Sequence record: ON528737 | Source of the DNA: Shigella phage ESh27 | DNA: 64,000 nt | Direction: 5' to 3' (one strand) | Part shown: positions 1 through 64,000 of the stretch, piece by piece | Numbering within the stretch: the first letter of the stretch is position 1 | How the letters are laid out: every line of letters starts with the position of its first letter | Position numbers and translations under genes: made by a program | The notes under the pieces: generated by a model | Databases searched by the model: none | Told to the model about the DNA's origin: nothing | What the model saw: the letters and a program-made list of their open reading frames with translations, nothing else

Positions 1-67
1 CCTCGCAGATGTTAAGGCCGTTCAAAGGCGAAAAATAAATACTGGCCAAAATTAACAGGAGGCCTAT

Positions 68-370
68 ATGGCCTTAAGAGCGATAGCCATTGTGGCGATG
101 CTGGGGTTTTTTGCAGCAACGACTCCTATTGTTGGTACTGCATATGTTGACCCGTACTTTGATAACTTTATGGAATCAGGGATTAAAAACGTATATACTT
201 TGTTCGAAATTCAAAATGTTGAGAATTCTGAAAAATTTTATAAGTATATGGCAAAGCATTACAAAAATAGCCCCTGTGATGATGCATTTGAATGCCAGGA
301 ACAAGGCATAAAAACTGCCAGACAATTTGCCGAGTTCATGAAAATAAAATTAGAGCCTACATCTATCTAA
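68..370 (+). CDS. rI: lysis inhibition regulator RI (periplasmic antiholin)
   Basis: 100 aa, N-terminal signal anchor; matches remembered T4 RI (VDPxFDxFMESGI...YKNxPC...FEC); TATAAATA late promoter further downstream. Confidence 0.75.
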   Translation: MALRAIAIVAMLGFFAATTPIVGTAYVDPYFDNFMESGIKNVYTLFEIQNVENSEKFYKYMAKHYKNSPCDDAFECQEQGIKTARQFAEFMKIKLEPTSI

Positions 371-377
371 TTTACTA

Positions 378-405
378 GCCCCTTCCGAAAGGTTGGGGCT
401 TTTTG
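378..405 (+). terminator. rho-independent terminator
   Basis: hairpin agcccc-ttccgaaaggtt-ggggct followed by T-run; identical copy at 1001..1028. Confidence 0.6.
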
Positions 406-413
406 TATAAATA
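406..413 (+). promoter_or_regulatory. T4-type late promoter (TATAAATA)
   Basis: exact TATAAATA about 25 nt upstream of the ATG at 438. Confidence 0.5.
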
Positions 414-437
414 TCCTTGTAAACTAAGAGAGGATAT

Positions 438-995
438 ATGAAATTTTTAAAATATGTAAGTTGGGTTGTTCTTGTTCCTATAGATTGGATCGCAGCGATT
501 TTGGCAATTATTCTAGCACCATTTGTAGTTCCATTCCATAGTGAAAAAACCGGTAAACTACCTTATGGCTTTAACTGGATGATGACTTACGATAATCCTA
601 TCGATGGTGACCGTGGCCATGTTGAACGTTGGTCTAAAATACGTAAAATTCCTGTTATAGGTAAATATGCTCAACGCGTAGCTTGGCTATGGCGAAACAA
701 AGCATATAATTTTTCGTATCATGTTTTAGGGCGTGAAGCTTCATCAGAATGGCACTATAAAGGCAACACCGAAACTAAATCTGGTTCTCCTGACCCAGCA
801 CATCATGGATACCTTTTAGTTTGGAATGAGTCTGCATGGGGATTATTCGCTGCTATACCTTATCTTAAGGTCGGCGGTATTACATTTTATCTGCGCGTTT
901 ACTGTGGTTGGAAACTTAAGAGTCTTTTGAGTCGTCCTATTCCACGCGCAATGCTTTCATTCCATATCAACCCTTTACGATATTACAAAAACTAA
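438..995 (+). CDS. hypothetical membrane-anchored protein
   Basis: 185 aa ORF, hydrophobic N-terminus; flanked by terminators. Confidence 0.6.
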   Translation: MKFLKYVSWVVLVPIDWIAAILAIILAPFVVPFHSEKTGKLPYGFNWMMTYDNPIDGDRGHVERWSKIRKIPVIGKYAQRVAWLWRNKAYNFSYHVLGREASSEWHYKGNTETKSGSPDPAHHGYLLVWNESAWGLFAAIPYLKVGGITFYLRVYCGWKLKSLLSRPIPRAMLSFHINPLRYYKN

Positions 996-1000
996 TCAAA

Positions 1001-1028
1001 GCCCCTTCCGAAAGGTTGGGGCTTTTTT
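1001..1028 (+). terminator. rho-independent terminator
   Basis: same hairpin as 378..405 followed by TTTTTT. Confidence 0.6.
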
Positions 1029-1094
1029 GTATCTATCAGTTTACTTCTCCTCAGGTTGTGTTATAGTAGACCTTACTTACTAGAGGAGAACGTT

Positions 1095-1274
1095 ATGTCA
1101 CGTAAAGAAAAAATTTCTAAGTTAATGTTTTTGATTGAAGAGTACGCTAACGCTGTATCTGATTGGGAAAATGCCCATGGGTGTGAAGACGGTGATATCG
1201 ATATCAATAAGGCAATGAAAAAGATGGCCGACTCCCACACCGAATTGCAAATGTATGTTAACGAGATTATGTGA
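1095..1274 (+). CDS. hypothetical protein
   Basis: 59 aa from ATG after GAGGAGAA Shine-Dalgarno (internal start of track ORF 1056..1274). Confidence 0.5.
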   Translation: MSRKEKISKLMFLIEEYANAVSDWENAHGCEDGDIDINKAMKKMADSHTELQMYVNEIM

Positions 1275-1281
1275 GGATATT

Positions 1282-1491
1282 ATGCTTTACGATTATACTG
1301 GAAAATCTGAAGACGGCGTACTTGAACTTTTACCTGAAAGCGCTGAAGATGATGATATGACGACGGTGATGTTTTGTAAAAATGGCCCTGGGGATAAGGG
1401 ATGGATTTATCTTCGTCAAGAAAATGACCTAATTGTTTTGGACCCTAAACAAGTTGAAGAGCTTTATCAACATTTAAAACACAATCGGTAG
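1282..1491 (+). CDS. hypothetical protein
   Basis: 69 aa; ATG after GAGGA; start adjusted from track ORF 1255..1491. Confidence 0.5.
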   Translation: MLYDYTGKSEDGVLELLPESAEDDDMTTVMFCKNGPGDKGWIYLRQENDLIVLDPKQVEELYQHLKHNR

Positions 1492-1521
1492 TTTACATCT
1501 TGGTAGGACTATGTTATAGTA
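1491..1521 (+). promoter_or_regulatory. early-type promoter within stem-loop (PeSL-like)
   Basis: GTTTAC-N18-TATAGT; 9-bp inverted repeat gtaggacta/tagtcctac flanks the -10. Confidence 0.5.
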
Positions 1522-1548
1522 GTCCTACTAAAACAAACGGAGAACAAA

Positions 1549-1659
1549 ATGAAACTTTTGCTTATCGCTTATGTTGTAGTACAATACAATTATCCGATGT
1601 TTACGTATAACATGGTAAACGGTGTAATGAATCTTATTGAAGCGAGTATGGTAAAATGA
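1549..1659 (+). CDS. hypothetical small protein
   Basis: 36 aa, GGAG SD; below track cut-off, read by eye. Confidence 0.3.
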   Translation: MKLLLIAYVVVQYNYPMFTYNMVNGVMNLIEASMVK

Positions 1660-1835
1660 CCCGTGAACAAGCTAATAAATTGATGGAACTTATCCGTAAC
1701 TTGCGTGAAGCCGATACTGATTTGAATGATGTAGCTCATTGCGAAGTAAATGGTGGCGACGAGTTCTATGAAAAACAGGTTGATGCTTGTCTGAATGATT
1801 TGGTGAATTTTGTTGAAACTTTAATTGGTGAATAA
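1656..1835 (+). CDS. hypothetical protein
   Basis: 59 aa; ATGA overlap with upstream ORF; read by eye. Confidence 0.4.
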   Translation: MTREQANKLMELIRNLREADTDLNDVAHCEVNGGDEFYEKQVDACLNDLVNFVETLIGE

Positions 1836-1836
1836 T

Positions 1837-2367
1837 ATGAAAACTGTAATTGAAACAACTGAGCTGTTTGGCGATTTATGTATCGAAAAACGTGGTTATG
1901 CTTACGTTCTGACACAAGAAGATGATGCTGTTACTATTCTTCCTATGGAACTGGACAAGATTTTGAAACTCAATCCACCAGGCCATGCATCTGTAATTAA
2001 CATTGACGAAGACCTTCAAGTTCGTTTTTATCACGGACTTTATAGTGGGGTTAATATCGAAACTGAAGACGAATGTTTTTCTATTAATAATTGGAAAACA
2101 TTCGTCACTAAGGTGAAAGAATTCATGGAATCTGAACCAGTCAAAAAGGCCAAACTTCAATGGTCTAAATGCCGTAATGCTTTTATTACAAATCTGGTCA
2201 ACCCTGACTCTACAACGGTCCTGAGCGTTAATCCTTCTTATGAAGACGGCGATGTCGTAGTTATTCGCCAAATTGATGACCTTCGTCAACATATCGTTAC
2301 ATTAGACAAAGATGAAGCAGTTGCTCTTAAAGCTTATCTTGATTCTATTATCCCGACTTTGAAATAA
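1837..2367 (+). CDS. hypothetical protein
   Basis: 176 aa; ATG at 1837 inside track ORF 1825..2367. Confidence 0.6.
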   Translation: MKTVIETTELFGDLCIEKRGYAYVLTQEDDAVTILPMELDKILKLNPPGHASVINIDEDLQVRFYHGLYSGVNIETEDECFSINNWKTFVTKVKEFMESEPVKKAKLQWSKCRNAFITNLVNPDSTTVLSVNPSYEDGDVVVIRQIDDLRQHIVTLDKDEAVALKAYLDSIIPTLK

Positions 2368-2376
2368 GGAATTATT

Positions 2377-2850
2377 ATGATTATCAATGAAAACTCTTGG
2401 CATTTTAAAATTTATGCAGCGTTCAATAGTACATGGAATCGTCCGAAAACGTTGTGTGCTTATTTTTGGAAAACGTTAATCCCGGTATTGGCTGTTTCAA
2501 TTATTGGATTTGCGATTTTAGCAGCAGTCATAATCATTGGCCATGAAATTTTAACTAAATTCTTTGTTTTTAGCAGTCTATGGACATTAGTTCCAGCCTC
2601 AATTGGTGTAGGCATTTTAATTGTAGCAGTCATGGCTCTTATTTCTGTTGGGTTGATAATTGGTCCGTCTTGGTTGTTAGACAAATATAACGACAGAAAA
2701 TATTATAAAGAAATTGAGCTCATTGCACAAAACCAAGAACGAATTAAAAATGGACTTGAGCCTATTGAACGTAAGAAATCATTAATAGGTGAATACCTTA
2801 AATCTCGTAAAGAAAAAGTCTGTCCTACTCTTGAATATAAGGCTAAATGA
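2377..2850 (+). CDS. hypothetical membrane protein
   Basis: 157 aa with several hydrophobic helices. Confidence 0.6.
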   Translation: MIINENSWHFKIYAAFNSTWNRPKTLCAYFWKTLIPVLAVSIIGFAILAAVIIIGHEILTKFFVFSSLWTLVPASIGVGILIVAVMALISVGLIIGPSWLLDKYNDRKYYKEIELIAQNQERIKNGLEPIERKKSLIGEYLKSRKEKVCPTLEYKAK

Positions 2851-3836
2851 TGAAAACAATTATGAAAGGCTACTTTGGTAGCCACCTTTATGGAACGTCT
2901 ACTCCTGAATCTGACGTCGATTTTAAAGAAATTTATGTCCCTCATGCTCGTGATATCTTGACCGGTAACGTTAAAGAACATATGAGCAAGAACACGAATA
3001 ACACATCTTCTAAGAACACAAAAGACGACGTGGACCATGAGTTGTATAGTCTCAAATATTTCTTTAAACTAGCTGCAGATGGTGAAACTGTCGCATTAGA
3101 TATGCTTCACACTCCACCAAGTCTAGTAGTTAAATCTGATTTGCCTGATGTATGGAAGTATATTCAAGACAACAGGTCTCGTTTCTATACCACTAACATG
3201 AAATCTTATTTAGGGTATGTCCGTAAGCAAGCTTCTAAATATGGCGTCAAGGGTTCTCGTCTGGCTGTTCTCCGCCAAGCCCTTAAACGTTCTAATGAAT
3301 GGGGACAATACTTTGATAATGGTGCAGTAATTCGTTTATCACATATGAAGAATGTTCTGCCTGTAGGTGAATTTGCTTCATGGGTTGAAACTGAAAACGA
3401 GAAAACAGGTAAGCAAACATTCTATAGTCTGTTGGACCGTAAATTCCAAGACACGTTAACCAATAAAGAGTTCAATGCCATCCTGGTTAAACTTGAAGAG
3501 AACTACGGTGAACGTGCTCGTAAGGCAGAAGCCAATGAAGGTATTGATTGGAAAGCATTGAGTCACGCATGCCGTGGTGGACTTCAGCTCTTAGAAATTT
3601 ACAAAACCGGCGACCTGGTTTACCCGCTTCAGGATGCTCCATTTATTCTCGATGTTAAGCTTGGTAAACATACGTTTAAAACCGTACAGGAATTCCTAGA
3701 AGATATCGTCGACCAAGTTGAACATGCCGCAGAACAAGCCGCTAAGAATGGTATGCAGCAAAAAGTAGATATGAGTTTCTGGGATGACTTCCTTGAGCAA
3801 GTCTACTTAGAAAACCACAATTCATACTATAAATGA
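2847..3836 (+). CDS. putative nucleotidyltransferase (Pol-beta superfamily fold)
   Basis: 329 aa; N-terminal GS-x9-SDVD motif (GSHLYGTSTPESDVDF) typical of minimal nucleotidyltransferases. Confidence 0.6.
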   Translation: MMKTIMKGYFGSHLYGTSTPESDVDFKEIYVPHARDILTGNVKEHMSKNTNNTSSKNTKDDVDHELYSLKYFFKLAADGETVALDMLHTPPSLVVKSDLPDVWKYIQDNRSRFYTTNMKSYLGYVRKQASKYGVKGSRLAVLRQALKRSNEWGQYFDNGAVIRLSHMKNVLPVGEFASWVETENEKTGKQTFYSLLDRKFQDTLTNKEFNAILVKLEENYGERARKAEANEGIDWKALSHACRGGLQLLEIYKTGDLVYPLQDAPFILDVKLGKHTFKTVQEFLEDIVDQVEHAAEQAAKNGMQQKVDMSFWDDFLEQVYLENHNSYYK

Positions 3837-3839
3837 TAA

Positions 3840-3857
3840 GGGCCTTCGGGCCCTTTA
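3840..3857 (+). terminator. rho-independent terminator (UUCG loop)
   Basis: gggccttcgggccc followed by TTT. Confidence 0.55.
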
Positions 3858-3884
3858 GGGGGTCAAAATATTTTTAAAAAGTAG

Positions 3885-3913
3885 TGTACATGCTTTTAGG
3901 ATATGTTATTATA
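3885..3913 (+). promoter_or_regulatory. early-type promoter
   Basis: TGTACA-N16-TATTAT followed by conserved agacctatc. Confidence 0.45.
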
Positions 3914-3940
3914 GACCTATCAAAACAAGAGGAAAACAAA

Positions 3941-4159
3941 ATGAAAACCAAAATGTTAGAAATGATTCGTGAAGCTGGTGATAAAGGTCTTATGGTTAAC
4001 ACTCGTGATGCAGACCAACGTCAAGCATTCGGTGAACTGAAAGCTAAAGGTCTAGTTAAAGCATCCTTGGGAATCGGTAACGCATTACGAGTCACTTTGA
4101 CTCCTGCTGGTAAAGCAATGTTCTTTCAACCTCTTACCAAAAAATCTCGTCGCAAATAA
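3941..4159 (+). CDS. hypothetical protein
   Basis: 72 aa; ATG after AAGAGGAAAA SD. Confidence 0.55.
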   Translation: MKTKMLEMIREAGDKGLMVNTRDADQRQAFGELKAKGLVKASLGIGNALRVTLTPAGKAMFFQPLTKKSRRK

Positions 4160-4161
4160 TT

Positions 4162-4192
4162 GTTTACTTTTGCTTTAAACATGTTATTATAG
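4162..4192 (+). promoter_or_regulatory. early-type promoter
   Basis: GTTTAC-N17-TATTAT-agacctatc. Confidence 0.5.
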
Positions 4193-4229
4193 ACCTATCG
4201 AAACGAAATGAGTAAATTTGGAGAATAAA

Positions 4230-5210
4230 ATGTTCAACGTTCAAATCAAAAAAGGTATCTATCGTAATAACGAAATCTCTGGTTCTTATGTTGCCACAAA
4301 GACATGGTTCCCGGCAAAGCTTAATCCTGAATGTTCCCACTTAGGTGACGGTAAAATTTTCGTTATGATTGATGGTTCTGAACGTGGAGTATGGGTCTTC
4401 AAATCAGACATCGTAATGGAAGGAGTTGAGACATCACCAGTTGCAGTTATTGAAAGCGCTGAAGATATGAAAACTCGTATCAACAAACGCTTTAAAGTAA
4501 TGAACATGATGACGAATGGCATTATCGATGGCAAAATTCGTTCACTCATTATTTCAGGTGCAGCAGGTATTGGTAAGACGTATTCTCTGGATAAAGCACT
4601 TAATAATGCTAATGATAATGGTTTCATCAAATACAAAAGCATTAATGGCAAAATCTCTGGTATTGGCCTTTACGAACAACTTTGGCTCAACCGTGATGCA
4701 GACAGCGTTCTCTTAATCGATGACGTTGACGTATTCTCAGATATGGATATCTTGAACCTTCTTAAAGCAGCATTAGATACTGGCGATAAACGCAAAGTTT
4801 GCTGGAGCACTGCATCATCTTATCTTGATGATAAGGGTATCGATAAAGAATTTGAGTTTGAAGGTACTATCGTTTTCATTACAAACGTTGATATCGATAA
4901 AGAGTTAGAACGCGGTTCGAAACTTGCTCCACACCTTCAAGCTTTAGTATCTCGTTCAGTGTATTTGGACCTTGGAGTACACTCTAATGAAGAGATTATG
5001 GTCCGAGTTGAAGATGTAATATTATCTACTGACATGATGCAGAAACGTGGTCTGACTGATGCTGAAACGTATAAAGCATTGTCCTGGATGAAGGCTAACA
5101 TATCTCGTCTTCGCAATGTATCATTACGTACGGCTCTTTATGTAGCAGATTTTATTTCAACTGATAAAGACGGTTGGGAGGAAATCTCCGAAGTAACTTT
5201 ACTGAAATAA
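4230..5210 (+). CDS. P-loop ATPase (AAA-like)
   Basis: 326 aa; Walker A GAAGIGKT and Walker B VLLIDDVD. Confidence 0.65.
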   Translation: MFNVQIKKGIYRNNEISGSYVATKTWFPAKLNPECSHLGDGKIFVMIDGSERGVWVFKSDIVMEGVETSPVAVIESAEDMKTRINKRFKVMNMMTNGIIDGKIRSLIISGAAGIGKTYSLDKALNNANDNGFIKYKSINGKISGIGLYEQLWLNRDADSVLLIDDVDVFSDMDILNLLKAALDTGDKRKVCWSTASSYLDDKGIDKEFEFEGTIVFITNVDIDKELERGSKLAPHLQALVSRSVYLDLGVHSNEEIMVRVEDVILSTDMMQKRGLTDAETYKALSWMKANISRLRNVSLRTALYVADFISTDKDGWEEISEVTLLK

Positions 5211-5348
5211 ACTTACAGGAAGTCCTGAGGTAACAAAAGCCATAAAGATGAATAATCATATGGCTTACCTCAAAGAAGGACACCAGGAACCTACTGAGGG
5301 CATAGAAATATTTAAAAATAATGATGTACAAATCAAAGAGGATATGTT

Positions 5349-5636
5349 ATGGATTTTATGCAAAAAATTAAAGCCGCAGTCGAACTCTATGCTCATCGTA
5401 TGGTTAGTTCTACGATGCAATATAGCGAGGATGTTCGCCAGGACTCTTCCTTGAAAGGAAAAACTAAAGCCTTAATTACCTTAGATCGTTTGCAAAAGAA
5501 TGCCCTAGAGATGCTCCAGTACGACAAGGGTGTATATAAGAAAGAACAGGAAGAGAAACTTAAATCTGAAAAATTACAAAAAATCCCGAAGTCTGTTTGG
5601 TTCAGTGGAAAAAATACCGAAAAAAGTTTCTTTTAG
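5349..5636 (+). CDS. hypothetical protein
   Basis: 95 aa; AGAGGA SD; competes with overlapping ORF 5248..5454. Confidence 0.4.
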   Translation: MDFMQKIKAAVELYAHRMVSSTMQYSEDVRQDSSLKGKTKALITLDRLQKNALEMLQYDKGVYKKEQEEKLKSEKLQKIPKSVWFSGKNTEKSFF

Positions 5637-5638
5637 TT

Positions 5639-5668
5639 GTTTACAAGGTCTATGGTTATGTTATTATA
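5639..5668 (+). promoter_or_regulatory. early-type promoter within stem-loop
   Basis: GTTTAC-N17-TATTAT; ggtctat/atagacc inverted repeat. Confidence 0.5.
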
Positions 5669-5694
5669 GACCTATCAACTACTGGAGGTAAAAC

Positions 5695-6222
5695 ATGAAC
5701 GCTAAAGATATTTTCAACCTGGTAAATTATAACGACGGTAAATTTAAATCTGAAGCACAAAGCAAGTTCTTTAATGACGTTGCTTATGGTAACGAGATTA
5801 CCGTGGACGGAGGTCAGATTTTCAAATCTCGCTGGAATTGGATTGTTATCATCGATTCGATTGGAATTGTGGAAGTCTACAAAAACACTAACAAAAAACG
5901 TACATTATTCTGGTCTCGTGAAACTAACGAGCAGTACAAAAAGGATAAAGCATCTCGTTTATCCAAAGTAACCAAGGAAGATATCGAGTTTATCAAGAAA
6001 GATATCGAGATGTACGAAAATTTAATCGCTGAAGACCAGGCAGTACTCGATAAGTTTGATGAAATTAAAGCTTCTCGTGAAATCCCTGACTTCATGAAAG
6101 AAACAGTAAACGAACGATACGCTCTCACTTCAGAACGTATTGCAAACTATACAAAACAGAAATCAGAACGTATTAGTACTCTTCGGAAATTTGAAGAACG
6201 TTTAAAGACGGTTCACGCATAA
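5695..6222 (+). CDS. hypothetical protein
   Basis: 175 aa; GGAGG SD. Confidence 0.6.
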   Translation: MNAKDIFNLVNYNDGKFKSEAQSKFFNDVAYGNEITVDGGQIFKSRWNWIVIIDSIGIVEVYKNTNKKRTLFWSRETNEQYKKDKASRLSKVTKEDIEFIKKDIEMYENLIAEDQAVLDKFDEIKASREIPDFMKETVNERYALTSERIANYTKQKSERISTLRKFEERLKTVHA

Positions 6223-6223
6223 A

Positions 6224-6249
6224 CGCTTTACCCAAGGACGGGTTATAAT
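6224..6249 (+). promoter_or_regulatory. middle-type promoter candidate (Mot-box-like plus -10)
   Basis: cGCTTTAc about 12 nt upstream of TATAAT; resembles T4 MotA-dependent promoter geometry. Confidence 0.3.
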
Positions 6250-6284
6250 GGTTTTGAGTTCCAATTCAATCTGAGGAAATAGTT

Positions 6285-7280
6285 ATGAGCATTACATCTG
6301 ATGCGGTAAAACATGAAATTAACGGTTTATGTGCTTCACAGATTAAAGTGTGGTTTAAAGACCATAACGATCGCAGAGCACTTAATTATGAGCAAATTGC
6401 TATCCAAGTTCATCAATTACTGACTAGTAAATTTGATTTTCATATGCCGTCTGAAATCTATACTAATCTGCCGCGAGCACTTATTAAAGCGTGTAAAGGT
6501 TATGGAAAATCAATGGCTGATGGAATCTTCAGCGCGCTGAATAAACTTAACGTTCTGTCGATGATTAACTCTAACAACATCCTGCGTAATCTAGGACGTA
6601 CTGATTTGTTCGGTCGTGAACAGTGTAAAATGCCTTTGAAATGGATCGTTGCTCATCTTAACGAGAACCAAACACGTTTTATGGCTGTAACAGCACGTTT
6701 ACAAATGGGCCTAGATCGTCAGATGAACTTTAAAACTCATCCACGTTATTCAGGTTCAACAGACTTTTATAAATGCGAGCTTCAAAAGGTCGGTGGCAAA
6801 ACTGTCTTAGTAGTTCGTGTAACGTTTGAAGGACGACGTCAAGGATATTTTGACATAATCGGCTCTGGACTTAAACATTGCGGATTTATCGACGAAGTTG
6901 ATATCAAGCGAGACGGCATTGGATACCGTATTGGATATGTTTGTACTCTTAAAGAAGAGATTTCAGGACCAGCACCAGGACTAAAAGACGTTAGATATAA
7001 AGACGAGCTCGTCGAAGAAATAAAAGAAGTTGAATATGATATCAACCAAGAAGATGCTCTTAAAGACCTTATTGATGAACTGAACCAAGACGTTATTCCG
7101 GTTCAGAAATTTGAATCAAAACATGCTGAGCAAATCAAATACTTTGAAGCTTTGATTAACGAACTTAATGTAACTATTCAACAGACCGACGATGAAATCT
7201 CACGATTGGCCGGATTGAACGGCAAAAATAAAACAGAACGAGCTAATCTTATTCAAGTAGTAAAACTTCTTAAGGAATGA
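6285..7280 (+). CDS. hypothetical protein with C-terminal coiled coil
   Basis: 331 aa; heptad-rich charged C-terminus. Confidence 0.6.
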   Translation: MSITSDAVKHEINGLCASQIKVWFKDHNDRRALNYEQIAIQVHQLLTSKFDFHMPSEIYTNLPRALIKACKGYGKSMADGIFSALNKLNVLSMINSNNILRNLGRTDLFGREQCKMPLKWIVAHLNENQTRFMAVTARLQMGLDRQMNFKTHPRYSGSTDFYKCELQKVGGKTVLVVRVTFEGRRQGYFDIIGSGLKHCGFIDEVDIKRDGIGYRIGYVCTLKEEISGPAPGLKDVRYKDELVEEIKEVEYDINQEDALKDLIDELNQDVIPVQKFESKHAEQIKYFEALINELNVTIQQTDDEISRLAGLNGKNKTERANLIQVVKLLKE

Positions 7281-7309
7281 TGTACAACCAAGGATGGTTG
7301 GAGTATAAT
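7281..7309 (+). promoter_or_regulatory. early-type promoter within stem-loop
   Basis: TGTACA-N17-TATAAT; core caaccaaggatggttggagtataat repeated at 8305 and 49382. Confidence 0.5.
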
Positions 7310-7335
7310 AAATTTTTCAACATGAGGAATATAAA

Positions 7336-8295
7336 ATGGCTCCTATTACACGTAGAGAACTTATCAAAGAATTTACCTCGAACGCATATACCCCAGGACC
7401 TAATCCTATCCGTATGCCTGTAAAGACACCTGAAGAGATTGAGGAAATCTGTTCATATTATGGGATTAATTCTCGTAAGTTTACTCAATTTGAATGTGTT
7501 ACTAACACACCCGTTAAAGAGTTCATTAAAAATGGTGAGTTCAGCCGTTTACTGGCCAAACAGAAACTTCGTAATTTTTGTATTGGCGGTTATGGACAAT
7601 ATTTCGCTAAGCAGTTCCGGAATAACCTTAACAATCTGATGGCCATTGCTTCTCGTATTCGTCCTCAAGCAATTAACATGAAACATTTGAAATATACTTA
7701 CGATAAGTTGGAAATCATGGTTATCAGTGAGAACGAGTTCACTCTTACGTATAAACCTAAGAATGATAACGTTGCTCGTGTATTCCACCAAGCGTTGGAA
7801 GTTTTAGGTGATAATATCCACGAGATTAAAGCAATTTATTCTCGTGAGCTTAATATTATCGACGTTATCAAGAATAAGGGCCATATCGCTATCCAGGCTC
7901 GTGTATCTATTGGTAAAAAGGTTCCTGCGCCATGGTGGCACAAAGACTCTGAATACTATCAAAATCTTAAAAAGGAAAATGCATTGTTTGAAGGCAATAT
8001 TACAGCAACACCAGTCGGTAATGCAGAGGTTCTAGGCGCATATTCTCCGGCACAATCTGGTATGTTTAAAGGTTTGCCAAATGTGTGCAAACTGTCGGCA
8101 GTAAAACTAAATGTTTCTAATGACCTTCTTCCGGCTGAAGATTATCATTACAATCAAATCAAGGCTACTGTAGACCAACTGTCTGCTGAACTTGATAAGG
8201 CACAAGCTAAGCTTCGTGATGCTCAACAGGTGGTGACCAATCTCCAGTTGCAGTACTCTAAACTTTTTAACGCAATGAATGCATTAAAATCATAA
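7336..8295 (+). CDS. hypothetical protein with C-terminal coiled coil
   Basis: 319 aa. Confidence 0.6.
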   Translation: MAPITRRELIKEFTSNAYTPGPNPIRMPVKTPEEIEEICSYYGINSRKFTQFECVTNTPVKEFIKNGEFSRLLAKQKLRNFCIGGYGQYFAKQFRNNLNNLMAIASRIRPQAINMKHLKYTYDKLEIMVISENEFTLTYKPKNDNVARVFHQALEVLGDNIHEIKAIYSRELNIIDVIKNKGHIAIQARVSIGKKVPAPWWHKDSEYYQNLKKENALFEGNITATPVGNAEVLGAYSPAQSGMFKGLPNVCKLSAVKLNVSNDLLPAEDYHYNQIKATVDQLSAELDKAQAKLRDAQQVVTNLQLQYSKLFNAMNALKS

Positions 8296-8299
8296 ATCA

Positions 8300-8329
8300 G
8301 TTTACAACCAAGGATGGTTGGAGTATAAT
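8300..8329 (+). promoter_or_regulatory. early-type promoter within stem-loop
   Basis: GTTTAC-N18-TATAAT; same 25-mer core as 7285 and 49382. Confidence 0.5.
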
Positions 8330-8357
8330 GAATCTATCTTAACGAGAGGAAAATATT

Positions 8358-9302
8358 ATGACGCGTTCACATTACATTGAATACTTTGCCGGTCTTATCG
8401 CTAACGTTCGTGCCCAGCGCGCCGTTGGTGCACTAGGATTTGATGTTCCACACCGAGATGTAGTAAGTGGTATTCTTCGCGATTTTGGTACATACACAGG
8501 CCAAGAAAACCATATCTGTAAAGATACTCAGAATGCGTATTCTCATTCATTAGGGACACTGCTTCAATGGTTCAAACGTTCTCGTTTATTATCTTCTACT
8601 GTAGCTCGCGATAACATTAAAAACTTTATGAAGCCGAGCTTTATTAAATCTGTGACATCTAAAACCGATTTGGTTGAATTCACTATTGTTAATGATGTTA
8701 AAAAGGCTCATTTGGCCGATTGGTTATCTACCATTCCTGAAACTAAATTTGCCGATAAATTTGCTTGTGAATTCAACAACCAAGTGAATATGCTTTTTAA
8801 ACATTCTCGTAAATTATTCACAGGCGGTGATGGTCGTACAAATAAAGTTCATGTTAAAGATTGGGTTACTGCAGTATTCAAACCAACCGGTAATGGTAAC
8901 GCATCATTATCAATTGATATCCAGGTTCCTTATTACTACTCACGTAATCTCGGTACCATGAAAGCCGAAGAAATTAATAAGCACAACAAAACCGTTCGTT
9001 CATTGTCTTATAAACTCCTTGTGATGTTACAGACTATGGATGTTGTTGAAATGTTTGACGAAACCGAAGATAACGGTTCAATGTTATTCAGTTCTCGAAT
9101 TCGAATTAAACTGAAGAACCCTAATGTGTTTAAGCCTATTAAAGAACCTAAAGCAGAAAAGGTCGATATCATGGCTGAAGAACGTGAGTACCTCAAATCT
9201 CGTCTGAAAGAAGTCGAAGCCCAGATTGCAGAACAAACTAAATCGTTAAAAGCTCTGAATGCGAAAGCTGACGGTTTACGAAATGCCATTGAGGTGTTAT
9301 AA
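8358..9302 (+). CDS. hypothetical protein with C-terminal coiled coil
   Basis: 314 aa. Confidence 0.6.
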   Translation: MTRSHYIEYFAGLIANVRAQRAVGALGFDVPHRDVVSGILRDFGTYTGQENHICKDTQNAYSHSLGTLLQWFKRSRLLSSTVARDNIKNFMKPSFIKSVTSKTDLVEFTIVNDVKKAHLADWLSTIPETKFADKFACEFNNQVNMLFKHSRKLFTGGDGRTNKVHVKDWVTAVFKPTGNGNASLSIDIQVPYYYSRNLGTMKAEEINKHNKTVRSLSYKLLVMLQTMDVVEMFDETEDNGSMLFSSRIRIKLKNPNVFKPIKEPKAEKVDIMAEEREYLKSRLKEVEAQIAEQTKSLKALNAKADGLRNAIEVL

Positions 9303-9607
9303 TGAACTTACGTCTTTTAGAGGATATTGATATGAACACTAATCACAGCTTAGTTAAGTTTATTGATGATAGTTCAAAGATTGAATTTGTTCAGCGAGAT
9401 AAAATCCACGGTGAAGAAGAGTTCGTTCCTCCAGCATGGAACGAAATAATGAAAATGGTTGAACGACGTGAAAATGCTGCCAAATCGGCAGCAAAACATC
9501 CATGTCCGGAATGTGGAACTATCCAAGTCCAATTGGTTAACTGGACCACTGATAACTTGAAATTGAAATGCCGTAAATGCTTCCACAAATTTGAGAGAAC
9601 ATTATAA
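9302..9607 (+). CDS. hypothetical zinc-ribbon protein
   Basis: 101 aa; CPEC...CRKC motif. Confidence 0.55.
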   Translation: MNLRLLEDIDMNTNHSLVKFIDDSSKIEFVQRDKIHGEEEFVPPAWNEIMKMVERRENAAKSAAKHPCPECGTIQVQLVNWTTDNLKLKCRKCFHKFERTL

Positions 9608-10020
9608 TGAGATATAGCCTTCGTTGTTTTATCGCAGCTTTAGTTTTTGCTGTTATTCCATTCATTTGGAACAGCCAGAATACTTACATGGAAACTAAAG
9701 TAATTCCTGTGGAGGTAGTGGAATTAATCTCAGGCCAATCTACAGGAAAATATTCTAAATTAGAATTTATTGCAGTCTATAAAGACGAGCAAGGACGAGT
9801 TTTTGACAGGCATGTATCACCGTCATTTTATACGCTTCTGAATAAAGGTGATACGATAGCTATAGAAATTCGTGAGATGGATATTCAACAAAATAGTAAA
9901 GATAACCTGATTTGGTTCTTTGGTACAGTGTTGTTGGTTTCTATCTGTATCACAGGTTTTATTACATGTATTGTATTGGGTGTTAATTGCTTAATTGACG
10001 AAAGGAAAAATAATGTTTAA
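9607..10020 (+). CDS. hypothetical membrane protein
   Basis: 137 aa; N- and C-terminal hydrophobic helices. Confidence 0.55.
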   Translation: MRYSLRCFIAALVFAVIPFIWNSQNTYMETKVIPVEVVELISGQSTGKYSKLEFIAVYKDEQGRVFDRHVSPSFYTLLNKGDTIAIEIREMDIQQNSKDNLIWFFGTVLLVSICITGFITCIVLGVNCLIDERKNNV

Positions 10021-10276
10021 AGTGTACGGGTATGACTCTACTATTCATAAATGCATTTATTGTGATAACGCGAAACGATTGCTGACTGTTAAGAAACAGC
10101 CGTTCGAATTCATTAACGTGATGCCAGAAAAAGGTGTGTTCGATGATGAGAAAATTGCTGAGCTTCTGGTTAAGCTTGGACGTGAATCACAAGTTGGATT
10201 GACTATGCCTCAGGTGTTTGCTCCTGATGGAACTTCGATCGGTGGCTTTGACCAACTACGAGAATATTTTAAATGA
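10013..10276 (+). CDS. nrdC: phage thioredoxin/glutaredoxin NrdC
   Basis: 87 aa; matches remembered T4 NrdC (MFKVYGYDS.IHKC.YCDNAKRLL). Confidence 0.8.
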   Translation: MFKVYGYDSTIHKCIYCDNAKRLLTVKKQPFEFINVMPEKGVFDDEKIAELLVKLGRESQVGLTMPQVFAPDGTSIGGFDQLREYFK

Positions 10277-10629
10277 CATATTCATTAAATCTTAAAGATT
10301 TCCAAGATGTATACGAAGTTTGTGCCAATGAACTTGGTCCTGATGCTCCAACTATTATTGAAGTTTTAAATGTGCTCCCTTCATCATTAGCTTACGAAGC
10401 CAAATCATGGGGTTGGAACGACACTGTCGTTCGTGATGACCTTTACGTCCTGATGAACGATATGATGGTTAAAAAGGCAGAACCGGTTGCACCAATGGTT
10501 ACCATTACCGTTGAAGAATATAATCGCCTGCAAGCCATTGAAGAGCTTCTGTGGAACATTGAATGTGACCTTCCGTCAGGGCTAGAATCCTGGATTGATT
10601 ATGAAGAGCTCAATAAACTCCGGGGTTAA
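10273..10629 (+). CDS. hypothetical protein
   Basis: 118 aa acidic protein. Confidence 0.55.
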   Translation: MTYSLNLKDFQDVYEVCANELGPDAPTIIEVLNVLPSSLAYEAKSWGWNDTVVRDDLYVLMNDMMVKKAEPVAPMVTITVEEYNRLQAIEELLWNIECDLPSGLESWIDYEELNKLRG

Positions 10630-10757
10630 ACCATGGTATTCGGCTCGATGGGAGACTGTCGAGCCAGACGTCGAAACGGTTTACAACGGCGAAGAACCAT
10701 GTTATGATGAACCTTCAATAAATGAATTAATTGATATGGAAATGGGAAGAGATTATT

Positions 10758-10928
10758 ATGCAAGTTAAATTATTGTACCGTTTATTAAAAAACGGCAAAC
10801 ATGATTGGTATTTGCTTATTAAAACCGATCCGAATTTTTTCTCTGGACAACCATTTACAGTTCGTCCTACTAAACGTCAGCTTCGCAAAGCTAAACGTTC
10901 TCATCGTAACTTTTATAAAGTTTACTAA
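10758..10928 (+). CDS. hypothetical small basic protein
   Basis: 56 aa; C-terminal VRPTKRQLRKAKR tail shared with ORF 38732..38944. Confidence 0.4.
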   Translation: MQVKLLYRLLKNGKHDWYLLIKTDPNFFSGQPFTVRPTKRQLRKAKRSHRNFYKVY

Positions 10929-10930
10929 AT

Positions 10931-10938
10931 TATAAATA
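10931..10938 (+). promoter_or_regulatory. T4-type late promoter (TATAAATA)
   Basis: exact TATAAATA about 30 nt upstream of gene 49. Confidence 0.5.
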
Positions 10939-10967
10939 CCCTTATCTATTTAAGGTAAGGGTTTATC

Positions 10968-11441
10968 ATGTTATTATCAGGCGCAAAATATAAAGAAGAA
11001 AAACAAAAATTTTATGATGCACAGAACGGTAAGTGTCCTATTTGCCGCCGTGAATTAGACTCTGATGTTCAAGGTAACCATCTTGACCACGACCATGAAT
11101 TAAACGGGCCAAAAGCCGGTAGAGTTCGTGGATTACTCTGTAATCTGTGCAACGCAGCAGAAGGTCAAATGAAGCATAAGTTCAACCGTTCCGGTTTGAA
11201 AGGTCAAAACGTTGATTACTTAGAATGGCTTGAAGCTCTTCTTGCTTATTTGAAACAAGATTATTCTGATAATAATATCCATCCTAATTTTGTTCCGGAT
11301 AAAACTAAAGAGTTCTCAAGACTAGGTAAAGAGGAAATGATGACCGAGATGCTTCAAAGAGGATTTGAATATAATGAATCTGATACTAAAACACAATTAA
11401 TAGCTTCATTCAAAAAGCAGCTTAGAAAGAGTTTAAAATGA
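10968..11441 (+). CDS. 49: endonuclease VII (Holliday junction resolvase)
   Basis: 157 aa; matches remembered T4 gp49 (HLDHDHELNGPKAG.VRGLLCNLCNAAEG). Confidence 0.85.
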   Translation: MLLSGAKYKEEKQKFYDAQNGKCPICRRELDSDVQGNHLDHDHELNGPKAGRVRGLLCNLCNAAEGQMKHKFNRSGLKGQNVDYLEWLEALLAYLKQDYSDNNIHPNFVPDKTKEFSRLGKEEMMTEMLQRGFEYNESDTKTQLIASFKKQLRKSLK

Positions 11442-13255
11442 AAATTGAAAAAGAAATTGAAGGATTAATTTATAAAACTAATAAAGACCTTTTAAACGAG
11501 AATGCTAATAAAGATTCTCGTGTTTTTCCAACTCAACGGGACCTTATGGCTGGTATTGTGTCTAAGCACATTGCCAAAAATATGGTCCCGTCTTTTATTA
11601 TGAATGCGCATGAAAGTGGAATTATCCACATGCATGATATTGATTATTCTCCTGCTCTTCCATTTACTAATTGCTGTTTAGTCGATTTAAAGGGGATGCT
11701 TGAGAATGGTTTTAAATTAGGCAATGCTCAAATCGAAACGCCTAAATCAATTGGTGTTGCTACTGCAATTATGGCACAAATTACTGCACAAGTTGCTTCC
11801 CATCAATACGGCGGAACGACTTTTGCTAATGTAGATAAAGTACTTTCTCCTTATGTTAAACGCACCTATGCAAAACATATTGAGGACGCAGAAAAATGGC
11901 AAATCGCTGATGCGTTGAATTATGCTCAATCTAAAACAGAAAAAGACGTATACGATGCATTCCAAGCTTATGAATATGAAGTAAATACTCTCTTTAGTTC
12001 AAATGGACAAACGCCTTTTGTAACAATTACATTTGGTATGGGAACCGATTGGACTGAACGAATGATTCAGAAAGCAATTCTGAAAAATCGGATTAAAGGT
12101 CTTGGACGTGATGGGATAACTCCTATTTTCCCTAAACTTGTTATGTTCATTGAAGAAGGTGTTAATCTTTATAAAGATGATCCAAATTATGATATTAAAC
12201 AACTTGCGTTAGAATGTGCAAGCAAAAGAATGTATCCTGACATCATTTCGGTTAAGAATAATAAAGCTATTACTGGTTCTTCAGTTCCAGTTTCTCCAAT
12301 GGGTTGCCGTAGTTTCTTGAGTGTGTGGAAAGATTCGACCGGTAATGAAATTCTTGATGGACGTAATAATCTAGGTGTTGTAACGCTGAATCTTCCTCGC
12401 ATCGCGTTAGATTCTTATATTGGAACACAGTTCAATGAACAGAAATTTGTTGAGCTATTTAATGAACGAATGGATCTGTGCTTTGAAGCCTTGATGTGCA
12501 GAATTAGTTCTTTAAAGGGTGTTAAAGCAACTGTAGCTCCTATTCTTTACCAAGAAGGTGCATTCGGTGTTCGTCTTAAACCTGATGATGATATAATTGA
12601 GTTATTTAAAAACGGTAGAAGTTCAGTGTCTTTAGGATACATTGGTATTCATGAATTGAATATTCTTGTTAGTCGTGATATTGGACAAGAAATTTTAACT
12701 AAAATGAATGCTCATCTTAAACAGTGGACTGAAAGAACTGGATTTGCTTTTAGTTTATATTCGACTCCTGCTGAAAACCTTTGTTATCGCTTCTGTAAAC
12801 TTGATACAGAAAAATACGGAAGTGTAAAAGATGTTACCGATAAAGGCTGGTACACTAATAGTTTCCACGTTTCAGTAGAAGAAAATATTACTCCGTTTGA
12901 AAAGATTTCTCGTGAAGCGCCATATCATTTCATTGCGACAGGTGGTCACATTTCTTATGTTGAACTTCCTGATATGAAAAATAACCTAAAAGGTCTTGAG
13001 GCTGTCTGGGATTATGCTGCACAACATTTAGATTATTTTGGTGTTAATATGCCAGTGGATAAATGTTTTACATGCGGAAGTACTCATGAAATGACTCCTA
13101 CTGAAAACGGATTTGTTTGTTCAGTTTGCGGAGAAACTGATCCTAAAAAGATGAACACTATAAGAAGGACGTGCGGTTATTTGGGAAATCCGAACGAACG
13201 CGGATTTAATCTCGGTAAAAATAAAGAAATCATGCATAGGGTTAAACACCAATGA
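11438..13255 (+). CDS. nrdD: anaerobic ribonucleoside-triphosphate reductase
   Basis: 605 aa; C-terminal glycyl-radical motif RTCGYLG and Zn-ribbon; uninterrupted (no intron). Confidence 0.9.
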   Translation: MKIEKEIEGLIYKTNKDLLNENANKDSRVFPTQRDLMAGIVSKHIAKNMVPSFIMNAHESGIIHMHDIDYSPALPFTNCCLVDLKGMLENGFKLGNAQIETPKSIGVATAIMAQITAQVASHQYGGTTFANVDKVLSPYVKRTYAKHIEDAEKWQIADALNYAQSKTEKDVYDAFQAYEYEVNTLFSSNGQTPFVTITFGMGTDWTERMIQKAILKNRIKGLGRDGITPIFPKLVMFIEEGVNLYKDDPNYDIKQLALECASKRMYPDIISVKNNKAITGSSVPVSPMGCRSFLSVWKDSTGNEILDGRNNLGVVTLNLPRIALDSYIGTQFNEQKFVELFNERMDLCFEALMCRISSLKGVKATVAPILYQEGAFGVRLKPDDDIIELFKNGRSSVSLGYIGIHELNILVSRDIGQEILTKMNAHLKQWTERTGFAFSLYSTPAENLCYRFCKLDTEKYGSVKDVTDKGWYTNSFHVSVEENITPFEKISREAPYHFIATGGHISYVELPDMKNNLKGLEAVWDYAAQHLDYFGVNMPVDKCFTCGSTHEMTPTENGFVCSVCGETDPKKMNTIRRTCGYLGNPNERGFNLGKNKEIMHRVKHQ

Positions 13256-13722
13256 ATTATGATAGATTTTATCCTTGCGATTTTGTGAATGGCCCTGGTT
13301 GCAGGGTCGTTCTTTTCGTTACAGGTTGTTTGCATAAATGCGAAGGGTGTTATAATAAATCAACATGGAATGCTAGAAATGGTATTCCATTCACCGGTGA
13401 AACACTAGAACAATTAATTGAATGTTTGAATAATGATTATATAGAAGGATTAACTATAACCGGAGGTGACCCTCTCTATCCTGACAACCGAGATGTTATT
13501 CATTCTGTGGTTCAAACTATTAAAAATATTTATCCAAATAAAAGCATTTGGTTGTGGACAGGATATAAGTTTGAAGATATTAAACAACTAGAAATGCTTA
13601 AATATGTTGATGTTATTATTGATGGGAAGTATGAGAAAAATCTTCCGACCAAAAAGCTGTGGCGAGGATCAGATAATCAGCGACTTTGGTCAAATACCAA
13701 TGGGGTGTGGAAACATGATTAA
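13252..13722 (+). CDS. nrdG: anaerobic RNR activating enzyme (radical SAM)
   Basis: 156 aa; Cys cluster CDFVNGPGCR...GCLHKCEGC. Confidence 0.85.
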   Translation: MNYDRFYPCDFVNGPGCRVVLFVTGCLHKCEGCYNKSTWNARNGIPFTGETLEQLIECLNNDYIEGLTITGGDPLYPDNRDVIHSVVQTIKNIYPNKSIWLWTGYKFEDIKQLEMLKYVDVIIDGKYEKNLPTKKLWRGSDNQRLWSNTNGVWKHD

Positions 13723-13836
13723 ATTGAACTACATTATGGATACTATAAATGATATGATTTTTCATTTTGGTCCGGAATTTTATTCGCAATATAGTTTAGT
13801 GCTTATCAATGCTTGGTTAATTAATTAAGGGTAAAT

Positions 13837-14052
13837 ATGTATAAATTTCGTAAAGGTTTAGCTGATTTTCTTACAACTGTAACGTTCTTTTTGTTTATGG
13901 CAGTTGGAGCTATTTTTCTTATTCCTTTTACTGGTATATTTTTCGTGATTAGTTTAATTTCTCCGGAAAAGGGTTTATCCTCCAGCGAATTCAATGAACG
14001 TTTGGACAAAATTACTAATAAACTGAATTCTGTTCTTGATAAAAAGGCTTAA
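13837..14052 (+). CDS. hypothetical small membrane protein
   Basis: 71 aa, one or two TM helices. Confidence 0.45.
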   Translation: MYKFRKGLADFLTTVTFFLFMAVGAIFLIPFTGIFFVISLISPEKGLSSSEFNERLDKITNKLNSVLDKKA

Positions 14053-14054
14053 TT

Positions 14055-14372
14055 ATGATTAGTTTTGAGCAGTACGTGGTAGAGAGTTGGAATGGGTTTG
14101 ATATGTTCGGTAATGACTATTATTTTTACGAATGTGGTCTAAATCCTAGTTTTTGGGCTGGACGTGAACGAGATCTCGAAGAAATTAACGCTCGTGCCGA
14201 ATTGTTAGGTGAACTGCCTACGGTTTATTTTACCTTTGATGCATCTGGATTTGTTATCCAGGTTTATTTTCCTGAAGAAAACTCTGGCGAGGATTCTGTT
14301 AATCCTCCTTATTGGGCTTACCAAGGAATTATTTCTCGTGGAACAAAACTCGAACTTAAAGAACAAGATTGA
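14055..14372 (+). CDS. hypothetical protein
   Basis: 105 aa. Confidence 0.5.
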   Translation: MISFEQYVVESWNGFDMFGNDYYFYECGLNPSFWAGRERDLEEINARAELLGELPTVYFTFDASGFVIQVYFPEENSGEDSVNPPYWAYQGIISRGTKLELKEQD

Positions 14373-14661
14373 AATTTATGGCATCCCTGAAGAAGTTGGA
14401 CGTTGTCCAGGATGTTATACTGTTACAAAACTTTTAAAGGAGCTCAATGCTCCTTATACATTTTATAAAGTCCTCACTAATAATGGTAAGATTGAATATG
14501 ACCGACCTTTAATCGTATCTCTTGCTAAACGTGCAGGATTCACTTCACTTAATATTCGTTATCCTGTCATATTTTTAAATGATAAGAAACAAAAGAATAT
14601 TGCAGAGTTTAAAAAGTCCTTGATTTCATTAGGATACGACTCTGATATCATAGAAGATTGA
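14338..14661 (+). CDS. glutaredoxin-like redoxin (NrdH-like), start uncertain
   Basis: CPGC redox motif (IEIYGIPEEVGRCPGCY); no in-frame ATG nearby, GTG at 14338 with AAGGA upstream proposed. Confidence 0.5.
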   Translation: MEQNSNLKNKIEIYGIPEEVGRCPGCYTVTKLLKELNAPYTFYKVLTNNGKIEYDRPLIVSLAKRAGFTSLNIRYPVIFLNDKKQKNIAEFKKSLISLGYDSDIIED

Positions 14662-14685
14662 CCAGGTGCCGCCTGGTCTTCTTTA
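14660..14685 (+). terminator. rho-independent terminator
   Basis: gaccagg-tgccg-cctggtc followed by T-rich tract. Confidence 0.5.
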
Positions 14686-14769
14686 TCCTATTTCTAATAT
14701 AATCCATTAGAATCTTCACTTCACTATCTCCTTGTGCCCCTCTCAAATCGAAAATATTTTCATAAAACA

Positions 14770-14798
14770 GTTTACATCCTCGATAGATATGTTAAGAT
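14770..14798 (+). promoter_or_regulatory. early-type promoter
   Basis: GTTTAC-N17-TAAGAT. Confidence 0.4.
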
Positions 14799-14827
14799 TA
14801 ACACCATCTACCACAGAGGAAAACAAA

Positions 14828-15010
14828 ATGACAATTGAAGATAAAGAAATTAAGGTTGACCAGTACTATTCTGTCAATGGTAATGCAGTACGGATAACCA
14901 GAATTTCAAGCCTGGATGTTTGGTATCGTTCAATCAAATATCCAGAAATTGGTGAACTGCTTTGTGACCGTGGTATCTTCTGTTCAATCGCGAAGGAAAT
15001 TAAACTATGA
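14828..15010 (+). CDS. hypothetical protein
   Basis: 60 aa; ATG after AGAGGAAAA SD. Confidence 0.45.
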   Translation: MTIEDKEIKVDQYYSVNGNAVRITRISSLDVWYRSIKYPEIGELLCDRGIFCSIAKEIKL

Positions 15011-15255
15011 TTAGTTTAGATTCAAAGAAAGTTGTTCTAACCCTTAAAGTTAATGATGAGCGACCGGTATTCGTTACCATTTCAGATTTGCATGTTGAAA
15101 TTGCTAACGGCGTCCGTACTTATCAAACGTCTAAAACACATTGGGACTATATCCCAATGTTGACGCTTACTCAGCGTTTAGAATCAATCGGTCTTAAAGA
15201 CCTTTCAGTAAGTGAAGTGAATTTTATCAAACGCATTGTATCAATCAACCTCTGA
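15007..15255 (+). CDS. hypothetical protein
   Basis: 82 aa; ATGA overlap with upstream ORF. Confidence 0.5.
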   Translation: MISLDSKKVVLTLKVNDERPVFVTISDLHVEIANGVRTYQTSKTHWDYIPMLTLTQRLESIGLKDLSVSEVNFIKRIVSINL

Positions 15256-15262
15256 GGTACTT

Positions 15263-15556
15263 ATGGGTAAAACATATCGTCGTAAAGATTTGAAAGTTCG
15301 CGATTACGACTATTTTGGTAAGCGTAAAGCTCCTGATGGTGTTAGCCACAAAGACATGGTTGAAAACATCTTCCGCTCAGATAAATGGAAACGTATGAAA
15401 GGCGTTGATTCTGAAGTCAAGAACGAAATGAATCGACAACTCCGCAAAGAAGTTCGTAAGTTGAAAAAGGATGTTTACAGTAAAGAAGAGTATGATTATA
15501 ATACTTCTCATACTGAAGCCAAACGTAAAGCTAACGAATGTTATCGTTACAGTTGA
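15263..15556 (+). CDS. hypothetical basic protein
   Basis: 97 aa; GAGGT SD. Confidence 0.5.
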   Translation: MGKTYRRKDLKVRDYDYFGKRKAPDGVSHKDMVENIFRSDKWKRMKGVDSEVKNEMNRQLRKEVRKLKKDVYSKEEYDYNTSHTEAKRKANECYRYS

Positions 15557-15563
15557 GGAAATT

Positions 15564-15695
15564 ATGAATATCAAACGCTGGCTTTTTAAGCAAGGGTTCT
15601 ACACTTTAAATGCTACTCCAAAAGGCGATACAACTAAGTGGTCAGTAACTGACTGGATTAAATTTATTGATGAAAATGGCAATTGGGAAATTTAA
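15564..15695 (+). CDS. hypothetical small protein
   Basis: 43 aa; GAGGAAA SD. Confidence 0.35.
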   Translation: MNIKRWLFKQGFYTLNATPKGDTTKWSVTDWIKFIDENGNWEI

Positions 15696-15896
15696 ATGAA
15701 TCCTGAATCTATGTTATCTCAAAAACTTCGTGAAGAACGTGCCGAATTCTTTGCCAATATGAAACTCAACGGTGTTGAGGATGAAGACTTTTTACGCTGG
15801 TTCTGGATTTACAAATACAAAGAATGCCAACATGCTGTACTATTGACTTGTGCAGTTATGTACGAAGGCTGGAAAGGCGCTAAAAAGTTCGGTTAA
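15696..15896 (+). CDS. hypothetical protein
   Basis: 66 aa. Confidence 0.45.
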   Translation: MNPESMLSQKLREERAEFFANMKLNGVEDEDFLRWFWIYKYKECQHAVLLTCAVMYEGWKGAKKFG

Positions 15897-15899
15897 TAA

Positions 15900-15938
15900 T
15901 GTACAACGATAGGAAGACATGTTATTATCTTCCTATCG
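15900..15938 (+). promoter_or_regulatory. early-type promoter within stem-loop (PeSL-like)
   Basis: TGTACA-N17-TATTAT; 10-bp inverted repeat gataggaaga/tcttcctatc around the -10. Confidence 0.5.
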
Positions 15939-15959
15939 TCTTAAAATGAGGAAAATATC

Positions 15960-16199
15960 GTGGCCCAAGAATTAGATTTTATCAAATTCAAAAAACACCT
16001 CGACGTTAAAATTGGGGATTCAATTGTTAGGATTGAGTATGACATTTTAACAGATGCTATTACTGTTAGATGTGATGGAAATAGTTTCAGCTTCGATACA
16101 ACCGAAAACAAATACCCAATCTATAAAGGCATCTTTGATATGGGTGTTGATATTACTCCACGTGATACAAATTACTTACTTTTCATGCTTAAAAAATAG
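15960..16199 (+). CDS. hypothetical protein
   Basis: 79 aa; GTG start after AGGAAAA. Confidence 0.45.
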   Translation: MAQELDFIKFKKHLDVKIGDSIVRIEYDILTDAITVRCDGNSFSFDTTENKYPIYKGIFDMGVDITPRDTNYLLFMLKK

Positions 16200-16234
16200 T
16201 GTACAGACTCTTGAGAGCAGAGTATAATGCTCTC
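16200..16234 (+). promoter_or_regulatory. early-type promoter within stem-loop (PeSL-like)
   Basis: TGTACA-N17-TATAAT; gagagc/gctctc inverted repeat; near-identical copy at 60883..60917. Confidence 0.5.
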
Positions 16235-16265
16235 GTTGGATAATAAAATAACCGAGGAAAATAAT

Positions 16266-16598
16266 ATGTCTACTAAAATCAAAAACGTAGTTAATTCTTT
16301 CGCTTTCGATAAAGTTGTTGCTCTTCTGGAATCCGGCAATATTGTTACTCCTCAAGTTCTTGACGCGTGGGAATTCCGTCTTTATGAAATCATGCAAAAA
16401 CACGACCAGAAAATTGGACGTAATTCTATTCGTGAAATTCTAGTACAATATATTCTTTCTGAATTTGACGTTGCTGCATTTGGTGTTGAATCTAAAGCTT
16501 ATCAGAAACATGAAATCTCTGAAAAGACTATCCGTCGTATGAAAAATCAACGTAAGAAAAAATTCGTTGACCTGAAAATTGTTAAGGCGGTAAAATGA
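16266..16598 (+). CDS. hypothetical protein
   Basis: 110 aa; GAGGAAAA SD. Confidence 0.5.
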   Translation: MSTKIKNVVNSFAFDKVVALLESGNIVTPQVLDAWEFRLYEIMQKHDQKIGRNSIREILVQYILSEFDVAAFGVESKAYQKHEISEKTIRRMKNQRKKKFVDLKIVKAVK

Positions 16599-16822
16599 GC
16601 GTATTAACAGAAACTTTGATTAATGACCTGCGTCTAGCTGGTTACGAAGTTGGTACAAATAGTCTAGGTCTTCCTCAGATTGAAGGGCCTGGATTTATTC
16701 TAGAATACGAATTCAAACAATGGTGGTTATATGCTACGGTTGACGATGCGTTGAATATTGATTTCGTTGACCAATTTGATTCGTTGGATGCTGCCTTATT
16801 TGCAGCGAAGGAATTAGAATGA
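16595..16822 (+). CDS. hypothetical protein
   Basis: 75 aa; ATGA overlap. Confidence 0.5.
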   Translation: MSVLTETLINDLRLAGYEVGTNSLGLPQIEGPGFILEYEFKQWWLYATVDDALNIDFVDQFDSLDAALFAAKELE

Positions 16823-16977
16823 AACTATCTCGAATTGCTATAACCGAAGAAAAGTTTGGTGAATTTTAAGTCGTCAACTTTATGAAAGTTACGTATCTTT
16901 GATAGTATCTCGTGCTTTAAGATAGGTCTCTAAATATTATGATATAATAGACCTATGAATTGAGCCAAGAGGTACTT

Positions 16978-17535
16978 ATGACTGAACAAAAACCTAAAAA
17001 TAACTATGTGAATAATAAAGAGCTTCTCGCTGCTATAATCGAGTGGAAAAAGGAGCTCTTAAATAATAAAGACCCAAACAAAATTATTCGTCAGAATGAT
17101 ACCATAGGTTTAGCAATTATGCTTATCGCCGAAGGCCTGTCCAAACGTTTCAACTTTTCAGGATATACCCAGTCTTGGAAGCAGGAGATGATTGCAGATG
17201 GGATTGAAGCCTCTATTAAGGGACTTCATAATTTCGACGAAACTAAGTACAATAACCCACATGCATACATAACTCGAGCTTGTTTTAATGCTTTTGTCCA
17301 ACGTATCAAAAAAGAACGTAAGGAAGTTGCAAAGAAATATAGTTACTTCGTTCATAATGTCTACGACAGTCATGACGATGATATGGTAGCGTTGGTAGAT
17401 GAAACGTTTATTCAAGACATCTACGATAAAATGACGCATTATGAAGAATCCGCTTATAAAGCTCCTGGGGCTGAAAAGAAGGAAGTTGTTAGCGATTCGC
17501 CTAGTTTGGATTTTTTATATGAGGATGACAATTGA
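16978..17535 (+). CDS. 55: late-transcription sigma factor gp55
   Basis: 185 aa; matches remembered T4 gp55 (YVNNKELL...[24 protein letters not shown]). Confidence 0.85.
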
Positions 17536-17734
17536 CATCTCTAACTACTTAGAAGAACCTTTTGACGAAGCAATCCCTTATTTGGTAAAACTGTTGGGTC
17601 GTGAATTTAAAATTAATTTTGACATCGACCCTTTGAACCCACATGACGTGTCATTTTCGATAAATGGGACTCCAGTTGAGTACGAGTTCTGTATTGAAGA
17701 GGATGGACGTTTTTATTTTAATTTAATGAGATAA
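17519..17734 (+). CDS. hypothetical protein
   Basis: 71 aa; start uncertain (17519 or 17525). Confidence 0.4.
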
Positions 17735-17735
17735 T

Positions 17736-18059
17736 ATGACTACCGAGATTATTGAAAATAAAGAAGCAGAAGATGCAGTAGCTAAAATGCTACAAGAAAT
17801 ACAAAAGAAAAATGAAGCTGAAGCACGTAAAAAATCCGAAAAGATTCTTAAAAAGAATCGTTTCGAACTAAATCGACTTTATGCTCATGCTCAAGAAGCA
17901 GCAATTCAAAACAACTTCGAAGCTTACGAATATGCTATTAAGAAATCTCGGGATATTCTACGACAACCATATAATGACAAGTTAATTAAAATCCAGTGGG
18001 TTACTACTCGTCAGGCTATTGAGGACATTATTAATGGCGCTAGTTCAAACAAAGTTTAA
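17736..18059 (+). CDS. hypothetical protein (coiled-coil)
   Basis: 107 aa. Confidence 0.5.
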   Translation: MTTEIIENKEAEDAVAKMLQEIQKKNEAEARKKSEKILKKNRFELNRLYAHAQEAAIQNNFEAYEYAIKKSRDILRQPYNDKLIKIQWVTTRQAIEDIINGASSNKV

Positions 18060-18240
18060 ACGTCTGAATCTGAACGCAGGGTTCACCCTTAAATTGGGAG
18101 GTCCTCTTTGTGTTAAAATTTCCGAAAAGGAATATCACGACGGTTCTATTACAGAAATTTGTCCGCCTATTGTAAAGGCAGACCCAAAACAACTCGTGTG
18201 GGTTGATTCATTTCAAGTTAAGAAATGGTGGAAACGATGA
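18034..18240 (+). CDS. hypothetical protein
   Basis: 68 aa; GAGGA SD 8 nt upstream. Confidence 0.4.
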   Translation: MALVQTKFKRLNLNAGFTLKLGGPLCVKISEKEYHDGSITEICPPIVKADPKQLVWVDSFQVKKWWKR

Positions 18241-18376
18241 TAACTTGGACAGGTGGCTAATGAAAGACGAACACCCGGATTTTTAAGCTTATGAATGACA
18301 AATACGAAAAAGTTTAAGGGGTCATATGAATGACGAATTTGACGGATTTTGATAAGATTAAATCTGATAAAAATGA

Positions 18377-18502
18377 GATGATACTTCAATTTGAAGCCGC
18401 TCGTATTAAAGCAGAAAATGAAGGTACTATTACCCGTAAGAAAATCAAGTTCAGGTATAGTCACGAACCTCTATACGGTGTATTAATTGGAAAGGAAGCC
18501 TA
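18377..18502 (+). CDS. hypothetical small protein
   Basis: 41 aa read by eye; weak SD; terminator immediately after. Confidence 0.25.
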
Positions 18503-18518
18503 GTGCTTCCTTTTTTTT
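18491..18518 (+). terminator. rho-independent terminator
   Basis: ggaagc-ctagt-gcttcc followed by TTTTTTTTT. Confidence 0.6.
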
Positions 18519-18566
18519 TGCTTTATATTCTGGATGATAAAATGAACCAACTAATGAGGAAAACAT

Positions 18567-18710
18567 ATGATTATATTTTTAGGTGTGACTATATTGATAT
18601 TAGCCTTCTATCTATTCACTAGGGCGTGTTGGATAGGTTTCTTTAGTACCCCAGATGGATTAATTTCTGTGGTTTTATTTTGCATTGCGATAACGGCGTT
18701 AGACTTATGA
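18567..18710 (+). CDS. hypothetical small membrane protein
   Basis: 47 aa, hydrophobic; GAGGAAAA SD; ATGA overlap with gene 47 start. Confidence 0.35.
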   Translation: MIIFLGVTILILAFYLFTRACWIGFFSTPDGLISVVLFCIAITALDL

Positions 18711-19726
18711 AAATTTTACATTTAGGTGACTTCCATATCGGCGTTAAACAGGACGACCCATGGGTTCAAGATATTCAACGTGATGGTATTCGTCAAGCAA
18801 TTGAATACTCTAAGAAACACGGGATTAAAACTTGGATTCAGTACGGTGATTGGTTTGACGTCCGTAAAGCAATTACACATCGTACAATGGAATTCAATCG
18901 TGAAATCGTTGATATGATTTCTAAAGCAGGCATTCACGTTCATGTCACGATAGGAAACCATGACATGGCGTTTAAGAATACAATAACACCTAACACTGTT
19001 TCTGAATTGTTAACACAATTTGAAAACTTTACTATTTACGAACATCCAACTACTGTAGATTTTGACGGATGTCTGATTGATATCGTTCCGTGGATGTGTG
19101 AAGAAAATACAGGTGAAATCTTAGAGCATATCAAGACTTCTTCTGCTGCGTATTGTGTTGGACACTGGGAACTGAACGGCTTCTATTTCTATAAAGGAAT
19201 GAAGTCTCATGGGCTTGAACCTGATTTCTTAAAGACCTATAAACAAGTCTGGTCCGGCCACTTCCACACAATCTCTGAAGCTGCTAACGTCAAATATATT
19301 GGGACACCATGGACCCTTACTGCAGGTGACGAGAATGATCCTCGCGGATTCTGGGTATTTGACACTGATGTTGAACGTATGGAATTTATTCCTAATGAAA
19401 CAACATGGCATCGACGAATCACTTATCCGTTTAAAGGCAAAATTAATTATTCTGATTATACTAATCTAGCCGTACGTGTTATAGTATCAGAAATTGATTC
19501 AGAGTTGACTAAGTTTGAATCTGAACTTGAAAAAGTAGTTCACTCTCTTCGTATGGTTTCTAAAGTTGATAACAGTGTTGAATCTGATGACGACCAGGAA
19601 ATCGAGATTAAATCACTTCAAGATATCATTAAAGAATATATTGACGCGATTCCAGATATCTCAGACGAAGACAGAGAAGCGCTGGTCAAATATTCCAACG
19701 AACTTTATATTGAGGCAACACAATGA
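18707..19726 (+). CDS. 47: recombination nuclease subunit gp47 (Mre11/SbcD-like)
   Basis: 339 aa; metallophosphoesterase motifs (LGDFH, GNHD); matches remembered T4 gp47. Confidence 0.85.
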   Translation: MKILHLGDFHIGVKQDDPWVQDIQRDGIRQAIEYSKKHGIKTWIQYGDWFDVRKAITHRTMEFNREIVDMISKAGIHVHVTIGNHDMAFKNTITPNTVSELLTQFENFTIYEHPTTVDFDGCLIDIVPWMCEENTGEILEHIKTSSAAYCVGHWELNGFYFYKGMKSHGLEPDFLKTYKQVWSGHFHTISEAANVKYIGTPWTLTAGDENDPRGFWVFDTDVERMEFIPNETTWHRRITYPFKGKINYSDYTNLAVRVIVSEIDSELTKFESELEKVVHSLRMVSKVDNSVESDDDQEIEIKSLQDIIKEYIDAIPDISDEDREALVKYSNELYIEATQ

Positions 19727-19980
19727 CTTTAGATGAATTTAACAATGCTGGGCTCGGGCTTGAAGTTGAAATAGACGTTAAAGATGATGATGGATTCGAG
19801 AACACCATCAAGTATTGGATTGAGCCATTACGTGTTGAAGACAATGAAGTTAAAGCAGTTCATGTTTGTACCGACTGGGCTATTGAATTTAGCTTTAACA
19901 TAATGGACAATGATACTCCTGGCTCTATTCTTAAAATGGCTGAAGCGTGTATTGAGGATGCGTATAATGACGAAGACTGA
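19723..19980 (+). CDS. hypothetical protein
   Basis: 85 aa acidic. Confidence 0.5.
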   Translation: MTLDEFNNAGLGLEVEIDVKDDDGFENTIKYWIEPLRVEDNEVKAVHVCTDWAIEFSFNIMDNDTPGSILKMAEACIEDAYNDED

Positions 19981-20206
19981 TTATGAAATCCATCGTCATG
20001 AATTTAGTATTGGCGACGGTTATATTGGTATCGTTGAATGGACTGAGAATTACGAGGAATCAACTCCTCGTTTCTTTGGAACAATGTATGTTACATGTGA
20101 GTACGCACCAGGTGTTGTTATGTATGCAGAACTAGATGAATATTTTGCTGATAGGGATGACATGTTAAAATATGTAGAGGACTTCATTCGAAGAGAATAC
20201 ATATGA
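19967..20206 (+). CDS. hypothetical protein
   Basis: 79 aa; start adjusted to ATG after GAGGA. Confidence 0.45.
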   Translation: MTKTDYEIHRHEFSIGDGYIGIVEWTENYEESTPRFFGTMYVTCEYAPGVVMYAELDEYFADRDDMLKYVEDFIRREYI

Positions 20207-21891
20207 AATCATTTAAATTAAATCGTGTTCGTTATCAAAACATCATGTCGGTAGGTGGGAATCCTATCGATATCCAATTAGATAAAGTCCAAAAGACATT
20301 AATCACTGGTAAAAATGGCGGTGGTAAATCTACGATGTTAGAAGCCATTACTTTCGGACTTTTCGGTAAACCATTTCGTGATGTTAAGAAAGGACAAATC
20401 ATTAATAGCACGAACAAGAAAGAGCTCTTAGTTGAGCTTTGGATGGAATTCGATGATAAAAAATACTTCATTAAACGTGGCCAAAAGCCCAATATTTTCG
20501 AAATCTCCGTTAACGGTGTTCGTCTTGATGAATCTGCCAGCAGTCGCGACTTCCAAGAAGAATTTGAACGTAGCATCGGAATGTCATACGCGTCTTTTAA
20601 ACAGATCGTTGTGCTTGGGACGGCAGGGTATACCCCTTTCATGGCTCTTAGCACCCCTGCTCGTAGAAAACTTGTCGAAGACCTTTTAGAAGTCGGCACA
20701 CTTGCTGAAATGGATAAAATCAATAAGTCTCAAGTTCGCGAACTTAATTCCCAGGGACAAGTTCTCGATGCCAAGAAAGATGGTATTATCCAACAAATTA
20801 AGATTTATAACGAGAATATCGAACGCCAAAAGAAATTATCTGGCGATAATGTAGCACGTCTACAGAATATGTATGACGACCTAGCCAAAGAAGCTCGTTC
20901 ATTAAAAGCAGAAATTGAAGAAGCTAATGAGCGTCTACTTAATATCGTTCTTGACGAAGACCCTACTGAGGCATTCAACAAGATCGGACAAGAAGCATTC
21001 TTGATTAAATCTAAAATCGACTCATATAACAAAGTTATTAAGATGTATCATGATGGCGGCACGTGTCCTACTTGCGCATCACAATTGCACCAGGGTGACC
21101 CTATTGTCTCTAAGATTACCGATAAGCTTCATGAATGTAATCACTCATTCGAGCAACTTACCTGTCACAGAGATAATCTGAGTGTCCTAGTGGACGAATA
21201 TAGAGCTAACGTTAAGACTAAACAGGACCTTGCATCTGATATTCGTACAAAGAAACAAACAATGATTGCCACTATTGATAAAGCTAAGAAAGTTAAAGCT
21301 GCAATAGAGCAAGCCTCGGCTGAATTTATCGACCATGCCGATGAGATAGCTTTGCTTCAAAAAGAACTTGATAAAATCATTAAAACAAAATCGGATATCG
21401 TTCTTGAAAAATACCATCGTGGTATTATCACAGATATGTTAAAAGATTCTGGTATTAAAGGTGCTATCATTAAAAAATATGTGCCTCTGTTCAACAAGCA
21501 GATTAACCATTATCTTAAAATCATGGAAGCTGATTATGTGTTTTCTATTGACGAAGAATTCAATGAATCTATAAAATCACGCGGACGTGAAGATTTTAGT
21601 TATGCTTCATTTAGTCAAGGTGAAAAAGCACGTATCGATATCGCATTGTTGTTTACATGGCGAGATATTGCTGAAAAGGTTTCTGGTGTTAGAATCAATA
21701 CATTAATTATGGACGAAGTCATGGATTCCGCGACTGATTCTGAAGGTATTAAAGCTATTTCAACAATTCTTAACTCTCTAACCGATGCAAACGTGTTTAT
21801 AATTAGTCACAGAGACCATGACCCACAAGCTTATGGACAACATCTTCAGATGAGCAAAGTTGGACGATTTACTGTAATGACTGTTTCATAA
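20203..21891 (+). CDS. 46: recombination ATPase gp46 (Rad50/SbcC-like)
   Basis: 562 aa; Walker A GKNGGGKST, central coiled coil with CPTC zinc hook, C-terminal signature and Walker B. Confidence 0.85.
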   Translation: MKSFKLNRVRYQNIMSVGGNPIDIQLDKVQKTLITGKNGGGKSTMLEAITFGLFGKPFRDVKKGQIINSTNKKELLVELWMEFDDKKYFIKRGQKPNIFEISVNGVRLDESASSRDFQEEFERSIGMSYASFKQIVVLGTAGYTPFMALSTPARRKLVEDLLEVGTLAEMDKINKSQVRELNSQGQVLDAKKDGIIQQIKIYNENIERQKKLSGDNVARLQNMYDDLAKEARSLKAEIEEANERLLNIVLDEDPTEAFNKIGQEAFLIKSKIDSYNKVIKMYHDGGTCPTCASQLHQGDPIVSKITDKLHECNHSFEQLTCHRDNLSVLVDEYRANVKTKQDLASDIRTKKQTMIATIDKAKKVKAAIEQASAEFIDHADEIALLQKELDKIIKTKSDIVLEKYHRGIITDMLKDSGIKGAIIKKYVPLFNKQINHYLKIMEADYVFSIDEEFNESIKSRGREDFSYASFSQGEKARIDIALLFTWRDIAEKVSGVRINTLIMDEVMDSATDSEGIKAISTILNSLTDANVFIISHRDHDPQAYGQHLQMSKVGRFTVMTVS

Positions 21892-21945
21892 ACGCTTTAA
21901 CACGATGTGGTCATTATAACCACATCAAATTAAATGGAGAACAAC

Positions 21946-22134
21946 ATGGAGTATTCAACCGGACAACATCTTCTTGTTGTCCCTGAAATTAAAAAATATG
22001 TTTTGACCAATACGTTTTCAGGTGAAGAACATATTGTTACTGAACAAATGCTCAAATCTGCTTTTAAAGATGAGTATAATAAAATAATGTCTAATCGCAA
22101 TTCCGCATGGACAGTTACCGACTTCTACGAATAA
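21946..22134 (+). CDS. hypothetical protein (45.2-position)
   Basis: 62 aa; GGAG SD. Confidence 0.45.
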   Translation: MEYSTGQHLLVVPEIKKYVLTNTFSGEEHIVTEQMLKSAFKDEYNKIMSNRNSAWTVTDFYE

Positions 22135-22146
22135 GAGAGAAATAAT

Positions 22147-22563
22147 ATGTTTACTACTGCTAAAGGTTTTACCGCTGCTGATCTGAAAGTTACTTCTATC
22201 CGTACTGACGCTAACCCGCATAACCATAATCGTGTTCGTAAAGCATGGGTCCTGCATTGTGATGACGCAAGTGCTAAAAAGCTTCAATCTTTGCCACAAG
22301 AAACTCGTTTTATGATTTATGGTTTTATTGATAATGATGTATCTGATATGTGGATTCATCTGATGCGTAAGCACTATAAAGATTCTATTGAAGCCGGTGG
22401 AAAAATCGTTCTTGATAAAGATGGTTCTGAGCGCCTGGAAGATTTCTACTGTGTTGATGCCGACGAACAACTAATTGCAGCCGGCGAAATTGTTGCTTCT
22501 AAAATTCCAGAATATATTGAATCACTGCCTGAAGCTATTAAAAAGCAGATGGTTGCTGCATAA
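22147..22563 (+). CDS. hypothetical protein, possibly RpbA-like by position
   Basis: 138 aa, immediately upstream of gene 45 as rpbA is in T4; sequence not recognised. Confidence 0.45.
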   Translation: MFTTAKGFTAADLKVTSIRTDANPHNHNRVRKAWVLHCDDASAKKLQSLPQETRFMIYGFIDNDVSDMWIHLMRKHYKDSIEAGGKIVLDKDGSERLEDFYCVDADEQLIAAGEIVASKIPEYIESLPEAIKKQMVAA

Positions 22564-22603
22564 TAAATTTGTTAAACTTTGAATTGTCTTGAAAGGAAAT
22601 AAA

Positions 22604-23290
22604 ATGAAACTGTCTAAAGATACTATCGCTATTCTGAAAAACTTTGCCTCTATTAACTCCGGCATTCTGCTGAGTCAAGGTAAATTTATTATGACCCGTG
22701 CAGTTAATGGCACCACTTATGCTGAAGCAAATATCTCTGATGAAATTGATTTTGACGTAGCACTTTATGATTTGAATAGCTTCTTAAGCATTCTGAGTCT
22801 AGTGTCTGATGATGCTGAAATTTCAATGCACACCGATGGCAATATTAAAATTGCAGATACACGTTCCACAGTTTATTGGCCTGCTGCTGACAAGAGCACC
22901 ATTGTTTTTCCTAATAAGCCAATTCAATTCCCAGTGGCTTCTGTGATTACTGAAATTAAAGCTGAAGACCTTCAACAATTGCTTCGAGTTTCACGTGGTC
23001 TTCAGATTGATACAATTGCTATTACAAATAAAGATGGTAAAATTGTTATCAACGGTTATAATAAAGTTGAAGATTCTGGACTAACTCGTCCTAAGTATTC
23101 TTTGACTCTTACCGATTATGATGGCTCTAATAACTTCAACTTCGTAATCAATATGGCTAATATGAAAATTCAGCCGGGTAATTATAAAGTAATGTTGTGG
23201 GGAGCTGGTGATAAAGTTGCAGCTAAGTTTGAAAGCTCTCAAGTAAGTTATGTTATTGCAATGGAAGCCGATTCTACTCACGACTTCTAA
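22604..23290 (+). CDS. 45: sliding clamp gp45
   Basis: 228 aa; strong match to remembered T4 gp45 (MKLSKDT...LKNFA.INSGI...MTRAVNGTTYAEANISD). Confidence 0.9.
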   Translation: MKLSKDTIAILKNFASINSGILLSQGKFIMTRAVNGTTYAEANISDEIDFDVALYDLNSFLSILSLVSDDAEISMHTDGNIKIADTRSTVYWPAADKSTIVFPNKPIQFPVASVITEIKAEDLQQLLRVSRGLQIDTIAITNKDGKIVINGYNKVEDSGLTRPKYSLTLTDYDGSNNFNFVINMANMKIQPGNYKVMLWGAGDKVAAKFESSQVSYVIAMEADSTHDF

Positions 23291-23298
23291 GTCAAAGC

Positions 23299-23330
23299 TT
23301 TACGTTTAATGTAGTACGATTATGGAGGAG
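23299..23330 (+). promoter_or_regulatory. middle-type promoter candidate
   Basis: aGCTTTAc Mot-box-like element about 12 nt upstream of TAcgaT. Confidence 0.3.
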
Positions 23331-23365
23331 AAATCCTCCAGATTAATGATAATGAGGAAAATTAC

Positions 23366-24328
23366 ATGATTACTATCAATTCCAAAGAACACATTCTAGA
23401 ACAGAAATATCGTCCTTCTTCCATTGACGAATGTATTCTGCCTGCGTATGACCATGAAACATTCAAGTCTTTAGTATCTAAAGGAAAACTTCCTCATATT
23501 ATTTTGCACTCTCCTTCTCCTGGTACAGGTAAAACAACCGTAGCAAAAGCATTATGTAATGATATCAATGCCGAAATGATGTTCGTCAACGGTTCTGATT
23601 GTAAGATTGATTTTGTGCGTGGTCCGTTAACTGCATTCGCTCGTTCAGTCTCAATGGAAGGCAAGCCTAAAGTTATTGTTATTGATGAATTTGACCGTAG
23701 TGGCCTTGCTGAATCACAACGTCACCTTCGTACATTCATGGAAGAATTCTCTAGTAACTGCTCTATTATTATCACTGCTAACAATATTGACGGAATTATT
23801 GAACCATTACGTAGCCGTTGTCGAGTTATCGAATTCGGTCGTCCAACCGAAGAAGATAAAATCTCGATGATGAAGAAAATGATTCATCGTATGGTTGAAA
23901 TCTGTAAGAACGAAAATATCGAAATCGCTGATATGAAAGTTGTTGCAGCTCTGGTTAAAAAGAACTTCCCGGACTTTCGTCGCACAATCGGCCAATTAGA
24001 CCAGTACTCGTCTAAAGGTGTTCTTGATGCAGGTATTCTGTCTATTGTAACTAATGACCGTGGCACAGTCTCTGATGTTATCGAAGCAATGAAGAACAAA
24101 GATATCAAACAGCTTCGTGCATTAGCTCCAAAATATGCTGCAGATTATTCGTGGTTCATCGATAAATTAGTTTCAGAATGTTATGACCAAGTTGCACCTG
24201 GTAAAAGTATTATTTTGCTTTACGAAATTGCAGGCGAAAATAATAAGTTTCATGGACTAGCAAGTAATATTGAATTACATGTTATGTATATGCTTCTTCA
24301 ACTGACCTGTGAACTGACTTGGAAATAA
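23366..24328 (+). CDS. 44: clamp loader large subunit gp44 (AAA+)
   Basis: 320 aa; Walker [18 protein letters not shown] motif. Confidence 0.9.
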
Positions 24329-24329
24329 T

Positions 24330-24893
24330 ATGAACTTATTCGATGATGACGTCCAGCTTAACGAGCACCAAATTGCATGGAAGTCTAATGACGCTGATGC
24401 GATTCAAAAATGTGCTGATATGTTTAAAGAAAAACCTGAGAATGAATTCTTTAAAATCATTAATGCTATTAACGAAAAGAAATCTATGTCAATTGCTCAG
24501 GTCGACTACTCAAAATTTATGGTTGAGAACTCATTATCCCAGTTCCCAGAATGTATGCCAGCCGTTTACATGATGAACTTAGTCGGTTCTGAATTAAGTG
24601 ATGAAGCGCACTTCAACTATATGATGGCGGCAATTCCGCGTGGTCGTCGATTCTCTAAATGGGCTAAACTAGTCGAAGACACTTCAGAGTTACTAGTTAT
24701 CAAACTGTTGATGAAACATTACACAATCAACATGAATGATGCTACCGAGTATAAGCGGCTCCTTGAAAAAAATAACAAGCTGCCAATAGTCCTTAAAGAA
24801 CTGAAGGCCATGGTCACTGATGAGTTTCTCAAAGAAGTTACTAAAAACGTAAAAGAACAAAAACAATTTAAAAAATTAGCATTGGAATGGTAA
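24330..24893 (+). CDS. 62: clamp loader small subunit gp62
   Basis: 187 aa; position and size as T4 gp62. Confidence 0.8.
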
Positions 24894-24895
24894 AA

Positions 24896-25264
24896 ATGAT
24901 TGAAATTAAATTGAAGAACCCTGAAGATTTTCTGAAAGTCAAAGAGACTTTGACCCGTATGGGCATCGCTAATAACAAAGATAAAGTCCTTTACCAGTCT
25001 TGTCATATCCTCCAAAAGCAAGGTAAGTACTATATTGTCCACTTTAAAGAAATGTTGCGAATGGATGGACGCCAGGTTGATATTGACGGCGAAGACTATC
25101 AACGACGCGATTCTATTGCTCAGTTGCTTGAAGACTGGGGACTGATTGTTATTGAAGACTCTGCTCGTGAAGATCTATTTAGCCTGACTAATAACTTCCG
25201 AGTCATCTCTTTTAAACAGAAAGATGACTGGACTTTGAAAGCAAAATATACAATTGGTAATTAA
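24896..25264 (+). CDS. regA: translational repressor RegA
   Basis: 122 aa; matches remembered T4 RegA (LKVKETLTRMGIANNKDKVLYQSCHILQK). Confidence 0.85.
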   Translation: MIEIKLKNPEDFLKVKETLTRMGIANNKDKVLYQSCHILQKQGKYYIVHFKEMLRMDGRQVDIDGEDYQRRDSIAQLLEDWGLIVIEDSAREDLFSLTNNFRVISFKQKDDWTLKAKYTIGN

Positions 25265-25269
25265 AGCAA

Positions 25270-25289
25270 TGGGACTTCGGTCCCATTTG
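25270..25289 (+). terminator. rho-independent terminator (UUCG loop)
   Basis: tgggacttcggtccca followed by TTTGG. Confidence 0.55.
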
Positions 25290-25345
25290 GAGTATAATAA
25301 GTTCATCAACAAACAAAAGACAATAACTCGTCTAAAGGAAATTAA

Positions 25346-28057
25346 ATGAAAGAATTTTACTTAACGGTTGAACAGATCGGTGATTCAATTTTTGAACGTT
25401 ACATCGATTCTAATGGCCGTGAACGTACTCGTGAAGTAGAATATAAACCATCATTGTTTGCTCATTGTCCAGAAAGTCAGGCTACGAAATATTTCGATAT
25501 CTACGGTAAGCCGTGTACTCGTAAGTTGTTCGCTAATATGCGTGATGCCTCCCAATGGATTAAACGCATGGAAGATATCGGTCTTGAAGCACTTGGCATG
25601 GACGATTTCAAATTGGCGTATTTGTCTGACACTTATAATTATGAAATCAAATACGACCATACAAAAATTCGTGTGGCTAACTTCGACATCGAAGTAACAT
25701 CTCCGGATGGGTTCCCTGAGCCGTCACAAGCAAAACGTCCTATTGATGCTATCACTCATTATGACTCAATTGATGACAGGTTTTATGTATTTGACCTTTT
25801 GAATTCTCCATATGGTAATGTGGAAGAATGGTCTATCGAAATTGCAGCTAAGCTTCAAGAACAAGGTGGTGATGAAGTTCCATCCGAAATTATTGATAAA
25901 ATCATTTATATGCCGTTCGATAACGAAAAAGAATTGTTGATGGAATATCTCAACTTCTGGCAACAGAAAACTCCTGTCATTTTAACCGGATGGAACGTTG
26001 AGTCATTTGATATTCCATATGTGTATAACCGAATCAAGAATATTTTTGGCGAATCTACTGCGAAACGTTTATCACCACATCGTAAAACTCGTGTTAAAGT
26101 TATCGAAAACATGTATGGTTCTCGTGAAATCATTACATTGTTTGGTATCTCTGTTCTTGATTACATTGACCTTTACAAAAAATTCTCTTTTACCAATCAA
26201 CCGTCGTATTCTCTGGATTACATTTCAGAATTTGAATTGAACGTTGGTAAACTGAAATATGACGGCCCTATTTCTAAGCTTCGTGAAAGCAATCACCAAC
26301 GATATATTTCTTATAACATCATCGACGTGTATCGTGTATTGCAAATTGATGCTAAACGCCAGTTCATCAACTTGAGTTTGGACATGGGTTATTATGCTAA
26401 GATACAGATTCAATCTGTGTTCAGCCCAATTAAAACTTGGGACGCTATTATTTTTAATAGCCTTAAAGAGCAGAACAAGGTGATTCCACAAGGTCGTTCG
26501 CATCCAGTTCAACCTTACCCAGGCGCTTTTGTTAAGGAACCTATTCCAAATCGATACAAATATGTAATGAGTTTCGACCTTACATCTCTGTATCCAAGCA
26601 TCATTCGCCAAGTGAATATTAGCCCGGAAACAATAGCAGGAACGTTTAAAGTAGCTCCATTGCATGATTATATTAACGCAATCGCTGAACGTCCTTCAGA
26701 TGTGTACAGTTGCTCTCCTAATGGCATGATGTATTATAAAGACCGTGACGGTGTAGTTCCAACTGAAATCACTAAGGTCTTTAATCAACGTAAAGAACAT
26801 AAAGGTTACATGCTTGCAGCTCAACGTAATGGTGAAATAATTAAAGAGGCATTGCATAATCCTAATCTTTCTGTTGATGAACCATTAGATGTTGATTATC
26901 GTTTCGACTTCACTGACGAGATTAAAGAAAAGATTAAAAAGTTGTCTGCTAAATCTCTTAATGAAATGCTGTTTAGAGCTCAACGTACTGAAGTTGCAGG
27001 TATGACTGCACAAATTAACCGTAAATTGCTCATCAACTCGCTTTATGGTGCACTTGGCAACGTTTGGTTCCGTTATTATGATTTGCGTAATGCTACTGCA
27101 ATCACAACATTCGGGCAAATGGCTTTACAGTGGATTGAACGTAAAGTTAATGAATATCTGAATGAAGTTTGTGGTACAGAAGGTGAAGCTTTCGTTCTTT
27201 ATGGTGATACAGACTCTATTTACGTATCTGCTGATAAAATTATCGATAAGGTTGGTGAATCTAAATTCCGTGATACCAACCATTGGGTAGACTTCTTAGA
27301 TAAGTTCGCTCGTGAACGTATGGAACCTGCTATTGATAGAGGTTTCCGTGAAATGTGTGAATACATGAACAATAAACAACACTTAATGTTCATGGACCGA
27401 GAAGCTATCGCTGGTCCTCCGCTCGGTTCTAAAGGTATTGGCGGATTTTGGACTGGTAAGAAACGTTATGCATTAAACGTGTGGGATATGGAAGGTACTC
27501 GTTACGCTGAGCCTAAACTCAAAATCATGGGTCTCGAAACACAGAAATCTTCGACCCCAAAAGCAGTACAGAAAGCTCTTAAAGAATGTATTCGACGTAT
27601 GCTTCAGGAAGGTGAAGAATCATTACAAGAATATTTTAAAGAGTTTGAAAAAGAATTCCGTCAATTGAATTATATTAGCATCGCGTCGGTATCTTCTGCG
27701 AATAACATTGCTAAATATGACGTAGGTGGATTCCCGGGTCCCAAATGCCCGTTCCATATTCGTGGAATTCTGACGTATAACCGGGCTATCAAAGGTAATA
27801 TCGATGCACCACAAGTTGTAGAAGGTGAAAAAGTATATGTTCTGCCTTTACGTGAAGGAAACCCGTTCGGTGATAAATGTATCGCATGGCCTTCTGGTAC
27901 TGAAATCACAGATTTAATTAAAGACGACGTACTTCATTGGATGGACTACACGGTTCTCCTTGAGAAGACATTTATTAAACCACTTGAAGGATTCACATCA
28001 GCAGCGAAACTCGATTACGAGAAGAAAGCATCTCTATTCGATATGTTCGATTTTTGA
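25346..28057 (+). CDS. 43: DNA polymerase gp43 (family B, 3'-5' exonuclease plus polymerase)
   Basis: 903 aa; exo motif FDIEV, polymerase motifs DxxSLYPS, KxxxNSxYG, YGDTDS; N-terminus matches remembered RB69-type gp43. Confidence 0.95.
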   Translation: MKEFYLTVEQIGDSIFERYIDSNGRERTREVEYKPSLFAHCPESQATKYFDIYGKPCTRKLFANMRDASQWIKRMEDIGLEALGMDDFKLAYLSDTYNYEIKYDHTKIRVANFDIEVTSPDGFPEPSQAKRPIDAITHYDSIDDRFYVFDLLNSPYGNVEEWSIEIAAKLQEQGGDEVPSEIIDKIIYMPFDNEKELLMEYLNFWQQKTPVILTGWNVESFDIPYVYNRIKNIFGESTAKRLSPHRKTRVKVIENMYGSREIITLFGISVLDYIDLYKKFSFTNQPSYSLDYISEFELNVGKLKYDGPISKLRESNHQRYISYNIIDVYRVLQIDAKRQFINLSLDMGYYAKIQIQSVFSPIKTWDAIIFNSLKEQNKVIPQGRSHPVQPYPGAFVKEPIPNRYKYVMSFDLTSLYPSIIRQVNISPETIAGTFKVAPLHDYINAIAERPSDVYSCSPNGMMYYKDRDGVVPTEITKVFNQRKEHKGYMLAAQRNGEIIKEALHNPNLSVDEPLDVDYRFDFTDEIKEKIKKLSAKSLNEMLFRAQRTEVAGMTAQINRKLLINSLYGALGNVWFRYYDLRNATAITTFGQMALQWIERKVNEYLNEVCGTEGEAFVLYGDTDSIYVSADKIIDKVGESKFRDTNHWVDFLDKFARERMEPAIDRGFREMCEYMNNKQHLMFMDREAIAGPPLGSKGIGGFWTGKKRYALNVWDMEGTRYAEPKLKIMGLETQKSSTPKAVQKALKECIRRMLQEGEESLQEYFKEFEKEFRQLNYISIASVSSANNIAKYDVGGFPGPKCPFHIRGILTYNRAIKGNIDAPQVVEGEKVYVLPLREGNPFGDKCIAWPSGTEITDLIKDDVLHWMDYTVLLEKTFIKPLEGFTSAAKLDYEKKASLFDMFDF

Positions 28058-28097
28058 TATAATGCCATGGACGGTAAACTAATTAAATGAGAGAAAT

Positions 28098-28733
28098 ATG
28101 AAAACTACTCCTATTACTATCGCTATTGACGCAATCATAAAACAAGCTTCTTCTTTGGCCGCTATGGCCAAAGTAATTAGTCAAAACCCTGCTCGTTATA
28201 ATGTTATTCTAGAAACACTTCGACGCCCTGGACTGAGTAATTATGAAAGTCGTGTAATTATTACAGGTGTTGGTAAGAACGCTAATATCGCAACTAAAGC
28301 TTCTGAGACATTTGCTTCACTCGGTATCCCAAGTATGTACTTGAACACCGGGCATTATTCTCACGGTGATGCAGGATTTATTGCGCCTAATGATGTGTTG
28401 ATTCATATTAGTCGTTCTGGTAAGACTGAAGAAATGATAGGTGTTGCTAAACATCTTCGTATGATTCGTCCTCAGGTTAAACAGATTCTGTTACATTGTA
28501 ACCCTGACATTCCACAAGAATACGAAGCTCTTTTTGATTATACGTTCTGTACCGGTATCGCGGTAGAAGTTGACGAGAACTCTTTAGCTCCGACTATGTC
28601 CACTACATTGTTGTTAGCGCTTATCGATACGTTTGCTATCAACCTTTCGTCTGAACGTGGATTTACCTCTAATGACTTCCTTAAGTTCCACCCTGGCGGT
28701 GCACTAGGTGCCATGTTACGAGGCGAACAATGA
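28098..28733 (+). CDS. SIS-domain sugar-phosphate isomerase (KdsD-like arabinose-5-phosphate isomerase)
   Basis: 211 aa; GVGKNANIATKASETFASLGIPS...HGDAG...ISRSGKTEE matches the KdsD/GutQ SIS-domain pattern; no CBS domain. Confidence 0.7.
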   Translation: MKTTPITIAIDAIIKQASSLAAMAKVISQNPARYNVILETLRRPGLSNYESRVIITGVGKNANIATKASETFASLGIPSMYLNTGHYSHGDAGFIAPNDVLIHISRSGKTEEMIGVAKHLRMIRPQVKQILLHCNPDIPQEYEALFDYTFCTGIAVEVDENSLAPTMSTTLLLALIDTFAINLSSERGFTSNDFLKFHPGGALGAMLRGEQ

Positions 28734-28873
28734 AAGCAATAACAATAGGACTTTTACTATTGATGCTTGTCATGACTATCTACTGGAGCTTAACGGCTCC
28801 GGTAATGATTCCAACACTTGTAATTGGATGGATTATGATTGGTCTACAGGCAAAGTATGAATGCTTTAACTAG
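28730..28873 (+). CDS. hypothetical small membrane protein
   Basis: 47 aa, two hydrophobic segments; ATGA overlap with SIS gene stop; read by eye. Confidence 0.35.
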   Translation: MKAITIGLLLLMLVMTIYWSLTAPVMIPTLVIGWIMIGLQAKYECFN

Positions 28874-28914
28874 AATAGTGTACAATACACCTACTTACCA
28901 ATGAGGACTTCAAC

Positions 28915-30600
28915 ATGAAAAAAGCTGTTATTCTTGGTGCTGGATTGGCAACTCGTTTATATCCAATTACTCACCATATTCCAAAAGTTCTTGTGAACTA
29001 TAAACAAGACACTATTCTGAGCAATTTGTATACAATTTATTCTGACCTTGGCGCAGATGAAATTATTGTAGTAGTTCATTCAAAATTTGCTGAAACCGTT
29101 CGAGCTTATTGTGAGCAAGAAGGGTTCAATGTGACTATTCGTACAGTTGATGAAGCGTATGGTTCTGCTTATGCTCTTGCTAAATTACACAAAGATTTAG
29201 ACGGCCATAACGTAGTTGTTAACTGGTGCGATATTATTCCTGATTTTGGTTCATGGTCTTGGAATGTTAACGCAATCTATGTTAAGGGTGATGAATGTCG
29301 ATATAATTTCGATGGTGAAAATATCACTAACGTAGGTTCAACAGGCGGTAATGTTGTAGGAATTTATCAGTTCAAAGACTGGGAATTCTATATGGGTTCT
29401 ACTGATGAGGAAATTCATGAATACTGCAAAGGACGTGATTTCGTAGAATTCCTTTACAGCAGCGCATTCAATAAATCAGAGCTTATGAATCTAATTGATT
29501 TAGGTGATATGCCTAAACTTGAAAAAGCTCATGAAGTTCGTGAACTTAATCGTAGTTTTAATGCAGTTGAAATTGGTGAAGAAACTGTAACTAAATTCGC
29601 ATTAACTGAACAAGGTCGAGCTCTTCAAAAAGATGAGATTTCATGGTATTTGAAAGTGAAATCAGATTCAGTCCCTCAGTTAGTTTCTGTTAATGAAAAT
29701 AACTTTGAAATGGAACGCATTAAAGGTAAGCCAGCATTTGAATATATTAAATCCAAATCAAGTCTTGCTCGTCCACAAATTGTTGATGCAATTTTAGATG
29801 CACTGAAATTCAGCACAGACATTTATTTTGTAAGTCCTGAAACTGTTCGTCGTGATTTCACTAAAGAATTCTATACGAAAGTTATTGATCGTTGTGAAAG
29901 CATTCAACCATTGATTGATTCATTTGGTAAAATCACACATGTGAACTACACTAAGATTGGACGTCTGAAGCCAATGCTGAAACAAGCTTTAGAACATCTT
30001 ATTCGTTATCATAACCGTTCTCAGGGACAGTACTCTGTTATTCATGGTGACCCAAACTTCAGTAATACTATGATTACCGATAACGGCGAAGTCAAGTTTA
30101 TCGACCCTCGTGGATATTTTGGTGAAACCAAGATTTACGGGCCAAAATTGTATGATGAAGCTAAAGTGCTTTATGCTGTTTCAGGTTATGATGAATTCAA
30201 CGCTAATCCGACCTGGGGCCAGTTTATTATTGATGAAACAACTTGTAATGTGACTATTAACATCAATCCATTAGTTTACAAATATGGAAAGATGAGTTCG
30301 TTTAACGAGTATCATCATTTGGCAGTGGCAATTATCTGGATTGCATTAGGTGGTTATTTCAAGAATAATCCACTTAAAGCGGTAGCCGCATATTATAAAG
30401 GTATGGAACTTCTAACTAAGCAATTACGTAACATGGGCCGTGTACTTCAAGATGGCTCTATTAGTTATGACGTAGCAGAACCTGTAACGGCTACTCTGAT
30501 TACAAAAAATCCTGGTAAATGGGTACTAACTGATAAAGAAACTGGTGTTTCCTATCGTCCAATCGGTGGCGATATCACTCATCAATGGGAACGAATCTAA
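28915..30600 (+). CDS. bifunctional sugar-1-phosphate nucleotidyltransferase / sugar kinase (putative)
   Basis: 561 aa; N-terminal GxGxR nucleotidyltransferase motif (AVILGAGLATRLYP...PKVLV); C-terminal APH/choline-kinase-like HGDPNFSN...FIDPRG. Confidence 0.7.
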   Translation: MKKAVILGAGLATRLYPITHHIPKVLVNYKQDTILSNLYTIYSDLGADEIIVVVHSKFAETVRAYCEQEGFNVTIRTVDEAYGSAYALAKLHKDLDGHNVVVNWCDIIPDFGSWSWNVNAIYVKGDECRYNFDGENITNVGSTGGNVVGIYQFKDWEFYMGSTDEEIHEYCKGRDFVEFLYSSAFNKSELMNLIDLGDMPKLEKAHEVRELNRSFNAVEIGEETVTKFALTEQGRALQKDEISWYLKVKSDSVPQLVSVNENNFEMERIKGKPAFEYIKSKSSLARPQIVDAILDALKFSTDIYFVSPETVRRDFTKEFYTKVIDRCESIQPLIDSFGKITHVNYTKIGRLKPMLKQALEHLIRYHNRSQGQYSVIHGDPNFSNTMITDNGEVKFIDPRGYFGETKIYGPKLYDEAKVLYAVSGYDEFNANPTWGQFIIDETTCNVTININPLVYKYGKMSSFNEYHHLAVAIIWIALGGYFKNNPLKAVAAYYKGMELLTKQLRNMGRVLQDGSISYDVAEPVTATLITKNPGKWVLTDKETGVSYRPIGGDITHQWERI

Positions 30601-30986
30601 TGCACCGTGTAGAAAACATGCTTAATCTTTGTTTTGATGTCGATGATTGTATAACAGAGTGGAATAACAATCGTGATTATGTGAACTTCAAACCGGACGT
30701 CGAAATGGTGTCCGCCATTAATGCCCTGTATGATGCAGGGCACACCATAACGCTTTACACGGCTCGTGGTATGAAGTCTGTAGGACCTGGTCGTATAGCA
30801 ATTGACATTCTCCCGAGTCTGATTCAGAACTTGGAAAACATTGGTTTGAAGTACCATAATTTGCTAACACATAAACCAGTATATGATTGGATTATCGACG
30901 ACAAAGCTATGCGTCCTGACGAATTCAAAGCTCTTATGAATAAAGGCGAATTCGAAACATTTAAATCATATAAACCGAATCTATAA
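30600..30986 (+). CDS. HAD-like phosphatase (putative)
   Basis: 128 aa; N-terminal FDVDDCIT resembles HAD motif I (imperfect); TAATG overlap with upstream gene. Confidence 0.5.
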   Translation: MHRVENMLNLCFDVDDCITEWNNNRDYVNFKPDVEMVSAINALYDAGHTITLYTARGMKSVGPGRIAIDILPSLIQNLENIGLKYHNLLTHKPVYDWIIDDKAMRPDEFKALMNKGEFETFKSYKPNL

Positions 30987-31043
30987 TAATTTAAGTAAGA
31001 CCTGCAAAAACCATCGCATCAATTAACGTGAGATGCAAAAAAA

Positions 31044-32204
31044 ATGAATACTTTTAAAATCGGAACGAATTTTGATTTAGCTCTTCTTGATAAAATCGTA
31101 GAGCTCAATAAAACCTATCCTAATAGCTTGATAAACGAAGTATATGGCTCTACAAGAGAAATGGCTTTTGTAGCAGCCAGACCTGATTTTAGGCTTCCTG
31201 ACGTCGACAAAAAGATGTTAGAAGACTATGTTAAACGTTGTAACGAATTAGGTATTTGCTTTAACTATACACTCAACACGATAAATCCTGGTTCAAAAAG
31301 AGAACTAGTTGAGTGGAAGAAGAAAGCTATTCAGGATTATGTTCAGTATCTTTGGTCAATAGGCGTATGGCGTATTACTATCGCTAACCCTGTTGTTATG
31401 GAAATTGTTCGTGAAGTCAATAAAGATATTGAGATTGAAGTTTCAACAATTCTACATGTTGATGCCGTAACTCAAATCAAATACTTACACGACCAATATA
31501 ACATCAAAAAGGTCTGCTGTGGAATTCATAAGAACCGTTCAGTTTCTTTCCTGAAGCGTGCAGCAGAGTTTTGCAATAAGAACAATATAATATTTGAAGT
31601 TCTTGTAAATGAGTTCTGTTCTAATGCTGGTAAAGGGTATACAACACATTGTAGCTATCGTGACTCTTGCTATATTTTCCATAGTACTGATGTTACAGCT
31701 GATGATGCTAAATCCTTAAATGGATATCCAATGCAACACTGCATTAAAGCTCGTGATACAGACCCATTTAACTGGCTGAGAACTCGTTTTGTTCGTCCTC
31801 AAGATTTGAAACTTTATAATGATATTGGTATCACTCAATTCAAAGTTTCAGGACGTACAGGTAGCACAGACTACATTTTGAAAGTTCTTGAAGCATACGC
31901 TTCTGAAAAGTTTGAAGGTAATTTGTTAGAACTGTGGAAGCCTTTAGAGACTATTTTCACTCTTGAAAATGAGACTGAGTTTTCACATACAGTAAATATT
32001 GAAACCTCTTTGTTAGATGGCTTTTTAGAAAAAAGGTGGTTCAGACATCCGGATTTTGATTGTGCTAATGAAATCTGTGGGTCAACGTGTACATATTGTG
32101 AAAGATATTATAAACGTCAATTATCTAAAAATGGGTTAGCAGAAAACTCTATATCTATTATTGATATAACTAACTCTGATGACGCTTTGAGGTACCCGGA
32201 ATGA
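31044..32204 (+). CDS. hypothetical protein with Cys-rich C-terminus
   Basis: 386 aa; C-terminal CANEICGSTCTYCERY plus earlier NEFCSNAG...HCSYRDSCY; family not assigned. Confidence 0.6.
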   Translation: MNTFKIGTNFDLALLDKIVELNKTYPNSLINEVYGSTREMAFVAARPDFRLPDVDKKMLEDYVKRCNELGICFNYTLNTINPGSKRELVEWKKKAIQDYVQYLWSIGVWRITIANPVVMEIVREVNKDIEIEVSTILHVDAVTQIKYLHDQYNIKKVCCGIHKNRSVSFLKRAAEFCNKNNIIFEVLVNEFCSNAGKGYTTHCSYRDSCYIFHSTDVTADDAKSLNGYPMQHCIKARDTDPFNWLRTRFVRPQDLKLYNDIGITQFKVSGRTGSTDYILKVLEAYASEKFEGNLLELWKPLETIFTLENETEFSHTVNIETSLLDGFLEKRWFRHPDFDCANEICGSTCTYCERYYKRQLSKNGLAENSISIIDITNSDDALRYPE

Positions 32205-32440
32205 TTTCTAGAAAAACTTTTAACCACCAACTTAATGAAGAGATTTTGACTATAAAACTGAACACTAACGAACAAATTCTTAAAAAGGCCCTGATGGGCC
32301 TGTTTGAAACTAAAGCGGCTAAAGTGATTAAAGAACCTGTTCAACTAGAATATTATGCTGATGCATTTCTTCATAGTGTTCTTGGAAGTATCGATGCTGA
32401 AGCTTTACGTTATATCAACATTGTCAAGAAATTCAAATAA
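32201..32440 (+). CDS. hypothetical protein
   Basis: 79 aa; ATGA overlap. Confidence 0.45.
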   Translation: MISRKTFNHQLNEEILTIKLNTNEQILKKALMGLFETKAAKVIKEPVQLEYYADAFLHSVLGSIDAEALRYINIVKKFK

Positions 32441-32470
32441 GCTTTACGAATTGAGTATATAATAAATTGT
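32440..32470 (+). promoter_or_regulatory. middle-type promoter candidate
   Basis: aGCTTTAc followed by TATATAAT upstream of gene 42. Confidence 0.3.
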
Positions 32471-32482
32471 ATTGAGGTAAAC

Positions 32483-33199
32483 ATGGGAAAACATAACACA
32501 ATGAAATATATCAAAGCCGCAGATTTTCAAACCGCATTTAAAGCAGTCAATCGTGAAATTTTAGAAAACCCGGAATTCGTAACTGATTCTCGTATTGGAC
32601 GTTGTAATGAAATTGGGTCTATGACCGTAGTTGTTGACACTCCATCATCATTCAAAATGACCGACCCACGTATTAATCGCATCTCTTATGAATATGCCGA
32701 AGACTTCTGGAAGTTTATGATTTCTGGTGGTACCAACGCAGAAGAAGCGTTTAAGGCATATCCTAATGTCGCTAAATTTATTTCTAAACCAAAATCAGAT
32801 GTTTTGCCGGCGAACTTCAACACTTTCTATGGTCCTCGCATTGCGGCCCAATTACCAGCTCTTCTCAAAGAACTTAAAGAGAAGCCTAACTCTCGAAGAG
32901 TTGTGTTCCAAATTCTAGAAAGTTCTGATCAGGCTTTGCTTGATTCAGACGAAACACTTGAATATCCATGTACTGACTCAGTGACTTATTATATTCGTGA
33001 TGGTAAGCTTTATACACACTGTCATATGCGTTCTCAGAACTGTGCTGTTGTTATGCAGTTGGATTTTTATCTCCAAGGAAAATTACTTCATTATATCGCT
33101 AACGAATGTGGTGTAGAAGTTGGTGATTATACTCATACCATGGTAAGTGCCCATGTGTTTGAACGTGATTTTGATTATGTTAAAGGATTCCTTGACTAA
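32483..33199 (+). CDS. 42: dCMP hydroxymethylase gp42 (thymidylate-synthase fold)
   Basis: 238 aa; active-site region PCTDSVTYYIRDGKLYTHCHMRSQNCAVVMQLDF parallels T4 gp42 / thymidylate synthase. Confidence 0.8.
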   Translation: MGKHNTMKYIKAADFQTAFKAVNREILENPEFVTDSRIGRCNEIGSMTVVVDTPSSFKMTDPRINRISYEYAEDFWKFMISGGTNAEEAFKAYPNVAKFISKPKSDVLPANFNTFYGPRIAAQLPALLKELKEKPNSRRVVFQILESSDQALLDSDETLEYPCTDSVTYYIRDGKLYTHCHMRSQNCAVVMQLDFYLQGKLLHYIANECGVEVGDYTHTMVSAHVFERDFDYVKGFLD

Positions 33200-34098
33200 T
33201 GGCTATTTTCCGCGTACCAATCTTGAGTATGCGGTCTTATGAAACTGGACAGTATGCTATCCTTAAGGATGGCAACTTCCAACTTCATTTGCACCGTGCT
33301 AATCCAGGCGATGTGATTACATATCCACGTAATGCATCTGATATTAAAGAATGCGAACGTCTTTTCCCGGAATTTAAGTTTGTTCCATTATGGTATAAAG
33401 ATAACGCGTATAACACTCGTAAATATTTCTGGTCTGAAAACGAATTTGTTGTTGATTCATTAATTGCTTATTATGATTGTGATTTTCTAATCACAGATAT
33501 CACTGGATATGACGGCGCTTTTGATGTAGAATTCAATTTCAATATCACTGCAGACCCTAATAAACCACGTTTTTATATTGACGAATTCTTAAAAACCGAC
33601 ATGTTGTCGGTTAATCGTTCACTTCAAACTACTGTGTTGAATGAACGTCAAAAAGAAGTGCTGGTTAACGCAGGTGCAGACGATAATAAGATTATCGTAA
33701 CGCAGAAAGTTATACGTCCTTCCATCATGCAGCGTCTTGTAGGTGATTTGGCTCCTATTCATGTAGATGGTATTTTTCATCCATTTCGAATTAGTGATCC
33801 GTGTTATCATTTTGAACAAGTGGTTGAATGTGCAATTCAATTAGGTCAACCGCTTTATATAACCGATCCAAATAATAGCTTCGACAGAAATAAGTATCCT
33901 GAAGAAGCGCTGATTCGAATTTTTAAACCAACTAAAACTGAGTACTACCAAATTCTTAAAGGACGTCCGAAGATTCAATATTTCGAAAATCCTGAAGAAG
34001 TATTCCATCCAGGTCTTGGTGAGTTCATCTACTTTAATGCTTTAATTTCTTCGCCGTATAATATACCTAAATACGAAGATGTCGTAATCGAGGAATAA
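33199..34098 (+). CDS. hypothetical protein occupying the beta-glucosyltransferase position
   Basis: 299 aa between gene 42 and uvsX; no recognisable similarity to T4 beta-gt. Confidence 0.6.
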   Translation: MAIFRVPILSMRSYETGQYAILKDGNFQLHLHRANPGDVITYPRNASDIKECERLFPEFKFVPLWYKDNAYNTRKYFWSENEFVVDSLIAYYDCDFLITDITGYDGAFDVEFNFNITADPNKPRFYIDEFLKTDMLSVNRSLQTTVLNERQKEVLVNAGADDNKIIVTQKVIRPSIMQRLVGDLAPIHVDGIFHPFRISDPCYHFEQVVECAIQLGQPLYITDPNNSFDRNKYPEEALIRIFKPTKTEYYQILKGRPKIQYFENPEEVFHPGLGEFIYFNALISSPYNIPKYEDVVIEE

Positions 34099-34099
34099 A

Positions 34100-34648
34100 A
34101 TGGCTAAAATTATTTTAGTAGATGGCCCGGATAATGCCGGTAAAACAACTTTCATTAATGACATAATGGAAATTAGTGAAAGATATGTAAAGATTGATTT
34201 CCCTAAACGAACAGTTGATGGACGTTTCGATGTTAAGTCTCGAAATGAAGTTGGTTGTTTCGAAACGATGTTGAATTATTTAGACCCTACTAAGATTTAT
34301 CTGTTAGACCGTGGATATATTAGTAACTGGGTTTATGGACGTATTCGACAAGATGCGGACTCGGTTCTTGACGTTTATGAACAGGATTATGTTCGTCTTT
34401 GTCAAAACCATGATGTGTTCACAATTATTTTAACACGTAACGAAATGACTGAAAGTTTTGAAGACGACCTTATTACTTTGTCTTCATTCGGTTTTAATAC
34501 AGTCATTTCACATTTTGAAGAGTTTGCAATTCATAACAAAATCCAAACGTATCAATTACTTAATCATGATGGTGCTAACAAAGTTATAGGATTTAATGCA
34601 AGCGAACGTAATGATTTGATTACAGAAATTATCAAATGGGCTCGTTAA
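34100..34648 (+). CDS. P-loop NMP-kinase-like protein (thymidylate-kinase fold)
   Basis: 182 aa; Walker A GPDNAGKTT and DRGY motif like TMPK DR(Y/H). Confidence 0.55.
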   Translation: MAKIILVDGPDNAGKTTFINDIMEISERYVKIDFPKRTVDGRFDVKSRNEVGCFETMLNYLDPTKIYLLDRGYISNWVYGRIRQDADSVLDVYEQDYVRLCQNHDVFTIILTRNEMTESFEDDLITLSSFGFNTVISHFEEFAIHNKIQTYQLLNHDGANKVIGFNASERNDLITEIIKWAR

Positions 34649-34667
34649 GAGCCTGTTTAAAGTTTTA

Positions 34668-34694
34668 AATGCTGTATAACCCTTAGTATATAAT
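34668..34694 (+). promoter_or_regulatory. middle-type promoter candidate upstream of uvsX
   Basis: aaaTGCTgtA followed about 12 nt later by TATATAAT. Confidence 0.35.
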
Positions 34695-34747
34695 CATCTT
34701 ATCTTTTAAACGTGAGTAAAATATAATGATGCCTATGGAAAAATACA

Positions 34748-35920
34748 ATGTCTGATTTAAAATCTCGTCTGATTAAAGCTTCTACTTCTAAAATGACTGC
34801 AGACTTGACTAAGTCTAAGCTGTTTAATAATCGTGATGAAGTCCCTACTCGTATTCCGATGTTGAATATTGCACTAGGTGGTGCTCTGAATGCAGGATTG
34901 CAATCAGGCTTGACTATTTTTGCTGCACCTTCTAAACATTTTAAAACATTGTTTGGACTAACTATGGTTGCAGCGTATATGAAGAAATATAAAGATGCAA
35001 TCTGTTTGTTCTATGATTCGGAATTTGGTGCTTCGGAATCTTACTTCCGTTCGATGGGTGTTGATTTGGACCGCGTAGTTCATACACCAATTCAGTCTGT
35101 CGAACAACTTAAAGTCGATATGACTAATCAGCTTGATGCTATTGAACGCGGTGATAAAGTTATTATCTTTATCGATTCAATCGGTAATACTGCATCTAAG
35201 AAAGAAACCGAAGATGCATTGAACGAGAAAGTTGTAGGTGATATGTCTCGTGCTAAGGCACTTAAATCTCTGTTCCGCATTGTGACTCCTTATCTGACTA
35301 TTAAAGATATTCCGTGTGTTGCAATCAACCATACAGCAATGGAAATCGGCGGACTATATCCTAAAGAGATTATGGGTGGTGGTACAGGTATTCTTTACTC
35401 TGCTAACACTGTATTCTTTATCTCTAAACGTCAGGTTAAAGAAGGTACAGAATTGACCGGTTATGACTTCACGTTGAAAGCAGAAAAATCTCGTACGGTT
35501 AAAGAGAAATCTACTTTCCCGATCACGGTTAATTTTGATGGCGGTATTGACCCATTCAGCGGCTTGTTAGAAATGGCAACTGAAATTGGTTTTGTGGTTA
35601 AACCTAAAGCCGGTTGGTATGCTCGTGAATTCCTTGACGAAGAAACAGGTGAAATGATTCGTGAAGAGAAATCATGGCGTGCTAAAGCTACTGATTGCGT
35701 AGAATTCTGGGGACCGTTGTTTAAACACAAACCTTTCCGAGATGCAATTGAAACTAAATATAAACTAGGTGCTATCTCTTCTATTAAAGAAGTTGATGAC
35801 GCTGTTAACGATCTTATTAATTGCAAAGCAACAACTAAAGTTCCGGTTAAAACTTCTGATGCTCCATCTGCAGCAGATATAGAAAACGACCTTGACGAAA
35901 TGGAAGATTTCGATGAATAA
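34748..35920 (+). CDS. uvsX: recombinase UvsX (RecA/Rad51-like)
   Basis: 390 aa; strong match to remembered T4 UvsX (MSDLKSRLIKASTSK...). Confidence 0.9.
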   Translation: MSDLKSRLIKASTSKMTADLTKSKLFNNRDEVPTRIPMLNIALGGALNAGLQSGLTIFAAPSKHFKTLFGLTMVAAYMKKYKDAICLFYDSEFGASESYFRSMGVDLDRVVHTPIQSVEQLKVDMTNQLDAIERGDKVIIFIDSIGNTASKKETEDALNEKVVGDMSRAKALKSLFRIVTPYLTIKDIPCVAINHTAMEIGGLYPKEIMGGGTGILYSANTVFFISKRQVKEGTELTGYDFTLKAEKSRTVKEKSTFPITVNFDGGIDPFSGLLEMATEIGFVVKPKAGWYAREFLDEETGEMIREEKSWRAKATDCVEFWGPLFKHKPFRDAIETKYKLGAISSIKEVDDAVNDLINCKATTKVPVKTSDAPSAADIENDLDEMEDFDE

Positions 35921-36254
35921 TCTCGATGATTTGAATCTAGAAATCGTTGATGAATCCCCTTCTTCGGAAGGGGAAGACATTCGCAAAGAACGAGTGTTTA
36001 ATGAATCTCTTAAAATTATCCGTTCAGCAATGGAAAATGTCATTCAAGAGATTCTGATTACACTTGAAGACGGTTCTCATCATATAGTCTATATTACAAA
36101 ACTAGACTGGGTTGATGGTAAAATCGTAATGGACTTTGCAGTTCTTGACCAGGACAGAAAAGCAGAACTTGCGCCGCATGTTGAAAAATGTGTTACAATG
36201 CAGGTACAACAAGCTTTTAATGAACGAACCAAGAAAAAATTTAAATTCTTTTAA
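35913..36254 (+). CDS. gp40-like protein (by synteny)
   Basis: 113 aa between uvsX and gene 41; start chosen at ATG after GGAAG overlapping the uvsX stop. Confidence 0.5.
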   Translation: MNNLDDLNLEIVDESPSSEGEDIRKERVFNESLKIIRSAMENVIQEILITLEDGSHHIVYITKLDWVDGKIVMDFAVLDQDRKAELAPHVEKCVTMQVQQAFNERTKKKFKFF

Positions 36255-36263
36255 GGAGTTATC

Positions 36264-37706
36264 GTGGTAGAAATTATTTTGTCTCATCTCGTATATGACC
36301 AGGCTTATTTTTCTAAGGTCTGGCCTTATATGGATTCTGATTACTTTGAGCGTGGACCGGCAAAAAATGTCTTTAAAATTATAAAGAGCCACGTTAACGA
36401 ATATAATGCAATGCCATCCATCAATGCATTAAAGGTGGCTTTAGATAACAGTTCTTTAACTGAAGCCGAATATAAAGGAACTTCAGACCTAATTGAAAAA
36501 TTGGCTGATACTCCTGAAGACCACGAATGGTTGGTTAAAGAAACTGAGAAATATGTCCAGCAAAAAGCGATGTATAATGCCACGTCCAAAATCATTGAGA
36601 TTCAGACTAATGCCGAACTACCTCCAGAACAACGTAACAAGAAAATGCCTGACGTAGGAGCTATTCCTGATATTATGCGTCAAGCACTTTCAATTTCGTT
36701 TGATAGTTATGTTGGTCACGACTGGATGGAAGACTATGAAGCACGCTGGCTTTCTTATCTAAATAAAGCACGTAAGGTCCCGTTCAAATTAAACATTCTG
36801 AATAAAATCACCAAAGGTGGTGCAGAAACAGGTACACTGAACGTTTTAATGGCTGGTGTTAACGTTGGTAAATCTTTAGGCCTTTGTTCACTTGCCGCAG
36901 ATTATCTTCAAACAGGACATAATGTTCTTTATATTTCCATGGAAATGGCTGAAGAAGTTTGTGCTAAGCGTATAGATGCAAACATGCTTGACGTATCACT
37001 CGATGATATCGATGATGGTAACGTATCTTATGCTGAATATAAAGCCAAGATGGAAAAATGGCGTTCAAAATCCACATTAGGACGTTTAGTAGTCAAACAG
37101 TATCCTACTGGTGGAGCTAATGCTAATACATTCCGTGCATTGCTTAATGAATTGAAACTCAAGAAGAACTTTGTGCCGTCTGTAATTATAGTCGATTACT
37201 TAGGTATTTGTGGGTCTTGTCGTATCAGAGTTTACACCGAAAATAGTTACACATTAGTTAAAGCTATCGCAGAAGAACTTCGTGCATTAGCAGTAGAATC
37301 TGAAACAGTTCTATGGACTGCAGCTCAAGTAGGACGTGCAGCATGGGATGCTTCAGACATGAACATGAGTGATATCGCAGAATCAGCAGGTTTACCAGCA
37401 ACGGCAGATTTCATGTTGGCCGTAATTGAAACTGAAGAACTTGCACAAGCTGAACAACAACTTATCAAACAAATCAAATCACGATACGGTGATAAGAATA
37501 AGTGGAACAAGTTCTTGATGGGTGTACGTAAAGGCAATCAGAAATGGGTTGAGATTGAGCAAGAAGGCATGAACACACCTAACACAGTAAATGAAAACGC
37601 AGGTGCTCAGATGCGTCAGGCAGAGGTGAATCGTACGGAACGCGTAGGTAAAGCCAAAGCAACACGTGCTGACCTAGATAGCTTAGCCAATGAGTTAAAA
37701 TTTTAA
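36264..37706 (+). CDS. 41: replicative DNA helicase gp41 (DnaB-like)
   Basis: 480 aa; GTG start (MVEIILSHL...) as in T4; Walker A GVNVGKS. Confidence 0.9.
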   Translation: MVEIILSHLVYDQAYFSKVWPYMDSDYFERGPAKNVFKIIKSHVNEYNAMPSINALKVALDNSSLTEAEYKGTSDLIEKLADTPEDHEWLVKETEKYVQQKAMYNATSKIIEIQTNAELPPEQRNKKMPDVGAIPDIMRQALSISFDSYVGHDWMEDYEARWLSYLNKARKVPFKLNILNKITKGGAETGTLNVLMAGVNVGKSLGLCSLAADYLQTGHNVLYISMEMAEEVCAKRIDANMLDVSLDDIDDGNVSYAEYKAKMEKWRSKSTLGRLVVKQYPTGGANANTFRALLNELKLKKNFVPSVIIVDYLGICGSCRIRVYTENSYTLVKAIAEELRALAVESETVLWTAAQVGRAAWDASDMNMSDIAESAGLPATADFMLAVIETEELAQAEQQLIKQIKSRYGDKNKWNKFLMGVRKGNQKWVEIEQEGMNTPNTVNENAGAQMRQAEVNRTERVGKAKATRADLDSLANELKF

Positions 37707-37710
37707 TAAA

Positions 37711-37735
37711 AAGGAGACTTCGGTCTCCTTTCGGG
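37711..37735 (+). terminator. rho-independent terminator (UUCG loop)
   Basis: ggagacttcggtctcc followed by TTT. Confidence 0.55.
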
Positions 37736-37794
37736 GTTTACATCTTCCTCTAGTCATGATATGATGTACTTACACCAACCAAGAGGAAAACATT

Positions 37795-38169
37795 ATGAAT
37801 ATGTCTCAAGCAATTTTTACTGCAATCACCGAAAACACAACTGTTGAAGTAGTTTCTCCGCTGGCAACCTACGTTATTCTTGCTCCTAAAACTATTGTAT
37901 CTCGTATGGAAAACATGGGCAAACGTATCGTACAAATCGTTGGAGCCGGAAATCAAAAACTTGATTATCTGCGAACCATCAAAGCTTATGAACATTTCCA
38001 ACTAGAAAAAGGTTCTCCCATCCAGGTAGAACTCGTAAATGGTGATATCGTTCGAGCGATGTTCCATCATTTCTACGCATTGAATGACCCATCTAAAGCT
38101 GTTCGTTTAATTGCATACGACGCAAACCAAAACGAAATCAACGCAGATATATCTAAATTACGTTTTTAA
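37795..38169 (+). CDS. hypothetical protein
   Basis: 124 aa; AAGAGGAAAA SD. Confidence 0.55.
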   Translation: MNMSQAIFTAITENTTVEVVSPLATYVILAPKTIVSRMENMGKRIVQIVGAGNQKLDYLRTIKAYEHFQLEKGSPIQVELVNGDIVRAMFHHFYALNDPSKAVRLIAYDANQNEINADISKLRF

Positions 38170-38198
38170 GTTTACTTCTCCGGTAGTTGTGTTATTAT
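38170..38198 (+). promoter_or_regulatory. early-type promoter
   Basis: GTTTAC-N17-TATTAT-agacctatc. Confidence 0.5.
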
Positions 38199-38224
38199 AG
38201 ACCTATCAACTACTGGAGAACAAA

Positions 38225-38542
38225 ATGAAAACCATCGATTGTAAAGCAGAATTTAAGATTTTTTATCACGGTTCAAGTAGTTCAGCTAACATCGAAAACA
38301 TGCTTTGTCCTCCTGAAGAAACAGGAGTTCTGTCTGAAACTGGACGTAAGAAAAACTTGGATCGTGTATTCTTTACTGAAGATATCGGTTTAGCAAAGAT
38401 TTATGCAGGACGAGCAGCACGCTCTTATGGAGGTGAACCACGTCTCTATCGAGTAATTTCTCCGGTAGACGTAGTTCAAATGAATGATACTAAAGGTGCT
38501 ACAGTTTATCACGCTGAATGGGCATTTTGCGAGGAAATATGA
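38225..38542 (+). CDS. hypothetical protein with HGS...Y...E motif
   Basis: 105 aa; FYHGSSSS, SYGG and AEWAFCEE spaced like an H-Y-E ADP-ribosyltransferase triad; weak. Confidence 0.5.
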   Translation: MKTIDCKAEFKIFYHGSSSSANIENMLCPPEETGVLSETGRKKNLDRVFFTEDIGLAKIYAGRAARSYGGEPRLYRVISPVDVVQMNDTKGATVYHAEWAFCEEI

Positions 38543-38730
38543 GCAAATTAACTAAAATTACTTTTATTGGCTGGTTTAAAAGCGGTGAGATGTTCACTAA
38601 AGATATCATGTTATCAGGTGATCGTGAAGAAATCGAGTGGGTTACGGTACAACTTGCTGAAGTGAACAACGCATTAGTTAAAGCATTTGTTAATGACGAG
38701 AAAGTTTTTGAAGCAGACTTCAGAGGTTAA
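38539..38730 (+). CDS. dmd: Dmd antitoxin (inhibitor of RnlA/LsoA-type toxins)
   Basis: 63 aa; matches remembered T4 Dmd (GWFK...MFTK...AEVNxALVKAF). Confidence 0.75.
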   Translation: MSKLTKITFIGWFKSGEMFTKDIMLSGDREEIEWVTVQLAEVNNALVKAFVNDEKVFEADFRG

Positions 38731-38731
38731 T

Positions 38732-38944
38732 ATGTATTCAACTGTGTTTAAACCATCAACATACGAATTTGCATCAACTACACAATGGAAAGCTCTTATT
38801 CTGGAAGGATGGGAACTAATGATGGACTGTGAAGCATCTGAAAAGTTTCCACACGGCAAAGTGGACTTCGTTAAATTTGCTGTACGTCCGACTAAACGTC
38901 AGATTCGTCAAGAAAAACGCAAATTTCGCAAAAGTTTAAAATAG
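38732..38944 (+). CDS. hypothetical small basic protein
   Basis: 70 aa; C-terminal VRPTKRQIRQEKRK tail, paralogous to ORF 10758..10928. Confidence 0.45.
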   Translation: MYSTVFKPSTYEFASTTQWKALILEGWELMMDCEASEKFPHGKVDFVKFAVRPTKRQIRQEKRKFRKSLK

Positions 38945-38946
38945 CT

Positions 38947-38976
38947 GTTTACAAGCACCACATACTGTGTTACTAT
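38947..38976 (+). promoter_or_regulatory. early-type promoter
   Basis: GTTTAC-N18-TACTAT. Confidence 0.45.
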
Positions 38977-39004
38977 CTTTCTATCAACTACAGAGGAAAT
39001 TGAA

Positions 39005-39373
39005 ATGAAAAAATTAATCGCTTTAGCAATGGTATTTGGATTAACCGGATGTGGTGCTCATGGCTTTATCCCTAATAATGTCGGCCAATTGATTTATAAC
39101 CCGAATGTTAAACAGTACAACCAACCTAAAGTTGAAGTGGAAGACCCGGTTACTGTAGGTAATCGAATGATTCAAGCTGATGCCCATGCTCAACGTTATC
39201 GTGATTCTGATACTGTAGCATTGACAAAAGAACAACGCGTTAAAGAACATTGCTTACAGGCTACCGAAATCGCATTCATTCGCTATGTTGAAACAACTGG
39301 TAAAGAGCCTACCCAGAAACAAATCGCGAATAACTACGTCCAGTGTATTGAACGTTTAAACAAATTTAATTAA
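39005..39373 (+). CDS. hypothetical lipoprotein
   Basis: 122 aa; signal peptide with lipobox LTGC. Confidence 0.55.
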   Translation: MKKLIALAMVFGLTGCGAHGFIPNNVGQLIYNPNVKQYNQPKVEVEDPVTVGNRMIQADAHAQRYRDSDTVALTKEQRVKEHCLQATEIAFIRYVETTGKEPTQKQIANNYVQCIERLNKFN

Positions 39374-39376
39374 TTG

Positions 39377-39406
39377 GTTTACGCCAAAGTTAAAACAAGA
39401 TACTAT
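39377..39406 (+). promoter_or_regulatory. early-type promoter
   Basis: GTTTAC-N18-TACTAT. Confidence 0.4.
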
Positions 39407-39434
39407 AAACATAACAAATCAAGAGGAAATTAAC

Positions 39435-39683
39435 ATGGAATTATTCGTAGCTAGTTCAGTAGCAGTTTTAATCGCAGGTATTGGTTCAATCATCATTTAC
39501 ATGTTGCCTTGGGTAATCGCACTTATTCGTGGCACAAAAAGCACAACAGCAATCTTCTTTGTATCTTTGCTCTTTAACTGGACGATGGTTGGTTGGATTG
39601 GAACTTTAATTTGGTCTATCGTTGCCGAAAAGAAATCTGCTCAGCAGCCTCAACAAGTAATTATTATTCGCGAAAAAGAATAA
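39435..39683 (+). CDS. Imm-like superinfection immunity membrane protein
   Basis: 82 aa, two TM helices; PWVIALIRG...LLFNWTMVGWIGTLIW fits the Imm family pattern. Confidence 0.6.
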   Translation: MELFVASSVAVLIAGIGSIIIYMLPWVIALIRGTKSTTAIFFVSLLFNWTMVGWIGTLIWSIVAEKKSAQQPQQVIIIREKE

Positions 39684-39687
39684 ACTT

Positions 39688-39717
39688 GTTTACATTATAG
39701 ATGGACTATAGTATAGT
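39688..39717 (+). promoter_or_regulatory. early-type promoter within stem-loop
   Basis: GTTTAC-N18-TATAGT; ggacta/tagtcc inverted repeat. Confidence 0.5.
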
Positions 39718-39746
39718 AGTCCTATCAAATCAACTAAGGAGTTAAA

Positions 39747-40040
39747 ATGAAAAAGTTATCATTGGCAGCAATCTTACTTGCAGTATCGTGTGCACCGGCT
39801 CCAGTTACAGCAGGTTATGATAAAGACCTCTGTGAGTGGTCAATGACTGCAAATCAAGAAGATGTTGAACAACAAATCTTCTCTGATATCATGAACATCA
39901 CTAAACGAGACCGTCCTAATATGGTTAATAAAGTTGTTGAACAACTTAAGTCTGGCGGTATCATGCAGTACAACTATGTTTTGTATTGTGACCCTAATTT
40001 CGATAACAAAGATATCATAACCGAAATCACAGGTGAATAA
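39747..40040 (+). CDS. sp: Spackle (periplasmic superinfection exclusion protein)
   Basis: 97 aa with signal peptide; AGYDKDLCEWSMTA...QYNYVLYCD matches remembered T4 Sp. Confidence 0.7.
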   Translation: MKKLSLAAILLAVSCAPAPVTAGYDKDLCEWSMTANQEDVEQQIFSDIMNITKRDRPNMVNKVVEQLKSGGIMQYNYVLYCDPNFDNKDIITEITGE

Positions 40041-40041
40041 T

Positions 40042-40692
40042 ATGATTTATTATATGCACAAAAACGCGCCATTTAAATATGGTAAATTTCCTAATGCACA
40101 ATGTTATAATATAACGCCGAATGAAAATAATAACGGATACCATATTGGTGTAATTTTTGTAATTGTTAAAGATAACGAAATCGTTGCCTGGGCAGATTTT
40201 AAAGGTACAACGTATGACGTTAATCCGGTTCCGTTCACATATTATAATTTAATGGATTTGGCATACGACTATAATTGGTTTACTCATGATACTCTGGCAC
40301 ATGTTGAAGGCGTAGGATTTGACATCTCTTATTCTAGTTATTCATTATGTCCTATGAGCCGAGCTCACGGTAAAGATGTATCATATCTTTCAATTCGGAA
40401 ACGTGTAAACTTCAAACGTAGTACAGAGTATGTTGGTGGACTCTTTGTTAAAGATAATAAAATAACCCGTATTAGTTATCCTTTAAGTGTAGGTCAAAAA
40501 GATGTTGATGTTGATTTAGACTTAACTGAAAATAACATTAATCACATTGCTTCTGTATATTTTGATATCGATGAAAAAATTGTAGTGTGTGGATACGAAT
40601 TACCACCTGAAGAAAAGGCTGAAGCAATTGAAGTCGAATTAGAAATTTCTGTTGATGACCAAATATTTAATGCATTTATGAATCGAGGTTAA
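40042..40692 (+). CDS. hypothetical protein
   Basis: 216 aa; start at ATG 2 nt after sp stop. Confidence 0.55.
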   Translation: MIYYMHKNAPFKYGKFPNAQCYNITPNENNNGYHIGVIFVIVKDNEIVAWADFKGTTYDVNPVPFTYYNLMDLAYDYNWFTHDTLAHVEGVGFDISYSSYSLCPMSRAHGKDVSYLSIRKRVNFKRSTEYVGGLFVKDNKITRISYPLSVGQKDVDVDLDLTENNINHIASVYFDIDEKIVVCGYELPPEEKAEAIEVELEISVDDQIFNAFMNRG

Positions 40693-40693
40693 A

Positions 40694-40891
40694 ATGACTA
40701 CTGCAATTTGCACTGGTTCTAAAATTAGTGTTTTTACAAGTTTTGAAGATTATGAAGTTGTTTCAAAACACCAATGCCATATTAGCGTAAAAGCTAATGA
40801 TGGTGTAATTTGGAATATTCCACACTATGAAGACACTACATATGAAGTCACAGATGCGAACGGTGATAAAGCGATCTTTGTGATTGATTAA
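40694..40891 (+). CDS. hypothetical protein
   Basis: 65 aa. Confidence 0.45.
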   Translation: MTTAICTGSKISVFTSFEDYEVVSKHQCHISVKANDGVIWNIPHYEDTTYEVTDANGDKAIFVID

Positions 40892-40910
40892 ATATACTCA
40901 GGAGGTACCT

Positions 40911-41378
40911 ATGGGTATTATTAACACTGCAATAGATTCAGTTTATGCATATAAGTTTATTCGACTAATGCAAAAACCTTTTACAGAATGGAAAGCGTAC
41001 GAAGCCAAAATAATCGACGAACGTGGAAGTGTTCTTAAACGTCCTTCTACTCCCGAAGAGAAAGCGGCTTATACACCTTTTCATGCTTCAGTTCGTTCAA
41101 TGAAGCGAATGATGAGCACTGTTCCAGGACTTAATGGAATGGCCTCAATGATGTCTGCCTGGAGTGCTGTAGCATCCCGCTATAACATTACAGAAGAACA
41201 GCAGAAAGAAATATTTAAAGAACTCCCTTTATTTGAGGATATGGTGGCTGGTGATTCAGGTGGCAGTCCTCAAGCTATTGCATCAGGAACAACTACAGGT
41301 GCAGTCGTAAATAAAGGTCCAGAACAAATTCCTTCCAAGAAAAGAAAGCGAATTAAAGTAAATATCAATAAGTTGTGA
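40911..41378 (+). CDS. hypothetical protein
   Basis: 155 aa; AGGAGGT SD; basic C-terminus. Confidence 0.5.
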   Translation: MGIINTAIDSVYAYKFIRLMQKPFTEWKAYEAKIIDERGSVLKRPSTPEEKAAYTPFHASVRSMKRMMSTVPGLNGMASMMSAWSAVASRYNITEEQQKEIFKELPLFEDMVAGDSGGSPQAIASGTTTGAVVNKGPEQIPSKKRKRIKVNINKL

Positions 41379-41417
41379 TATGATGGCCTTATTAATTTAA
41401 GGCCTCTGGAGAATACT

Positions 41418-42440
41418 ATGGCTGAATGGATAGATAATGAATTTGCTTATCGTGCGTTTTCTCACCTCCCTCGTTTTAGACAAATCAATAATTCAAGCAC
41501 ATTTAAATTAACATTTCGTTGTCCAGTTTGTGGCGACTCTCAGACAGATGCAATGAAAGCTCGCGGATGGTATTATGGCGGTACTCCAGGTAATGTGCAT
41601 TGCTATAACTGCCAATATCATAATACGATTTCCGGATACTTAAAAGAGTATGATGAAGAGCTTTATCGCGAATATCTAATGGAAGTACGTAAAGAAAAAG
41701 CTAGAATGGAACCAAAGATTGAAAAGGTTCCTGAACATAAACCAGAACCGGAGAAAAAGACTATAAATTCTTTGCCGTCTTGTTCTCGTCTGGACAAGTT
41801 GCCTGAAGAGCATCCTATTGTGAAATATGTTAAGTCTCGTTGTATTCCTAAAGAATCGTGGAACAGATTATGGTTCACATTAGAATGGCCTAAATTGGTT
41901 AACAAGATTCAACCTGGTACGTATAAGAAAGAGATTCCTGAACCGCGTTTAGTGATACCTATTTTTAATAAAGACGGGAAGGCTGAGTCATTTCAAGGAC
42001 GTGCACTTCGCAAAGATGCTCCTCAAAAATATATCACTATTAAAGCTTTTGAATCTGCAACAAAAATTTATGGTGTTGAACGTGTTAAGGAAGGAGACGT
42101 CTGGGTAATGGAAGGCCCTATTGATAGTTTATTCATACCCAATGCAATCGCTATTACAGGCGGCTCAATAGATTTAGATGTGGTACCATTTAAAGAACGT
42201 CGGGTATGGGTAATGGATAATGAACCTAGGCATCCGGATACTATAGCTCGTATGAAGCGATTAGTAGATGCAGGCGAACGTGTTATGTTCTGGGATAGAG
42301 CTCCATGGAGATCAAAGGATGTGAATGATATGGTAATGAAAGAAAATGCAACACCACAAGAAATTTTAGAATATATGAAACAGAATATTTCAAGTGGGTT
42401 GCATGCTAAAATGAGATTATCTCGTTATTCGAAGATTTAA
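41418..42440 (+). CDS. 61: DNA primase gp61
   Basis: 340 aa; N-terminal zinc ribbon CPVCGDS...CYNC and TOPRIM region. Confidence 0.85.
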   Translation: MAEWIDNEFAYRAFSHLPRFRQINNSSTFKLTFRCPVCGDSQTDAMKARGWYYGGTPGNVHCYNCQYHNTISGYLKEYDEELYREYLMEVRKEKARMEPKIEKVPEHKPEPEKKTINSLPSCSRLDKLPEEHPIVKYVKSRCIPKESWNRLWFTLEWPKLVNKIQPGTYKKEIPEPRLVIPIFNKDGKAESFQGRALRKDAPQKYITIKAFESATKIYGVERVKEGDVWVMEGPIDSLFIPNAIAITGGSIDLDVVPFKERRVWVMDNEPRHPDTIARMKRLVDAGERVMFWDRAPWRSKDVNDMVMKENATPQEILEYMKQNISSGLHAKMRLSRYSKI

Positions 42441-42634
42441 ACAAGCCCTATAATAGCAAAGGCCAAATCAACTACAGTATCCAACGGAACAGAAGGAACT
42501 ATAACACCATTAGCAACTAACACCGGTGCAATCCCGAAGTTCCATGAAATAATGCCACCTACAACTATTGCAGCGATAGCAGTTTTCTTTTTATTGCCTT
42601 TAATAGCGTTGATTAACGATGGAAGTTTAAACAT
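42437..42634 (-). CDS. hypothetical small membrane protein (opposite strand)
   Basis: 65 aa, two hydrophobic helices; strong AAGGAGA SD 5 nt upstream on minus strand; convergent with gene 61. Confidence 0.45.
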   Translation of the reverse strand: MFKLPSLINAIKGNKKKTAIAAIVVGGIISWNFGIAPVLVANGVIVPSVPLDTVVDLAFAIIGLV

Positions 42635-42723
42635 AATATCTCCTTAGTTACCTTATTATTTATTACGCTTTATAAAATTAATGTTAGAATTAACTCTCTT
42701 ATACTGAATTGAAAGGAAAAATA

Positions 42724-43245
42724 ATGGCACACTTTAACGAATGTTCACAACTTATTTCTGGTGTTGATAAAGCAGAAGAAGCTTATTTTAATGCTCTGAT
42801 TCACGAAGATAAAGACCCACTGCAGGTAATGCTTGATATGCAGAAATCTTTACAGGTTCGTCTGGCGAATGACAAGCCTGAACATAACAAACATCCTGAT
42901 GAATTGGCCACTGCTGGCGATGTTGTTGATTGGCTGCGTAATCAGAAAGATTATATTGATGATGAATTCCGTGAACTGCTGACTTCACTTGGTGGTATGA
43001 GCAATGGTGAAAAAGCTGCCAGCAGTGTATGGAAGCCTTGGAAAGCACAACATGCTGAATTCCGTAATCGTCGTATTGATGAGTTGTCTCCTGAAGACCA
43101 GCTCGAAATTAAATTTGAGATGATTGATATCCTGCACTTTGTTCTGAACATGTTCCATGGCCTTGGACTGACTGCAGAAGAAATCTTTAAACTGTATTAC
43201 CTGAAAAACGCCGAGAACTTTGCTCGTCAGGACCGAGGTTATTAA
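42724..43245 (+). CDS. 56: dCTP pyrophosphatase gp56
   Basis: 173 aa; matches remembered T4 gp56 (MAHFNEC...DPLQVMLDMQ...EIFKLYYLKN.ENFARQD). Confidence 0.85.
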   Translation: MAHFNECSQLISGVDKAEEAYFNALIHEDKDPLQVMLDMQKSLQVRLANDKPEHNKHPDELATAGDVVDWLRNQKDYIDDEFRELLTSLGGMSNGEKAASSVWKPWKAQHAEFRNRRIDELSPEDQLEIKFEMIDILHFVLNMFHGLGLTAEEIFKLYYLKNAENFARQDRGY

Positions 43246-43526
43246 TGTCTCGTTTAAATAAACGTCAGCTTAAGAAAGCTCGTAAGAAGCATATTAATGC
43301 TATAATTGAAAACGCTAATGTTGAAATCTTTGTAGAACTCTTAGCCAATCAACTAAAAAATTTATCTAAACAAGAAATTGATATGAATACTGAAAATGCT
43401 AAAAATGTAATCGAAACTCATAATGTTTTTGCTCAAGCTACAGCCGAATACATTGCTAATCCTACTGCTGAAAATCTAGCTAAAATGACTGAAGCCAATA
43501 AAGCAGTCCAAGCTGCTAAATTGTAA
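43245..43526 (+). CDS. hypothetical protein
   Basis: 93 aa; basic N-terminus. Confidence 0.5.
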   Translation: MSRLNKRQLKKARKKHINAIIENANVEIFVELLANQLKNLSKQEIDMNTENAKNVIETHNVFAQATAEYIANPTAENLAKMTEANKAVQAAKL

Positions 43527-43528
43527 GT

Positions 43529-43536
43529 TATAAATA
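43529..43536 (+). promoter_or_regulatory. T4-type late promoter (TATAAATA)
   Basis: exact TATAAATA about 30 nt upstream of soc. Confidence 0.55.
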
Positions 43537-43567
43537 CACCTGTAATTAAACAACAAAGGAGTTTATT

Positions 43568-43804
43568 ATGGGTGGTTTCGTTAATATCAAAACCTTCACG
43601 CATCCAGCTGGTGAAGGTAAAGAAGTTAAAGGTATGGAAGTTTCTGTTCCGTTTGAGATTTATTCAAACGAACATCGGATTGCAGATTCTCATTACCAAA
43701 TCTTTCCATCAGAAAAGGCAGCTTATTCTGATGTCGTTTCTGATGCAGCAACTTGGAAAACTAAGAACGCCGCAATGTTTACCCCTACACCAGTAAGCGG
43801 TTAA
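43568..43804 (+). CDS. soc: small outer capsid protein Soc
   Basis: 78 aa; VNIKTF...HYQIFPSEKAAYS matches remembered T4 Soc. Confidence 0.8.
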   Translation: MGGFVNIKTFTHPAGEGKEVKGMEVSVPFEIYSNEHRIADSHYQIFPSEKAAYSDVVSDAATWKTKNAAMFTPTPVSG

Positions 43805-43812
43805 ATAATTTA

Positions 43813-43837
43813 AGGAATCCTTCGGGATTCCTTTTTT
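43813..43837 (+). terminator. rho-independent terminator (UUCG loop)
   Basis: ggaatccttcgggattcc followed by TTTTTT. Confidence 0.6.
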
Positions 43838-43847
43838 CGTTTCTAGA

Positions 43848-43877
43848 GTTTACAACCACTAAAAACTGTGTTAAGAT
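43848..43877 (+). promoter_or_regulatory. early-type promoter
   Basis: GTTTAC-N18-TAAGAT. Confidence 0.4.
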
Positions 43878-43905
43878 ATTCTTACCTACTCAAGAGGAGA
43901 ACAAT

Positions 43906-44133
43906 ATGTTAAATCGTTGGATTAAACCTAATAACACATTAGGTGCTTTGATTGCTCAAGAAGTTTCGTTGAAATACGGTCTTGGATATTACGATGATGT
44001 AGTCGTACACTCATTCATGATGGATGGTGAAGACGTCAAATTTAATGCCGAAATCCGTTGGGATGATGGTGGTGTTCGTTTTGTTCGAGGAACAATTAAT
44101 GCTTACGATACTGAAGAAGTTATTTGCTGTTAA
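43906..44133 (+). CDS. hypothetical protein
   Basis: 75 aa; AAGAGGAGAA SD. Confidence 0.45.
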   Translation: MLNRWIKPNNTLGALIAQEVSLKYGLGYYDDVVVHSFMMDGEDVKFNAEIRWDDGGVRFVRGTINAYDTEEVICC

Positions 44134-44146
44134 ACCAGGCGAAGGT

Positions 44147-44335
44147 ATGATGCCTATTCCTGATACACACGAAAAAAGTTGGGAATACATTGGTGACGGC
44201 ATGATGGAAGAAGTTATTCGTCCTAAGTCTGCTTCAAGCTCTTCAAGTTATAATCATTCATACGTATCGTCTTGGCCTGGTGATTCTGGGACAAGTTATT
44301 CTGATTGTGGTTCAAGCTCAGGGAGCTGTGAATGA
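44147..44335 (+). CDS. hypothetical protein (Ser-rich C-terminus)
   Basis: 62 aa; internal start of track ORF 44024..44335. Confidence 0.4.
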   Translation: MMPIPDTHEKSWEYIGDGMMEEVIRPKSASSSSSYNHSYVSSWPGDSGTSYSDCGSSSGSCE

Positions 44336-44511
44336 ACAGAATAGTAAAATGGTTTAAAAGCTTGAATGATGGAGTCGGACCGGAAGATTGGTTAGATGTT
44401 TTTGAAGAGAAAATGGTCAAAGAACTCCAGAAACATGAAGAAAAGCTCGTCGAAGATGAAGGCGAACGTATTGTAAAACTTTATATGGGTGAACCATTGA
44501 GGAAATTATAA
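44332..44511 (+). CDS. hypothetical protein
   Basis: 59 aa; ATGA overlap; read by eye. Confidence 0.35.
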   Translation: MNRIVKWFKSLNDGVGPEDWLDVFEEKMVKELQKHEEKLVEDEGERIVKLYMGEPLRKL

Positions 44512-44975
44512 TGGATGCTATGTTATTTAAAATGTATTTGCTTGAAGCCAAGTCATTTAAACATATACCAGTAGAAGATAAGACTCCACTAGAAATAGCT
44601 ATTCTCATTAACAAAAGTCTAAATAATCCGCAATATATCGTAGAAGAATTCTGTAAATTGCAGATTCCTAAAGGTTACAAAATTCGTGTAGAGCGAGTTG
44701 GAGCTATTACTCATTCTAAAAATTCTCCATTTAGTCTTGAAGAAGGCATAAAGGATTTAGGGTACGAATCTACAGAAAATGCTGTTTATGTGAATCCTGA
44801 AAAGCGTTTAGACCTGTTTGAAAAGCGAGACCATAAGTATTTTGCCAAAAAATACTTTATTACATCATTAGCAGATTTAACCCATTTGCAACGAGCTATT
44901 TGGAAATTTTTTAAGACAAAAGGTGTAGCACTAGAAACATTCTCTGAACCTGCTAGTTTTTATCTCGGTGAATAA
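44511..44975 (+). CDS. hypothetical protein
   Basis: 154 aa; TAATG overlap. Confidence 0.55.
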   Translation: MDAMLFKMYLLEAKSFKHIPVEDKTPLEIAILINKSLNNPQYIVEEFCKLQIPKGYKIRVERVGAITHSKNSPFSLEEGIKDLGYESTENAVYVNPEKRLDLFEKRDHKYFAKKYFITSLADLTHLQRAIWKFFKTKGVALETFSEPASFYLGE

Positions 44976-45156
44976 TATGGACCTTATGAGTATGTTTGAC
45001 GAGCCTGAAGTTGAGGCTCCTAAAGTGCATCGTAGTGAACTTGTTGATGAACTAGATAGTATTATACAACGTCATGGCTTTAGTTTACCATTAGAAGTCC
45101 TGAAAGACCTAGCCTCTTATTATGACGACCCGCCACCATGGAGTCCTTGGAAATGA
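44968..45156 (+). CDS. hypothetical acidic protein
   Basis: 62 aa. Confidence 0.45.
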   Translation: MNNMDLMSMFDEPEVEAPKVHRSELVDELDSIIQRHGFSLPLEVLKDLASYYDDPPPWSPWK

Positions 45157-45305
45157 AAGAGCAATTCTTAGTGGAAACCAAGAAAAAGGACTTTGAGATA
45201 TGGTATCGAATGGTGAAAGGGTTGGCATTGCTTCTTAAAGCATCACCATTCATGTTAGAACAACCTGGTCCTGATGGTCCTTTAGTCGGAAAGCTTAAAA
45301 AGTAG
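45153..45305 (+). CDS. hypothetical small protein
   Basis: 50 aa; ATGA overlap; read by eye. Confidence 0.3.
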   Translation: MKEQFLVETKKKDFEIWYRMVKGLALLLKASPFMLEQPGPDGPLVGKLKK

Positions 45306-45333
45306 TTTACAACCCCTCCTCTTATGTTATGAT
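45305..45333 (+). promoter_or_regulatory. early-type promoter
   Basis: GTTTAC-N17-TATGAT. Confidence 0.45.
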
Positions 45334-45360
45334 AGACTTATCTTTAAACGGAGGTCTATC

Positions 45361-45495
45361 ATGACATGTCAATCTGAACAAGAGTACATGGTCTCGGGTA
45401 TCTCTAAATTTGAGATTGTGGAAATTGAAGACTTAGAATATATCCCTTTATCTCGATTATACAAAATCATTCATTTGAAAATGTTGAATTTTTAG
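45361..45495 (+). CDS. hypothetical small protein
   Basis: 44 aa; GGAGGT SD; read by eye. Confidence 0.3.
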   Translation: MTCQSEQEYMVSGISKFEIVEIEDLEYIPLSRLYKIIHLKMLNF

Positions 45496-45524
45496 TGTAC
45501 AAACTCTTCCGATGATGATACTAT
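45496..45524 (+). promoter_or_regulatory. early-type promoter
   Basis: TGTACA-N17-TACTAT. Confidence 0.45.
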
Positions 45525-45552
45525 ACCTTTATCAACCATAGGAGAAACCTAA

Positions 45553-46161
45553 ATGTTTATGCCGTATAACGAGTGTGAAATTGAAGAAATGGTTCGTCGT
45601 GCTCAAAACCCCGAATATCAAGATGTATTGCAGTACGAAATTGATAGTCAATTCAGCGACATTGAACAAAGTATACTGTGGCAGTGTATGGAAAACAAGC
45701 CAGACTGTATTCAACAGGAGTTAAGTTCAATCGTTCGTAGAAATTGGTCGTCTTCTGTTCCTGAGACAATGTATCGTGGAATCTCTAAGAAAACTATGGC
45801 CACACTCGATGATAAAGGCATTGGTAGTATTATTAAATTTGACAGAGTAATGAGCTTCAGCCCAGTGTTTGGTGTAGCACGTAACTTCGCTTCGTATAAT
45901 TTTTATGGAACATTTAATATGTTCTGTATCAAAGATGCACCATTTGCTTTCAACTTCCGTGAACATATGCTTAATATGATTCTGGCTGCGCCATCTTGTG
46001 AGTTCAATGGAGCTTTCCCTGAAGCGACAAGACGGTCTAATGCTAGACTTATATCTGACGAATGTGAATTTATGCTCCCTATAGGGACTACACTGCGTGT
46101 AGATTCTATTATTCAAGATGGAAATTATACAATCTGGAATCTGATTATTGTCAGTTACTGA
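45553..46161 (+). CDS. ADP-ribosyltransferase, ModA/ModB-like (putative)
   Basis: 202 aa; R (MYRGIS), S-x-S (MSFSPV) and E-x-E (DECEF) spaced like R-S-E class ARTs; located between soc and dda as modA/modB in T4. Confidence 0.6.
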   Translation: MFMPYNECEIEEMVRRAQNPEYQDVLQYEIDSQFSDIEQSILWQCMENKPDCIQQELSSIVRRNWSSSVPETMYRGISKKTMATLDDKGIGSIIKFDRVMSFSPVFGVARNFASYNFYGTFNMFCIKDAPFAFNFREHMLNMILAAPSCEFNGAFPEATRRSNARLISDECEFMLPIGTTLRVDSIIQDGNYTIWNLIIVSY

Positions 46162-46313
46162 CTGGATTGGAATAACCGGATGGAACTCAGAACCATTATA
46201 ACACATAAAAAATTAAAGCATTTTACGAAAAAAGAGTGTACACTACCTGAGGGCATGATATTATAAGCTTATCAGCTAAATGACCTAACGTCCGTAAGAC
46301 AGAGGAAAATATT

Positions 46314-47060
46314 ATGTTATCAAATAATAAAATTAACAAAATCAATCGTCGTCTTGACCACACCAGAGCTTCTGCGAAGAGACGCTCTAAGGATTTTAAC
46401 TTAGACTTTAATTACCTTAAAAACATTCTTGATCAAAAGGTCTGCGCTTACTCAGGTGAATCTTTCAATAACTCTGTTGAAGGTGAGAAATTATCCTTAG
46501 AACGTTTTAATAACGATATCGGCTACATTAAAGGTAATGTTATCCCTGTTAAGAAAAAATATAATACGGCTCGTTCTGATTTAACATTAGAAGAACTTAT
46601 TGAGAAACGTGACGCTATTGCAAGACGTATCGCTAATCCTTCTGTCCGTAAAGTAGAGAAACTTAATCTTGATGAGAAGAAATGGGCCCAAATTAAAAAG
46701 GTTTATGGTACTATTTTAAAAATCCGAGCAAAACGTGAAAATCGTGTTAAGCATATGGCTAACATGATGAAAAATCAACCTTTATCTAACGAATCTAAAC
46801 TTAGAATTGTTGCTTTGAAGGCACGCATTAATGGCTCACATCAAGCGGAAGGCCATGAACTTACTAAACTCAACGTTCTTCTTAAAGGCTCTGACTGGAA
46901 AACTAAAACTAAATTAACTGACGCTGAATCGCTTTTCGATACATATGATAAAGTTATCCAAGGTTTGCAACGTTTTGAAAAGATTGGTTTCATTGGTAAA
47001 TTAAAATTGAAACGTGGCTTACCACTTAGCGCATCATTATTCCAACTGATTAAAGGTTAA
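46314..47060 (+). CDS. hypothetical protein (Srd position by synteny)
   Basis: 248 aa between Mod-like gene and dda; contains LERFNNDIGYIKGNV segment; identity not confirmed. Confidence 0.4.
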   Translation: MLSNNKINKINRRLDHTRASAKRRSKDFNLDFNYLKNILDQKVCAYSGESFNNSVEGEKLSLERFNNDIGYIKGNVIPVKKKYNTARSDLTLEELIEKRDAIARRIANPSVRKVEKLNLDEKKWAQIKKVYGTILKIRAKRENRVKHMANMMKNQPLSNESKLRIVALKARINGSHQAEGHELTKLNVLLKGSDWKTKTKLTDAESLFDTYDKVIQGLQRFEKIGFIGKLKLKRGLPLSASLFQLIKG

Positions 47061-47062
47061 TT

Positions 47063-47374
47063 ATGGTTTATGTATATGCAATAGTTTATCGAGATATGGA
47101 AGGATTTACTGTCCCGGTTCCTCTTGATGAATATCGTCCTGCAGTATTTTTTAGAAAGGATATTGCAGATAAAGTTTTCGATACTTTGAAAACACAGTAT
47201 AAAACAGATTTAAAAATGGGAGTTCTAAGAATGGTTGAAACTCCGCGTAAGTTCTGGTTTAATAAGCTTGAAATGAAACACGTTAAACTAGATGCGGAGA
47301 CGCAAAGATTGTATCAACGAATTCTAGATACCGGCCGTATTGTTAGTATTCCAATTGCAGGGACTTTACGATGA
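47063..47374 (+). CDS. hypothetical protein
   Basis: 103 aa; stop overlaps dda start. Confidence 0.5.
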   Translation: MVYVYAIVYRDMEGFTVPVPLDEYRPAVFFRKDIADKVFDTLKTQYKTDLKMGVLRMVETPRKFWFNKLEMKHVKLDAETQRLYQRILDTGRIVSIPIAGTLR

Positions 47375-48684
47375 CATTTGATGATTTGACTGAAGGCCAG
47401 AAAAACGCCTTCAACGTTGTTATGAAAGCTATTAAAGAAAAGAAACATCACGTAACTATTAATGGACCTGCAGGTACAGGTAAAACAACCCTTACTAGAT
47501 TCATCGTTGAAGCCCTTATTTCTTCTGGAGAATCAGGTATTATTTTAGCAGCACCAACACACGCTGCTAAAAAGGTTCTAAGCAAACTTGCTGGACAAGA
47601 AGCATCGACTATTCATAGCATTCTTAAAATCAACCCAACTACATACGAAGAAAACGTATTATTTGAACAGAAAAAGGTTCCCGACTTAGCCTTGTGTCGT
47701 GTACTGTTATTTGATGAAGCGTCAATGTGCGACCGTTCTCTGTTTAAAATAATGTTAGCTAGTATCCCTAAATGGTGTACAGTAATTGGAATTGGTGACC
47801 GATGTCAGATTCGTCCTGTAGACCCAGGCGAATCAACTGCGTATCTAAGTCCTTTCTTCACTCACAAAGACTTCGTGCAATGCAACCTTACAGAAGTTAA
47901 ACGTAGCAATGCACCAATTATTGATGTTGCGACCGATATTCGTAATGGCAAATGGATTTATGATAAAGTAGTTGACGGGCATGGTGTTCATGGATATACA
48001 GACCTTAAATCGTATATGATGAACTATTTTAATGTCGTTAAAACTCCTGAAGACCTTTTCGAAAATCGAATGATGGCATTCACAAATAAGTCGGTGGACA
48101 AGTTAAATTCAATTATTCGCCGAAAACTTCTTGAAACAGAAAAACCATTTATTAAAGATGAAGTCATTGTTCTACAAGAGCCATTTACTAAGACATATAA
48201 GCTAGATGGTAAAAATATGACCGAAATGCTTTTCAATAACGGGCAATTCGTTCGTATTCGAGATGCTGTAGAAACGTCTACATTCGTTAAAGCACGTGGT
48301 GTTTCTGGCGAATATATGATACGATACTGGAATCTTACAGTAGAAACATATGGGGATGATGAAGAATACGTCCGCGAAGATATAAAGGTTATTTCTTCCG
48401 AAGAAGAGCTTTATAAATTCAATTTGTTTTTGGCTAAGACTGCAGAAACATACAAATTCTGGAATAAAGGTGGTAAAGCTCCGTGGAGTGAATTCTGGGA
48501 TGCTAAACGTATGTTCACTAAGGTGAAGGCACTACCAGTATCAACCTTCCATAAGGCTCAGGGTATGTCTGTTGACACGGCCTTTGTTTATACACCGTGT
48601 ATCCATTATGCCGATTCAGAATTAGCTAAACAGTTATTGTATGTCGGCACAACTCGTGGCCGTTTTGACGTCCATTTTATTTGA
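47371..48684 (+). CDS. dda: Dda DNA helicase (SF1B)
   Basis: 437 aa; Walker A GPAGTGKTT; strong match to remembered T4 Dda. Confidence 0.9.
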   Translation: MTFDDLTEGQKNAFNVVMKAIKEKKHHVTINGPAGTGKTTLTRFIVEALISSGESGIILAAPTHAAKKVLSKLAGQEASTIHSILKINPTTYEENVLFEQKKVPDLALCRVLLFDEASMCDRSLFKIMLASIPKWCTVIGIGDRCQIRPVDPGESTAYLSPFFTHKDFVQCNLTEVKRSNAPIIDVATDIRNGKWIYDKVVDGHGVHGYTDLKSYMMNYFNVVKTPEDLFENRMMAFTNKSVDKLNSIIRRKLLETEKPFIKDEVIVLQEPFTKTYKLDGKNMTEMLFNNGQFVRIRDAVETSTFVKARGVSGEYMIRYWNLTVETYGDDEEYVREDIKVISSEEELYKFNLFLAKTAETYKFWNKGGKAPWSEFWDAKRMFTKVKALPVSTFHKAQGMSVDTAFVYTPCIHYADSELAKQLLYVGTTRGRFDVHFI

Positions 48685-48693
48685 GAGAAAATT

Positions 48694-49371
48694 ATGAGCA
48701 CTGATGTTATTATAGATTTTGAAACATTCGGCAATACATCAAAAGCTGCTGTTATTGACCTTGCGGTTATTGCATATAATTCCGACCCTGAAGTTGTTGA
48801 AACATTTGAAGAACTTGTTCAACGAGGTAAGCGAATTAAATTTAATTTAGCTTCTCAGAAAGGGAAGCGAGTTTTCGCTAAATCCACTATGAAATGGTGG
48901 AAAGAACAATCAGCAGAAGCACGTAAAAACCTGGCTCCGTCTGAAGACGATGTCACTACGCTTGAAGGCATTAAAATCTTTTTAGATTATTGTCGAGCTA
49001 ATAAAGTTGACCAATGGAAATCACAGATGTGGTGCCGTGGTATGAGCTTTGACTTCCCGATATTGGTCGATTTGATTCGTGATCTCTATCGTGATGAAGG
49101 TGTTCTTGAACCAGATATTGATACTGATAAATTAGAACCGGTTAAATTCTGGGCTCAACGCGATATTCGTACGGCAATCGAAGCTTACTCGTTGACACGA
49201 GGATTAAGTATGTGTCCATTACCGATGGGTACGCTAAAAGGATTCGTTGCCCATGATAGTATTCATGATTGTGCTAAAGATATTTTGATGTTAAAATATG
49301 CTCAGCGTTATGCGCTTGGTCTTGAAGATGTCCCTGAGAATCCTGACCCGTTAAGTGTAAAACAGCGATAA
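48694..49371 (+). CDS. dexA: exonuclease A (DEDD 3'-5' exonuclease)
   Basis: 225 aa; N-terminal IIDFETFG exo motif; position after dda as in T4. Confidence 0.8.
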   Translation: MSTDVIIDFETFGNTSKAAVIDLAVIAYNSDPEVVETFEELVQRGKRIKFNLASQKGKRVFAKSTMKWWKEQSAEARKNLAPSEDDVTTLEGIKIFLDYCRANKVDQWKSQMWCRGMSFDFPILVDLIRDLYRDEGVLEPDIDTDKLEPVKFWAQRDIRTAIEAYSLTRGLSMCPLPMGTLKGFVAHDSIHDCAKDILMLKYAQRYALGLEDVPENPDPLSVKQR

Positions 49372-49376
49372 AATCA

Positions 49377-49406
49377 GTTTACAACCAAGGATGGTTGGAG
49401 TATAAT
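49377..49406 (+). promoter_or_regulatory. early-type promoter within stem-loop
   Basis: GTTTAC-N18-TATAAT; same 25-mer core as 7285 and 8305. Confidence 0.5.
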
Positions 49407-49437
49407 CTTTCTATCTTAACCAAACAGGAAAAACATT

Positions 49438-49932
49438 ATGAATATCAATACTACGGCTACTTACATCCTGAAAGACGAAAAACAAATTAACTGGTATGGT
49501 GCTTCAGTGCGAGCTTACGAAAAGTTTTGTGAAATTTTAGGCACCACTCAAGGTAATAGTTTCACTATTGTTAACTTCATCAAACAAGCTGAAGGCCCTT
49601 GGTTATTCTTAGAAATTAAAAATTCATATGGTACAATTTCCACTACCGCCCTTCCAAGCACAGACTTTGAACTGTTGATTGAAGAAGTAGAACCCGTTAA
49701 AGACATCTGTATTGATATGGATATCGCTTGTATGTACGGTACTCTGATTAAGCCTATTGAGCCTACTGATTTGCTGTGTAAATATGTTTCAATTCGACGC
49801 CCGTTCGCAGGTCCAGTAAATGGATGGGTAACTGACCAGTGGATTGAAGACGGTGTTGAACTTCTGAACGTTGTTCATGCAGGTGATTTTAGTGTAGTTC
49901 CACGTAGTGCTGTGGTTAATATCCTTAATTAA
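49438..49932 (+). CDS. hypothetical protein (paralog family, copy 1)
   Basis: 164 aa; C-terminal GWVTDQWIEDGVELLNVVHAGDFSVV shared with the next two genes. Confidence 0.55.
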   Translation: MNINTTATYILKDEKQINWYGASVRAYEKFCEILGTTQGNSFTIVNFIKQAEGPWLFLEIKNSYGTISTTALPSTDFELLIEEVEPVKDICIDMDIACMYGTLIKPIEPTDLLCKYVSIRRPFAGPVNGWVTDQWIEDGVELLNVVHAGDFSVVPRSAVVNILN

Positions 49933-49935
49933 TGT

Positions 49936-49964
49936 TGTACATCCAAGGATGGATGGAGTATAAT
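49936..49964 (+). promoter_or_regulatory. early-type promoter within stem-loop
   Basis: TGTACA-N17-TATAAT; variant of the caaccaagg...tataat core. Confidence 0.5.
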
Positions 49965-49994
49965 GAATTCAATTTAAACAAAGAGAGAGAAATT

Positions 49995-50480
49995 ATGAAT
50001 CTTGGTATTATTGGTGAAATCGTTCGCGTATCTAACAAATCTCGTTCTAAAGCCGCAGGAAAATTGGTCGAAGTTGTAAGTATTCAACTTAAAGAAGGCG
50101 TTAAAGATGAAGATTCTGAGGTAAAAGTTCGTATTATTCCTAGTTTTGGGACACAGGAAACCAAATTTGCTTATGTTCGTGCAAAGTTCTTGGAAACGCC
50201 TGTGAGTAGTGCTTTTGCTTCAAGAGAAAAAGTTGAATCCACAGAGCATAATGCACAGTTCAAATGGGCCTTGTGTAAAGGTGTTGAATTCCAGACCGAT
50301 AAAGAATTTGACTTCATCGATGAATATGGTTATCCAAGCAAAACTGATACTATGTGTGGCTTCATTAGTGACCAATGGGTTGAAGATGGTGAAAAGTTAT
50401 ACAATATCGTATTCTTAGGTGACTTCCGAGTTGTTAAAGAATCTGAAATCACTCGCTATGTGTCTCCTCGTAAAGCTTAA
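49995..50480 (+). CDS. hypothetical protein (paralog family, copy 2)
   Basis: 161 aa; N-terminal SRSKAAGKLVEVVS and C-terminal GFISDQWVEDGEKLYNIVFLGDFRVV. Confidence 0.55.
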   Translation: MNLGIIGEIVRVSNKSRSKAAGKLVEVVSIQLKEGVKDEDSEVKVRIIPSFGTQETKFAYVRAKFLETPVSSAFASREKVESTEHNAQFKWALCKGVEFQTDKEFDFIDEYGYPSKTDTMCGFISDQWVEDGEKLYNIVFLGDFRVVKESEITRYVSPRKA

Positions 50481-50489
50481 GGAATTATT

Positions 50490-50909
50490 ATGAATATTGC
50501 AAATCTCTCTATTGGTGATTATGTACACGTATCAGATGCTTCTCGCTCTAAAGTTGCCGGGAAGTTGGTTGAAGTTCTTTCTGTAAGTTGTGGACTCTTT
50601 AGTCCACATCAAGTTAAAGTTCGTGATGCTGATGGCAACATTGGCTACGTCTCAAGCCAATTCATTGAACCAGAAGAAAAAGCGTTCAAATGGGGACTAT
50701 GCAGATCAGTTTCTGTTGAAAAAGACCACGAATTCACTATTGCTGCGGCAACCGATGGAACGCCATGGAAAACTAAGCAAATCGCCGGATTTATTAGCGA
50801 CCGTTGGGTAGAAGATGGTGTTAAGCTTTATAACATCGTTTTCGCTGGTCAGTTCATGGTAGTTCCTGAATTCCAAATTAAAAAATATAGCCCGGCTGCT
50901 TTCGCATAA
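50490..50909 (+). CDS. hypothetical protein (paralog family, copy 3)
   Basis: 139 aa; SRSKVAGKLVEVLS and GFISDRWVEDGVKLYNIVFAGQFMVV. Confidence 0.55.
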   Translation: MNIANLSIGDYVHVSDASRSKVAGKLVEVLSVSCGLFSPHQVKVRDADGNIGYVSSQFIEPEEKAFKWGLCRSVSVEKDHEFTIAAATDGTPWKTKQIAGFISDRWVEDGVKLYNIVFAGQFMVVPEFQIKKYSPAAFA

Positions 50910-50913
50910 AGTT

Positions 50914-50962
50914 GTTTACTTCTCCTCTGGTTTTGATATTATAACCATATCAACCAGAGGAG
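50914..50962 (+). promoter_or_regulatory. early-type promoter within stem-loop (PeSL-like)
   Basis: GTTTAC-N17-TATTAT inside an 11-bp inverted repeat ctcctctggtt/aaccagaggag; distal arm supplies the SD. Confidence 0.5.
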
Positions 50963-50968
50963 AATAAT

Positions 50969-51217
50969 ATGTTAGTTTACCGCGTAGAACGTAGTTTTTG
51001 TACTCAACGTGAATCATTACCAGGAATTGCTATTGAAGACGGTAAAGCCGTCAGAATTTGGGAAACCTCTTGGAATAAAGAACCTCGTTCGCCATACGGT
51101 TGGTCGGGCACCGACAACTCTGAAGAAACATGGGAGTTCCTTGATAAACATGGAATACTCTCAGGTAATTTCTACCATCACGGCGACAACTATAATGTCC
51201 CTAATCGTCGAAGATAA
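50969..51217 (+). CDS. hypothetical protein
   Basis: 82 aa; GAGGAG SD. Confidence 0.5.
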   Translation: MLVYRVERSFCTQRESLPGIAIEDGKAVRIWETSWNKEPRSPYGWSGTDNSEETWEFLDKHGILSGNFYHHGDNYNVPNRRR

Positions 51218-51482
51218 ACTCCTTGAACAAAATATCTTAAGATACTATAGAATTGAGCACACATTTGAATTGAGTGAAGATTGGGCTCAAGGGTTCTATT
51301 TTGGATTTGAAAGTGTTGACGCGGTTTATGCATGGTTTGATGACCAGGTAGATGTTGAACTCTTGAAAGCTAAAGGATACTACATCGCGGTCTATGAAGC
51401 ACCTGATTTCATCCTCGGAAGTTGTCAATTAGTGTTCAGACGTTCATTGGCAGAACAAGTTGATTTTATTTTGCTAAAATGA
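51195..51482 (+). CDS. hypothetical protein (overlaps upstream gene, no SD)
   Basis: 95 aa from first in-frame ATG; 23-nt overlap with 50969..51217. Confidence 0.35.
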   Translation: MSLIVEDKLLEQNILRYYRIEHTFELSEDWAQGFYFGFESVDAVYAWFDDQVDVELLKAKGYYIAVYEAPDFILGSCQLVFRRSLAEQVDFILLK

Positions 51483-51511
51483 TGTACAACAACTATGGTC
51501 TATGATACTAT
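51483..51511 (+). promoter_or_regulatory. early-type promoter within stem-loop
   Basis: TGTACA-N17-TACTAT; ggtctat/atagacc inverted repeat. Confidence 0.5.
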
Positions 51512-51539
51512 AGACCTATCAAAACAAGAGGAGAATATT

Positions 51540-51767
51540 ATGAAACGTCAAATCATTAAAAACGTAACTACTGATTCAAACATCGATGAGTTTGAAGATG
51601 TTCTGTTTAATCCTGATTTAGTTGTTGTACAGAAAAACTGGACTGAATTTTTATGCTACACTGAAGTGGTTTACGTTTACGAAAAACTCGGTGATGAAAT
51701 GCCTATCTATGGTATCTTCCGTGAAATCACTGAAAATGGTACAACTTATTGGAAGGAAACTTACTAA
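51540..51767 (+). CDS. hypothetical protein
   Basis: 75 aa; AAGAGGAGAA SD. Confidence 0.45.
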
Positions 51768-52177
51768 TGGCTAATAAATTCCGCGTTAACTCATGGTACC
51801 AATTTAAAGATAAACGTGCCCAAGAAGAGTTTATTAAAAACCACACTGATAATGGGATTTATGCACGACGTCTTGGCATGGAACCATTTAAAGTATTAGA
51901 TGTTGACCATCTTGGACGACCTACTAAAATTGTGACATCTACTGGCATGGTTGGATACGCAACTGGTGGTGATATTCTTGATGAAAACTTTATCTGGCTC
52001 TCTACTAGTGAAGCAGAGTTTTTTGATGAAGTTGGAAATCCATATCAAGCGTCTGAAGAGCAAGACTCTGGAGAACTTGATGAATTGTCCGAATTTCCGG
52101 TGATGACGATTACTATCGAAAATAACGACCAGGCATGGTCTTTGTATCAAATGTTGAAAACACATTTTAAGGAATAA
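51767..52177 (+). CDS. hypothetical protein
   Basis: 136 aa; TAATG overlap. Confidence 0.5.
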
Positions 52178-52179
52178 TA

Positions 52180-52359
52180 ATGCCGTTATACGACTATAAA
52201 TGTCAATCTGAAGATTGTGGTCATGAATATGAAAAAATTAAAAGGATTTCTGAACGAGAAAACGATGTTTGCCCTGAATGTCATCGTCTGTCTACTCGTC
52301 GGGTTTCTGCTCCTAAACATGTGAACGGTGGTTTTTACGACTTACTTAAGAAGGGATAA
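52180..52359 (+). CDS. zinc-ribbon protein (FmdB-like)
   Basis: 59 aa; MPLYDYKCQSEDCGHEYE...CPECH; read by eye. Confidence 0.4.
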   Translation: MPLYDYKCQSEDCGHEYEKIKRISERENDVCPECHRLSTRRVSAPKHVNGGFYDLLKKG

Positions 52360-52361
52360 TT

Positions 52362-52787
52362 ATGGCTTTTAAAGGTTTTGAAATTGGCAAGAAATACCGT
52401 ATTATCAAAGGTCAAGAAGATAATTTCTTGAGAATTCTTAATACGACTGGTAAACGTCTTAATACTAATCTGCATACTACTTTATTGTCCAAAGATTTTA
52501 TTGTGGAAGAGATGATTGGTTACGGCGTTTCGGTTATTGCTGTAGAAGCCGTAGGCGATTATGGCCGAACTATTCATAGTATGCAAGGTGATATTCTGCT
52601 TTATGGTGCAGAATTTAAATTCTTTGAAGAAGTTTCGGAACCAGATACAGCTGTCGATTTCAAAAAAGGCTCTATAGAATTTGTTGATGGTTCGGTGATC
52701 GTATCAGGCGATGTGGTCATTACAGTTAAAAGTGAACAAGGGCGTTTGGCTGCAATTGATGCACTTCAGAAAATTAAATTTAAATAA
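52362..52787 (+). CDS. hypothetical protein
   Basis: 141 aa. Confidence 0.5.
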   Translation: MAFKGFEIGKKYRIIKGQEDNFLRILNTTGKRLNTNLHTTLLSKDFIVEEMIGYGVSVIAVEAVGDYGRTIHSMQGDILLYGAEFKFFEEVSEPDTAVDFKKGSIEFVDGSVIVSGDVVITVKSEQGRLAAIDALQKIKFK

Positions 52788-52805
52788 GGGCTTCGGCCCT
52801 TTTTG
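52788..52805 (+). terminator. rho-independent terminator (UUCG loop)
   Basis: gggcttcggccc followed by TTTTT. Confidence 0.6.
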
Positions 52806-52850
52806 CTTTAGATTTCGGATGATAGAATACCTTCATAACGAGGAGACAAC

Positions 52851-54668
52851 ATGATTAAAAATGAAATTAAGGTACTGTCAGATGTAGAACATATTAAGAA
52901 ACGTAGTGGTATGTATATTGGTTCTTCTGCTAAAGAAGCACATGAACGTTTTTTGTTTGGTAAATATCAACAAGTTGAATATGTTCCTGGTCTGGTTAAA
53001 TTAATCGATGAGATTATTGACAACTCGGTTGATGAAGCTATTCGTACATCATTTAAGTTTGCAAATAAAATTGATGTGCAAATTAAAAATAATCAAGTTT
53101 CGGTGGAAGATAACGGACGTGGTATTCCTCAAGGTTTAGTTACCGACCAAACGGGTGAACAAATTCCTGGGCCTGTTGCAGCCTGGACTATTCCAAAAGC
53201 CGGTGGTAACTTTGGTGATGACTCTGAACGTAAGACTGGTGGTATGAACGGCGTCGGGAGTAGTTTAACTAATATCTTCTCTACGTTGTTTACAGGCATA
53301 ACGTCAGATGGCGAAAATGAAATCACTGTTAACTGTTCAAACGGGATGGAAAACAAATCATGGTCTTCTAAGAAATCTAAAGGTAAAGGCACTAAAGTAA
53401 TCTTCACTCCTGATTTCACTTCATTTGAAGAGCATAATTTATCTCAAATTTATTTAGATATTACTTTAGACCGACTTCAAACATTGGCAGTCGTTTATCC
53501 TGATATCAAGTTCACATTTAACGGTAAAAAGGTTGATGGTAATTTTAAACGATTTGCTAAACAATTTGGCGAAGATAATATCATTCAAGAAAATGATAAA
53601 GTCTCTATAGCATTCACAACATCACCAGATGGCTTCCGTCATTTAACTTATGTGAATAACATCCATACTAAAAATGGTGGACATCATGTTGAATGTGTAA
53701 TGGACGATATCTGCGAACATCTTTTGCCAGGTATTAAAAAGAAATATAAGGGTATTGAAGTCACTAAAGCTCGTGTTAAAGAATGCCTCACAATGTTGAT
53801 GTTTATTAGAGACATGAGTAACATGCGTTTTGATTCTCAGACTAAAGAACGTTTAACGTCAACATATGGTGATATTCGTAATCATATCCAATTAGATGCT
53901 AAGAAAATTGCTCAGGCACTTCTTAAAAACGAAGCCTTGATTATGCCTATTGTTGAAGCAGCATTAGCTCGTAAATTGGCAGCAGAAAAGGCTGCAGAAA
54001 CTAAAGCAGCTAAAAAGGCCACTAAAGCTAAGGTTCATAAGCATATTAAAGCTAACCAATGCGGTAAAGATGCAGATACGACATTGTTTTTAACAGAAGG
54101 TGATTCGGCAATTGGATATCTCATTGATGTTCGTGACCGTGAACTACATGGCGGATTCCCATTACGTGGTAAGGTGATGAATAGCTGGGGTATGTCATAT
54201 GCTGATATGATGAAGAACAAAGAGCTCTTTGATATCTGTGCTATCACAGGTCTTATTCTTGGTGAAAAAGCAGAGAATACGAACTATCGTAATATTGCAA
54301 TTATGACCGATGCCGATCATGACGGTCTTGGAAGTATCTATCCGGCTTTGCTTGCTTTCTTTAGTAATTGGCCTGAATTGTTTGAACAAGGACGTATTCG
54401 CTTTGTTAAAACGCCTGTAATTATTGCACAAATTGGCAAAACACAAAAATGGTTTTATACTGTAGCTGAGTATGAAGAAGCTAAAGATACACTGCCTAAG
54501 CATAGTATTCGATACATCAAGGGATTAGGCTCCCTTGAAAAGTCAGAATATCGTGAAATGATTCAGAACCCTGTGTACGACGTAGTTAAACTTCCTGAAA
54601 ATTGGAAAGAACTCTTTGAAATGTTGATGGGTGATGATTCAGAACTTCGTAAAGAATGGATGTCCTAA
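52851..54668 (+). CDS. 39: DNA topoisomerase II large subunit gp39 (GyrB-like ATPase plus TOPRIM; 39 and 60 fused)
   Basis: 605 aa; GHKL ATPase motifs (IDNSVDEA, GRGIP, GGMNGVGSS) and TOPRIM (LTEGDSA, DADHDG) in one ORF. Confidence 0.9.
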   Translation: MIKNEIKVLSDVEHIKKRSGMYIGSSAKEAHERFLFGKYQQVEYVPGLVKLIDEIIDNSVDEAIRTSFKFANKIDVQIKNNQVSVEDNGRGIPQGLVTDQTGEQIPGPVAAWTIPKAGGNFGDDSERKTGGMNGVGSSLTNIFSTLFTGITSDGENEITVNCSNGMENKSWSSKKSKGKGTKVIFTPDFTSFEEHNLSQIYLDITLDRLQTLAVVYPDIKFTFNGKKVDGNFKRFAKQFGEDNIIQENDKVSIAFTTSPDGFRHLTYVNNIHTKNGGHHVECVMDDICEHLLPGIKKKYKGIEVTKARVKECLTMLMFIRDMSNMRFDSQTKERLTSTYGDIRNHIQLDAKKIAQALLKNEALIMPIVEAALARKLAAEKAAETKAAKKATKAKVHKHIKANQCGKDADTTLFLTEGDSAIGYLIDVRDRELHGGFPLRGKVMNSWGMSYADMMKNKELFDICAITGLILGEKAENTNYRNIAIMTDADHDGLGSIYPALLAFFSNWPELFEQGRIRFVKTPVIIAQIGKTQKWFYTVAEYEEAKDTLPKHSIRYIKGLGSLEKSEYREMIQNPVYDVVKLPENWKELFEMLMGDDSELRKEWMS

Positions 54669-54690
54669 GCTCCTTCGGGAGCTTCATTTT
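54669..54690 (+). terminator. rho-independent terminator (UUCG loop)
   Basis: gctccttcgggagc followed by T-rich tract. Confidence 0.55.
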
Positions 54691-54710
54691 AATTTTAATA
54701 AGGCTTAATT

Positions 54711-55811
54711 ATGAAAGTTATGTTTATCCCATCTCGCGCAGTCCCGTTTAACCCAGAACGTGTACAAGGTGGTCTTGAAGCAGTACATTTAAATGTGTTG
54801 AAATATCTTGTGTCCATCGGTGCTGATATTGATTATATCGGCTTTGATAATGACACGTTTGGTGACTGGAAAGTTACACACCATCCTGTTGGTCATCTGA
54901 CTAAATTCAGTCTAGGTATGAGTTATACTATGGCTCGTAAGATTGTTGAACTAGCCGGCATTAATGAGTACGATTTCGTTGTTACAATGGAACCGACCAA
55001 ACTAACCGTTCAGGCAATTAAAGACGCAGGTCTCTCTAAAGTTCATAAGAATTTTATGGCAACACCATTTGAACCGGTATCTCGTGGCATTGTTCAAATT
55101 TGGGACCAGACTATTCAAATTCATAAGAATGGTGGTAAGAGTTATGCTCCTACTAAAGCCTTCCGTGAATTTGAACGCAAATATTGTTATATGACTTCAG
55201 GACTGACTGACAAAATTGATTATGATTATTGGCGAGCAAATCCGTTGTTTGAAGCCGAAGATTATCCGGTTATTTGTTTGACTGAAAAACCGGAAGTTCT
55301 CCCAGCAACTGATTTGATTATTAGTGCTCAACGTTATGACACTAAGATGCGTCGTACTGATGTTGCTCTTGAAGCGATTAAAGCATTAGGCGAAAATGGT
55401 ATTGGTTATTGTCCAAGCAAATGGGCACCACCAGCTAAGTATCCTGTTATTATTGATGCTCCACACAGTGAAATCATGGAACGTCTTAAAACAGCTAAAG
55501 CACTTATTAATACGTGTCCTGACACGGGTACGGTAGAGAATAGTTCTATTGAAGCCATCTCTAAAGGTGTCCCTGTAATTCAGTTAGTTTTTAAGGATTA
55601 TCCGCATGCGACATTCGAATATGACCCAGATACTGTGCGTGTAGAAATTGATTCCTCTACTCCTAAGAAAGAAGTAGTTGCGCTTTACACAAAAGCTGTA
55701 TTAGAATTCACTGACACGTACGAAGCTCGAGTTAAACGTGCTGAAGCAGTATGGAAGAAGTATAACCGAGATGCAGTTGTTGCAATGTGGGATAAAATCT
55801 TCACAGCGTAA
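54711..55811 (+). CDS. GT-B fold glycosyltransferase (candidate DNA glycosyl/arabinosyl-transferase)
   Basis: 366 aa; N-terminal MKVMFIPSRAVPFNPERVQGGLEAVHLNVLKYL and C-terminal ENSSIEAISKGVPVI resemble GT4-type GT-B motifs; sits between gene 39 and rIIA. Confidence 0.65.
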   Translation: MKVMFIPSRAVPFNPERVQGGLEAVHLNVLKYLVSIGADIDYIGFDNDTFGDWKVTHHPVGHLTKFSLGMSYTMARKIVELAGINEYDFVVTMEPTKLTVQAIKDAGLSKVHKNFMATPFEPVSRGIVQIWDQTIQIHKNGGKSYAPTKAFREFERKYCYMTSGLTDKIDYDYWRANPLFEAEDYPVICLTEKPEVLPATDLIISAQRYDTKMRRTDVALEAIKALGENGIGYCPSKWAPPAKYPVIIDAPHSEIMERLKTAKALINTCPDTGTVENSSIEAISKGVPVIQLVFKDYPHATFEYDPDTVRVEIDSSTPKKEVVALYTKAVLEFTDTYEARVKRAEAVWKKYNRDAVVAMWDKIFTA

Positions 55812-55827
55812 ATCCTGAATCGCCTGA

Positions 55828-55878
55828 GGCACTATTACACATAAGATGATAGATTATATGGTCTTTAGTAATAGTGCC
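55828..55878 (+). repeat. inverted repeat (11-bp arms, 29-nt loop)
   Basis: ggcactattac ... gtaatagtgcc, perfect; loop contains gatagattatatgg; lies between the glycosyltransferase and the next ORF. Confidence 0.6.
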
Positions 55879-55903
55879 CTAGGAATCTACTGAAGAGAAT
55901 ATT

Positions 55904-56104
55904 ATGAGAACATATAACGTGGACTTGGAACTTTTTGATAAAGCAGTGCTCCGGGAATTCCGGCTTATCCAAAGATTTTTTGATATCGAGTCAGCAGAGT
56001 TCTTTAAAGAACGCTTTAAAGAAATTCGATATAAAATACAAACCGATACAGCTACTAAAGAAGAACTTCTTGAAGTAGCAGAAATTTTTAAACGTAACTT
56101 GTGA
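55904..56104 (+). CDS. hypothetical protein (rIIA.1 position)
   Basis: 66 aa immediately upstream of rIIA. Confidence 0.45.
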   Translation: MRTYNVDLELFDKAVLREFRLIQRFFDIESAEFFKERFKEIRYKIQTDTATKEELLEVAEIFKRNL

Positions 56105-56116
56105 TGAGAGAAAAAT

Positions 56117-58330
56117 ATGATTATTGAAACGGCTAAAGAAACGATTATTGGTTCAGGCGGTAAGAGCACAGCATTCACTATTCAAGGCAATAGCAAAGTT
56201 TATAAGATTTTGTCTAATGACCTTTATACAAACAAAGAATTGGCTTGTGTACGTGAATTAATTACAAACTGTATCGATGGACAAATTCTTAATGGTTGCA
56301 CTGATAAGTTTATTGTTCAGGCTCCAGGTCGTTTAGACCCACGCTTTGTAGTTCGAGACTTTGGTCCTGGTATGAGCGATTTCACTATTCGAGGTAATGA
56401 CGAAGAGCCAGGAATCTATAACTCATATTTTGCTTCAACTAAAACATCGAGCAACGATTTCATTGGTGGATTCGGGCTCGGCTCTAAAGCTCCGCTAGCA
56501 TATACCGATACGTTTAACCTTACGTCTTATCACAACGGTGAAGTTCGTGGTTACGTAATCTACCAAGATGACACAGGTCCACAAATTAAGCCGACCTTTG
56601 TAGATAAAATGGGTCCTGATGACCGTACGGGTGTAGAAGTAGTTGTACCGGTTAACCCGGAAGATTTTGAAAAATTCGCATCCGAAATTGCATATGTTAT
56701 GCGTCCTCTAGGTGATATTGCAGAAGTTCGTGGTGTTAAAGATATTAAATACTTCCCAGAATTTGATGATGTATATTTGGCCAAGGAAGCTCCATGGGGT
56801 GAACGTGGTAACATCATGGCTGTTTACGGTGGTATTGTATATCCAATCGGAAGTGTTATTAAAGAACAAACATGGATGATGACGCGATGCACTACAGCTT
56901 ATATTAAATTCCCTATGGGTGAACTAGATGTAGCCCCGTCTCGTGAAGCATTGTCATTTGATAAACGTACAGTAGCAAATATCCATAAACGTGTTGCAGA
57001 AATCGATGCTAAATTGTTCGCTGAAGATTCTAAGAAATGGATTGATTGTAAATACCCACGTCATGTGTTCCGTGAAATTGATTCTCTTGGTTATACCGCT
57101 CGTAAATACATGGAAAAGGCCGGGTCTAATATTGAATCACTGAAATACTCTAAAGAACAACTAACTTATTCTGAGTTGTACAAACGTTTTAAAATGGGAC
57201 CTGAGTGGTGTAATCTTGGTGTCGTATACGATATCGTTGAATCCCCTCGTCTTCGTCGTATTCGTGAAAGTGGTAGCTCATCATCAACCATTTCAATTAA
57301 CAGCCTGATTGGCATTAACATTAAAAACGTTGAAATTGTTATTGACGACGTTAAGGGACGCGTTCCATTAATGCGAGCTCTTAATTCAATTGAAATGTCT
57401 AAAGACGAGGTTAAATTATCCGGTAAAGTTCCACGCGGTTTTGGTAAAAGCGTACTATTCGTTGACCCTACAGACGAAGATGCAATGAAACTTCTGGAAC
57501 GCCTTAAAGTTATCTTTGATGGCGATAGCATTAACATGTACAAGACTTCAGAGCTTTTACAAATCGTTAAGCCATGGATTGAAGTCAGGAAACGGACTAA
57601 TGAGCCTCGTCCTAAATCCCCAAGTGCTCATCGATTCTTTAAGAATGAAAACGATGTTTGGGTATCAGAAGACCTCTTTATTCCGGCAAGTGAAGCAGAT
57701 GAAATCCAAGGTTATGCTATAGTTCGTAATCGTTCTAATGCTGAATGTCTTGACGCAGATAAAGGTTGGTTGAACTATGACTCCAATTTCTTGACCCGTA
57801 TTGCTGATTTGTCAGGTATTAAAGAGTTCACTGTAGTTCGTCCACAGATTGCTAAGAAAGTTCGTAAACTTGGTGAAGTAGAATGTTTGTTTGAAAAATC
57901 AATTAATGACTATATTATGCTAATCGATAAAGTAGATTATGATGAGTATGTATCACCAAGTCGTAGAGCACAGCCTTATTTGAATCATATTACTCGTAAC
58001 GAAGAGCTTAATTTCCTTAGTAAGTATTTTAGCTCTAAGAACAAAGAAATCAGTAAAGACTTTGCAAAACTCTCAACAGTAAATAATCGTTGGGGATGGA
58101 ATCGATTCGCAGGTGCTACTAATACAGACCTGAACAGGAAGTTAGAATTGTGTGCTAAAATTTTCGATAAGCTTAAAGATAATGCTTACGATAATGATGA
58201 TAAAATGGTTATTGAATTCGAAACCAATTATCATATTGTGTCAGAATACATGGGACGACGTGGTACTCTTTCTAAAGAACAAGTCGCTCAAATCGTTAAA
58301 TTCATGAAGGCCGTGGAAGCGGCCAAATAA
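56117..58330 (+). CDS. rIIA: rIIA protein
   Basis: 737 aa; N-terminus MIIETAKETIIGSGGKS...LYTNKELACVRELITNCID matches remembered T4 rIIA. Confidence 0.9.
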   Translation: MIIETAKETIIGSGGKSTAFTIQGNSKVYKILSNDLYTNKELACVRELITNCIDGQILNGCTDKFIVQAPGRLDPRFVVRDFGPGMSDFTIRGNDEEPGIYNSYFASTKTSSNDFIGGFGLGSKAPLAYTDTFNLTSYHNGEVRGYVIYQDDTGPQIKPTFVDKMGPDDRTGVEVVVPVNPEDFEKFASEIAYVMRPLGDIAEVRGVKDIKYFPEFDDVYLAKEAPWGERGNIMAVYGGIVYPIGSVIKEQTWMMTRCTTAYIKFPMGELDVAPSREALSFDKRTVANIHKRVAEIDAKLFAEDSKKWIDCKYPRHVFREIDSLGYTARKYMEKAGSNIESLKYSKEQLTYSELYKRFKMGPEWCNLGVVYDIVESPRLRRIRESGSSSSTISINSLIGINIKNVEIVIDDVKGRVPLMRALNSIEMSKDEVKLSGKVPRGFGKSVLFVDPTDEDAMKLLERLKVIFDGDSINMYKTSELLQIVKPWIEVRKRTNEPRPKSPSAHRFFKNENDVWVSEDLFIPASEADEIQGYAIVRNRSNAECLDADKGWLNYDSNFLTRIADLSGIKEFTVVRPQIAKKVRKLGEVECLFEKSINDYIMLIDKVDYDEYVSPSRRAQPYLNHITRNEELNFLSKYFSSKNKEISKDFAKLSTVNNRWGWNRFAGATNTDLNRKLELCAKIFDKLKDNAYDNDDKMVIEFETNYHIVSEYMGRRGTLSKEQVAQIVKFMKAVEAAK

Positions 58331-58339
58331 GGAAACATT

Positions 58340-59275
58340 ATGTACAATATCAAATGCTTGTCCCAAGAAGAACAGTTAGAAGCTTACGGCCTGGTTGAAT
58401 CAGGCAAATGGACTCGTAAAGAAATTGCCGATTACTTCGACATTTCAACAGATACTCTTCGTAAGATTGTTAAGAATTTTAAAGCTGAAGAGAAAGCAGC
58501 TGAATTTGAAGACGAAGAACAGATCCCAGAAAATGATGAACCTATTATCGGCGGACATCGTCCAGAAATCGTATGGAACGCGTCATCTAAATTTATTTCA
58601 ATCATTGAAGGACGCGTAGCATACAATGCGACCCCATCAAGTCATGCAAATTTTGAAGAAATTAAAACTAATCTGGTCGCAGGAAACCTTAGTAAAGCTG
58701 TTGAACTTATTAACGTCAAGAAAGCTATTACTAAGTTTGTTGACGGTAATGTTACTATTGAAGGTGGTAGTTTATTTTATCAAGGTATAGAAATTCGTTC
58801 AGGTCTGGTTAATCGTATTATTGATTCCATGGAAAAAGGCGAAGACTTTAAATTCTATCTGCCGTTCCTTGAAAACCTGTTAGAAAACCCGAGCGAAAAA
58901 GCTGTACAACGTTTATTCGACTTCTTGGTTGCAAATGATATTGAAATCACTGAAGATGGGCATTTCTACGCGTGGAAAGTAGTTCGTAAAGATTATTTAG
59001 ATTGCTATAGCGGTACATTTGATAACTCCCCAGGTAAAGTTGTTTCAATGCCTCGTACTCGTGTTAACGATGATGATACACAAACCTGCTCCCGTGGTCT
59101 ACATGTTTGCGCTAAATCATATATTCGTTACTTTGGTTCTAGCTCAGATAAAGTTGTTAAGGTTAAAGTTCATCCGCGCGATGTTGTATCTATCCCGGTT
59201 GACTACGGTGATGCTAAGATGCGTACTTGTCGTTATGAAGTAATTTCAGACGTTACTGAATTATTTGCAGAATAA
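58340..59275 (+). CDS. rIIB: rIIB protein
   Basis: 311 aa; MYNIKCLSQ...PRTRVNDDDTQTCSRGLHVC...KVKVHPRDVVSIP matches remembered T4 rIIB. Confidence 0.9.
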   Translation: MYNIKCLSQEEQLEAYGLVESGKWTRKEIADYFDISTDTLRKIVKNFKAEEKAAEFEDEEQIPENDEPIIGGHRPEIVWNASSKFISIIEGRVAYNATPSSHANFEEIKTNLVAGNLSKAVELINVKKAITKFVDGNVTIEGGSLFYQGIEIRSGLVNRIIDSMEKGEDFKFYLPFLENLLENPSEKAVQRLFDFLVANDIEITEDGHFYAWKVVRKDYLDCYSGTFDNSPGKVVSMPRTRVNDDDTQTCSRGLHVCAKSYIRYFGSSSDKVVKVKVHPRDVVSIPVDYGDAKMRTCRYEVISDVTELFAE

Positions 59276-59280
59276 TAATT

Positions 59281-59303
59281 GGGGACTTCGGTCCCCTTTT
59301 TCT
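59281..59303 (+). terminator. rho-independent terminator (UUCG loop)
   Basis: ggggacttcggtcccc followed by TTTTT. Confidence 0.6.
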
Positions 59304-59315
59304 TTAGGGGTAATT

Positions 59316-59603
59316 ATGATTCATCCATTTGACGTATCAGAATCCAAAATTGCTAATCTTCGTGGTCATCATAAGTGTAAATCAGTTTATTGTGCTAAAT
59401 TGGTAAAACATCCTGGTGATGCACACTATGGCTGGTTAGAATGCGACGAAGTTGTTATTGAAATCCCACCGGTAGATGCTAACTATCTTGAAGAAGGAGA
59501 CCGCATTTATTTTGGCGAACTACACATCAGAGGTATCTATGGTAAAGACGAACTTGGGACTGTTGAGACTGAAGAATCTTCCGACATTTATCCTGTCGAA
59601 TGA
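59316..59603 (+). CDS. hypothetical protein
   Basis: 95 aa; start moved to ATG downstream of the terminator hairpin. Confidence 0.45.
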   Translation: MIHPFDVSESKIANLRGHHKCKSVYCAKLVKHPGDAHYGWLECDEVVIEIPPVDANYLEEGDRIYFGELHIRGIYGKDELGTVETEESSDIYPVE

Positions 59604-59619
59604 GTTTTTGACTAGTGAA

Positions 59620-60096
59620 ATGAAAGTGAAGATTGCTGACACTGCTCGGTATTCATTGAGCCAAAATCCAGACCAAAACAAAGAAGATGTAGTTCGACGT
59701 TGTAAGGTTGCAGTCTTTGCAGAGTATGTAGTAGCAAATTGGCTAGACGGATATGTTAATAAAGGTAATGAAGACGTAGAAGACCCGTACACATATGCAT
59801 GGGACGTGTTAGCCCATCCTAAATATTGTGGAATTCGTGTAGAAGTCAAGACACATCAGATGGATTCTAAATGGATTTCTGTTACCACAGGATACAGTGG
59901 TGATTATCCGGGTGGCAACGGAATCAACATAGGGCCATTCCTGAATCATCGAGTTGCAGACTGTATTATTATATTGAATGTCAAAGAAACCTCACCTGAC
60001 GTCTTCTCTTATTCTATAAAGTTCGTGGGAGACCATGAAGACCTAAAGAAAATCGTTCGTAAGAGCAACTACAACGGGTGGTATCTTCAACTTTAA
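59620..60096 (+). CDS. hypothetical protein, possible nuclease (denB position)
   Basis: 158 aa; D...EVK segment (DVLAHPKYCGIRVEVK) could be a PD-(D/E)xK-like site; function not established. Confidence 0.45.
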   Translation: MKVKIADTARYSLSQNPDQNKEDVVRRCKVAVFAEYVVANWLDGYVNKGNEDVEDPYTYAWDVLAHPKYCGIRVEVKTHQMDSKWISVTTGYSGDYPGGNGINIGPFLNHRVADCIIILNVKETSPDVFSYSIKFVGDHEDLKKIVRKSNYNGWYLQL

Positions 60097-60108
60097 TTTC
60101 ATAAAAGT

Positions 60109-60139
60109 GTTTACAACTAAGTAGGACTATGATACAGTA
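60109..60139 (+). promoter_or_regulatory. early-type promoter within stem-loop
   Basis: GTTTAC-N18-TACAGT; taggacta/tagtccta inverted repeat. Confidence 0.45.
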
Positions 60140-60164
60140 GTCCTATCTAAAAGAGGATAACATC

Positions 60165-60428
60165 ATGAAATTTAAATTTTTCTACGCAAAACATAAAGTG
60201 ACAGGTGAGTTTGTTTCAATGTACAACACCGCAGACGACGAAGGGATGATTTATACCCATTTAGGCCTATCTCGTTGGGACTCGGACGTGCCTTATATGT
60301 CATCTGAAGCCGAAATAACTCGTCTGGTTAATGGACATATGAACGACCATTTTGGTGTTATTCTTTCTAAAGACCTTAAAGAGGTTATCAACAAAGGATA
60401 TATGGAACTCGCGGAAGTTGAGATATGA
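60165..60428 (+). CDS. hypothetical protein
   Basis: 87 aa; AAGAGGA SD. Confidence 0.5.
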   Translation: MKFKFFYAKHKVTGEFVSMYNTADDEGMIYTHLGLSRWDSDVPYMSSEAEITRLVNGHMNDHFGVILSKDLKEVINKGYMELAEVEI

Positions 60429-60620
60429 GCTCTAAAATGTGGATCGGAATATGGTTGCTTAGTATCCCTATGATTTGTATAATATTTTCAATTGCATTGA
60501 GGTACTTATGAAAAATGCACTTCTTATTGTACTAAAAACAATTTGTGATACGGTTTTTTACATTGCATGTTCTTTCACTGGAACATGGTTGGCTTTAACA
60601 TATTTTAATGTAATTTAATT

Positions 60621-60650
60621 GTTTACATCACGGTACGATTATGGTATAGT
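60621..60650 (+). promoter_or_regulatory. early-type promoter
   Basis: GTTTAC-N18-TATAGT. Confidence 0.45.
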
Positions 60651-60678
60651 AGTCTTATCAAAACACGAGGAATACAAA

Positions 60679-60879
60679 ATGGCTAAGCTTTTTAAAGATG
60701 TTGAAATTGGTGAAAAATTTGTCCTGAATAATGGTCAGCAGCTTATTCGTGTAGCTTCTATCGCCGGACAAACTCATAACTGTATCGCCCCAACGTGTTG
60801 GACTCGATTCTTTATTGAAGATGACACTGAATGTTTAACTGTTGAAGAGCTTTTTGAACGTTCTGATATGACCGAATAA
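60679..60879 (+). CDS. hypothetical protein
   Basis: 66 aa; ACGAGGAA SD. Confidence 0.45.
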   Translation: MAKLFKDVEIGEKFVLNNGQQLIRVASIAGQTHNCIAPTCWTRFFIEDDTECLTVEELFERSDMTE

Positions 60880-60882
60880 AAT

Positions 60883-60917
60883 TGTACAAACTCTTGAGAG
60901 CAGAGTATAATGCTCTC
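60883..60917 (+). promoter_or_regulatory. early-type promoter within stem-loop (PeSL-like)
   Basis: TGTACA-N17-TATAAT; near-identical to 16200..16234. Confidence 0.5.
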
Positions 60918-60955
60918 ATGGATTACAAAAACATTAATCAATTGAGGAAATTAGC

Positions 60956-61402
60956 ATGACCAAATATTTAACTCGTAAAGACCTTCTGGCCGTTGGCGGT
61001 GAAGTTGTTGCAGTAGTTCGTAATGGTGAATACGGTTCCGAAGTTTCTAAAGAGTTTCGTTCTCGTGAAGGTTTTTACTTCTTTGTTAAAGGTTCATCTG
61101 ACTGGCGACAAGTAGCAGCACGATTCTTTGTAGGACGCCAACGTTCTAAACAAGGGTTAGATGCAATTCTTTCTCACATTCGTCAAGGCCGTTCGCAACT
61201 GGCTCGTACCATGGGCACTAATAATATTGAATATGATGTAATCTTTGTTTCAGCCAAGAACATGAAACCTCTGACTACCGGTTATGGTAAAGGTCAATTG
61301 GCTCTGGCATTCACTCGCAATCATTCATCAGAATATCAAACACTCACTGAAATGAACCGTCTTCTGGCTGATAATTTCAAATTCATTCTGCAGAGTTACT
61401 AA
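60956..61402 (+). CDS. ndd: nucleoid disruption protein Ndd-like
   Basis: 148 aa; [30 protein letters not shown] and SHIRQ.RSQLART match my recollection of T4 Ndd. Confidence 0.55.
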
Positions 61403-61409
61403 TTTATAT

Positions 61410-61443
61410 AGGCCTATTAAGTTAGGCCTTTAATTTATTTTTT
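61410..61443 (+). terminator. rho-independent terminator
   Basis: aggcct-attaagtt-aggcct followed by T-rich tract. Confidence 0.5.
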
Positions 61444-61455
61444 GAGGTAATTAAA

Positions 61456-61602
61456 ATGGTAGCATGGATTATTGCATTGCTGTGTTGGTCGTTTTTATTC
61501 GTTAACACTTTAGTTACGGGCGAAACAACAGTATTTCAACAGGCCGTATCACAAGGTACCTTAGCAGTCTTAGCTCTTATTAACGTGTTAAAAGGCGAGT
61601 AA
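61456..61602 (+). CDS. hypothetical small membrane protein
   Basis: 48 aa hydrophobic; GAGGT SD; read by eye. Confidence 0.35.
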   Translation: MVAWIIALLCWSFLFVNTLVTGETTVFQQAVSQGTLAVLALINVLKGE

Positions 61603-61742
61603 TGATTAAGAAAATCTTAACAGGAGCCTTCGGGCTCTTGTTGTTGCTTACGGTTCTGTACTACGGTGTGATGTTTGGACTAATCCAAGTAGTGCTTTTC
61701 ATTTCAGATGTTATAATGGTTATTCGTTCATTAATATGGTGA
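61602..61742 (+). CDS. hypothetical small membrane protein
   Basis: 46 aa hydrophobic; TAATG overlap; read by eye. Confidence 0.35.
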   Translation: MIKKILTGAFGLLLLLTVLYYGVMFGLIQVVLFISDVIMVIRSLIW

Positions 61743-61746
61743 AAAT

Positions 61747-63072
61747 ATGCAATTGAATTCTCGTAATCTAAAAAGTATTATTGATAACGAAGCCTTAGCA
61801 TATGCGATGTACACCGTTGAAAACCGTGCAATCCCAAACATGATTGATGGATTCAAGCCGGTTCAACGTTTTGTGATTCATCGTGCGTTAGATTTGGCTC
61901 GTGGTAATAAAGAAAAATTTCATAAACTTGCGTCAATTGCGGGTGGTGTTGCAGATTTAGGTTATCACCATGGTGAATCTTCTGCACAAGATGCAGGTGC
62001 ATTAATGGCTAACACATGGAACAACAACTATCCACTGTTAGATGGTCAAGGCAACTTTGGTTCTAGAACAGTCCAAAAAGCTGCAGCATCTCGTTATATT
62101 TTTGCTCGTGTAAGTAAAAATTTCTATAATGTCTATAAAGATACTGAATATGCTCCAGCTCATGAAGATAAAGAACACGTTCCACCAAAATTCTATCTTC
62201 CTATTATTCCGACAGTTCTTTTGAATGGTGTCTCTGGTATTGCAACCGGTTACGCAACAAATATTCTGCCTCATAGTTTTAAATCAGTCAAAAAGGCCGT
62301 ATTACAAGCTCTTCAAGGTAAAAATGTCACTAAGCCAAAAGTTGAATTCCCGGAATTCCGTGGTGAAGTGCATGAAGTTGATGGGCGATATGAGATTCAT
62401 GGAACATATAAGTTCACATCTCGCACTCAAATGCAGATAACTGAAATCCCATATAAATTCGATCGTGAAACGTATGTGAGTAAGGTTCTTGACCCGTTGG
62501 AAGACAAAGGTCTAATCTCGTGGGAAGACGATTGTGGTGAACACGGCTTTGGGTTTAAGGTGAAGTTCCGTAAAGAGTACTCGCTTCCTGATGATGAAGA
62601 GCTACGTCATGAAAAAATCATGAAAGATTTTAGTCTCATCGAACGTCGTTCACAAAACATCACAGTGATTAATGAAAAGGGTAAATTAGCGGTCTATGAT
62701 AACGTAGTGGACTTAATCAAAGATTTTGTTGAAGTCCGTAAGACTTACGTTCAGAAACGTATTGACAACAAAATCCTTGAATCTGAAAAAGCATTTAAAC
62801 TTGCTTTTGCTAAGGCACACTTCATCAAAAAAGTTATCAGTGGTGAAATTGTGATTCAGGGCAAGACTCGTAAAGCTTTGACTGAAGAGCTAGCACAAAT
62901 CGAAATGTATAAAGAACATGTTGATAAACTGGTAGGTCTTAACATCTTCCATATCACTTCCGACGAAGCACGTAAACTAGCAGAAGAAGCTAAAGCTAAG
63001 AAAGAAGAAAACGAGTATTGGAAGTCTACTGATGTTGTGACAGAGTACACTAAAGACTTGGAGGCACTTTGA
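61747..63072 (+). CDS. 52: DNA topoisomerase II medium subunit gp52 (GyrA-like)
   Basis: 441 aa; breakage-reunion domain (FIHRALD...ASRYIF...RV); position after ndd region as in T4. Confidence 0.9.
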   Translation: MQLNSRNLKSIIDNEALAYAMYTVENRAIPNMIDGFKPVQRFVIHRALDLARGNKEKFHKLASIAGGVADLGYHHGESSAQDAGALMANTWNNNYPLLDGQGNFGSRTVQKAAASRYIFARVSKNFYNVYKDTEYAPAHEDKEHVPPKFYLPIIPTVLLNGVSGIATGYATNILPHSFKSVKKAVLQALQGKNVTKPKVEFPEFRGEVHEVDGRYEIHGTYKFTSRTQMQITEIPYKFDRETYVSKVLDPLEDKGLISWEDDCGEHGFGFKVKFRKEYSLPDDEELRHEKIMKDFSLIERRSQNITVINEKGKLAVYDNVVDLIKDFVEVRKTYVQKRIDNKILESEKAFKLAFAKAHFIKKVISGEIVIQGKTRKALTEELAQIEMYKEHVDKLVGLNIFHITSDEARKLAEEAKAKKEENEYWKSTDVVTEYTKDLEAL

Positions 63073-63148
63073 GTGCCCTAGCCTTAGGATTTCTCGGTGC
63101 AATAGCTGCACTAGTGATTTGGCTGTATTGGTTGGACAATCACGATTA

Positions 63149-63179
63149 GGGAGCTTCGGCTCCCTTTGTGCATTTTTTT
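63149..63179 (+). terminator. rho-independent terminator (UUCG loop)
   Basis: gggagcttcggctccc followed by T-run. Confidence 0.6.
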
Positions 63180-63189
63180 CTCACAAAAC

Positions 63190-63219
63190 AGTTTACATGT
63201 GCTTCAAACGTGATATTAT
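63190..63219 (+). promoter_or_regulatory. early-type promoter
   Basis: GTTTAC-N18-TATTAT-agacctatc. Confidence 0.5.
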
Positions 63220-63258
63220 AGACCTATCAAAACAAAACAACCAAATTGGAGAAATAAA

Positions 63259-63891
63259 ATGTCTAAAGTTACTTACATCATCAAAGCTTCTGAAAACGCT
63301 CTGAATGAAAAAACTGCGGCAATAATGGTTTATATCATTAAGAACAACTTCACCACTGCTGCCAATGTCCGTGAAGCTCTGGAAGCAGAATACAATGCAT
63401 CAGTTGTTAACTCTAACATTGGTGTATTGATTAAGAAAGGTTTAGTCGAAAAATCCGGTGATGGACTTGTGGCAACCGGCGAAGCAATGGATATTATCCA
63501 AAAAGCTGCAGACCTATTTGCTCAAGAAAATGCTCCAGAACTTCTTCAGAAACGTAACACTAGAAAAGCACGTGGAGTTACTCCTGAAATGCATGAATTA
63601 GCAAACTTTGTTTTTGAAAATATTAAAGATAAAGTTGAAGTTAAAGAAATTGGTGAAAACCGTAGTAACTTGGAAGTTCGATTTGCAAAACGAGTTCTAG
63701 GTATTCGCCAAATTGAAATTCGACGAGATGGCGCTCTTAGAATCTTTGCATACAACATGTCAGAAGCTGAATCAAAGCTGTTTACTTCTCTTGAAAATGA
63801 TGTTAAGATTAAGATCGGTGGTAAATATACTTACATTGACTTCCCTAATGTGTCCAAAGAAATCATTACCCTTGTAACTAACGTACTGTGA
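63259..63891 (+). CDS. motA: middle-transcription activator MotA
   Basis: 210 aa; MSKVTYIIKAS...VVNSNIGVLIKKGLVEKSGDGL...AQENAPELL matches remembered T4 MotA. Confidence 0.7.
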   Translation: MSKVTYIIKASENALNEKTAAIMVYIIKNNFTTAANVREALEAEYNASVVNSNIGVLIKKGLVEKSGDGLVATGEAMDIIQKAADLFAQENAPELLQKRNTRKARGVTPEMHELANFVFENIKDKVEVKEIGENRSNLEVRFAKRVLGIRQIEIRRDGALRIFAYNMSEAESKLFTSLENDVKIKIGGKYTYIDFPNVSKEIITLVTNVL

Positions 63892-63900
63892 GGAATACAT

Positions 63901-64000
63901 AATGAATAAGCTGAATATTATTAACGAACTTCGTAAATGTGCAGAACCTACTCAGGAAGGATGGGATATTTGGTACCATGGAGCTTATCTTGGAACTATC
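63901..64000 (+). CDS. hypothetical protein (5' fragment, continues past window end)
   Basis: ATG at 63901 after GAGGAATA SD; open to the end of the window. Confidence 0.4.

Follow-up and report, generated by a model that had tools for sequence, protein, structure and literature searches.

The interval between genes 55 and 47 of Shigella phage ESh27 (sequence record ON528737) contains no alpha-glucosyltransferase gene (a-gt), an arrangement that is normal for a Mosigvirus; very probably, the cytosine of this phage is modified through an arabinosyl-5-hydroxycytosine pathway instead. The preliminary description of this DNA noted that both a-gt and b-gt are missing and concluded that hmC is not glucosylated in the T4 manner. 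That reading is correct yet incomplete, as this phage most likely lacks hmC altogether. The analysed stretch, referred to here as the window, comprises 64 kb of a genome of ~169 kb.

Judging from its sequence, the window belongs to a Mosigvirus, i.e., an RB69-like T-even phage. With TH12, CCU7 and Mizar it shares 94–98% identity; over 25 kb, identity to many Mosigviruses is 96–97.5% (96.3% for NicPhage), and taxonomy lines read Mosigvirus. Over the interval itself, the three phages named first, all Mosigviruses, are 98% identical to it in DNA sequence. An RB69-like origin would thus explain why the T4 a-gt is absent. RB69-like phages are already known to attach arabinose to 5-hydroxycytosine rather than glucose to hydroxymethylcytosine, and in this respect the finding is correct but ordinary. 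The gene order of the window was derived from the ORF list, the sequence and tblastn searches with RB69 proteins; the interval and its landmarks are as follows.

16978–17535, plus strand: gp55, the late sigma factor and upstream landmark (99.5% identity to RB69 gp55, 89% to T4 gp55).
17525–17734, plus strand: a-gt.5 homologue, 69 aa (100% identity to RB69 a-gt.5; Pfam DUF5491, E 1.4e-12; phrog_1169).
17736–18059, plus strand: a-gt.4 homologue, 107 aa (100% identity to RB69 a-gt.4; Pfam DUF2654, E 1e-27).
18034–18240, plus strand: a-gt.3 homologue, 68 aa (98.5% identity to RB69 a-gt.3; phrog_1648, E 1e-33).
18330–18503, plus strand: a-gt.2 homologue, 57 aa, a divergent allele (Pfam DUF5486, E 1.4e-17).
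18489–18524, plus strand: intrinsic-terminator-like hairpin and T-run from a terminator scan, with the a-gt.2 stop codon in the loop.
18519–18543, plus strand: putative MotA-box middle promoter, a motif match (TGCTTTA, 12 nt, TAAAAT).
18567–18710, plus strand: 47.1 homologue, 47 aa, a small membrane protein (76% identity to T4 gp47.1; phrog_6693, E 1.6e-27).
18707–19726, plus strand: gp47, an SbcD-like nuclease subunit and the downstream landmark (100% identity to RB69 gp47; Pfam Metallophos).

Each of the five small ORFs falls into a conserved family (Pfam DUF5491, DUF2654 and DUF5486; PHROGs at E 1e-23 to 1e-37), and they are therefore real genes rather than chance ORFs. According to the ORF list, neither strand of the interval holds an ORF longer than 107 aa; minus-strand ORFs of 31, 50 and 83 aa run opposite to conserved genes, where transcription is otherwise confined to one strand. 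The preliminary description gave the small ORFs as 71, 107, 68, 41 and 47 aa. Their number stands, and they are conserved; the a-gt.5 homologue has 71 aa if begun at ATG 17519, the start chosen there. The exception is a-gt.2, which has 57 aa, not 41: the longer form is homologous to T4 a-gt.2 from its residue 2 onward, and the 41-aa form corresponds to an internal Met start. The stop codon of 47.1, a protein with two transmembrane segments according to the Mizar annotation, overlaps the start of gp47 (ATGA). T4 does place a-gt between 47 and 55, as had been stated, in the order 55, a-gt.5, a-gt.4, a-gt.3, a-gt.2, mobB, a-gt, 47.1, 47. In the window, a spacer of 63 bp (18504–18566) separates a-gt.2 from 47.1 and contains only the hairpin and the promoter motif; this spacer, the presence of small ORFs only, and blank tblastn searches (see below) bear out the claim that no a-gt lies between genes 55 and 47.

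The terminator reported earlier in this interval is likewise recovered. The hairpin (GGAAGC-CUAGU-GCUUCC) is followed by nine T, and its RNA has a minimum free energy of -14.1 kcal/mol (z -3.3). RB69, SP18 and T4 have a hairpin at the equivalent position, with stems that differ in sequence. The window holds 14 copies of the MotA-box motif vs 1.75 expected by chance, and it also encodes MotA itself (63259–63891). The copy at 18519–18543 is conserved in Mizar, RB69, SP18 and T4, and the module of hairpin and MotA box is kept across four genera. The a-gt.2/47.1 spacer thus presumably has terminator and promoter function: the hairpin would terminate transcription after a-gt.2, and a MotA-dependent middle promoter would then restart it into 47.1-47-46.

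The a-gt.2 homologue shares only 54% identity with its RB69 counterpart and 55% with that of T4. It lies within a mosaic patch (18241–18706) that five records, CCU7 being one of those listed, match at 90% DNA identity or more; outside these five, the nearest DNA is found in TH15, LHE83 and Gaprivervirus SP18, at 81–84% identity. By this pattern of matches, the a-gt.2/47.1 patch is a recombinant segment. That a-gt.2 to a-gt.5 and 47.1 persist in phages lacking a-gt shows that these genes are independent of glucosylation and named by position only. A full-text literature search found no functional study of a-gt.2 to a-gt.5 or 47.1.

The tblastn search proposed in the preliminary description, run with T4 a-gt and b-gt against the window at default settings, gave no match at E≤1. 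The same was true of tblastn with both proteins against the complete, collinear genome of TH12, and T2 ba-gt has no credible match in either sequence. Two ba-gt matches, one at window positions 61807–61980 (E 0.48) and a chance-level one in TH12 (E 0.92), fall inside gene 52, which encodes a topoisomerase subunit. A weak a-gt match at window positions 4356–4595 (tblastn with word size 2, E 0.006; pairwise BLASTP, 7e-5) is also attributed to chance. The underlying ORF (4218–5210) encodes a P-loop/AAA-like protein, the alignment crosses the Walker A motif, and default tblastn finds none. Across 50,697 phage records, a-gt has matches of at least 80% identity in 504 and of 60–80% in 143, plus ten weak ones. 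The 504 are close in number to the 497 records from Escherichia, Shigella, Enterobacteria, Yersinia, Salmonella, Tequatrovirus and Citrobacter phages, and the 143 to the 140 from Klebsiella and Raoultella phages. The missing b-gt is confirmed as well: besides the blank search, the T4 b-gt slot is occupied in the window by an unrelated 299-aa GT-B protein.

For the part of the genome beyond the window, the absence of these genes rests on a 94–97% identical relative. It is highly improbable that the other ~105 kb contain an a-gt or b-gt homologue and that glucosylation in the T4 manner is retained. Such a gene might be envisaged, given that the window covers part of the genome only, that T4-like genomes are mosaic and that the a-gt.2/47.1 patch of the interval itself appears recombinant; however, the searches of TH12 were negative, and RB69 has no glucosyltransferase homologue, neither a-gt nor b-gt (Thomas et al. 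2018; PMC6024577). Moreover, the gene-42 homologue is a 5hodCMP synthase, and therefore the substrate, hmC, is probably not made. The earlier conclusion that T4-style glucosylation of hmC is absent is thus supported by the lack of an a-gt, b-gt or ba-gt homologue in the window or TH12, in agreement with PMC6024577.

The arabinosyl-5-hydroxycytosine pathway favoured here is present as a gene set. The whole pathway published for RB69 and HY126 is found in the window at 94–99.5% protein identity, most of it in one cluster.

28098–28733, plus strand: arabinose-5-phosphate isomerase, the RB69 gp55 homologue (97.6% identity to RB69p055; Pfam SIS; NCBIfam KpsF/GutQ and KdsD, E 1e-30 to 1e-32).
28915–30600, plus strand: bifunctional sugar kinase/nucleotidyltransferase (RB69 gp52:53; AfhE-like), an intact 561-aa ORF (~99% identity to RB69p053 and p052).
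30585–30986, plus strand: HAD-type sugar phosphatase (RB69 gp51; AfhF-like; 98.4% identity to RB69p051; NCBIfam capsule biosynthesis phosphatase, E 1.9e-13).
31044–32204, plus strand: U32-family protein (RB69 gp50; 99% identity to RB69p050; Pfam Peptidase_U32, E 7e-11).
32483–33199, plus strand: ThyA-like 5-hydroxy-dCMP synthase at the T4 gene 42 position (99.2% identity to RB69 gp48).
33199–34098, plus strand: GT-B glycosyltransferase, putative arabinosyltransferase 1 (RB69 gp46:47), 299 aa, in the T4 b-gt slot.
34100–34648, plus strand: nucleotide (thymidylate-type) kinase (RB69 gp45; 99.5% identity to RB69p045; phrog_761, thymidylate kinase).
54711–55811, plus strand: second GT-B glycosyltransferase (RB69 ORF003c/gp3), 366 aa, between gp39 and rIIA (98.4% identity to RB69p003).

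The genes for UDP-arabinose supply (isomerase, kinase/nucleotidyltransferase and phosphatase) are all present at 97.6–99% identity to RB69, with their domains confirmed. The 28915–30600 ORF has a Pfam NTP_transferase domain and weak kinase-family matches in its C-terminal half; the role of its RB69 counterpart is described in PMC13326640. Through these three enzymes, ribulose-5-phosphate would be converted to UDP-arabinofuranose. The ThyA homologue matches structures of phage thymidylate-synthase homologues (9iqc/9ir2) at E 8e-161 and, at only 25% identity to T4 gp42, does not qualify as its orthologue. Its RB69 counterpart, gp48, has been shown experimentally to be a 5-hydroxy-dCMP synthase (PMC13326640). 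The flavin-dependent enzyme would thus turn dCMP into 5-hydroxy-dCMP, to be built into DNA, where the two GT-B transferases, one beside the ThyA homologue in the T4 b-gt slot and the other beside rIIA, would add one or two arabinoses to the 5-hydroxyl. The phage would need no a-gt because its cytosine modification follows a different pathway.

The second GT-B protein matches the HY126 glycosyltransferase with UDP (PDB 9iqz/9ir0) at E 1.6e-248, and by Foldseek at 98% identity and TM 0.94–0.98. That both GT-B transferases use UDP-glucose, the DNA being glucosylated by enzymes non-homologous to a-gt and b-gt, is in our opinion scarcely credible. The transferases are 98% identical to enzymes of RB69 and HY126, phages with arabinose rather than glucose on their DNA (PMC6024577, PMC13326640), and a full UDP-arabinose pathway is encoded beside them. 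RB69 DNA contains mono- and di-arabinosyl-5-hydroxycytosine (PMC13326640), and 5-ara-dC and ara-ara-dC have been shown chemically in the Mosigvirus NicPhage (PMC13390438). It should be noted that DLP3 transferases tested singly had no activity on 5hoC DNA (PMC13326640).

The virion DNA thus most likely carries arabinosyl-5-hydroxycytosine, not hmC. The analysis directly established the gene content and its synteny, the lack of glucosyltransferase homologues, the fold of each transferase and near-identity to characterised proteins; the DNA chemistry is read from these genes by way of the published work on RB69, HY126 and NicPhage. For annotation, this means that a gene 42 homologue combined with missing a-gt and b-gt should not be taken as a sign of unglucosylated hmC DNA; here, the combination would mark arabinosyl-5-hydroxycytosine DNA. 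The latter differs in its behaviour toward restriction enzymes, type IV systems, DNA glycosylases and CRISPR (PMC13326640, PMC13390438).

The U32-family gene invites a further, rather unlikely reading, namely that its product is a prephenate-dependent, oxygen-independent C5-hydroxylase providing a second route to 5-hydroxycytosine. If so, 5-hydroxycytosine could be made where the flavin- and O2-dependent ThyA homologue cannot work, e.g., in the anaerobic gut. Prephenate is the product of chorismate mutase, and 51 related phage genomes have a true AroQ chorismate mutase at the same place, the features under or next to the matches being thymidylate synthase and peptidase; in PWKp16 the U32 gene and the ThyA homologue are its immediate neighbours on either side. 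Also in favour, identity of the U32 gene is 80% or more throughout the 221 phage records with such a gene, and no Acinetobacter phages are found among the named carriers, vs 57 with the first transferase. Against the idea, Mosigviruses have no recognisable chorismate mutase, and JS98-like coliphages seem to carry the transferase but no U32 gene. The 79-aa ORF at 32201–32440 (RB69 p049), considered as a diverged chorismate mutase, was rejected on present evidence: it has neither a Pfam match nor any similarity to the chorismate mutase of PWKp16, and all homologues found were near-identical. The hydroxylase idea may already be covered in the literature.

As for the history of the slot, synteny suggests that a-gt was probably lost from the Mosigvirus lineage rather than never there. 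Gaprivervirus SP18 (NC_014595) and Jiaodavirus Mineola (NC_055748) both retain 55, a-gt.5 to a-gt.2, ..., 47. SP18, among the closest (84%) to the a-gt.2/47.1 patch outside the five near-identical records, has no a-gt; Mineola has one in exactly the slot used in T4 (a Tequatrovirus), 66% identical to the T4 gene, with neither mobB nor 47.1. Because Mineola is the more distant phage (identity to T4 of 71% for gp47 and 78% for gp55, vs 76% and 89% for the window), fewer events are needed if a-gt was present once in an ancestor and later lost than if it was inserted separately at one and the same site. The inference is weak, given the mosaic nature of T4-like genomes and the portable regulatory modules on either side of the slot. 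It is quite conceivable, if on balance improbable, that the Mosigvirus arrangement is ancestral and that T4-like phages and Jiaodavirus each gained a-gt at this slot. In T4, the homing endonuclease gene mobB adjoins a-gt, and two near-duplicate modules of hairpin and promoter bracket mobB/a-gt, giving it the look of an inserted cassette; RB69 and SP18 also lack a-gt. However, the Mineola a-gt has no mobB beside it, and its flanking genes are further from T4 than those of the window. Whether lost, as we prefer, or never present, a-gt concerns the history of the locus only and leaves its present-day identity unchanged.

Among characterised systems, Escherichia phage HY126 (PP658200) is one of the closest counterparts to the window: its glycosyltransferase (PDB 9iqz/9ir0) is 98% identical to the 366-aa transferase, its ThyA-like 5hodCMP synthase (PDB 9iqc/9ir2/9iqu) is matched by the ThyA homologue at E 8e-161, its U32 protein is 99.5% identical, and at the level of these three proteins no difference was found. 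Escherichia phage RB69 (NC_004928; RB69p071-p066) has the same order (55, a-gt.5, a-gt.4, a-gt.3, a-gt.2, hairpin and middle promoter, 47) without a-gt, and the names a-gt.2 to a-gt.5 are already used in its annotation. The flanking proteins are 98.5–100% identical to those of the window and the modification proteins (gp45-gp55, gp3) 94–99.5%. The two phages differ in the a-gt.2 allele and in 47.1, which is absent from RB69; in addition, the window has an intact ORF each for the 299-aa transferase and for the 561-aa kinase/nucleotidyltransferase, both of which are split in the RB69 record, owing to sequencing errors according to PMC13326640. The T4 locus (NC_000866, 36.4–40.2 kb) has the same flanks in the same order (55, a-gt.5 to a-gt.2, 47.1, 47) and shares the module of hairpin and MotA box after a-gt.2. 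In place of the 63-bp spacer, however, T4 has 2,146 bp between a-gt.2 and 47.1, taken up by mobB, which encodes an HNH homing endonuclease, by a-gt (400 aa) and by another module of hairpin and promoter; and, unlike the chemistry inferred for the phage studied here, T4 makes and glucosylates hmC.

The interval between genes 55 and 47 contains no gene for the T4 alpha-glucosyltransferase (a-gt), as the preliminary description had stated. The T4 order is 55, a-gt.5, a-gt.4, a-gt.3, a-gt.2, mobB, a-gt, 47.1, 47, with 2,146 bp between a-gt.2 and 47.1, whereas the corresponding spacer in the window is 63 bp and only small a-gt.x and 47.1 homologues are present.

Genes of the gene 55-47 interval and its flanks
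16978-17535, + strand: gp55, upstream flank
17525-17734, + strand: a-gt.5 homologue, 69 aa, with family matches
17736-18059, + strand: a-gt.4 homologue, 107 aa, with family matches
18034-18240, + strand: a-gt.3 homologue, 68 aa, with family matches
18330-18503, + strand: a-gt.2 homologue, 57 aa, 55% identical to T4 a-gt.2
18567-18710, + strand: 47.1 homologue, 47 aa, 76% identical to T4 gp47.1
18707 (ATG)-19726, + strand: gp47, downstream flank; its start codon overlaps the stop codon of the 47.1 homologue (ATGA)

Judged by sequence similarity, the five small ORFs are homologues of T4 a-gt.5, a-gt.4, a-gt.3, a-gt.2 and 47.1. They include members of the Pfam families DUF5491, DUF2654 and DUF5486, give PHROG matches with E-values of 1e-23 to 1e-37, and are described by reference to T4 in the annotation of phage Mizar (98% identity). 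The ORF sizes reported earlier hold with one exception: a-gt.2 encodes 57 aa, not 41, since the shorter form was read from an internal Met, while the similarity to T4 a-gt.2 begins at residue 2 of the longer form.

Neither T4 a-gt nor the beta-glucosyltransferase (b-gt), also described as missing, matched the window at E≤1 under default settings. The complete genome of phage TH12 (169,545 bp; collinear, 90-97% identity), which served as a stand-in for the ESh27 genome outside the window, likewise gave no a-gt or b-gt match at E≤1, while the RB69 control proteins were all recovered from it. The T2 beta-glucosyl-HMC-alpha-glucosyltransferase (ba-gt) gave only a chance match inside gene 52 (E 0.48 in the window), which recurred in TH12. 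An a-gt match at 4356-4595 (word size 2, E 0.006) is also due to chance and covers the Walker A loop in an ORF of the P-loop ATPase type. RB69, the Mosigvirus type phage, was reported to have no homologue of a-gt, b-gt or ba-gt (Thomas et al. 2018, PMC6024577).

Several other features of the window should be mentioned. Upstream of the nrd/55.x region lie, among the ORFs at 2847-3836, 4218-5210 and 6285-9302, one for an RlaP-like nucleotidyltransferase and one of the P-loop/AAA-like type (weak HTH match), as well as three consecutive ORFs of about 315-330 aa, one matching DUF7235 and two without a Pfam match. The gene 61 region contains an anti-defence gene, a homologue of AdfA (anti-DarT factor A; 40033-40692, Pfam E 1.3e-119).

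The empty a-gt slot is a documented and already known trait of the genus, because RB69 has the same order (55, a-gt.5 to a-gt.2, 47) without a-gt, and the a-gt.x names appear in its 2003 annotation. A 25-kb stretch of the window is 96-97.5% identical to many Mosigviruses, the genus given in the taxonomy lines. Over the interval itself, Escherichia phages CCU7, Mizar and TH12 share 98% identity with the window, and coverage is 80% or more for 145 records. The sole local peculiarity is a 466-bp patch (18241-18706), which is ordinary mosaicism. Its a-gt.2 is only 54% identical to that of RB69, while neighbouring proteins are 98.5-100% identical, and it contains the 47.1 gene that RB69 lacks. Only five phage records match the patch at 90% identity or above; the next best (81-84%) include Gaprivervirus SP18, which also lacks a-gt.

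The terminator noted earlier in the interval is present as a motif: the hairpin GGAAGC-CUAGU-GCUUCC (-14.1 kcal/mol, z -3.3), whose loop contains the stop codon of a-gt.2, is followed by nine T. Directly 3' of it, at 18519-18543, TGCTTTA and TAAAAT are separated by 12 nt, an arrangement typical of T4 middle promoters that depend on MotA. The window contains 14 copies of this pattern, where chance would give 1.75, and the MotA gene itself lies at 63259-63891. The combined module (18489-18543) is found 3' of a-gt.2 in all aligned phages, namely T4, the Mosigviruses RB69, ESh27 and Mizar, and SP18. The stems differ between phages yet always pair (GGAAGC/GCTTCC, GGAACTC/GAGTTCC, GGAGC/GCTCC, GGGC/GCCC), with compensatory changes. 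There is one copy each in the window, Mizar, RB69 and SP18, and two in T4, after a-gt.2 and after a-gt (5690-5735 and 3590-3625 on the minus strand of the T4 locus). The T4 mobB/a-gt segment is therefore bracketed by similar regulatory modules, like a cassette, and could be removed or inserted by recombination between them.

Among 50,697 phage records searched, a-gt matched 504 at 80% identity or above, approximately the 497 from Escherichia, Shigella, Enterobacteria, Yersinia, Salmonella, Tequatrovirus and Citrobacter phages, and 143 at 60-80%, approximately the 140 from Klebsiella and Raoultella phages; the other matches were ten weak ones. The corresponding slot of Jiaodavirus Mineola holds an a-gt 66% identical to that of T4, but neither mobB nor 47.1. 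Identity to T4 is 71% for the gp47 and 78% for the gp55 of Mineola, versus 76% and 89% for the window proteins. We lean towards a single ancestral a-gt here, with losses in Mosigvirus and Gaprivervirus, which takes fewer events than repeated insertion at one site; because of the mosaicism, the odds favour loss over gain only modestly.

All proteins of the RB69 arabinosyl-5-hydroxycytosine cluster, as published, have counterparts in the window at 94-99.5% identity; their genes lie between gene 43 and uvsX, with one beside rIIA.

Arabinosylation cluster genes and an intervening ORF
28098-28733: arabinose-5-phosphate isomerase, SIS domain, KdsD/GutQ-like
28915-30600: 561-aa nucleotidyltransferase, weak kinase-family matches in the C-terminal half
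30585-30986: HAD phosphatase
31044-32204: U32-family protein
32201-32440: 79-aa ORF (RB69 p049), between the U32 gene and the ThyA homologue, the chorismate mutase slot of other genera
32483-33199: ThyA homologue
33199-34098: 299-aa protein (RB69 gp46:47 homologue)
34100-34648: nucleotide kinase
54711-55811: ORF003c homologue, 366 aa

The ThyA homologue shares just 25% identity with T4 gp42 and matches phage structures 9iqc/9ir2 (E 8e-161). Identity between the 366-aa protein and the solved, UDP-bound glycosyltransferase of phage HY126 is 98% (TM 0.94-0.98). MotA-box motifs at 28862-28886 and 34038-34062 lie just 5' of the kinase/nucleotidyltransferase and nucleotide kinase genes, and parts of the cluster may be under middle-mode transcription.

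Across the 221 phage records that carry it, the U32 gene never falls below 80% identity; the named carriers include no Acinetobacter phage, while the first transferase occurs in 342 records, 57 of them from Acinetobacter phages. In Klebsiella phage PWKp16 (3501-4903), the U32 gene directly adjoins a true AroQ chorismate mutase gene (Pfam CM_2, E 6.7e-10; 39.5 bits, cut-off 27), which separates it from the ThyA homologue. This chorismate mutase occurs in 51 phage records of many genera; of the 25 listed, most have the ThyA homologue or 'peptidase' among the features at or next to the match. For the U32 enzymes RlhA, TrhP and UbiU/V, hydroxylation is independent of oxygen and requires prephenate, the chorismate mutase product. 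These precedents, the neighbouring mutase in PWKp16, and Cys 192/203/209 with a C-terminal CX4CX3CX2C motif in the window protein point to a possible prephenate-dependent, O2-independent hydroxylase, which would offer a route to 5-hydroxycytosine. Counting against it, Mosigviruses have at the mutase position the unrelated 79-aa ORF, which has no family match and only near-identical (at least 81%) homologues, and the U32 gene is seemingly absent from JS98-like coliphages. A limited literature search found no discussion of the idea, and the protein has been called only a 'sugar or heterocycle reductase' (PMC13326640).

In RB69, 5-hydroxy-dCMP is made by gp48, with oxygen from O2 and enzyme-bound flavin; UDP-arabinofuranose synthesis is attributed, by analogy with HY126 AfhE and AfhF, to the isomerase, kinase/nucleotidyltransferase and phosphatase, and the first and second arabinosyltransferases are proposed to be gp46:47 and gp3 (PMC13326640). 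The 299-aa and 561-aa genes are single intact ORFs in the window, whereas the RB69 record splits gp46/47 and gp52/53, in agreement with the attribution of these splits to sequencing errors (PMC13326640). The preliminary conclusion that hmC is not glucosylated in the T4 manner is thus supported, but hmC is most likely not the modified base, and the DNA is most likely glycosylated nonetheless. This reading follows from the cluster in the window and from the chemistry of its relatives: RB69 DNA contains mono- and di-arabinosylated 5-hydroxycytosine (PMC13326640), and 5-ara-dC and ara-ara-dC have been shown chemically in Mosigvirus NicPhage (PMC13390438), whose identity to the window is 96.3% across 25 kb.

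Follow-up and report, generated by a model that had tools for sequence, protein, structure and literature searches.

Arabinosyl-5-hydroxycytosine DNA modification genes in Shigella phage ESh27: the predicted sugar-donor island and a possible role for its U32-family protein

The window analyzed here is a 64,000-nucleotide stretch of Shigella phage ESh27 (sequence record ON528737). The source phage is a Mosigvirus (RB69-like), which bears out the link to RB69 arabinosylation drawn in a preliminary description of this DNA. That description had reported a co-directional, partly coupled gene set at positions 28098-32440, and an ORF check found all of its ORFs and overlaps on the plus strand. Some of the genes overlap, with translational coupling at the start/stop overlaps 28730/28733, 30585-30600 and 32201/32204. 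The island lies downstream of the DNA polymerase gene (25346-28057) and upstream of a thymidylate-synthase-family gene, and its GC content (0.33-0.40) is that of its flanks. More than 150 Mosigvirus genomes, AlbertHofmann/Bas47 among them, match the 6.7-kb region at 97-98% identity, and the encoded proteins share 95-99.5% identity with their counterparts in phage HY126. In T4, imm.1 and imm sit between genes 43 and 42, so the earlier statement about their position is right; however, they are not replaced in ESh27 but relocated to 39011-39680, where the window keeps an imm.1-like ORF (39011-39358) and imm (39435-39680). A 47-aa hydrophobic ORF, absent from the earlier gene list, has unannotated homologs that follow imm in VR5 and separate imm from gene 42 in T4. 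It is probably an ancestral T4-type small gene and not a pathway member.

Table 1 Island genes and other predicted DNA-modification genes in the window.
Feature	Position	Strand	Evidence
SIS-domain sugar-phosphate isomerase, 211 aa, RB69 gp55 ortholog	28098..28733	+	Pfam SIS E 4e-10; phrog_5670
47-aa hydrophobic ORF	28730..28873	+	start overlaps SIS stop; phrog_3610 E 7e-27
AfhE ortholog, bifunctional, 561 aa	28915..30600	+	NTP_transferase E 8e-10, residues 3-99; HGDPNFSN motif
AfhF ortholog, HAD phosphatase, 133/128 aa	30585/30600..30986	+	TIGR01689 E 2e-13; phrog_1238; DVDDC motif
Peptidase-U32 family Fe-S protein, 386 aa, Cys-rich, RB69 gp50 ortholog	31044..32204	+	Pfam PF01136 Peptidase_U32 E 7e-11
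79-aa ORF	32201..32440	+	translationally coupled to U32 gene; phrog_8601
Candidate 5-hydroxy-dCMP synthase (thymidylate-synthase homolog)	32483..33199	+	Thymidylat_synt E 2e-15
Putative first DNA arabinosyltransferase, RB69 gp46:47 ortholog	33199..34098	+	phrog_3891; PMC13326640 Table 1
Thymidylate-kinase-like nucleotide kinase, RB69 gp45 ortholog	34100..34648	+	phrog_761 E 2e-45; P-loop GPDNAGKT; PMC13326640 Table 1
dCTPase/dCDPase, gp56 type	42724..43242	+	98.3% identity to AlbertHofmann dCTPase (tblastn)
Second DNA arabinosyltransferase, RB69 ORF003c/gp3 ortholog	54711..55808	+	97.8% identity to AlbertHofmann bas47_0105

The SIS protein (98.6% identity to its HY126 counterpart) matched KpsF/GutQ (TIGR00393, E 5e-32) and KdsD (E 2e-30). 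These matches fell under the curated NCBIfam cut-offs and spanned the SIS part only; the protein is a SIS domain alone, without the CBS domains of KdsD. It is predicted to convert ribulose-5-P to D-arabinose-5-P. Residues 310-409 of the AfhE ortholog (96.3% identity to HY126 AfhE) gave weak kinase-family matches, including sub-threshold APH/fructosamine-kinase matches (E 0.002-0.04). No Pfam match above threshold was found for this kinase domain, whose HGDPNFSN motif is intact. By analogy with HY126, the N-terminal part would be a sugar-1-P uridylyltransferase and the C-terminal APH-like kinase would act on C1 of arabinose-5-P. The HAD protein (95.5% identity to that of HY126) matched a capsule-biosynthesis phosphatase family, TIGR01689, and its translation may in fact begin at the ATG at 30600, the start given in the HY126 annotation. 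As an AfhF ortholog it would strip the 5-phosphate from Araf-1,5-bisphosphate, and Lee et al. describe the phosphatase as structurally matching the GmhB type (PMC13326640). As relayed by Lee et al., HY126 AfhE and AfhF are reported to make UDP-D-arabinofuranose and are sufficient when starting at arabinose-5-P, by way of Araf-1,5-bisphosphate (kinase), Araf-1-P (phosphatase) and UDP-Araf, bypassing free arabinose (PMC13326640).

The four folds assigned in the preliminary description were recovered by profile matches, and for the kinase by sub-threshold matches plus the motif. By analogy, the logic of the island is that of the ADP-heptose pathway carried over to a pentose. ADP-L-glycero-D-manno-heptose is made by the SIS isomerase GmhA, the bifunctional kinase/adenylyltransferase HldE and the HAD phosphatase GmhB. 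The two share four steps and folds: a SIS isomerase, a C1 kinase yielding a bisphosphate, a HAD enzyme removing the distal phosphate and a fused nucleotidyltransferase-kinase. The island differs in using a pentose, an APH-like instead of a ribokinase-like kinase, and UTP instead of ATP, and the nucleotidyltransferase of AfhE is N-terminal, unlike the domain order of HldE.

The gene downstream of the island had been taken for gene 42, the dCMP hydroxymethylase. Its product, 97.9% identical to the HY126 enzyme, carries D169N, N177D and L143E relative to E. coli ThyA, whereas D169 is kept in T4 gp42. D169N is the published signature of flavin/O2-dependent 5-hydroxy-dCMP synthases, and flavin- and O2-dependent formation of 5-hydroxy-dCMP from dCMP has been demonstrated for the HY126 enzyme and RB69 gp48, the latter with flavin cofactor and 18O2 labelling (PMC13326640). 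The signature thus suggests such a synthase and not a dCMP hydroxymethylase. The first transferase sits where T4 has beta-gt (98.3% identity to HY126), the adjoining nucleotide kinase is 98.4% identical to that of HY126, and the second transferase lies between the rIIA and topoisomerase genes. The latter's AlbertHofmann counterpart is annotated 'putative hmC-arabinosyltransferase', and second-arabinosyltransferase roles have been described (PMC6024577, PMC13326640, PMC13390438). AlbertHofmann/Bas47 DNA is reported to contain arabinosylated 5-hydroxy-dC (PMC13326640), and one Mosigvirus isolate carries mono- and di-arabinosyl-dC (PMC13390438). The gp56-type enzyme would clear dCTP, leaving only modified dC for DNA.

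Judged by its genes, the island very likely makes up the sugar-donor half of Mosigvirus arabinosyl-5-hydroxycytosine DNA hypermodification. Family matches exist for every step of the proposed pathway. Ribulose-5-P from the host pentose-phosphate pathway would be isomerized to D-arabinose-5-P by the SIS protein, phosphorylated at C1 by the AfhE kinase domain to arabinofuranose-1,5-bisphosphate, relieved of its 5-phosphate by the AfhF phosphatase and converted to UDP-D-arabinofuranose by the AfhE uridylyltransferase domain. The last three of these steps are reported for HY126 enzymes (95-96% identical), as relayed in PMC13326640. In parallel, the ThyA homolog would use flavin and O2 to turn dCMP into 5-hydroxy-dCMP, which would enter DNA via kinases and polymerase, and the two glycosyltransferases would attach one or two arabinoses. 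None of these steps needs the 386-aa U32 protein. The earlier proposal of NDP-pentose synthesis from ribulose-5-P as a supply for phage DNA glycosylation is upheld. Its other elements correspond to a rival in which the island feeds arabinosyl-hmC beside a true gene-42 enzyme and the phosphatase releases free arabinose for an anomeric kinase. RB69 was indeed first reported as ara-hmC (PMC6024577), and Table 1 of PMC13326640 still carries the entries 'dephosphorylates Araf5p to Ara' (phosphatase) and 'phosphorylates Ara to Araf1p' (kinase). However, NMR and MS reassigned the base to 5-hydroxycytosine, with arabinose ether-linked directly to C5, and the ara-hmC assignment has been declared an error (Lee et al. 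2026, PMC13326640; PMC13390438); D169N speaks against gene 42; and the text of PMC13326640 makes HY126 AfhE an arabinose-5-P kinase and the 1,5-bisphosphate the AfhF substrate. We regard the rival as highly improbable.

The island is already known from the literature of 2018 and 2025-2026. The precursor enzymes, presented earlier as a new inference, were proposed when the module was flagged in 2018 (Thomas et al., PMC6024577) and in the GenBank annotation of AlbertHofmann, and they were reported in 2026 to have been characterized. The HY126 Afh cluster, corresponding to RB69 gp45-gp55, has the same D169N signature and the same second transferase near rIIA; we see no substantive difference from the window, except that the 79-aa ORF, intact here, is shortened to 40 aa in HY126. 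The primary biochemical work on AfhE/AfhF is that of He et al. (Nat Chem Biol 2026), and the Afh cluster is reportedly treated by Mahler et al. (2025) as well. T4 hmC glucosylation (gp42, gp1, gp56, alpha-/beta-glucosyltransferases) shares the logic of destroying dCTP, modifying dCMP by a thymidylate-synthase-family enzyme, incorporating the product and glycosylating it on DNA, as well as the neighborhood 43 ... 42 ... uvsX. The acceptor is a hydroxyl in the window's system and a hydroxymethyl in T4, the chemistry uses flavin/O2 instead of folate (PMC13326640), and the sugar donor is phage-made instead of host UDP-glucose. No homolog of the T4 beta-glucosyltransferase was found in the 64-kb window.

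The preliminary description gave the Cys-rich 386-aa protein no role. It scores 42.2 bits against PF01136 (cut-off 22.4) and aligns with RlhA/TrhP/UbiU/UbiV at 96.6% probability (hhalign profile-profile). Peptidase-U32, whose 'peptidase' label is historical, is a family that includes the prephenate-dependent, O2-independent hydroxylases acting on C2501 of 23S rRNA (RlhA, ho5C), U34 of tRNA (TrhP, ho5U) and ubiquinone (UbiU/UbiV). These proteins are linked to prephenate-dependent hydroxylation, and direct in vitro hydroxylase activity has not yet been shown. The AF2 model (pLDDT 93.6; top PDB match 5D88) is a TIM-barrel, as in these proteins, and cysteines align with their Fe-S ligands. Across 111 sequences (identity down to 46%), 44 residues are invariant, including nine Cys; C177, at 98%, makes ten conserved Cys. 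The phage proteins nevertheless form a separate subfamily (17-21% identity to RlhA/TrhP/UbiU/UbiV), with a weak UbiU match (E 9e-4) as the sole NCBIfam hit, an altered spacing, CX10CX5CX23C, and an additional C-terminal CX4CX3CX2C. The adjoining 79-aa ORF had no hit in Pfam with the threshold relaxed to E 10 and was rejected as a chorismate mutase. Its homolog is a small extra ORF between the U32 and chorismate mutase genes of Pectobacterium PM2 and Yersinia phiR1-RT (E about 1e-13).

In 11 Straboviridae genera, inspection of gene neighborhoods placed the U32 gene within the operon for DNA modification. It is followed by chorismate mutase in all ten other phage genera sampled, unlike the 64-kb window, in which no chorismate mutase was found. 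In Thanatos-2 its position is shifted, yet operon and chorismate mutase are kept. In unrelated uncultivated phages it lies beside DAHP synthase-chorismate mutase fusions and beside homologs of the DNA arabinosyltransferase and of the sugar-activation enzymes (SIS, AfhE, HAD), with no ThyA-type hydroxylase nearby. In unrelated phages it also abuts dCMP deaminase, TMK-like kinase and DNA polymerase genes as well as homologs of the first transferase. Six phages pair it with a transferase homolog only, with no AfhE or SIS homolog within 10 kb. Conversely, the AfhE/HAD/ThyA/GT set occurs without U32 in Acinetobacter phages Maestro and DLP3, both reported to make poly-arabinosylated 5-hydroxy-dC (PMC13326640), and in E. 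coli Dhakavirus VR5.

From homology and gene context, we propose at roughly even odds that the U32 protein provides an anaerobic, prephenate-dependent second route to 5-hydroxy-dC, acting on dC nucleotides or DNA. A role in UDP-arabinose biosynthesis or sugar tailoring would fit its place inside the sugar-gene block, its co-occurrence with SIS, AfhE and HAD homologs in uncultivated phages, the AlbertHofmann annotation 'putative enzyme involved in UDP-arabinose biosynthesis' and the entry 'sugar or heterocycle reductase' of Lee et al. (PMC13326640 Table 1). It is unlikely, given the phages that have either gene set without the other, the reported sufficiency of AfhE and AfhF from arabinose-5-P (PMC13326640), and chorismate mutase and DAHP synthase neighbors that are useless in pentose chemistry. 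A neighboring chorismate mutase would suit RNA hydroxylation equally well. We know of no U32 member that acts on sugars, and the only characterized pyrimidine-hydroxylating members have RNA substrates. T4-like phages encode their own tRNAs. A TrhP/RlhA analogue hydroxylating tRNA or rRNA instead of DNA precursors is still quite improbable in view of the DNA-modification operons, including the Thanatos-2 case, the DNA-related neighbors in unrelated phages, and the absence of the C-terminal extensions that TrhP and RlhA have. Most GenBank records label the protein 'peptidase' or 'collagenase-like protease'. That it is such a protease, or a decaying passenger gene, we consider scarcely credible: it is the most conserved cluster protein between genera (79-89% identity versus 42-73% for AfhE), the invariant residues argue likewise, and characterized U32 members are linked to hydroxylation.

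The proposed second route to 5-hydroxy-dC would differ from RlhA, TrhP and UbiU/V in its presumed substrate, a deoxynucleotide or DNA, and resemble O2-independent U32 hydroxylases in that its relatives adjoin prephenate supply genes. A U32 protein and an O2-dependent enzyme with one product in common would parallel the pairs TrhO/TrhP and UbiI,H,F/UbiU,V. In the accessible literature, we found no statement of such an anaerobic route and, in work on arabinosylation, no tested role for the U32 gene. If the proposal is true, an O2-independent hydroxylase could let the phage build arabinosylated DNA without air.

The island lies in a run of same-strand genes between the T4-type DNA polymerase gene and uvsX, in which an ORF scan revealed start/stop codon overlaps at four junctions. 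The co-directional, partly coupled arrangement given in the preliminary description is thus borne out. The GC content of the island (0.33-0.40) equals that of its flanks, and a composition scan detected no GC or skew anomaly. Promoter and terminator counts over 27800-34900 were at or below the shuffled expectation, and are therefore uninformative on operon structure. Of the 219 phage records that match the 6.7-kb region, 151 do so over 80% or more of the query, and the region is 97-98% identical to Mosigvirus phages including phiC120, phiE142, JS09 and AlbertHofmann (Bas47). The precursor enzymes had been put forward as an inference. However, Thomas et al. (2018) had flagged the module between polymerase and uvsX and named two of its products, the SIS protein and the 561-aa fusion, as candidate enzymes of UDP-arabinose synthesis; in the AlbertHofmann record the island genes bear the annotation "putative ... 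involved in UDP-arabinose biosynthesis".

Coordinates of the island genes and of related features in the window, with amino acid identity to the Escherichia phage HY126 reference
Feature	Coordinates	Strand	Length	Identity to HY126	Remark
T4-type DNA polymerase	25346-28057	+			ORF scan; upstream of the same-strand gene run
SIS protein	28098-28733	+	211 aa	98.6%	ORF scan
Small hydrophobic ORF	28730-28873	+	47 aa		ORF scan
AfhE ortholog	28915-30600	+	561 aa	96.3% (full length)	ORF scan
AfhF ortholog (HAD)	30585-30986	+	133 aa	95.5% (full length)	ORF scan
U32 protein	31044-32204	+	386 aa	99.5%	ORF scan
Small ORF	32201-32440	+	79 aa		ORF scan
ThyA homolog	32483-33199	+	238 aa	97.9%	ORF scan
Transferase	33199-34098	+	299 aa	98.3%	ORF scan
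TMK-like kinase	34100-34648	+	182 aa	98.4%	ORF scan
uvsX	starts 34748	+			End of gene run
imm.1-like ORF	39011-39358				Near spackle and dmd
imm	39435-39680				Near spackle and dmd
dCTPase	42724-43242				Further part of the system
Second arabinosyltransferase (gp3/ORF003c type)	54711-55808				97.8% identity to bas47_0105

Profile searches confirmed the SIS, nucleotidyltransferase, kinase-like and HAD fold assignments. The SIS protein matched Pfam SIS (E 4e-10; 40 bits, cut-off 25), KpsF/GutQ TIGR00393 (E 5e-32) and KdsD (E 2e-30), the latter two below their curated equivalog cut-offs (111.5 bits versus 203.7 and 106 versus 505). It covers profile positions 2-153 of 268, does not have the KdsD-type architecture of a SIS domain with tandem CBS domains, and is probably a SIS-only relative that works like KdsD. 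The AfhE ortholog contains a sugar-1-phosphate nucleotidyltransferase domain in residues 3-109 and, in residues 310-409, weak APH/fructosamine-kinase-like matches with an intact HGDPNFSN motif. The AfhF ortholog matched TIGR01689 (E 2e-13) and carries a DVDDC motif. For a pentose, the scheme parallels the ADP-heptose pathway, with its SIS isomerase, fused C1 kinase-nucleotidyltransferase and HAD phosphatase that works on the bisphosphate. [quoted passage not shown] On that report, the order of phosphatase before kinase that had been proposed is reversed.

The DNA of RB69 contains mono- and di-arabinosylated 5-hydroxycytosine, in which the sugar is ether-linked directly to C5, as established by MS and NMR (Lee et al. 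2026, PMC13326640). Mono- or di-arabinosyl-5-hydroxy-dC in virion DNA is known only from the close relatives RB69, HY126, Bas46/47 and NP, and the 2026 study of NP, a Mosigvirus isolate, calls the earlier ara-hmC assignment erroneous (PMC13390438). The ThyA homolog of RB69, gp48, generates 5-hydroxy-dCMP, binds flavin and incorporates 18O from O2, and D169N is the signature of the 5-hydroxy-dCMP synthases (Lee et al. 2026, PMC13326640). In the alignment, the ThyA homolog in the window carries Asn, Asp and Glu where E. coli ThyA has D169, N177 and L143, respectively. In the first two of these columns T4 gp42 shows D and D, against D and N for E. coli ThyA, and the identity of the window protein to T4 gp42 is only 25%. 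The D169N signature indicates that this protein is not a dCMP hydroxymethylase and that the product is not ara-hmC. Thus, neither gene 42 as the neighbour of the island nor hmC as the glycosylated base, both taken from the preliminary description, can be retained. Both types of DNA arabinosyltransferase, gp46:47 and gp3/ORF003c, are encoded in the window. That description correctly recognized a published system under an outdated chemical assignment, and the pathway itself is nothing new.

In T4, imm.1 and imm lie between genes 43 and 42, as had been stated, but the island does not replace them: both are still encoded in the window (39011-39680), approximately 11 kb downstream of the island. 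These superinfection-immunity genes have been moved to a new place. The 47-aa ORF ends in KYECFN and its T4 homolog in KYECIN. The homolog (NC_000866.4, about 26220-26372; comparison locus L023, 8221-8373, minus strand) lies in the 153 nt that separate imm from gene 42, without annotation in the T4 record, and another copy follows imm in Dhakavirus VR5. The ORF seems to represent a small, conserved gene of the T4 core, with the arabinose genes inserted around it.

The value of the analysis beyond the published pathway rests entirely on the Cys-rich U32 protein. This protein belongs to Peptidase_U32 (PF01136; 42.2 bits, cut-off 22.4), and hhalign of a 111-sequence alignment against RlhA, TrhP, UbiU and UbiV gave a probability of 96.6% (E 6e-10, 211 columns). 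The AlphaFold2 (AF2) model (pLDDT 93.6) has the U32 protein 5D88 as its top fold match in the PDB. The fold search returned 5D88 and generic TIM barrels only, with no solved RlhA, TrhP or UbiU/V structure for comparison, and a PDB sequence search gave no match. Nine cysteines are invariant in 121 sequences (C158, C192, C203, C209, C233, C340, C345, C349 and C352), and C177 is 98% conserved. The [4Fe-4S] motif of the family is CX6CX15CX3/4C, with the variant CX6CX16CX38C in UbiU. C192, C203, C209 and C233 occupy the same segment with different spacing, so that the motif is matched only in part. C209 and C233 are shared invariantly with all four E. coli proteins and align to the UbiU ligands C176 and C193, the first ligand aligns with C192 in one alignment and with C203 in hhalign, and the alignment contains no Cys 3-4 residues past C233. 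Residues 340-352 form an invariant CX4CX3CX2C motif ("CGSTCTYC"), which includes the radical-SAM-type CX3CX(aromatic)C spacing plus a fourth Cys. This C-terminal motif may constitute a second Fe-S site or a zinc site that is lacking in the E. coli U32 proteins.

All U32 proteins of known role are linked to O2-independent hydroxylation of aromatic carbons that depends on Fe-S clusters and prephenate. RlhA forms 5-hydroxycytidine in 23S rRNA, TrhP forms 5-hydroxyuridine in tRNA beside the O2-dependent TrhO, and in ubiquinone synthesis UbiU/V stand in for the flavin/O2 hydroxylases and draw the oxygen from prephenate. For RlhA and TrhP, direct hydroxylase activity is without in vitro demonstration, according to the 2024 prephenate paper. 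Lee et al. (PMC13326640) list the RB69 ortholog, gp50, once, as a "sugar or heterocycle reductase", and their text contains no U32, chorismate or prephenate. The Thanatos paper modeled the ortholog TH1_065, assigned it no role and leaves peptidase, U32 and chorismate unmentioned. None of the full texts searched discusses the protein, and searching them for U32 and chorismate mutase in connection with phages gave no relevant result.

A tblastn search located the U32 protein in 221 phage records, every one at 80% identity or more. The U32 gene is followed by a CM_2 chorismate mutase gene (32.8-46.2 bits, cut-off 27) in 10 of the 10 non-Mosigvirus genera sampled, which were represented by Winklervirus, Kanagawavirus (two phages), Marfavirus, Mosugukvirus, Tegunavirus, Kagamiyamavirus, Bragavirus, Gualtarvirus and the Shewanella phage Thanatos-2. 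The mutase gene lies immediately 3' of U32 or one to two small ORFs later; in Thanatos-2 the pair is kept together and shifted elsewhere in the cluster. The same succession occurs in 13 of the 15 Straboviridae loci from IMG/VR. The product of chorismate mutase is prephenate. A tblastn search found no chorismate mutase anywhere in the 64 kb of the window, and U32 would therefore depend on host prephenate in this phage. We asked whether the 79-aa ORF might be a chorismate mutase that has diverged or undergone a frameshift, but it has no CM_2 match to E 10 and no remnant in the other two frames; it is homologous to the second small ORF that separates U32 from chorismate mutase in PM2 and phiR1-RT. 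In HY126 (L006, 11287-11409) the small ORF that follows U32 is shortened to 40 aa, and Klebsiella phage Clarke_MM3 (L007) has neither a small ORF after U32 nor a chorismate mutase. To judge by these gene contents, some lineages are losing accessory genes of the U32 module while U32 remains intact. In LC53, PEi20 and phiR1-RT (L002, L011 and L012; 4352-4990 in each) a seg-type homing endonuclease gene lies directly 5' of U32. No protein of the cluster is better conserved between genera than U32 (79-89% identity versus 42-73% for AfhE). Taken together, the endonuclease neighbor, the high conservation of U32 and the relocation in Thanatos-2 suggest lateral spread of the module among Straboviridae.

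The known arabinosylation pathway does not need U32. Acinetobacter phage Maestro and the E. coli Dhakavirus VR5 encode AfhE, the HAD phosphatase, the ThyA homolog, the transferase and the kinase, and neither has U32 or chorismate mutase. DLP3 is likewise without U32 (Lee et al., Table 1, PMC13326640). AfhE is present in 57 Acinetobacter phage records, and Acinetobacter is missing from the list of organisms for the 221 U32 records. Acinetobacter is a strict aerobe, and the listed hosts of U32 phages are, to our knowledge, facultative anaerobes throughout. The correlation between U32 and host is not absolute, as VR5 infects E. coli.

To get a broader picture of U32, we turned to metagenomes, which contain many relatives at 44-58% identity; matches at E <= 1e-30 form about 495-500 clusters (50% identity). 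In 31 non-Straboviridae loci from IMG/VR, homologs within 10 kb of U32 included the 299-aa DNA arabinosyltransferase (22 loci), AfhE (15), HAD (15), the TMK-like kinase (14), SIS (8) and DAHP synthase (5), whilst the D169N ThyA homolog occurred in none of the 31. The transferase homolog frequently adjoins U32 immediately. The only ThyA in these loci (L045) has the canonical L143/D169/N177 and is a true thymidylate synthase, not a hidden hydroxylase. The DAHP_synth_1 neighbors were also considered as KDO-8-phosphate synthases that would consume arabinose-5-phosphate, and were rejected as such on scores of 125-237 bits for DAHP synthase versus 47-67 for KDO8PS. Three of the DAHP synthases near U32 are fused to CM_2 domains (39-72 bits), and one locus (L058) has the order transferase - SIS - AfhE - kinase - DAHPS/CM - HAD - U32. 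In other loci U32 follows dCMP deaminase or lies beside TMK-like, UDG, dUTPase and DNA polymerase III genes, and in one it is flanked by the transferase homolog on one side and a TET-associated glycosyltransferase on the other, near a UDP-galactopyranose mutase. Large uncultivated phages with DNA polymerase III alpha, some of it split or intein-containing (L016, a 466-kb JGI contig, and L020, L019, L027 and L028), carry U32 within a nucleotide-metabolism block (TMK, UDG, dCMP deaminase, dUTPase). This placement suggests hypermodified pyrimidines in uncharacterised phage lineages.

Matches to U32 in genome bins were mostly from strict anaerobes (Erysipelotrichales, Oscillospiraceae, Gastranaerophilaceae, Romboutsia, Tannerella and a cultured Phocaeicola faecalis). 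Anaerobe genomes (L086, 3044-7137, Phocaeicola faecalis; L017, 5135-15428; L018) contain a recurrent cellular cassette in the order GP88 - (guanylate-kinase-)methyltransferase - unknown protein of about 265 aa - U32. In L017 it is followed by a 5'-nucleotidase, a PnuC-like transporter, a deoxynucleoside kinase, a radical-SAM protein, a second U32 and a nucleoside deoxyribosyltransferase. The cassette may direct nucleoside hydroxylation and then O-methylation.

Based on gene neighborhoods and family membership, we propose that the U32 protein is the founding member of a subfamily of pyrimidine C5 hydroxylases that depend on prephenate, need no O2 and act on dCMP or DNA. RB69-like phages of facultative anaerobes would then have two hydroxylation routes. 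We give this proposal an even chance of being correct. The evidence for prephenate dependence is indirect and consists of the chorismate mutase and DAHP synthase-chorismate mutase genes beside homologs of U32. Rival roles for the protein are sugar tailoring, RNA hydroxylation and proteolysis, and there is evidence against each. On the simplest reading of these patterns, U32 would provide the hydroxyl that accepts the sugar in DNA glycosylation when O2 is lacking, fed by prephenate and working alongside a dedicated nucleotide kinase; such a partner suggests action at the dCMP level. In Mosigviruses, the O2-dependent flavin ThyA homolog would serve in air and U32 would be the back-up in the anoxic gut. 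In many uncultivated phages, apparently of strict anaerobes, U32 would be the only hydroxylase before DNA glycosylation, and a phage chorismate mutase or DAHP synthase would boost its prephenate supply. [quoted passage not shown]

The known 5-hydroxy-dCMP synthase takes its oxygen from O2, dCTP is destroyed by the phage and the hosts grow mostly in the absence of oxygen, and replication in the gut is therefore puzzling. According to the 2024 prephenate paper no in vitro U32 assay exists; if the proposal is true, dCMP would be a small, soluble candidate substrate for one. The proposal is specific, testable by existing assays and absent from the literature searched. If it holds, a U32 hydroxylase would explain anoxic replication and take U32 chemistry beyond RNA and quinones to DNA. 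It would also predict metagenomic phages with glycosylated 5-hydroxypyrimidines, and bear on the evasion of restriction and CRISPR and on which phages are chosen for therapy.

Follow-up and report, generated by a model that had tools for sequence, protein, structure and literature searches.

Background

Both descriptions of arabinosyl-5-hydroxycytosine phage DNA from 2025-26 reportedly have the base hydroxylated by an O2-dependent flavoenzyme. For RB69 gp48, experiments that include labelling with 18O2 establish the role of 5hodCMP synthase, and the protein binds a flavin (PMC13326640); an isomerase, a kinase/pyrophosphorylase and a phosphatase together account for the synthesis of UDP-arabinose (PMC13326640). 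Phages of the RB69-like group also encode a dCTPase, which removes dCTP (PMC13326640, Table 1 therein). How gut phages with arabinosyl-5-hydroxycytosine (arabinosyl-5hoC) modify their DNA under anoxia is not addressed in PMC13326640.

Hydroxylation without O2 is known from another family. The characterised U32 proteins, RlhA, TrhP and UbiU/V, are Fe-S proteins that are needed for prephenate-dependent, O2-independent hydroxylations, two of them at pyrimidine C5 (PMC10990095, PMC5727448, PMC6599085), and for no member of the family has the reaction been reconstituted in vitro (PMC10990095). UbiU and UbiV bind [4Fe-4S] clusters by a four-Cys motif (PMC10990095). RlhA needs an equivalent Cys pair plus C-terminal cysteines; its C169 and C176 are completely essential, and the E161A variant leaves only a trace of ho5C (PMC5727448).

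The window, that is the whole stretch of 64,000 nucleotides from Shigella phage ESh27 (record ON528737) analysed here, belongs to a Mosigvirus with arabinosyl-5-hydroxycytosine in its DNA, and is 97-98% identical in nucleotide sequence to Mosigvirus genomes, with identical gene order. It encodes the anaerobic ribonucleotide reductase NrdD, which is a sign of a phage equipped for replication without oxygen, and since the ThyA-like 5hodCMP synthase takes its oxygen from O2, an anaerobic route to the modified base would be needed. In this study I describe a U32-family gene of the window that could provide it.

Results

An open reading frame of 386 codons, running from ATG to TGA on the plus strand, is found where the original prediction had placed a Cys-rich protein (Table 1). 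That prediction had assigned it to no known family, which can be corrected: Pfam PF01136 (Peptidase_U32) matches residues 94-286 with 42.2 bits against a gathering threshold of 22.4 and is the sole Pfam match, phrog_5757 matches the protein over its full length, and homologs are already labelled "U32 peptidase" in many GenBank records. Among the matches listed, PF01136 is present in all but three of 120 homologs. The protein is a divergent U32-family member of an RB69-like coliphage, and its TIM-barrel fold agrees with that of 5d88, the only solved U32 structure, a link which comes from fold comparison only, as a PDB sequence search gave no meaningful match. PADLOC found no defence-system match for it. 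Labels given to this protein elsewhere vary. RB69 ORF050c was called a U32 peptidase as early as 2006, and the Bas47 record describes its homolog as a "putative enzyme involved in UDP-arabinose biosynthesis". A 2026 paper in NAR lists U32 as "sugar or heterocycle reductase", and RB69p050 is entered in the arabinosyl-5hoC cluster table of PMC13326640.

Table 1. Coordinates of the features discussed, in the numbering of the window.
Feature	Position	Strand	Basis or remark
NrdD anaerobic ribonucleotide reductase	11438..13255	+	Pfam NRDD 570.8 bits plus Gly_radical
Arabinose-5-phosphate isomerase (KdsD/GutQ-like SIS domain)	28098..28733	+	domain and phrog matches
Bifunctional sugar-1-phosphate nucleotidyltransferase / kinase (AfhE-like)	28915..30600	+	domain matches; PMC13326640
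HAD-type phosphatase (AfhF-like)	30585..30986	+	NCBIfam TIGR01689; PMC13326640
U32-family (Pfam PF01136) protein, 386 aa, RB69 ORF050c ortholog	31044..32204	+	putative O2-independent, prephenate-dependent pyrimidine C5 hydroxylase
Four-Cys block C192-x10-C203-x5-C209-x23-C233, putative [4Fe-4S] site	31617..31742	+	invariant in 121 homologs; pattern kept in distant relatives
C-terminal cluster C340-x4-C345-x3-C349-x2-C352, putative second Fe-S or Zn site	32061..32099	+	invariant in 121 homologs
79-aa ORF, function unassigned; start overlaps U32 stop by 4 nt (ATGA)	32201..32440	+	
ThyA-like 5hodCMP synthase, RB69 gp48 ortholog	32483..33199	+	Pfam Thymidylat_synt; flavin- and O2-dependent route to 5-hydroxy-dCMP
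Glycosyltransferase, RB69 gp46:47 ortholog (arabinosyltransferase 1 in PMC13326640)	33199..34098	+	position and homology
Thymidylate-kinase-like nucleotide kinase, RB69 gp45 ortholog	34100..34648	+	phrog_761; PMC13326640 Table 1

The cysteines lie in the two places that had been pointed out before, namely the C-terminal string CANEICGSTCTYC, with C340, C345, C349 and C352, and an earlier block of C192, C203, C209 and C233, to which C158 and C177 can be added. All ten are invariant, or in the case of C177 98% conserved, among 121 homologs whose identity goes down to 47%. Further out, among 126 cluster representatives of greater distance, conservation is 99-100% for C192 and C233 and 84-90% for the four C-terminal cysteines, where the misses are mostly gaps, and at least four cysteines occur within the C192-C233 segment in 102 of the 126, following the pattern C-x(3-10)-C-x(5-7)-C-x(~21)-C. 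Because of this conservation in close and distant relatives alike, the cysteines stand far above chance, and ten of them are enough for two metal clusters. In the hhalign alignment E190, C203 and C209 fall on RlhA E161, C169 and C176, and all three are invariant in the 121 homologs. The spacing of the four conserved cysteines C192, C203, C209 and C233 is unlike that of the canonical U32 proteins RlhA and UbiU. A lack of conservation had been named as the observation that should count against a metal or Fe-S site; the invariant cysteines, combined with membership of a family in which UbiU/UbiV hold [4Fe-4S] clusters and RlhA depends on its cysteines, lend support to such a site, as far as can be judged from sequence. 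The protein would then be an iron-sulfur enzyme, which I hold to be somewhat probable as one part of the anaerobic hydroxylase reading discussed below.

The gene sits in the orthologous slot between the phosphatase and the ThyA-like 5hodCMP synthase of the RB69 gp45-gp55 region. It had been described as lying inside a sugar island, and the isomerase, the nucleotidyltransferase-kinase and the HAD phosphatase are indeed found around it on the same strand. Cotranscription with these three genes is plausible; a sigma-70-like match at 30960-30987 lies directly upstream of the U32 gene, and in a promoter and terminator scan such sites were no commoner in this region than in shuffled sequences. There is no second U32 or SCP2-type gene among its neighbours in the window.

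Chorismate mutase is the enzyme that makes prephenate, and it is the most specific partner of the U32 gene. A type II chorismate mutase (Pfam CM_2, with scores of 44.6 and 40.9 bits where the threshold is 27) occurs in 54 of 50,697 GenBank phage records, and the matches listed all belong to T4-like genera that carry U32; there the chorismate mutase gene lies next to the U32 and ThyA-homolog genes or between them, and often overlaps the U32 stop codon. In divergent phages and MAG contigs, with U32 proteins 45-55% identical, stand-alone chorismate mutases or DAHP-synthase/chorismate-mutase fusions flank U32 in varying arrangements. Altogether a chorismate mutase domain is present in 18 of 56 U32 loci, nearly always at a distance of one to three genes, and this adjacency, together with the 54 GenBank phages, suggests that the phage U32 protein may depend on prephenate. 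An HMM scan of the six-frame translated 64 kb gave no chorismate mutase in the Mosigvirus window, so the U32 protein of this genus would rely on the host PheA/TyrA. In other genera the slot of the 79-aa open reading frame is held by chorismate mutase. The possibility that it is a diverged member of that family was rejected, given the lack of a Pfam match, an identity of 17-24% and an hhalign probability of 0.3%; moreover, some other genera have its family alongside a true chorismate mutase, the order being U32, 79-aa family, chorismate mutase and ThyA homolog in four loci.

Sugar and nucleotide genes accompany U32 widely. A glycosyltransferase of the family of the window's arabinosyltransferase 1 lies beside U32 in 40 of the 56 loci, many of which also have homologs of the arabinose-5-phosphate isomerase and the nucleotidyltransferase-kinase. 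In other lineages its neighbours are mononucleotide enzymes (dCMP deaminase, thymidylate-kinase-like proteins, NT5C, dNK and a guanylate-kinase fusion), and some loci lie among nucleotide-metabolism genes without any sugar genes. No ThyA-fold protein was found within 8-kb flanks in any of the 41 non-T4-like U32 loci, nor did a motif-limited scan find the 5hodCMP-synthase signature in any of 26 divergent IMG/VR contigs.

The distribution of U32 and the ThyA homolog follows host lifestyle, in a pattern with few independent clades behind it. The ThyA homolog alone is found where the hosts are strict aerobes (57 records for Acinetobacter and 20 for Rhizobium, also Agrobacterium and Pseudomonas), both genes together in 221 phages of Enterobacterales and Shewanella, where most such phages have both, and U32 alone in 13 loci binned with anaerobe genomes, the host assignment of these MAG contigs being indirect; the bins include Oscillospiraceae, Romboutsia, Gastranaerophilaceae, Erysipelotrichales, Phocaeicola and Tannerella. 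Acinetobacter phages, including Konradin, keep the isomerase, nucleotidyltransferase-kinase, phosphatase, ThyA-homolog and glycosyltransferase genes in the same order without U32, and the cluster listed for Acinetobacter phage DLP3, which makes tri-arabinosyl-5hoC, has no U32 homolog either (PMC13326640). The E. coli phage Bp7 (Dhakavirus) has the cluster and the ThyA homolog and lacks U32, so that U32 is not obligatory in enteric hosts. With Konradin and Bp7 carrying such clusters, and DLP3 modified without a listed U32, the gene would be accessory under aerobic laboratory conditions.

Discussion

The neighbours of U32 in many phages, being chorismate mutase, sugar-activating enzymes and glycosyltransferases, suggest that it is an O2-free source of 5-hydroxycytosine. 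The reading that I favour, with modest confidence, is that of an oxygen-independent, prephenate-dependent cytosine C5 hydroxylase. The TIM-barrel enzyme, with its four-Cys motif and C-terminal Cys4 site, would hydroxylate C5 of cytosine without O2 and draw its oxygen from prephenate, the donor that RlhA, TrhP and UbiU/V are proposed to use. Its substrate is most probably dCMP; the product 5-hydroxy-dCMP could be phosphorylated by phage kinases and incorporated by the polymerase, after which the 5-hydroxycytosine would be arabinosylated by the neighbouring glycosyltransferases. Context and distribution both point to independence from O2: U32 would do anaerobically what the neighbouring ThyA-like synthase does with flavin and O2, and a gut phage may thereby retain hypermodified DNA in hosts without oxygen. 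Outside the full texts of He et al. 2026 (Nat Chem Biol) and Mahler et al. 2025 (Cell Host Microbe), which may assign a function, I found nothing relevant in the literature on U32 or prephenate in phage DNA modification; the U32 gene is neither covered by data in a phage transposon-mutagenesis preprint nor discussed in the Thanatos paper.

Alternatively, the enzyme may act on the polymer and hydroxylate cytosines in replicated phage DNA, for example as a patch for unmodified C. RlhA and TrhP, the closest characterised relatives, do work on polynucleotides, and the linkage to chorismate mutase and glycosyltransferases is equally compatible with such a role. I nevertheless regard it as unlikely, given that the protein is compact at 386 aa, without the additional domains found in RlhA (DUF3656) and TrhP, that a Pfam scan detected no nucleic-acid-binding domain in it, and that mononucleotide enzymes are its neighbours in other lineages. 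Moreover, as the phage dCTPase removes dCTP, an anaerobic infection would still be left without a C-type triphosphate to polymerise. The original prediction leaned towards an extra sugar-tailoring step or a transferase, and a modification of arabinose or its nucleotide sugar could be read from the position of U32 between the phosphatase and the base-modifying genes, as well as from the genes for arabinose-5-phosphate isomerase, nucleotidyltransferase-kinase and HAD protein that accompany it in several lineages of unrelated phages. This has become quite improbable. I know of no U32 protein with a sugar substrate, and the known chemistry of the family is the hydroxylation of aromatic rings or pyrimidines; the linkage to chorismate mutase and DAHP synthase has no explanation in sugar chemistry, and some U32 loci are devoid of sugar genes. 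The isomerase, kinase/pyrophosphorylase and phosphatase already explain the synthesis of UDP-arabinose, and Acinetobacter phages retain the gene order without U32, DLP3 still making poly-arabinosyl-5hoC (PMC13326640).

A role as redox partner, in which U32 is an Fe-S reductase or electron-transfer protein and provides the ThyA-like 5hodCMP synthase with reduced flavin, would suit the two putative clusters, the loosely held flavin of the synthase with its need for a reductant, and the "reductase" of the NAR label. It is very unlikely, however, as it leaves the chorismate mutase linkage unexplained, as U32 is present in 41 loci without a ThyA homolog nearby, and as the ThyA homolog works in the absence of U32, both in phages and when expressed in E. 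coli. The sole known functions of U32 proteins concern tRNA ho5U, rRNA ho5C and ubiquinone, and a host-takeover enzyme that raises one of these, in the last case anaerobic ubiquinone synthesis, might be imagined. E. coli, however, already has TrhP, RlhA and UbiU/V, the phage protein fails the NCBIfam models of all of them, and very different phages keep U32 beside DNA-modification and deoxynucleotide genes, which makes this highly improbable. That the protein is a genuine collagenase-like peptidase is hardly conceivable, even though the family name and the GenBank labels "peptidase" and "collagenase-like protease" say so: the name is historical, the characterised members take part in hydroxylation, the supposed U32 peptidase activity has no known catalytic mechanism (PMC5727448), and the context is one of nucleotide and DNA modification.

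Extending the hydroxylase reading to the whole group, I propose tentatively that the U32 proteins of phages, which often come with a chorismate mutase or DAHP-synthase/chorismate-mutase fusion of their own, are perhaps the first prephenate-dependent, oxygen-independent DNA-precursor hydroxylases. In phages of obligate anaerobes they might be the sole source of the 5-hydroxypyrimidine for glycosylation, or for O-methylation in the case of a related kinase-methyltransferase cassette that occurs in anaerobe genomes, and in phages of facultative anaerobes a backup to the O2-dependent ThyA-like enzyme. The gene would offer a specific, testable answer to the question how gut phages modify their DNA without oxygen. 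As a model, a small U32 protein with one subunit and a nucleotide as substrate would be much easier to handle than the enzymes for RNA or lipids, and the solubility of a mononucleotide substrate could open the way to reconstituting U32 chemistry in vitro for the first time. The modification status under anoxia matters for phage therapy in the gut, and the linked shikimate-pathway genes would represent a new type of phage auxiliary metabolism, one that serves DNA modification.

Comparison with known systems

The phage protein shares the U32 domain with RlhA (YdcP), the E. coli 23S rRNA 5-hydroxycytidine C2501 synthase, in addition to the matching Glu and two Cys residues; RlhA likewise has further, essential cysteines towards its C-terminus, and the chemistry of RlhA is cytosine C5 hydroxylation that depends on prephenate and on Fe-S biogenesis (PMC5727448). 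It is not an RlhA ortholog, as the DUF3656, the architecture of about 650 aa and a match to the NCBIfam RlhA model are all missing. RlhA has 653 aa, DUF3656 and a ribosomal precursor as substrate, whereas the 386-aa phage protein has its C-x10-C-x5-C-x23-C block and a compact C-x4-C-x3-C-x2-C tail; the similarity of the two is modest, with an hhalign probability of 87% against a single sequence. UbiU/UbiV, which work with UbiT, are U32 proteins with [4Fe-4S] on four conserved cysteines, for which prephenate was proven as the oxygen donor by 18O labelling, and they are paired with O2-dependent flavin hydroxylases, UbiI/H/F (PMC10990095). They form a heterodimer, act on a lipid and need UbiT, whereas the phage gene has no second U32 subunit beside it. 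An assignment to UbiU/UbiV was rejected, with 18.5 bits against the NCBIfam UbiU cutoff of 440 and no paired U32 or UbiT-type gene among the neighbours. Mk0906 of Methanopyrus kandleri (PDB 5d88) has the TIM-barrel fold in common with the phage protein at 11-14% sequence identity; it counts 247 residues and has no equivalent of the C-terminal Cys4 region.

The ThyA-like 5hodCMP synthase of RB69 (gp48), DLP3 (gp80) and HY126 has the product, 5-hydroxy-dCMP, and the position in the pathway that are proposed for the phage U32 protein, and its gene lies two open reading frames 3' of U32 in the window. It has an unrelated fold, that of thymidylate synthase, uses flavin and takes its oxygen from O2, and its function is experimental, whereas that of U32 is inferred. 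TrhP itself can be set aside as an identity for the phage protein, as hhalign gives a probability of 26% and covers only TrhP residues 2-138, a full-length match including the region C-terminal of the U32 domain is missing, and there is no NCBIfam match. The TrhP/TrhO system nevertheless offers a parallel in its logic, with an O2-independent, prephenate-dependent U32 route and an unrelated O2-dependent route to one 5-hydroxypyrimidine (PMC6599085). Its substrate is a tRNA uridine (ho5U34), and its O2 partner is a rhodanese instead of the ThyA-fold flavoenzyme that would be paired with U32 in the phages. Anaerobes have one of the two routes, aerobes the other and facultative organisms both, and the phage U32 and ThyA homologs show the same three-way split.

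Results

The predicted open reading frame proved to be real. The window is plus strand throughout, with a GC content of 35-39%, and over the 5.3 kb tested it is 97-98% identical to coliphages of the genus Mosigvirus (RB69-like T-even), among them phiE142 and Bas47 'AlbertHofmann'. The original prediction that the protein matches no family was wrong: Pfam Peptidase_U32 matches it with 42.2 bits (threshold 22.4) and phrog_5757 from end to end, and "U32 peptidase" is its label in many GenBank records; RB69 ORF050c was given this label in 2006. The cysteines that had drawn attention to the protein, hereafter U32, are present and strongly conserved. Nine of them (C158, C192, C203, C209, C233, C340, C345, C349 and C352) never vary across 121 homologs with identities as low as 47%, and C177 is kept in 98%; the remaining three cysteines are variable. 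When 1.84 billion cluster representatives were searched with a profile, 1,704 relatives emerged at E<=1e-3, 489 of them at E<=1e-30. Of the more distant relatives, 126 full-length ones keep C192 and C233 at 99-100% and the four C-terminal cysteines at 84-90%; 102 of them carry four or more cysteines across the C192-C233 segment, spaced as C-x(3-10)-C-x(5-7)-C-x(~21)-C.

In profile-sequence alignment with the phage family, RlhA is the best of the four E. coli paralogs (probability 87%, residues 54-285), and E190, C203 and C209 of the phage protein align with RlhA E161, C169 and C176. I rejected orthology to any of the four, since neither DUF3656 nor another extra domain was detected in the phage protein, and its sole NCBIfam match, UbiU, reaches 18.5 bits where the cutoff is 440.

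Features of the window and of the collected loci around U32 homologs (L numbers; L008 is Serratia phage LC53)
Feature	Coordinates	Strand	Remarks
NrdD anaerobic ribonucleotide reductase	window 11438-13255		glycyl radical enzyme
DNA polymerase		+	5' of U32
Arabinose-5-phosphate isomerase		+	5' of U32
~47-aa ORF	window 28730-28873		between isomerase and nucleotidyltransferase-kinase
Nucleotidyltransferase-kinase		+	5' of U32
HAD phosphatase		+	5' of U32
U32	window 31044-32204	+	ATG at 31044, stop ends at 32204; 386 aa
79-aa ORF	window 32201-32440		3' of U32; start overlaps U32 stop (ATGA)
Thymidylate-synthase (ThyA) homolog	window 32483-33199	+	3' of U32
Glycosyltransferase			3' of U32; 299 aa
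Thymidylate-kinase-like protein			3' of U32
UvsX			3' of U32
gp41 helicase			3' of U32
I-TevI-like homing endonuclease	L013:7361-7996		NUMOD3 motifs; directly 5' of U32; also L017, L020, L021
'Putative endonuclease' of LC53	L008:4352-4990		same I-TevI-like insertion 5' of U32
Chorismate mutase of LC53	L008:6158-6499		40-aa N-terminal extension
DAHP synthase-chorismate mutase fusions	L036:6336-7373, L045:9100-10194, L057:6931-7956, L034:6411-7433		adjoining U32; phage and MAG contigs
DAHP synthase without chorismate mutase	L024:9080-9823		one locus
Four-gene cassette	L063:3224-7134		Phocaeicola faecalis; also L054, L060, L061, L062, L064, L065, L003
Two U32 paralogs	L003:8001-14360		second, more distant, 4 kb from first; L004 and L054 arranged alike

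Several smaller features accompany the locus. The ~47-aa ORF is conserved, with homology to Bas47 bas47_0152 and LC53 UYM28696.1, the latter annotated as having a transmembrane segment. The homing endonuclease, inserted directly upstream of U32 in several genera, is absent from this position in the window. The 79-aa ORF, translationally coupled to U32, is one of a small family common to several T4-like genera; tried as a chorismate mutase, it was rejected as a member of another family. Its relatives start with KINHKLNEEL, resembling RINHTMNEL in the N-terminal extension of the LC53 chorismate mutase, and this resemblance suggests a history of fusion or deletion at the junction downstream of U32.

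The stop codon of U32 is overlapped by a gene for type II chorismate mutase in both Serratia phage LC53 and Enterobacter phage Entb_45 (Pfam CM_2, 44.6 and 40.9 bits; threshold 27). Prephenate is the product of chorismate mutase. By tblastn, the phage enzyme was found in 54 of 50,697 phage records; among the matches listed, all are T4-like genera carrying U32, with the gene between or beside those for U32 and the ThyA homolog, and the hosts are Klebsiella, Serratia, Yersinia, Enterobacter, Proteus, Erwinia, Edwardsiella, Providencia, Pectobacterium, Morganella, Kosakonia and Shewanella, with E. coli phage EcS1 in addition. I then called and clustered the ORFs of 56 loci with U32 homologs (41 from IMG/VR, 13 from a genome collection and two metagenome look-ups), 18 of which have a chorismate mutase domain, nearly always one to three genes from U32. 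Divergent phages, with U32 45-55% identical, carry a stand-alone chorismate mutase or a DAHP-synthase/chorismate-mutase fusion, upstream or downstream, and from these different arrangements it follows that the link was assembled in separate phage lineages. The fusions, and the lone DAHP synthase of L024, are auxiliary genes of the shikimate pathway that apparently serve a DNA-modification cluster. The 64-kb window, representing its own genus, has no chorismate mutase, so that prephenate from host PheA/TyrA would have to be used there.

At 40 of the 56 loci there is a glycosyltransferase from the family of the window's arabinosyltransferase-1 ortholog, and many have isomerase and full-length nucleotidyltransferase-kinase homologs (E 1e-34 to 1e-50). 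The ThyA homolog is confined to the T4-like loci: an unfiltered HMM of 5-hydroxy-dCMP (5hodCMP) synthases found no further ones within 8 kb of U32, and a motif scan for these synthases matched none of the 26 divergent IMG/VR contigs, some of which measure 127-294 kb. The divergent phages thus seem to have sugar donor and transferase, with U32, with or without a prephenate supply, replacing the base hydroxylase. Between T4-like and divergent phages (window 28098-34098 against L024-L059), the 45-55% identity of U32 is well above that of the glycosyltransferase (23-26%), nucleotidyltransferase-kinase (26-31%) and isomerase (26-36%), a possible sign of unusually strong constraint or of a more recent horizontal transfer.

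One metagenome locus has dCMP deaminase, thymidylate kinase, UDG and Pol III alpha as neighbours, the other NT5C, dNK and nucleoside deoxyribosyltransferase. At eight loci binned with anaerobe genomes and on metagenome contig L003, U32 is the last gene of a cassette, after GP88 (PF17338, ~250 aa), a guanylate-kinase-like/SAM-methyltransferase fusion (~425 aa, weak PADLOC mad2 match) and a 267-aa protein with no Pfam match. The cassette could be a pathway that hydroxylates and then O-methylates a nucleotide, or it could belong to a modification or defence system. Between and around the paired U32 paralogs of L003 lie genes for NT5C, an NMN transporter, deoxynucleoside kinase, a tRNA-synthetase-class-II-like protein, a radical SAM/SPASM protein and nucleoside deoxyribosyltransferase.

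U32 occurs in 221 phage records, and among the matches listed and tallied all hosts are Enterobacterales or Shewanella; the ThyA homolog occurs in 373, including 57 Acinetobacter, 20 Rhizobium, Agrobacterium and one Pseudomonas phage. In Acinetobacter phage Konradin the gene order is kept, and precisely U32 is absent from it. All 13 genome-collection loci fall in bins of anaerobe or gut lineages (Erysipelotrichales, Oscillospiraceae, Romboutsia, Gastranaerophilaceae, Tannerella, Phocaeicola, Clostridia and others), and none has a ThyA homolog near U32.

Discussion

In RB69 and Acinetobacter phage DLP3, cytosine is replaced by mono- or poly-arabinosylated 5-hydroxycytosine; isomerase, kinase/pyrophosphorylase and phosphatase account for UDP-arabinose, and the ThyA homolog RB69 gp48 (the equivalent of window 32483-33199), with which flavin co-purifies, makes 5-hydroxy-dCMP, incorporating 18O from 18O2 (PMC13326640). 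In that study the U32 ortholog RB69p050 is a table entry only ('sugar or heterocycle reductase', fold match 5d88), and other pyrimidine hydroxylation pathways are mentioned, with the RlhA (rRNA) and tRNA ho5U papers, without a tie to it. The gene and its family label are thus already known; the literature surveyed gives no function, nor anything that ties U32 or prephenate to phage DNA modification, leaving aside He et al. 2026 and Mahler et al. 2025, which lie outside the survey and may assign it.

The simplest account, which I consider slightly favoured, is that U32 is an Fe-S, prephenate-dependent, oxygen-independent C5 hydroxylase. It would supply 5-hydroxycytosine when the O2-dependent ThyA-like enzyme is unable to work; the NrdD gene in the window bears on this argument of an anaerobic lifestyle. 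C192, C203, C209 and C233 would hold the [4Fe-4S] cluster of the family, and the C-terminal four a putative second cluster or zinc. Three points make dCMP the most likely substrate: the compact build of the protein, the mononucleotide enzymes that neighbour it elsewhere, and a dCTPase encoded by phages of this group (PMC13326640 Table 1), which would otherwise leave no C-type triphosphate. Beyond family membership, fold, conservation and linkage, I infer this role.

The most serious rival, C5 hydroxylation on DNA after replication, is unlikely. The sugar tailoring of the original prediction is disfavoured and improbable, as Acinetobacter phages have the cluster without the gene, DLP3 makes poly-arabinosyl-5-hydroxycytosine with no U32 homolog in its cluster as listed (PMC13326640), and the linkage to chorismate mutase would be left unexplained. 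U32 occurs without the ThyA homolog, which disfavours a reductase serving the ThyA-like flavoenzyme and makes it quite improbable. In its genomic context, a role in host RNA or quinone modification is very unlikely, and a true peptidase extremely so.

The proposed oxygen-independent hydroxylase has characterised relatives. RlhA is required for ho5C2501 of 23S rRNA (PMC5727448), TrhP for ho5U34 of tRNA (PMC6599085) and UbiU/UbiV for three anaerobic ubiquinone hydroxylations (PMC10990095); all depend on prephenate, proven as oxygen donor for ubiquinone (PMC10990095), and need Fe-S clusters or their biogenesis, and each system has an O2-dependent counterpart or operates anaerobically (PMC5727448, PMC6599085, PMC10990095). 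UbiU/V bind [4Fe-4S] by four cysteines, a motif present in most U32 proteins (PMC10990095), and in RlhA C169, C176 and two C-terminal cysteines are essential, while E161A leaves only trace ho5C (PMC5727448). I propose that phage U32 is a distinct subfamily with its own cysteine architecture and prephenate supply, a U32 hydroxylase recruited to DNA-precursor modification. In E. coli Dhakavirus Bp7 (comparison locus L051) both U32 and the isomerase are absent, although the genes for the ThyA homolog, the nucleotidyltransferase-kinase, the phosphatase and the glycosyltransferase are present; this phage presumably depends on host KdsD/GutQ and oxygen. Imperfect in this one direction and drawn from few independent clades, the three-way pattern of U32 and ThyA homolog in phages matches that of TrhP, found in anaerobes, and TrhO, found in aerobes, with facultative organisms having both (PMC6599085).
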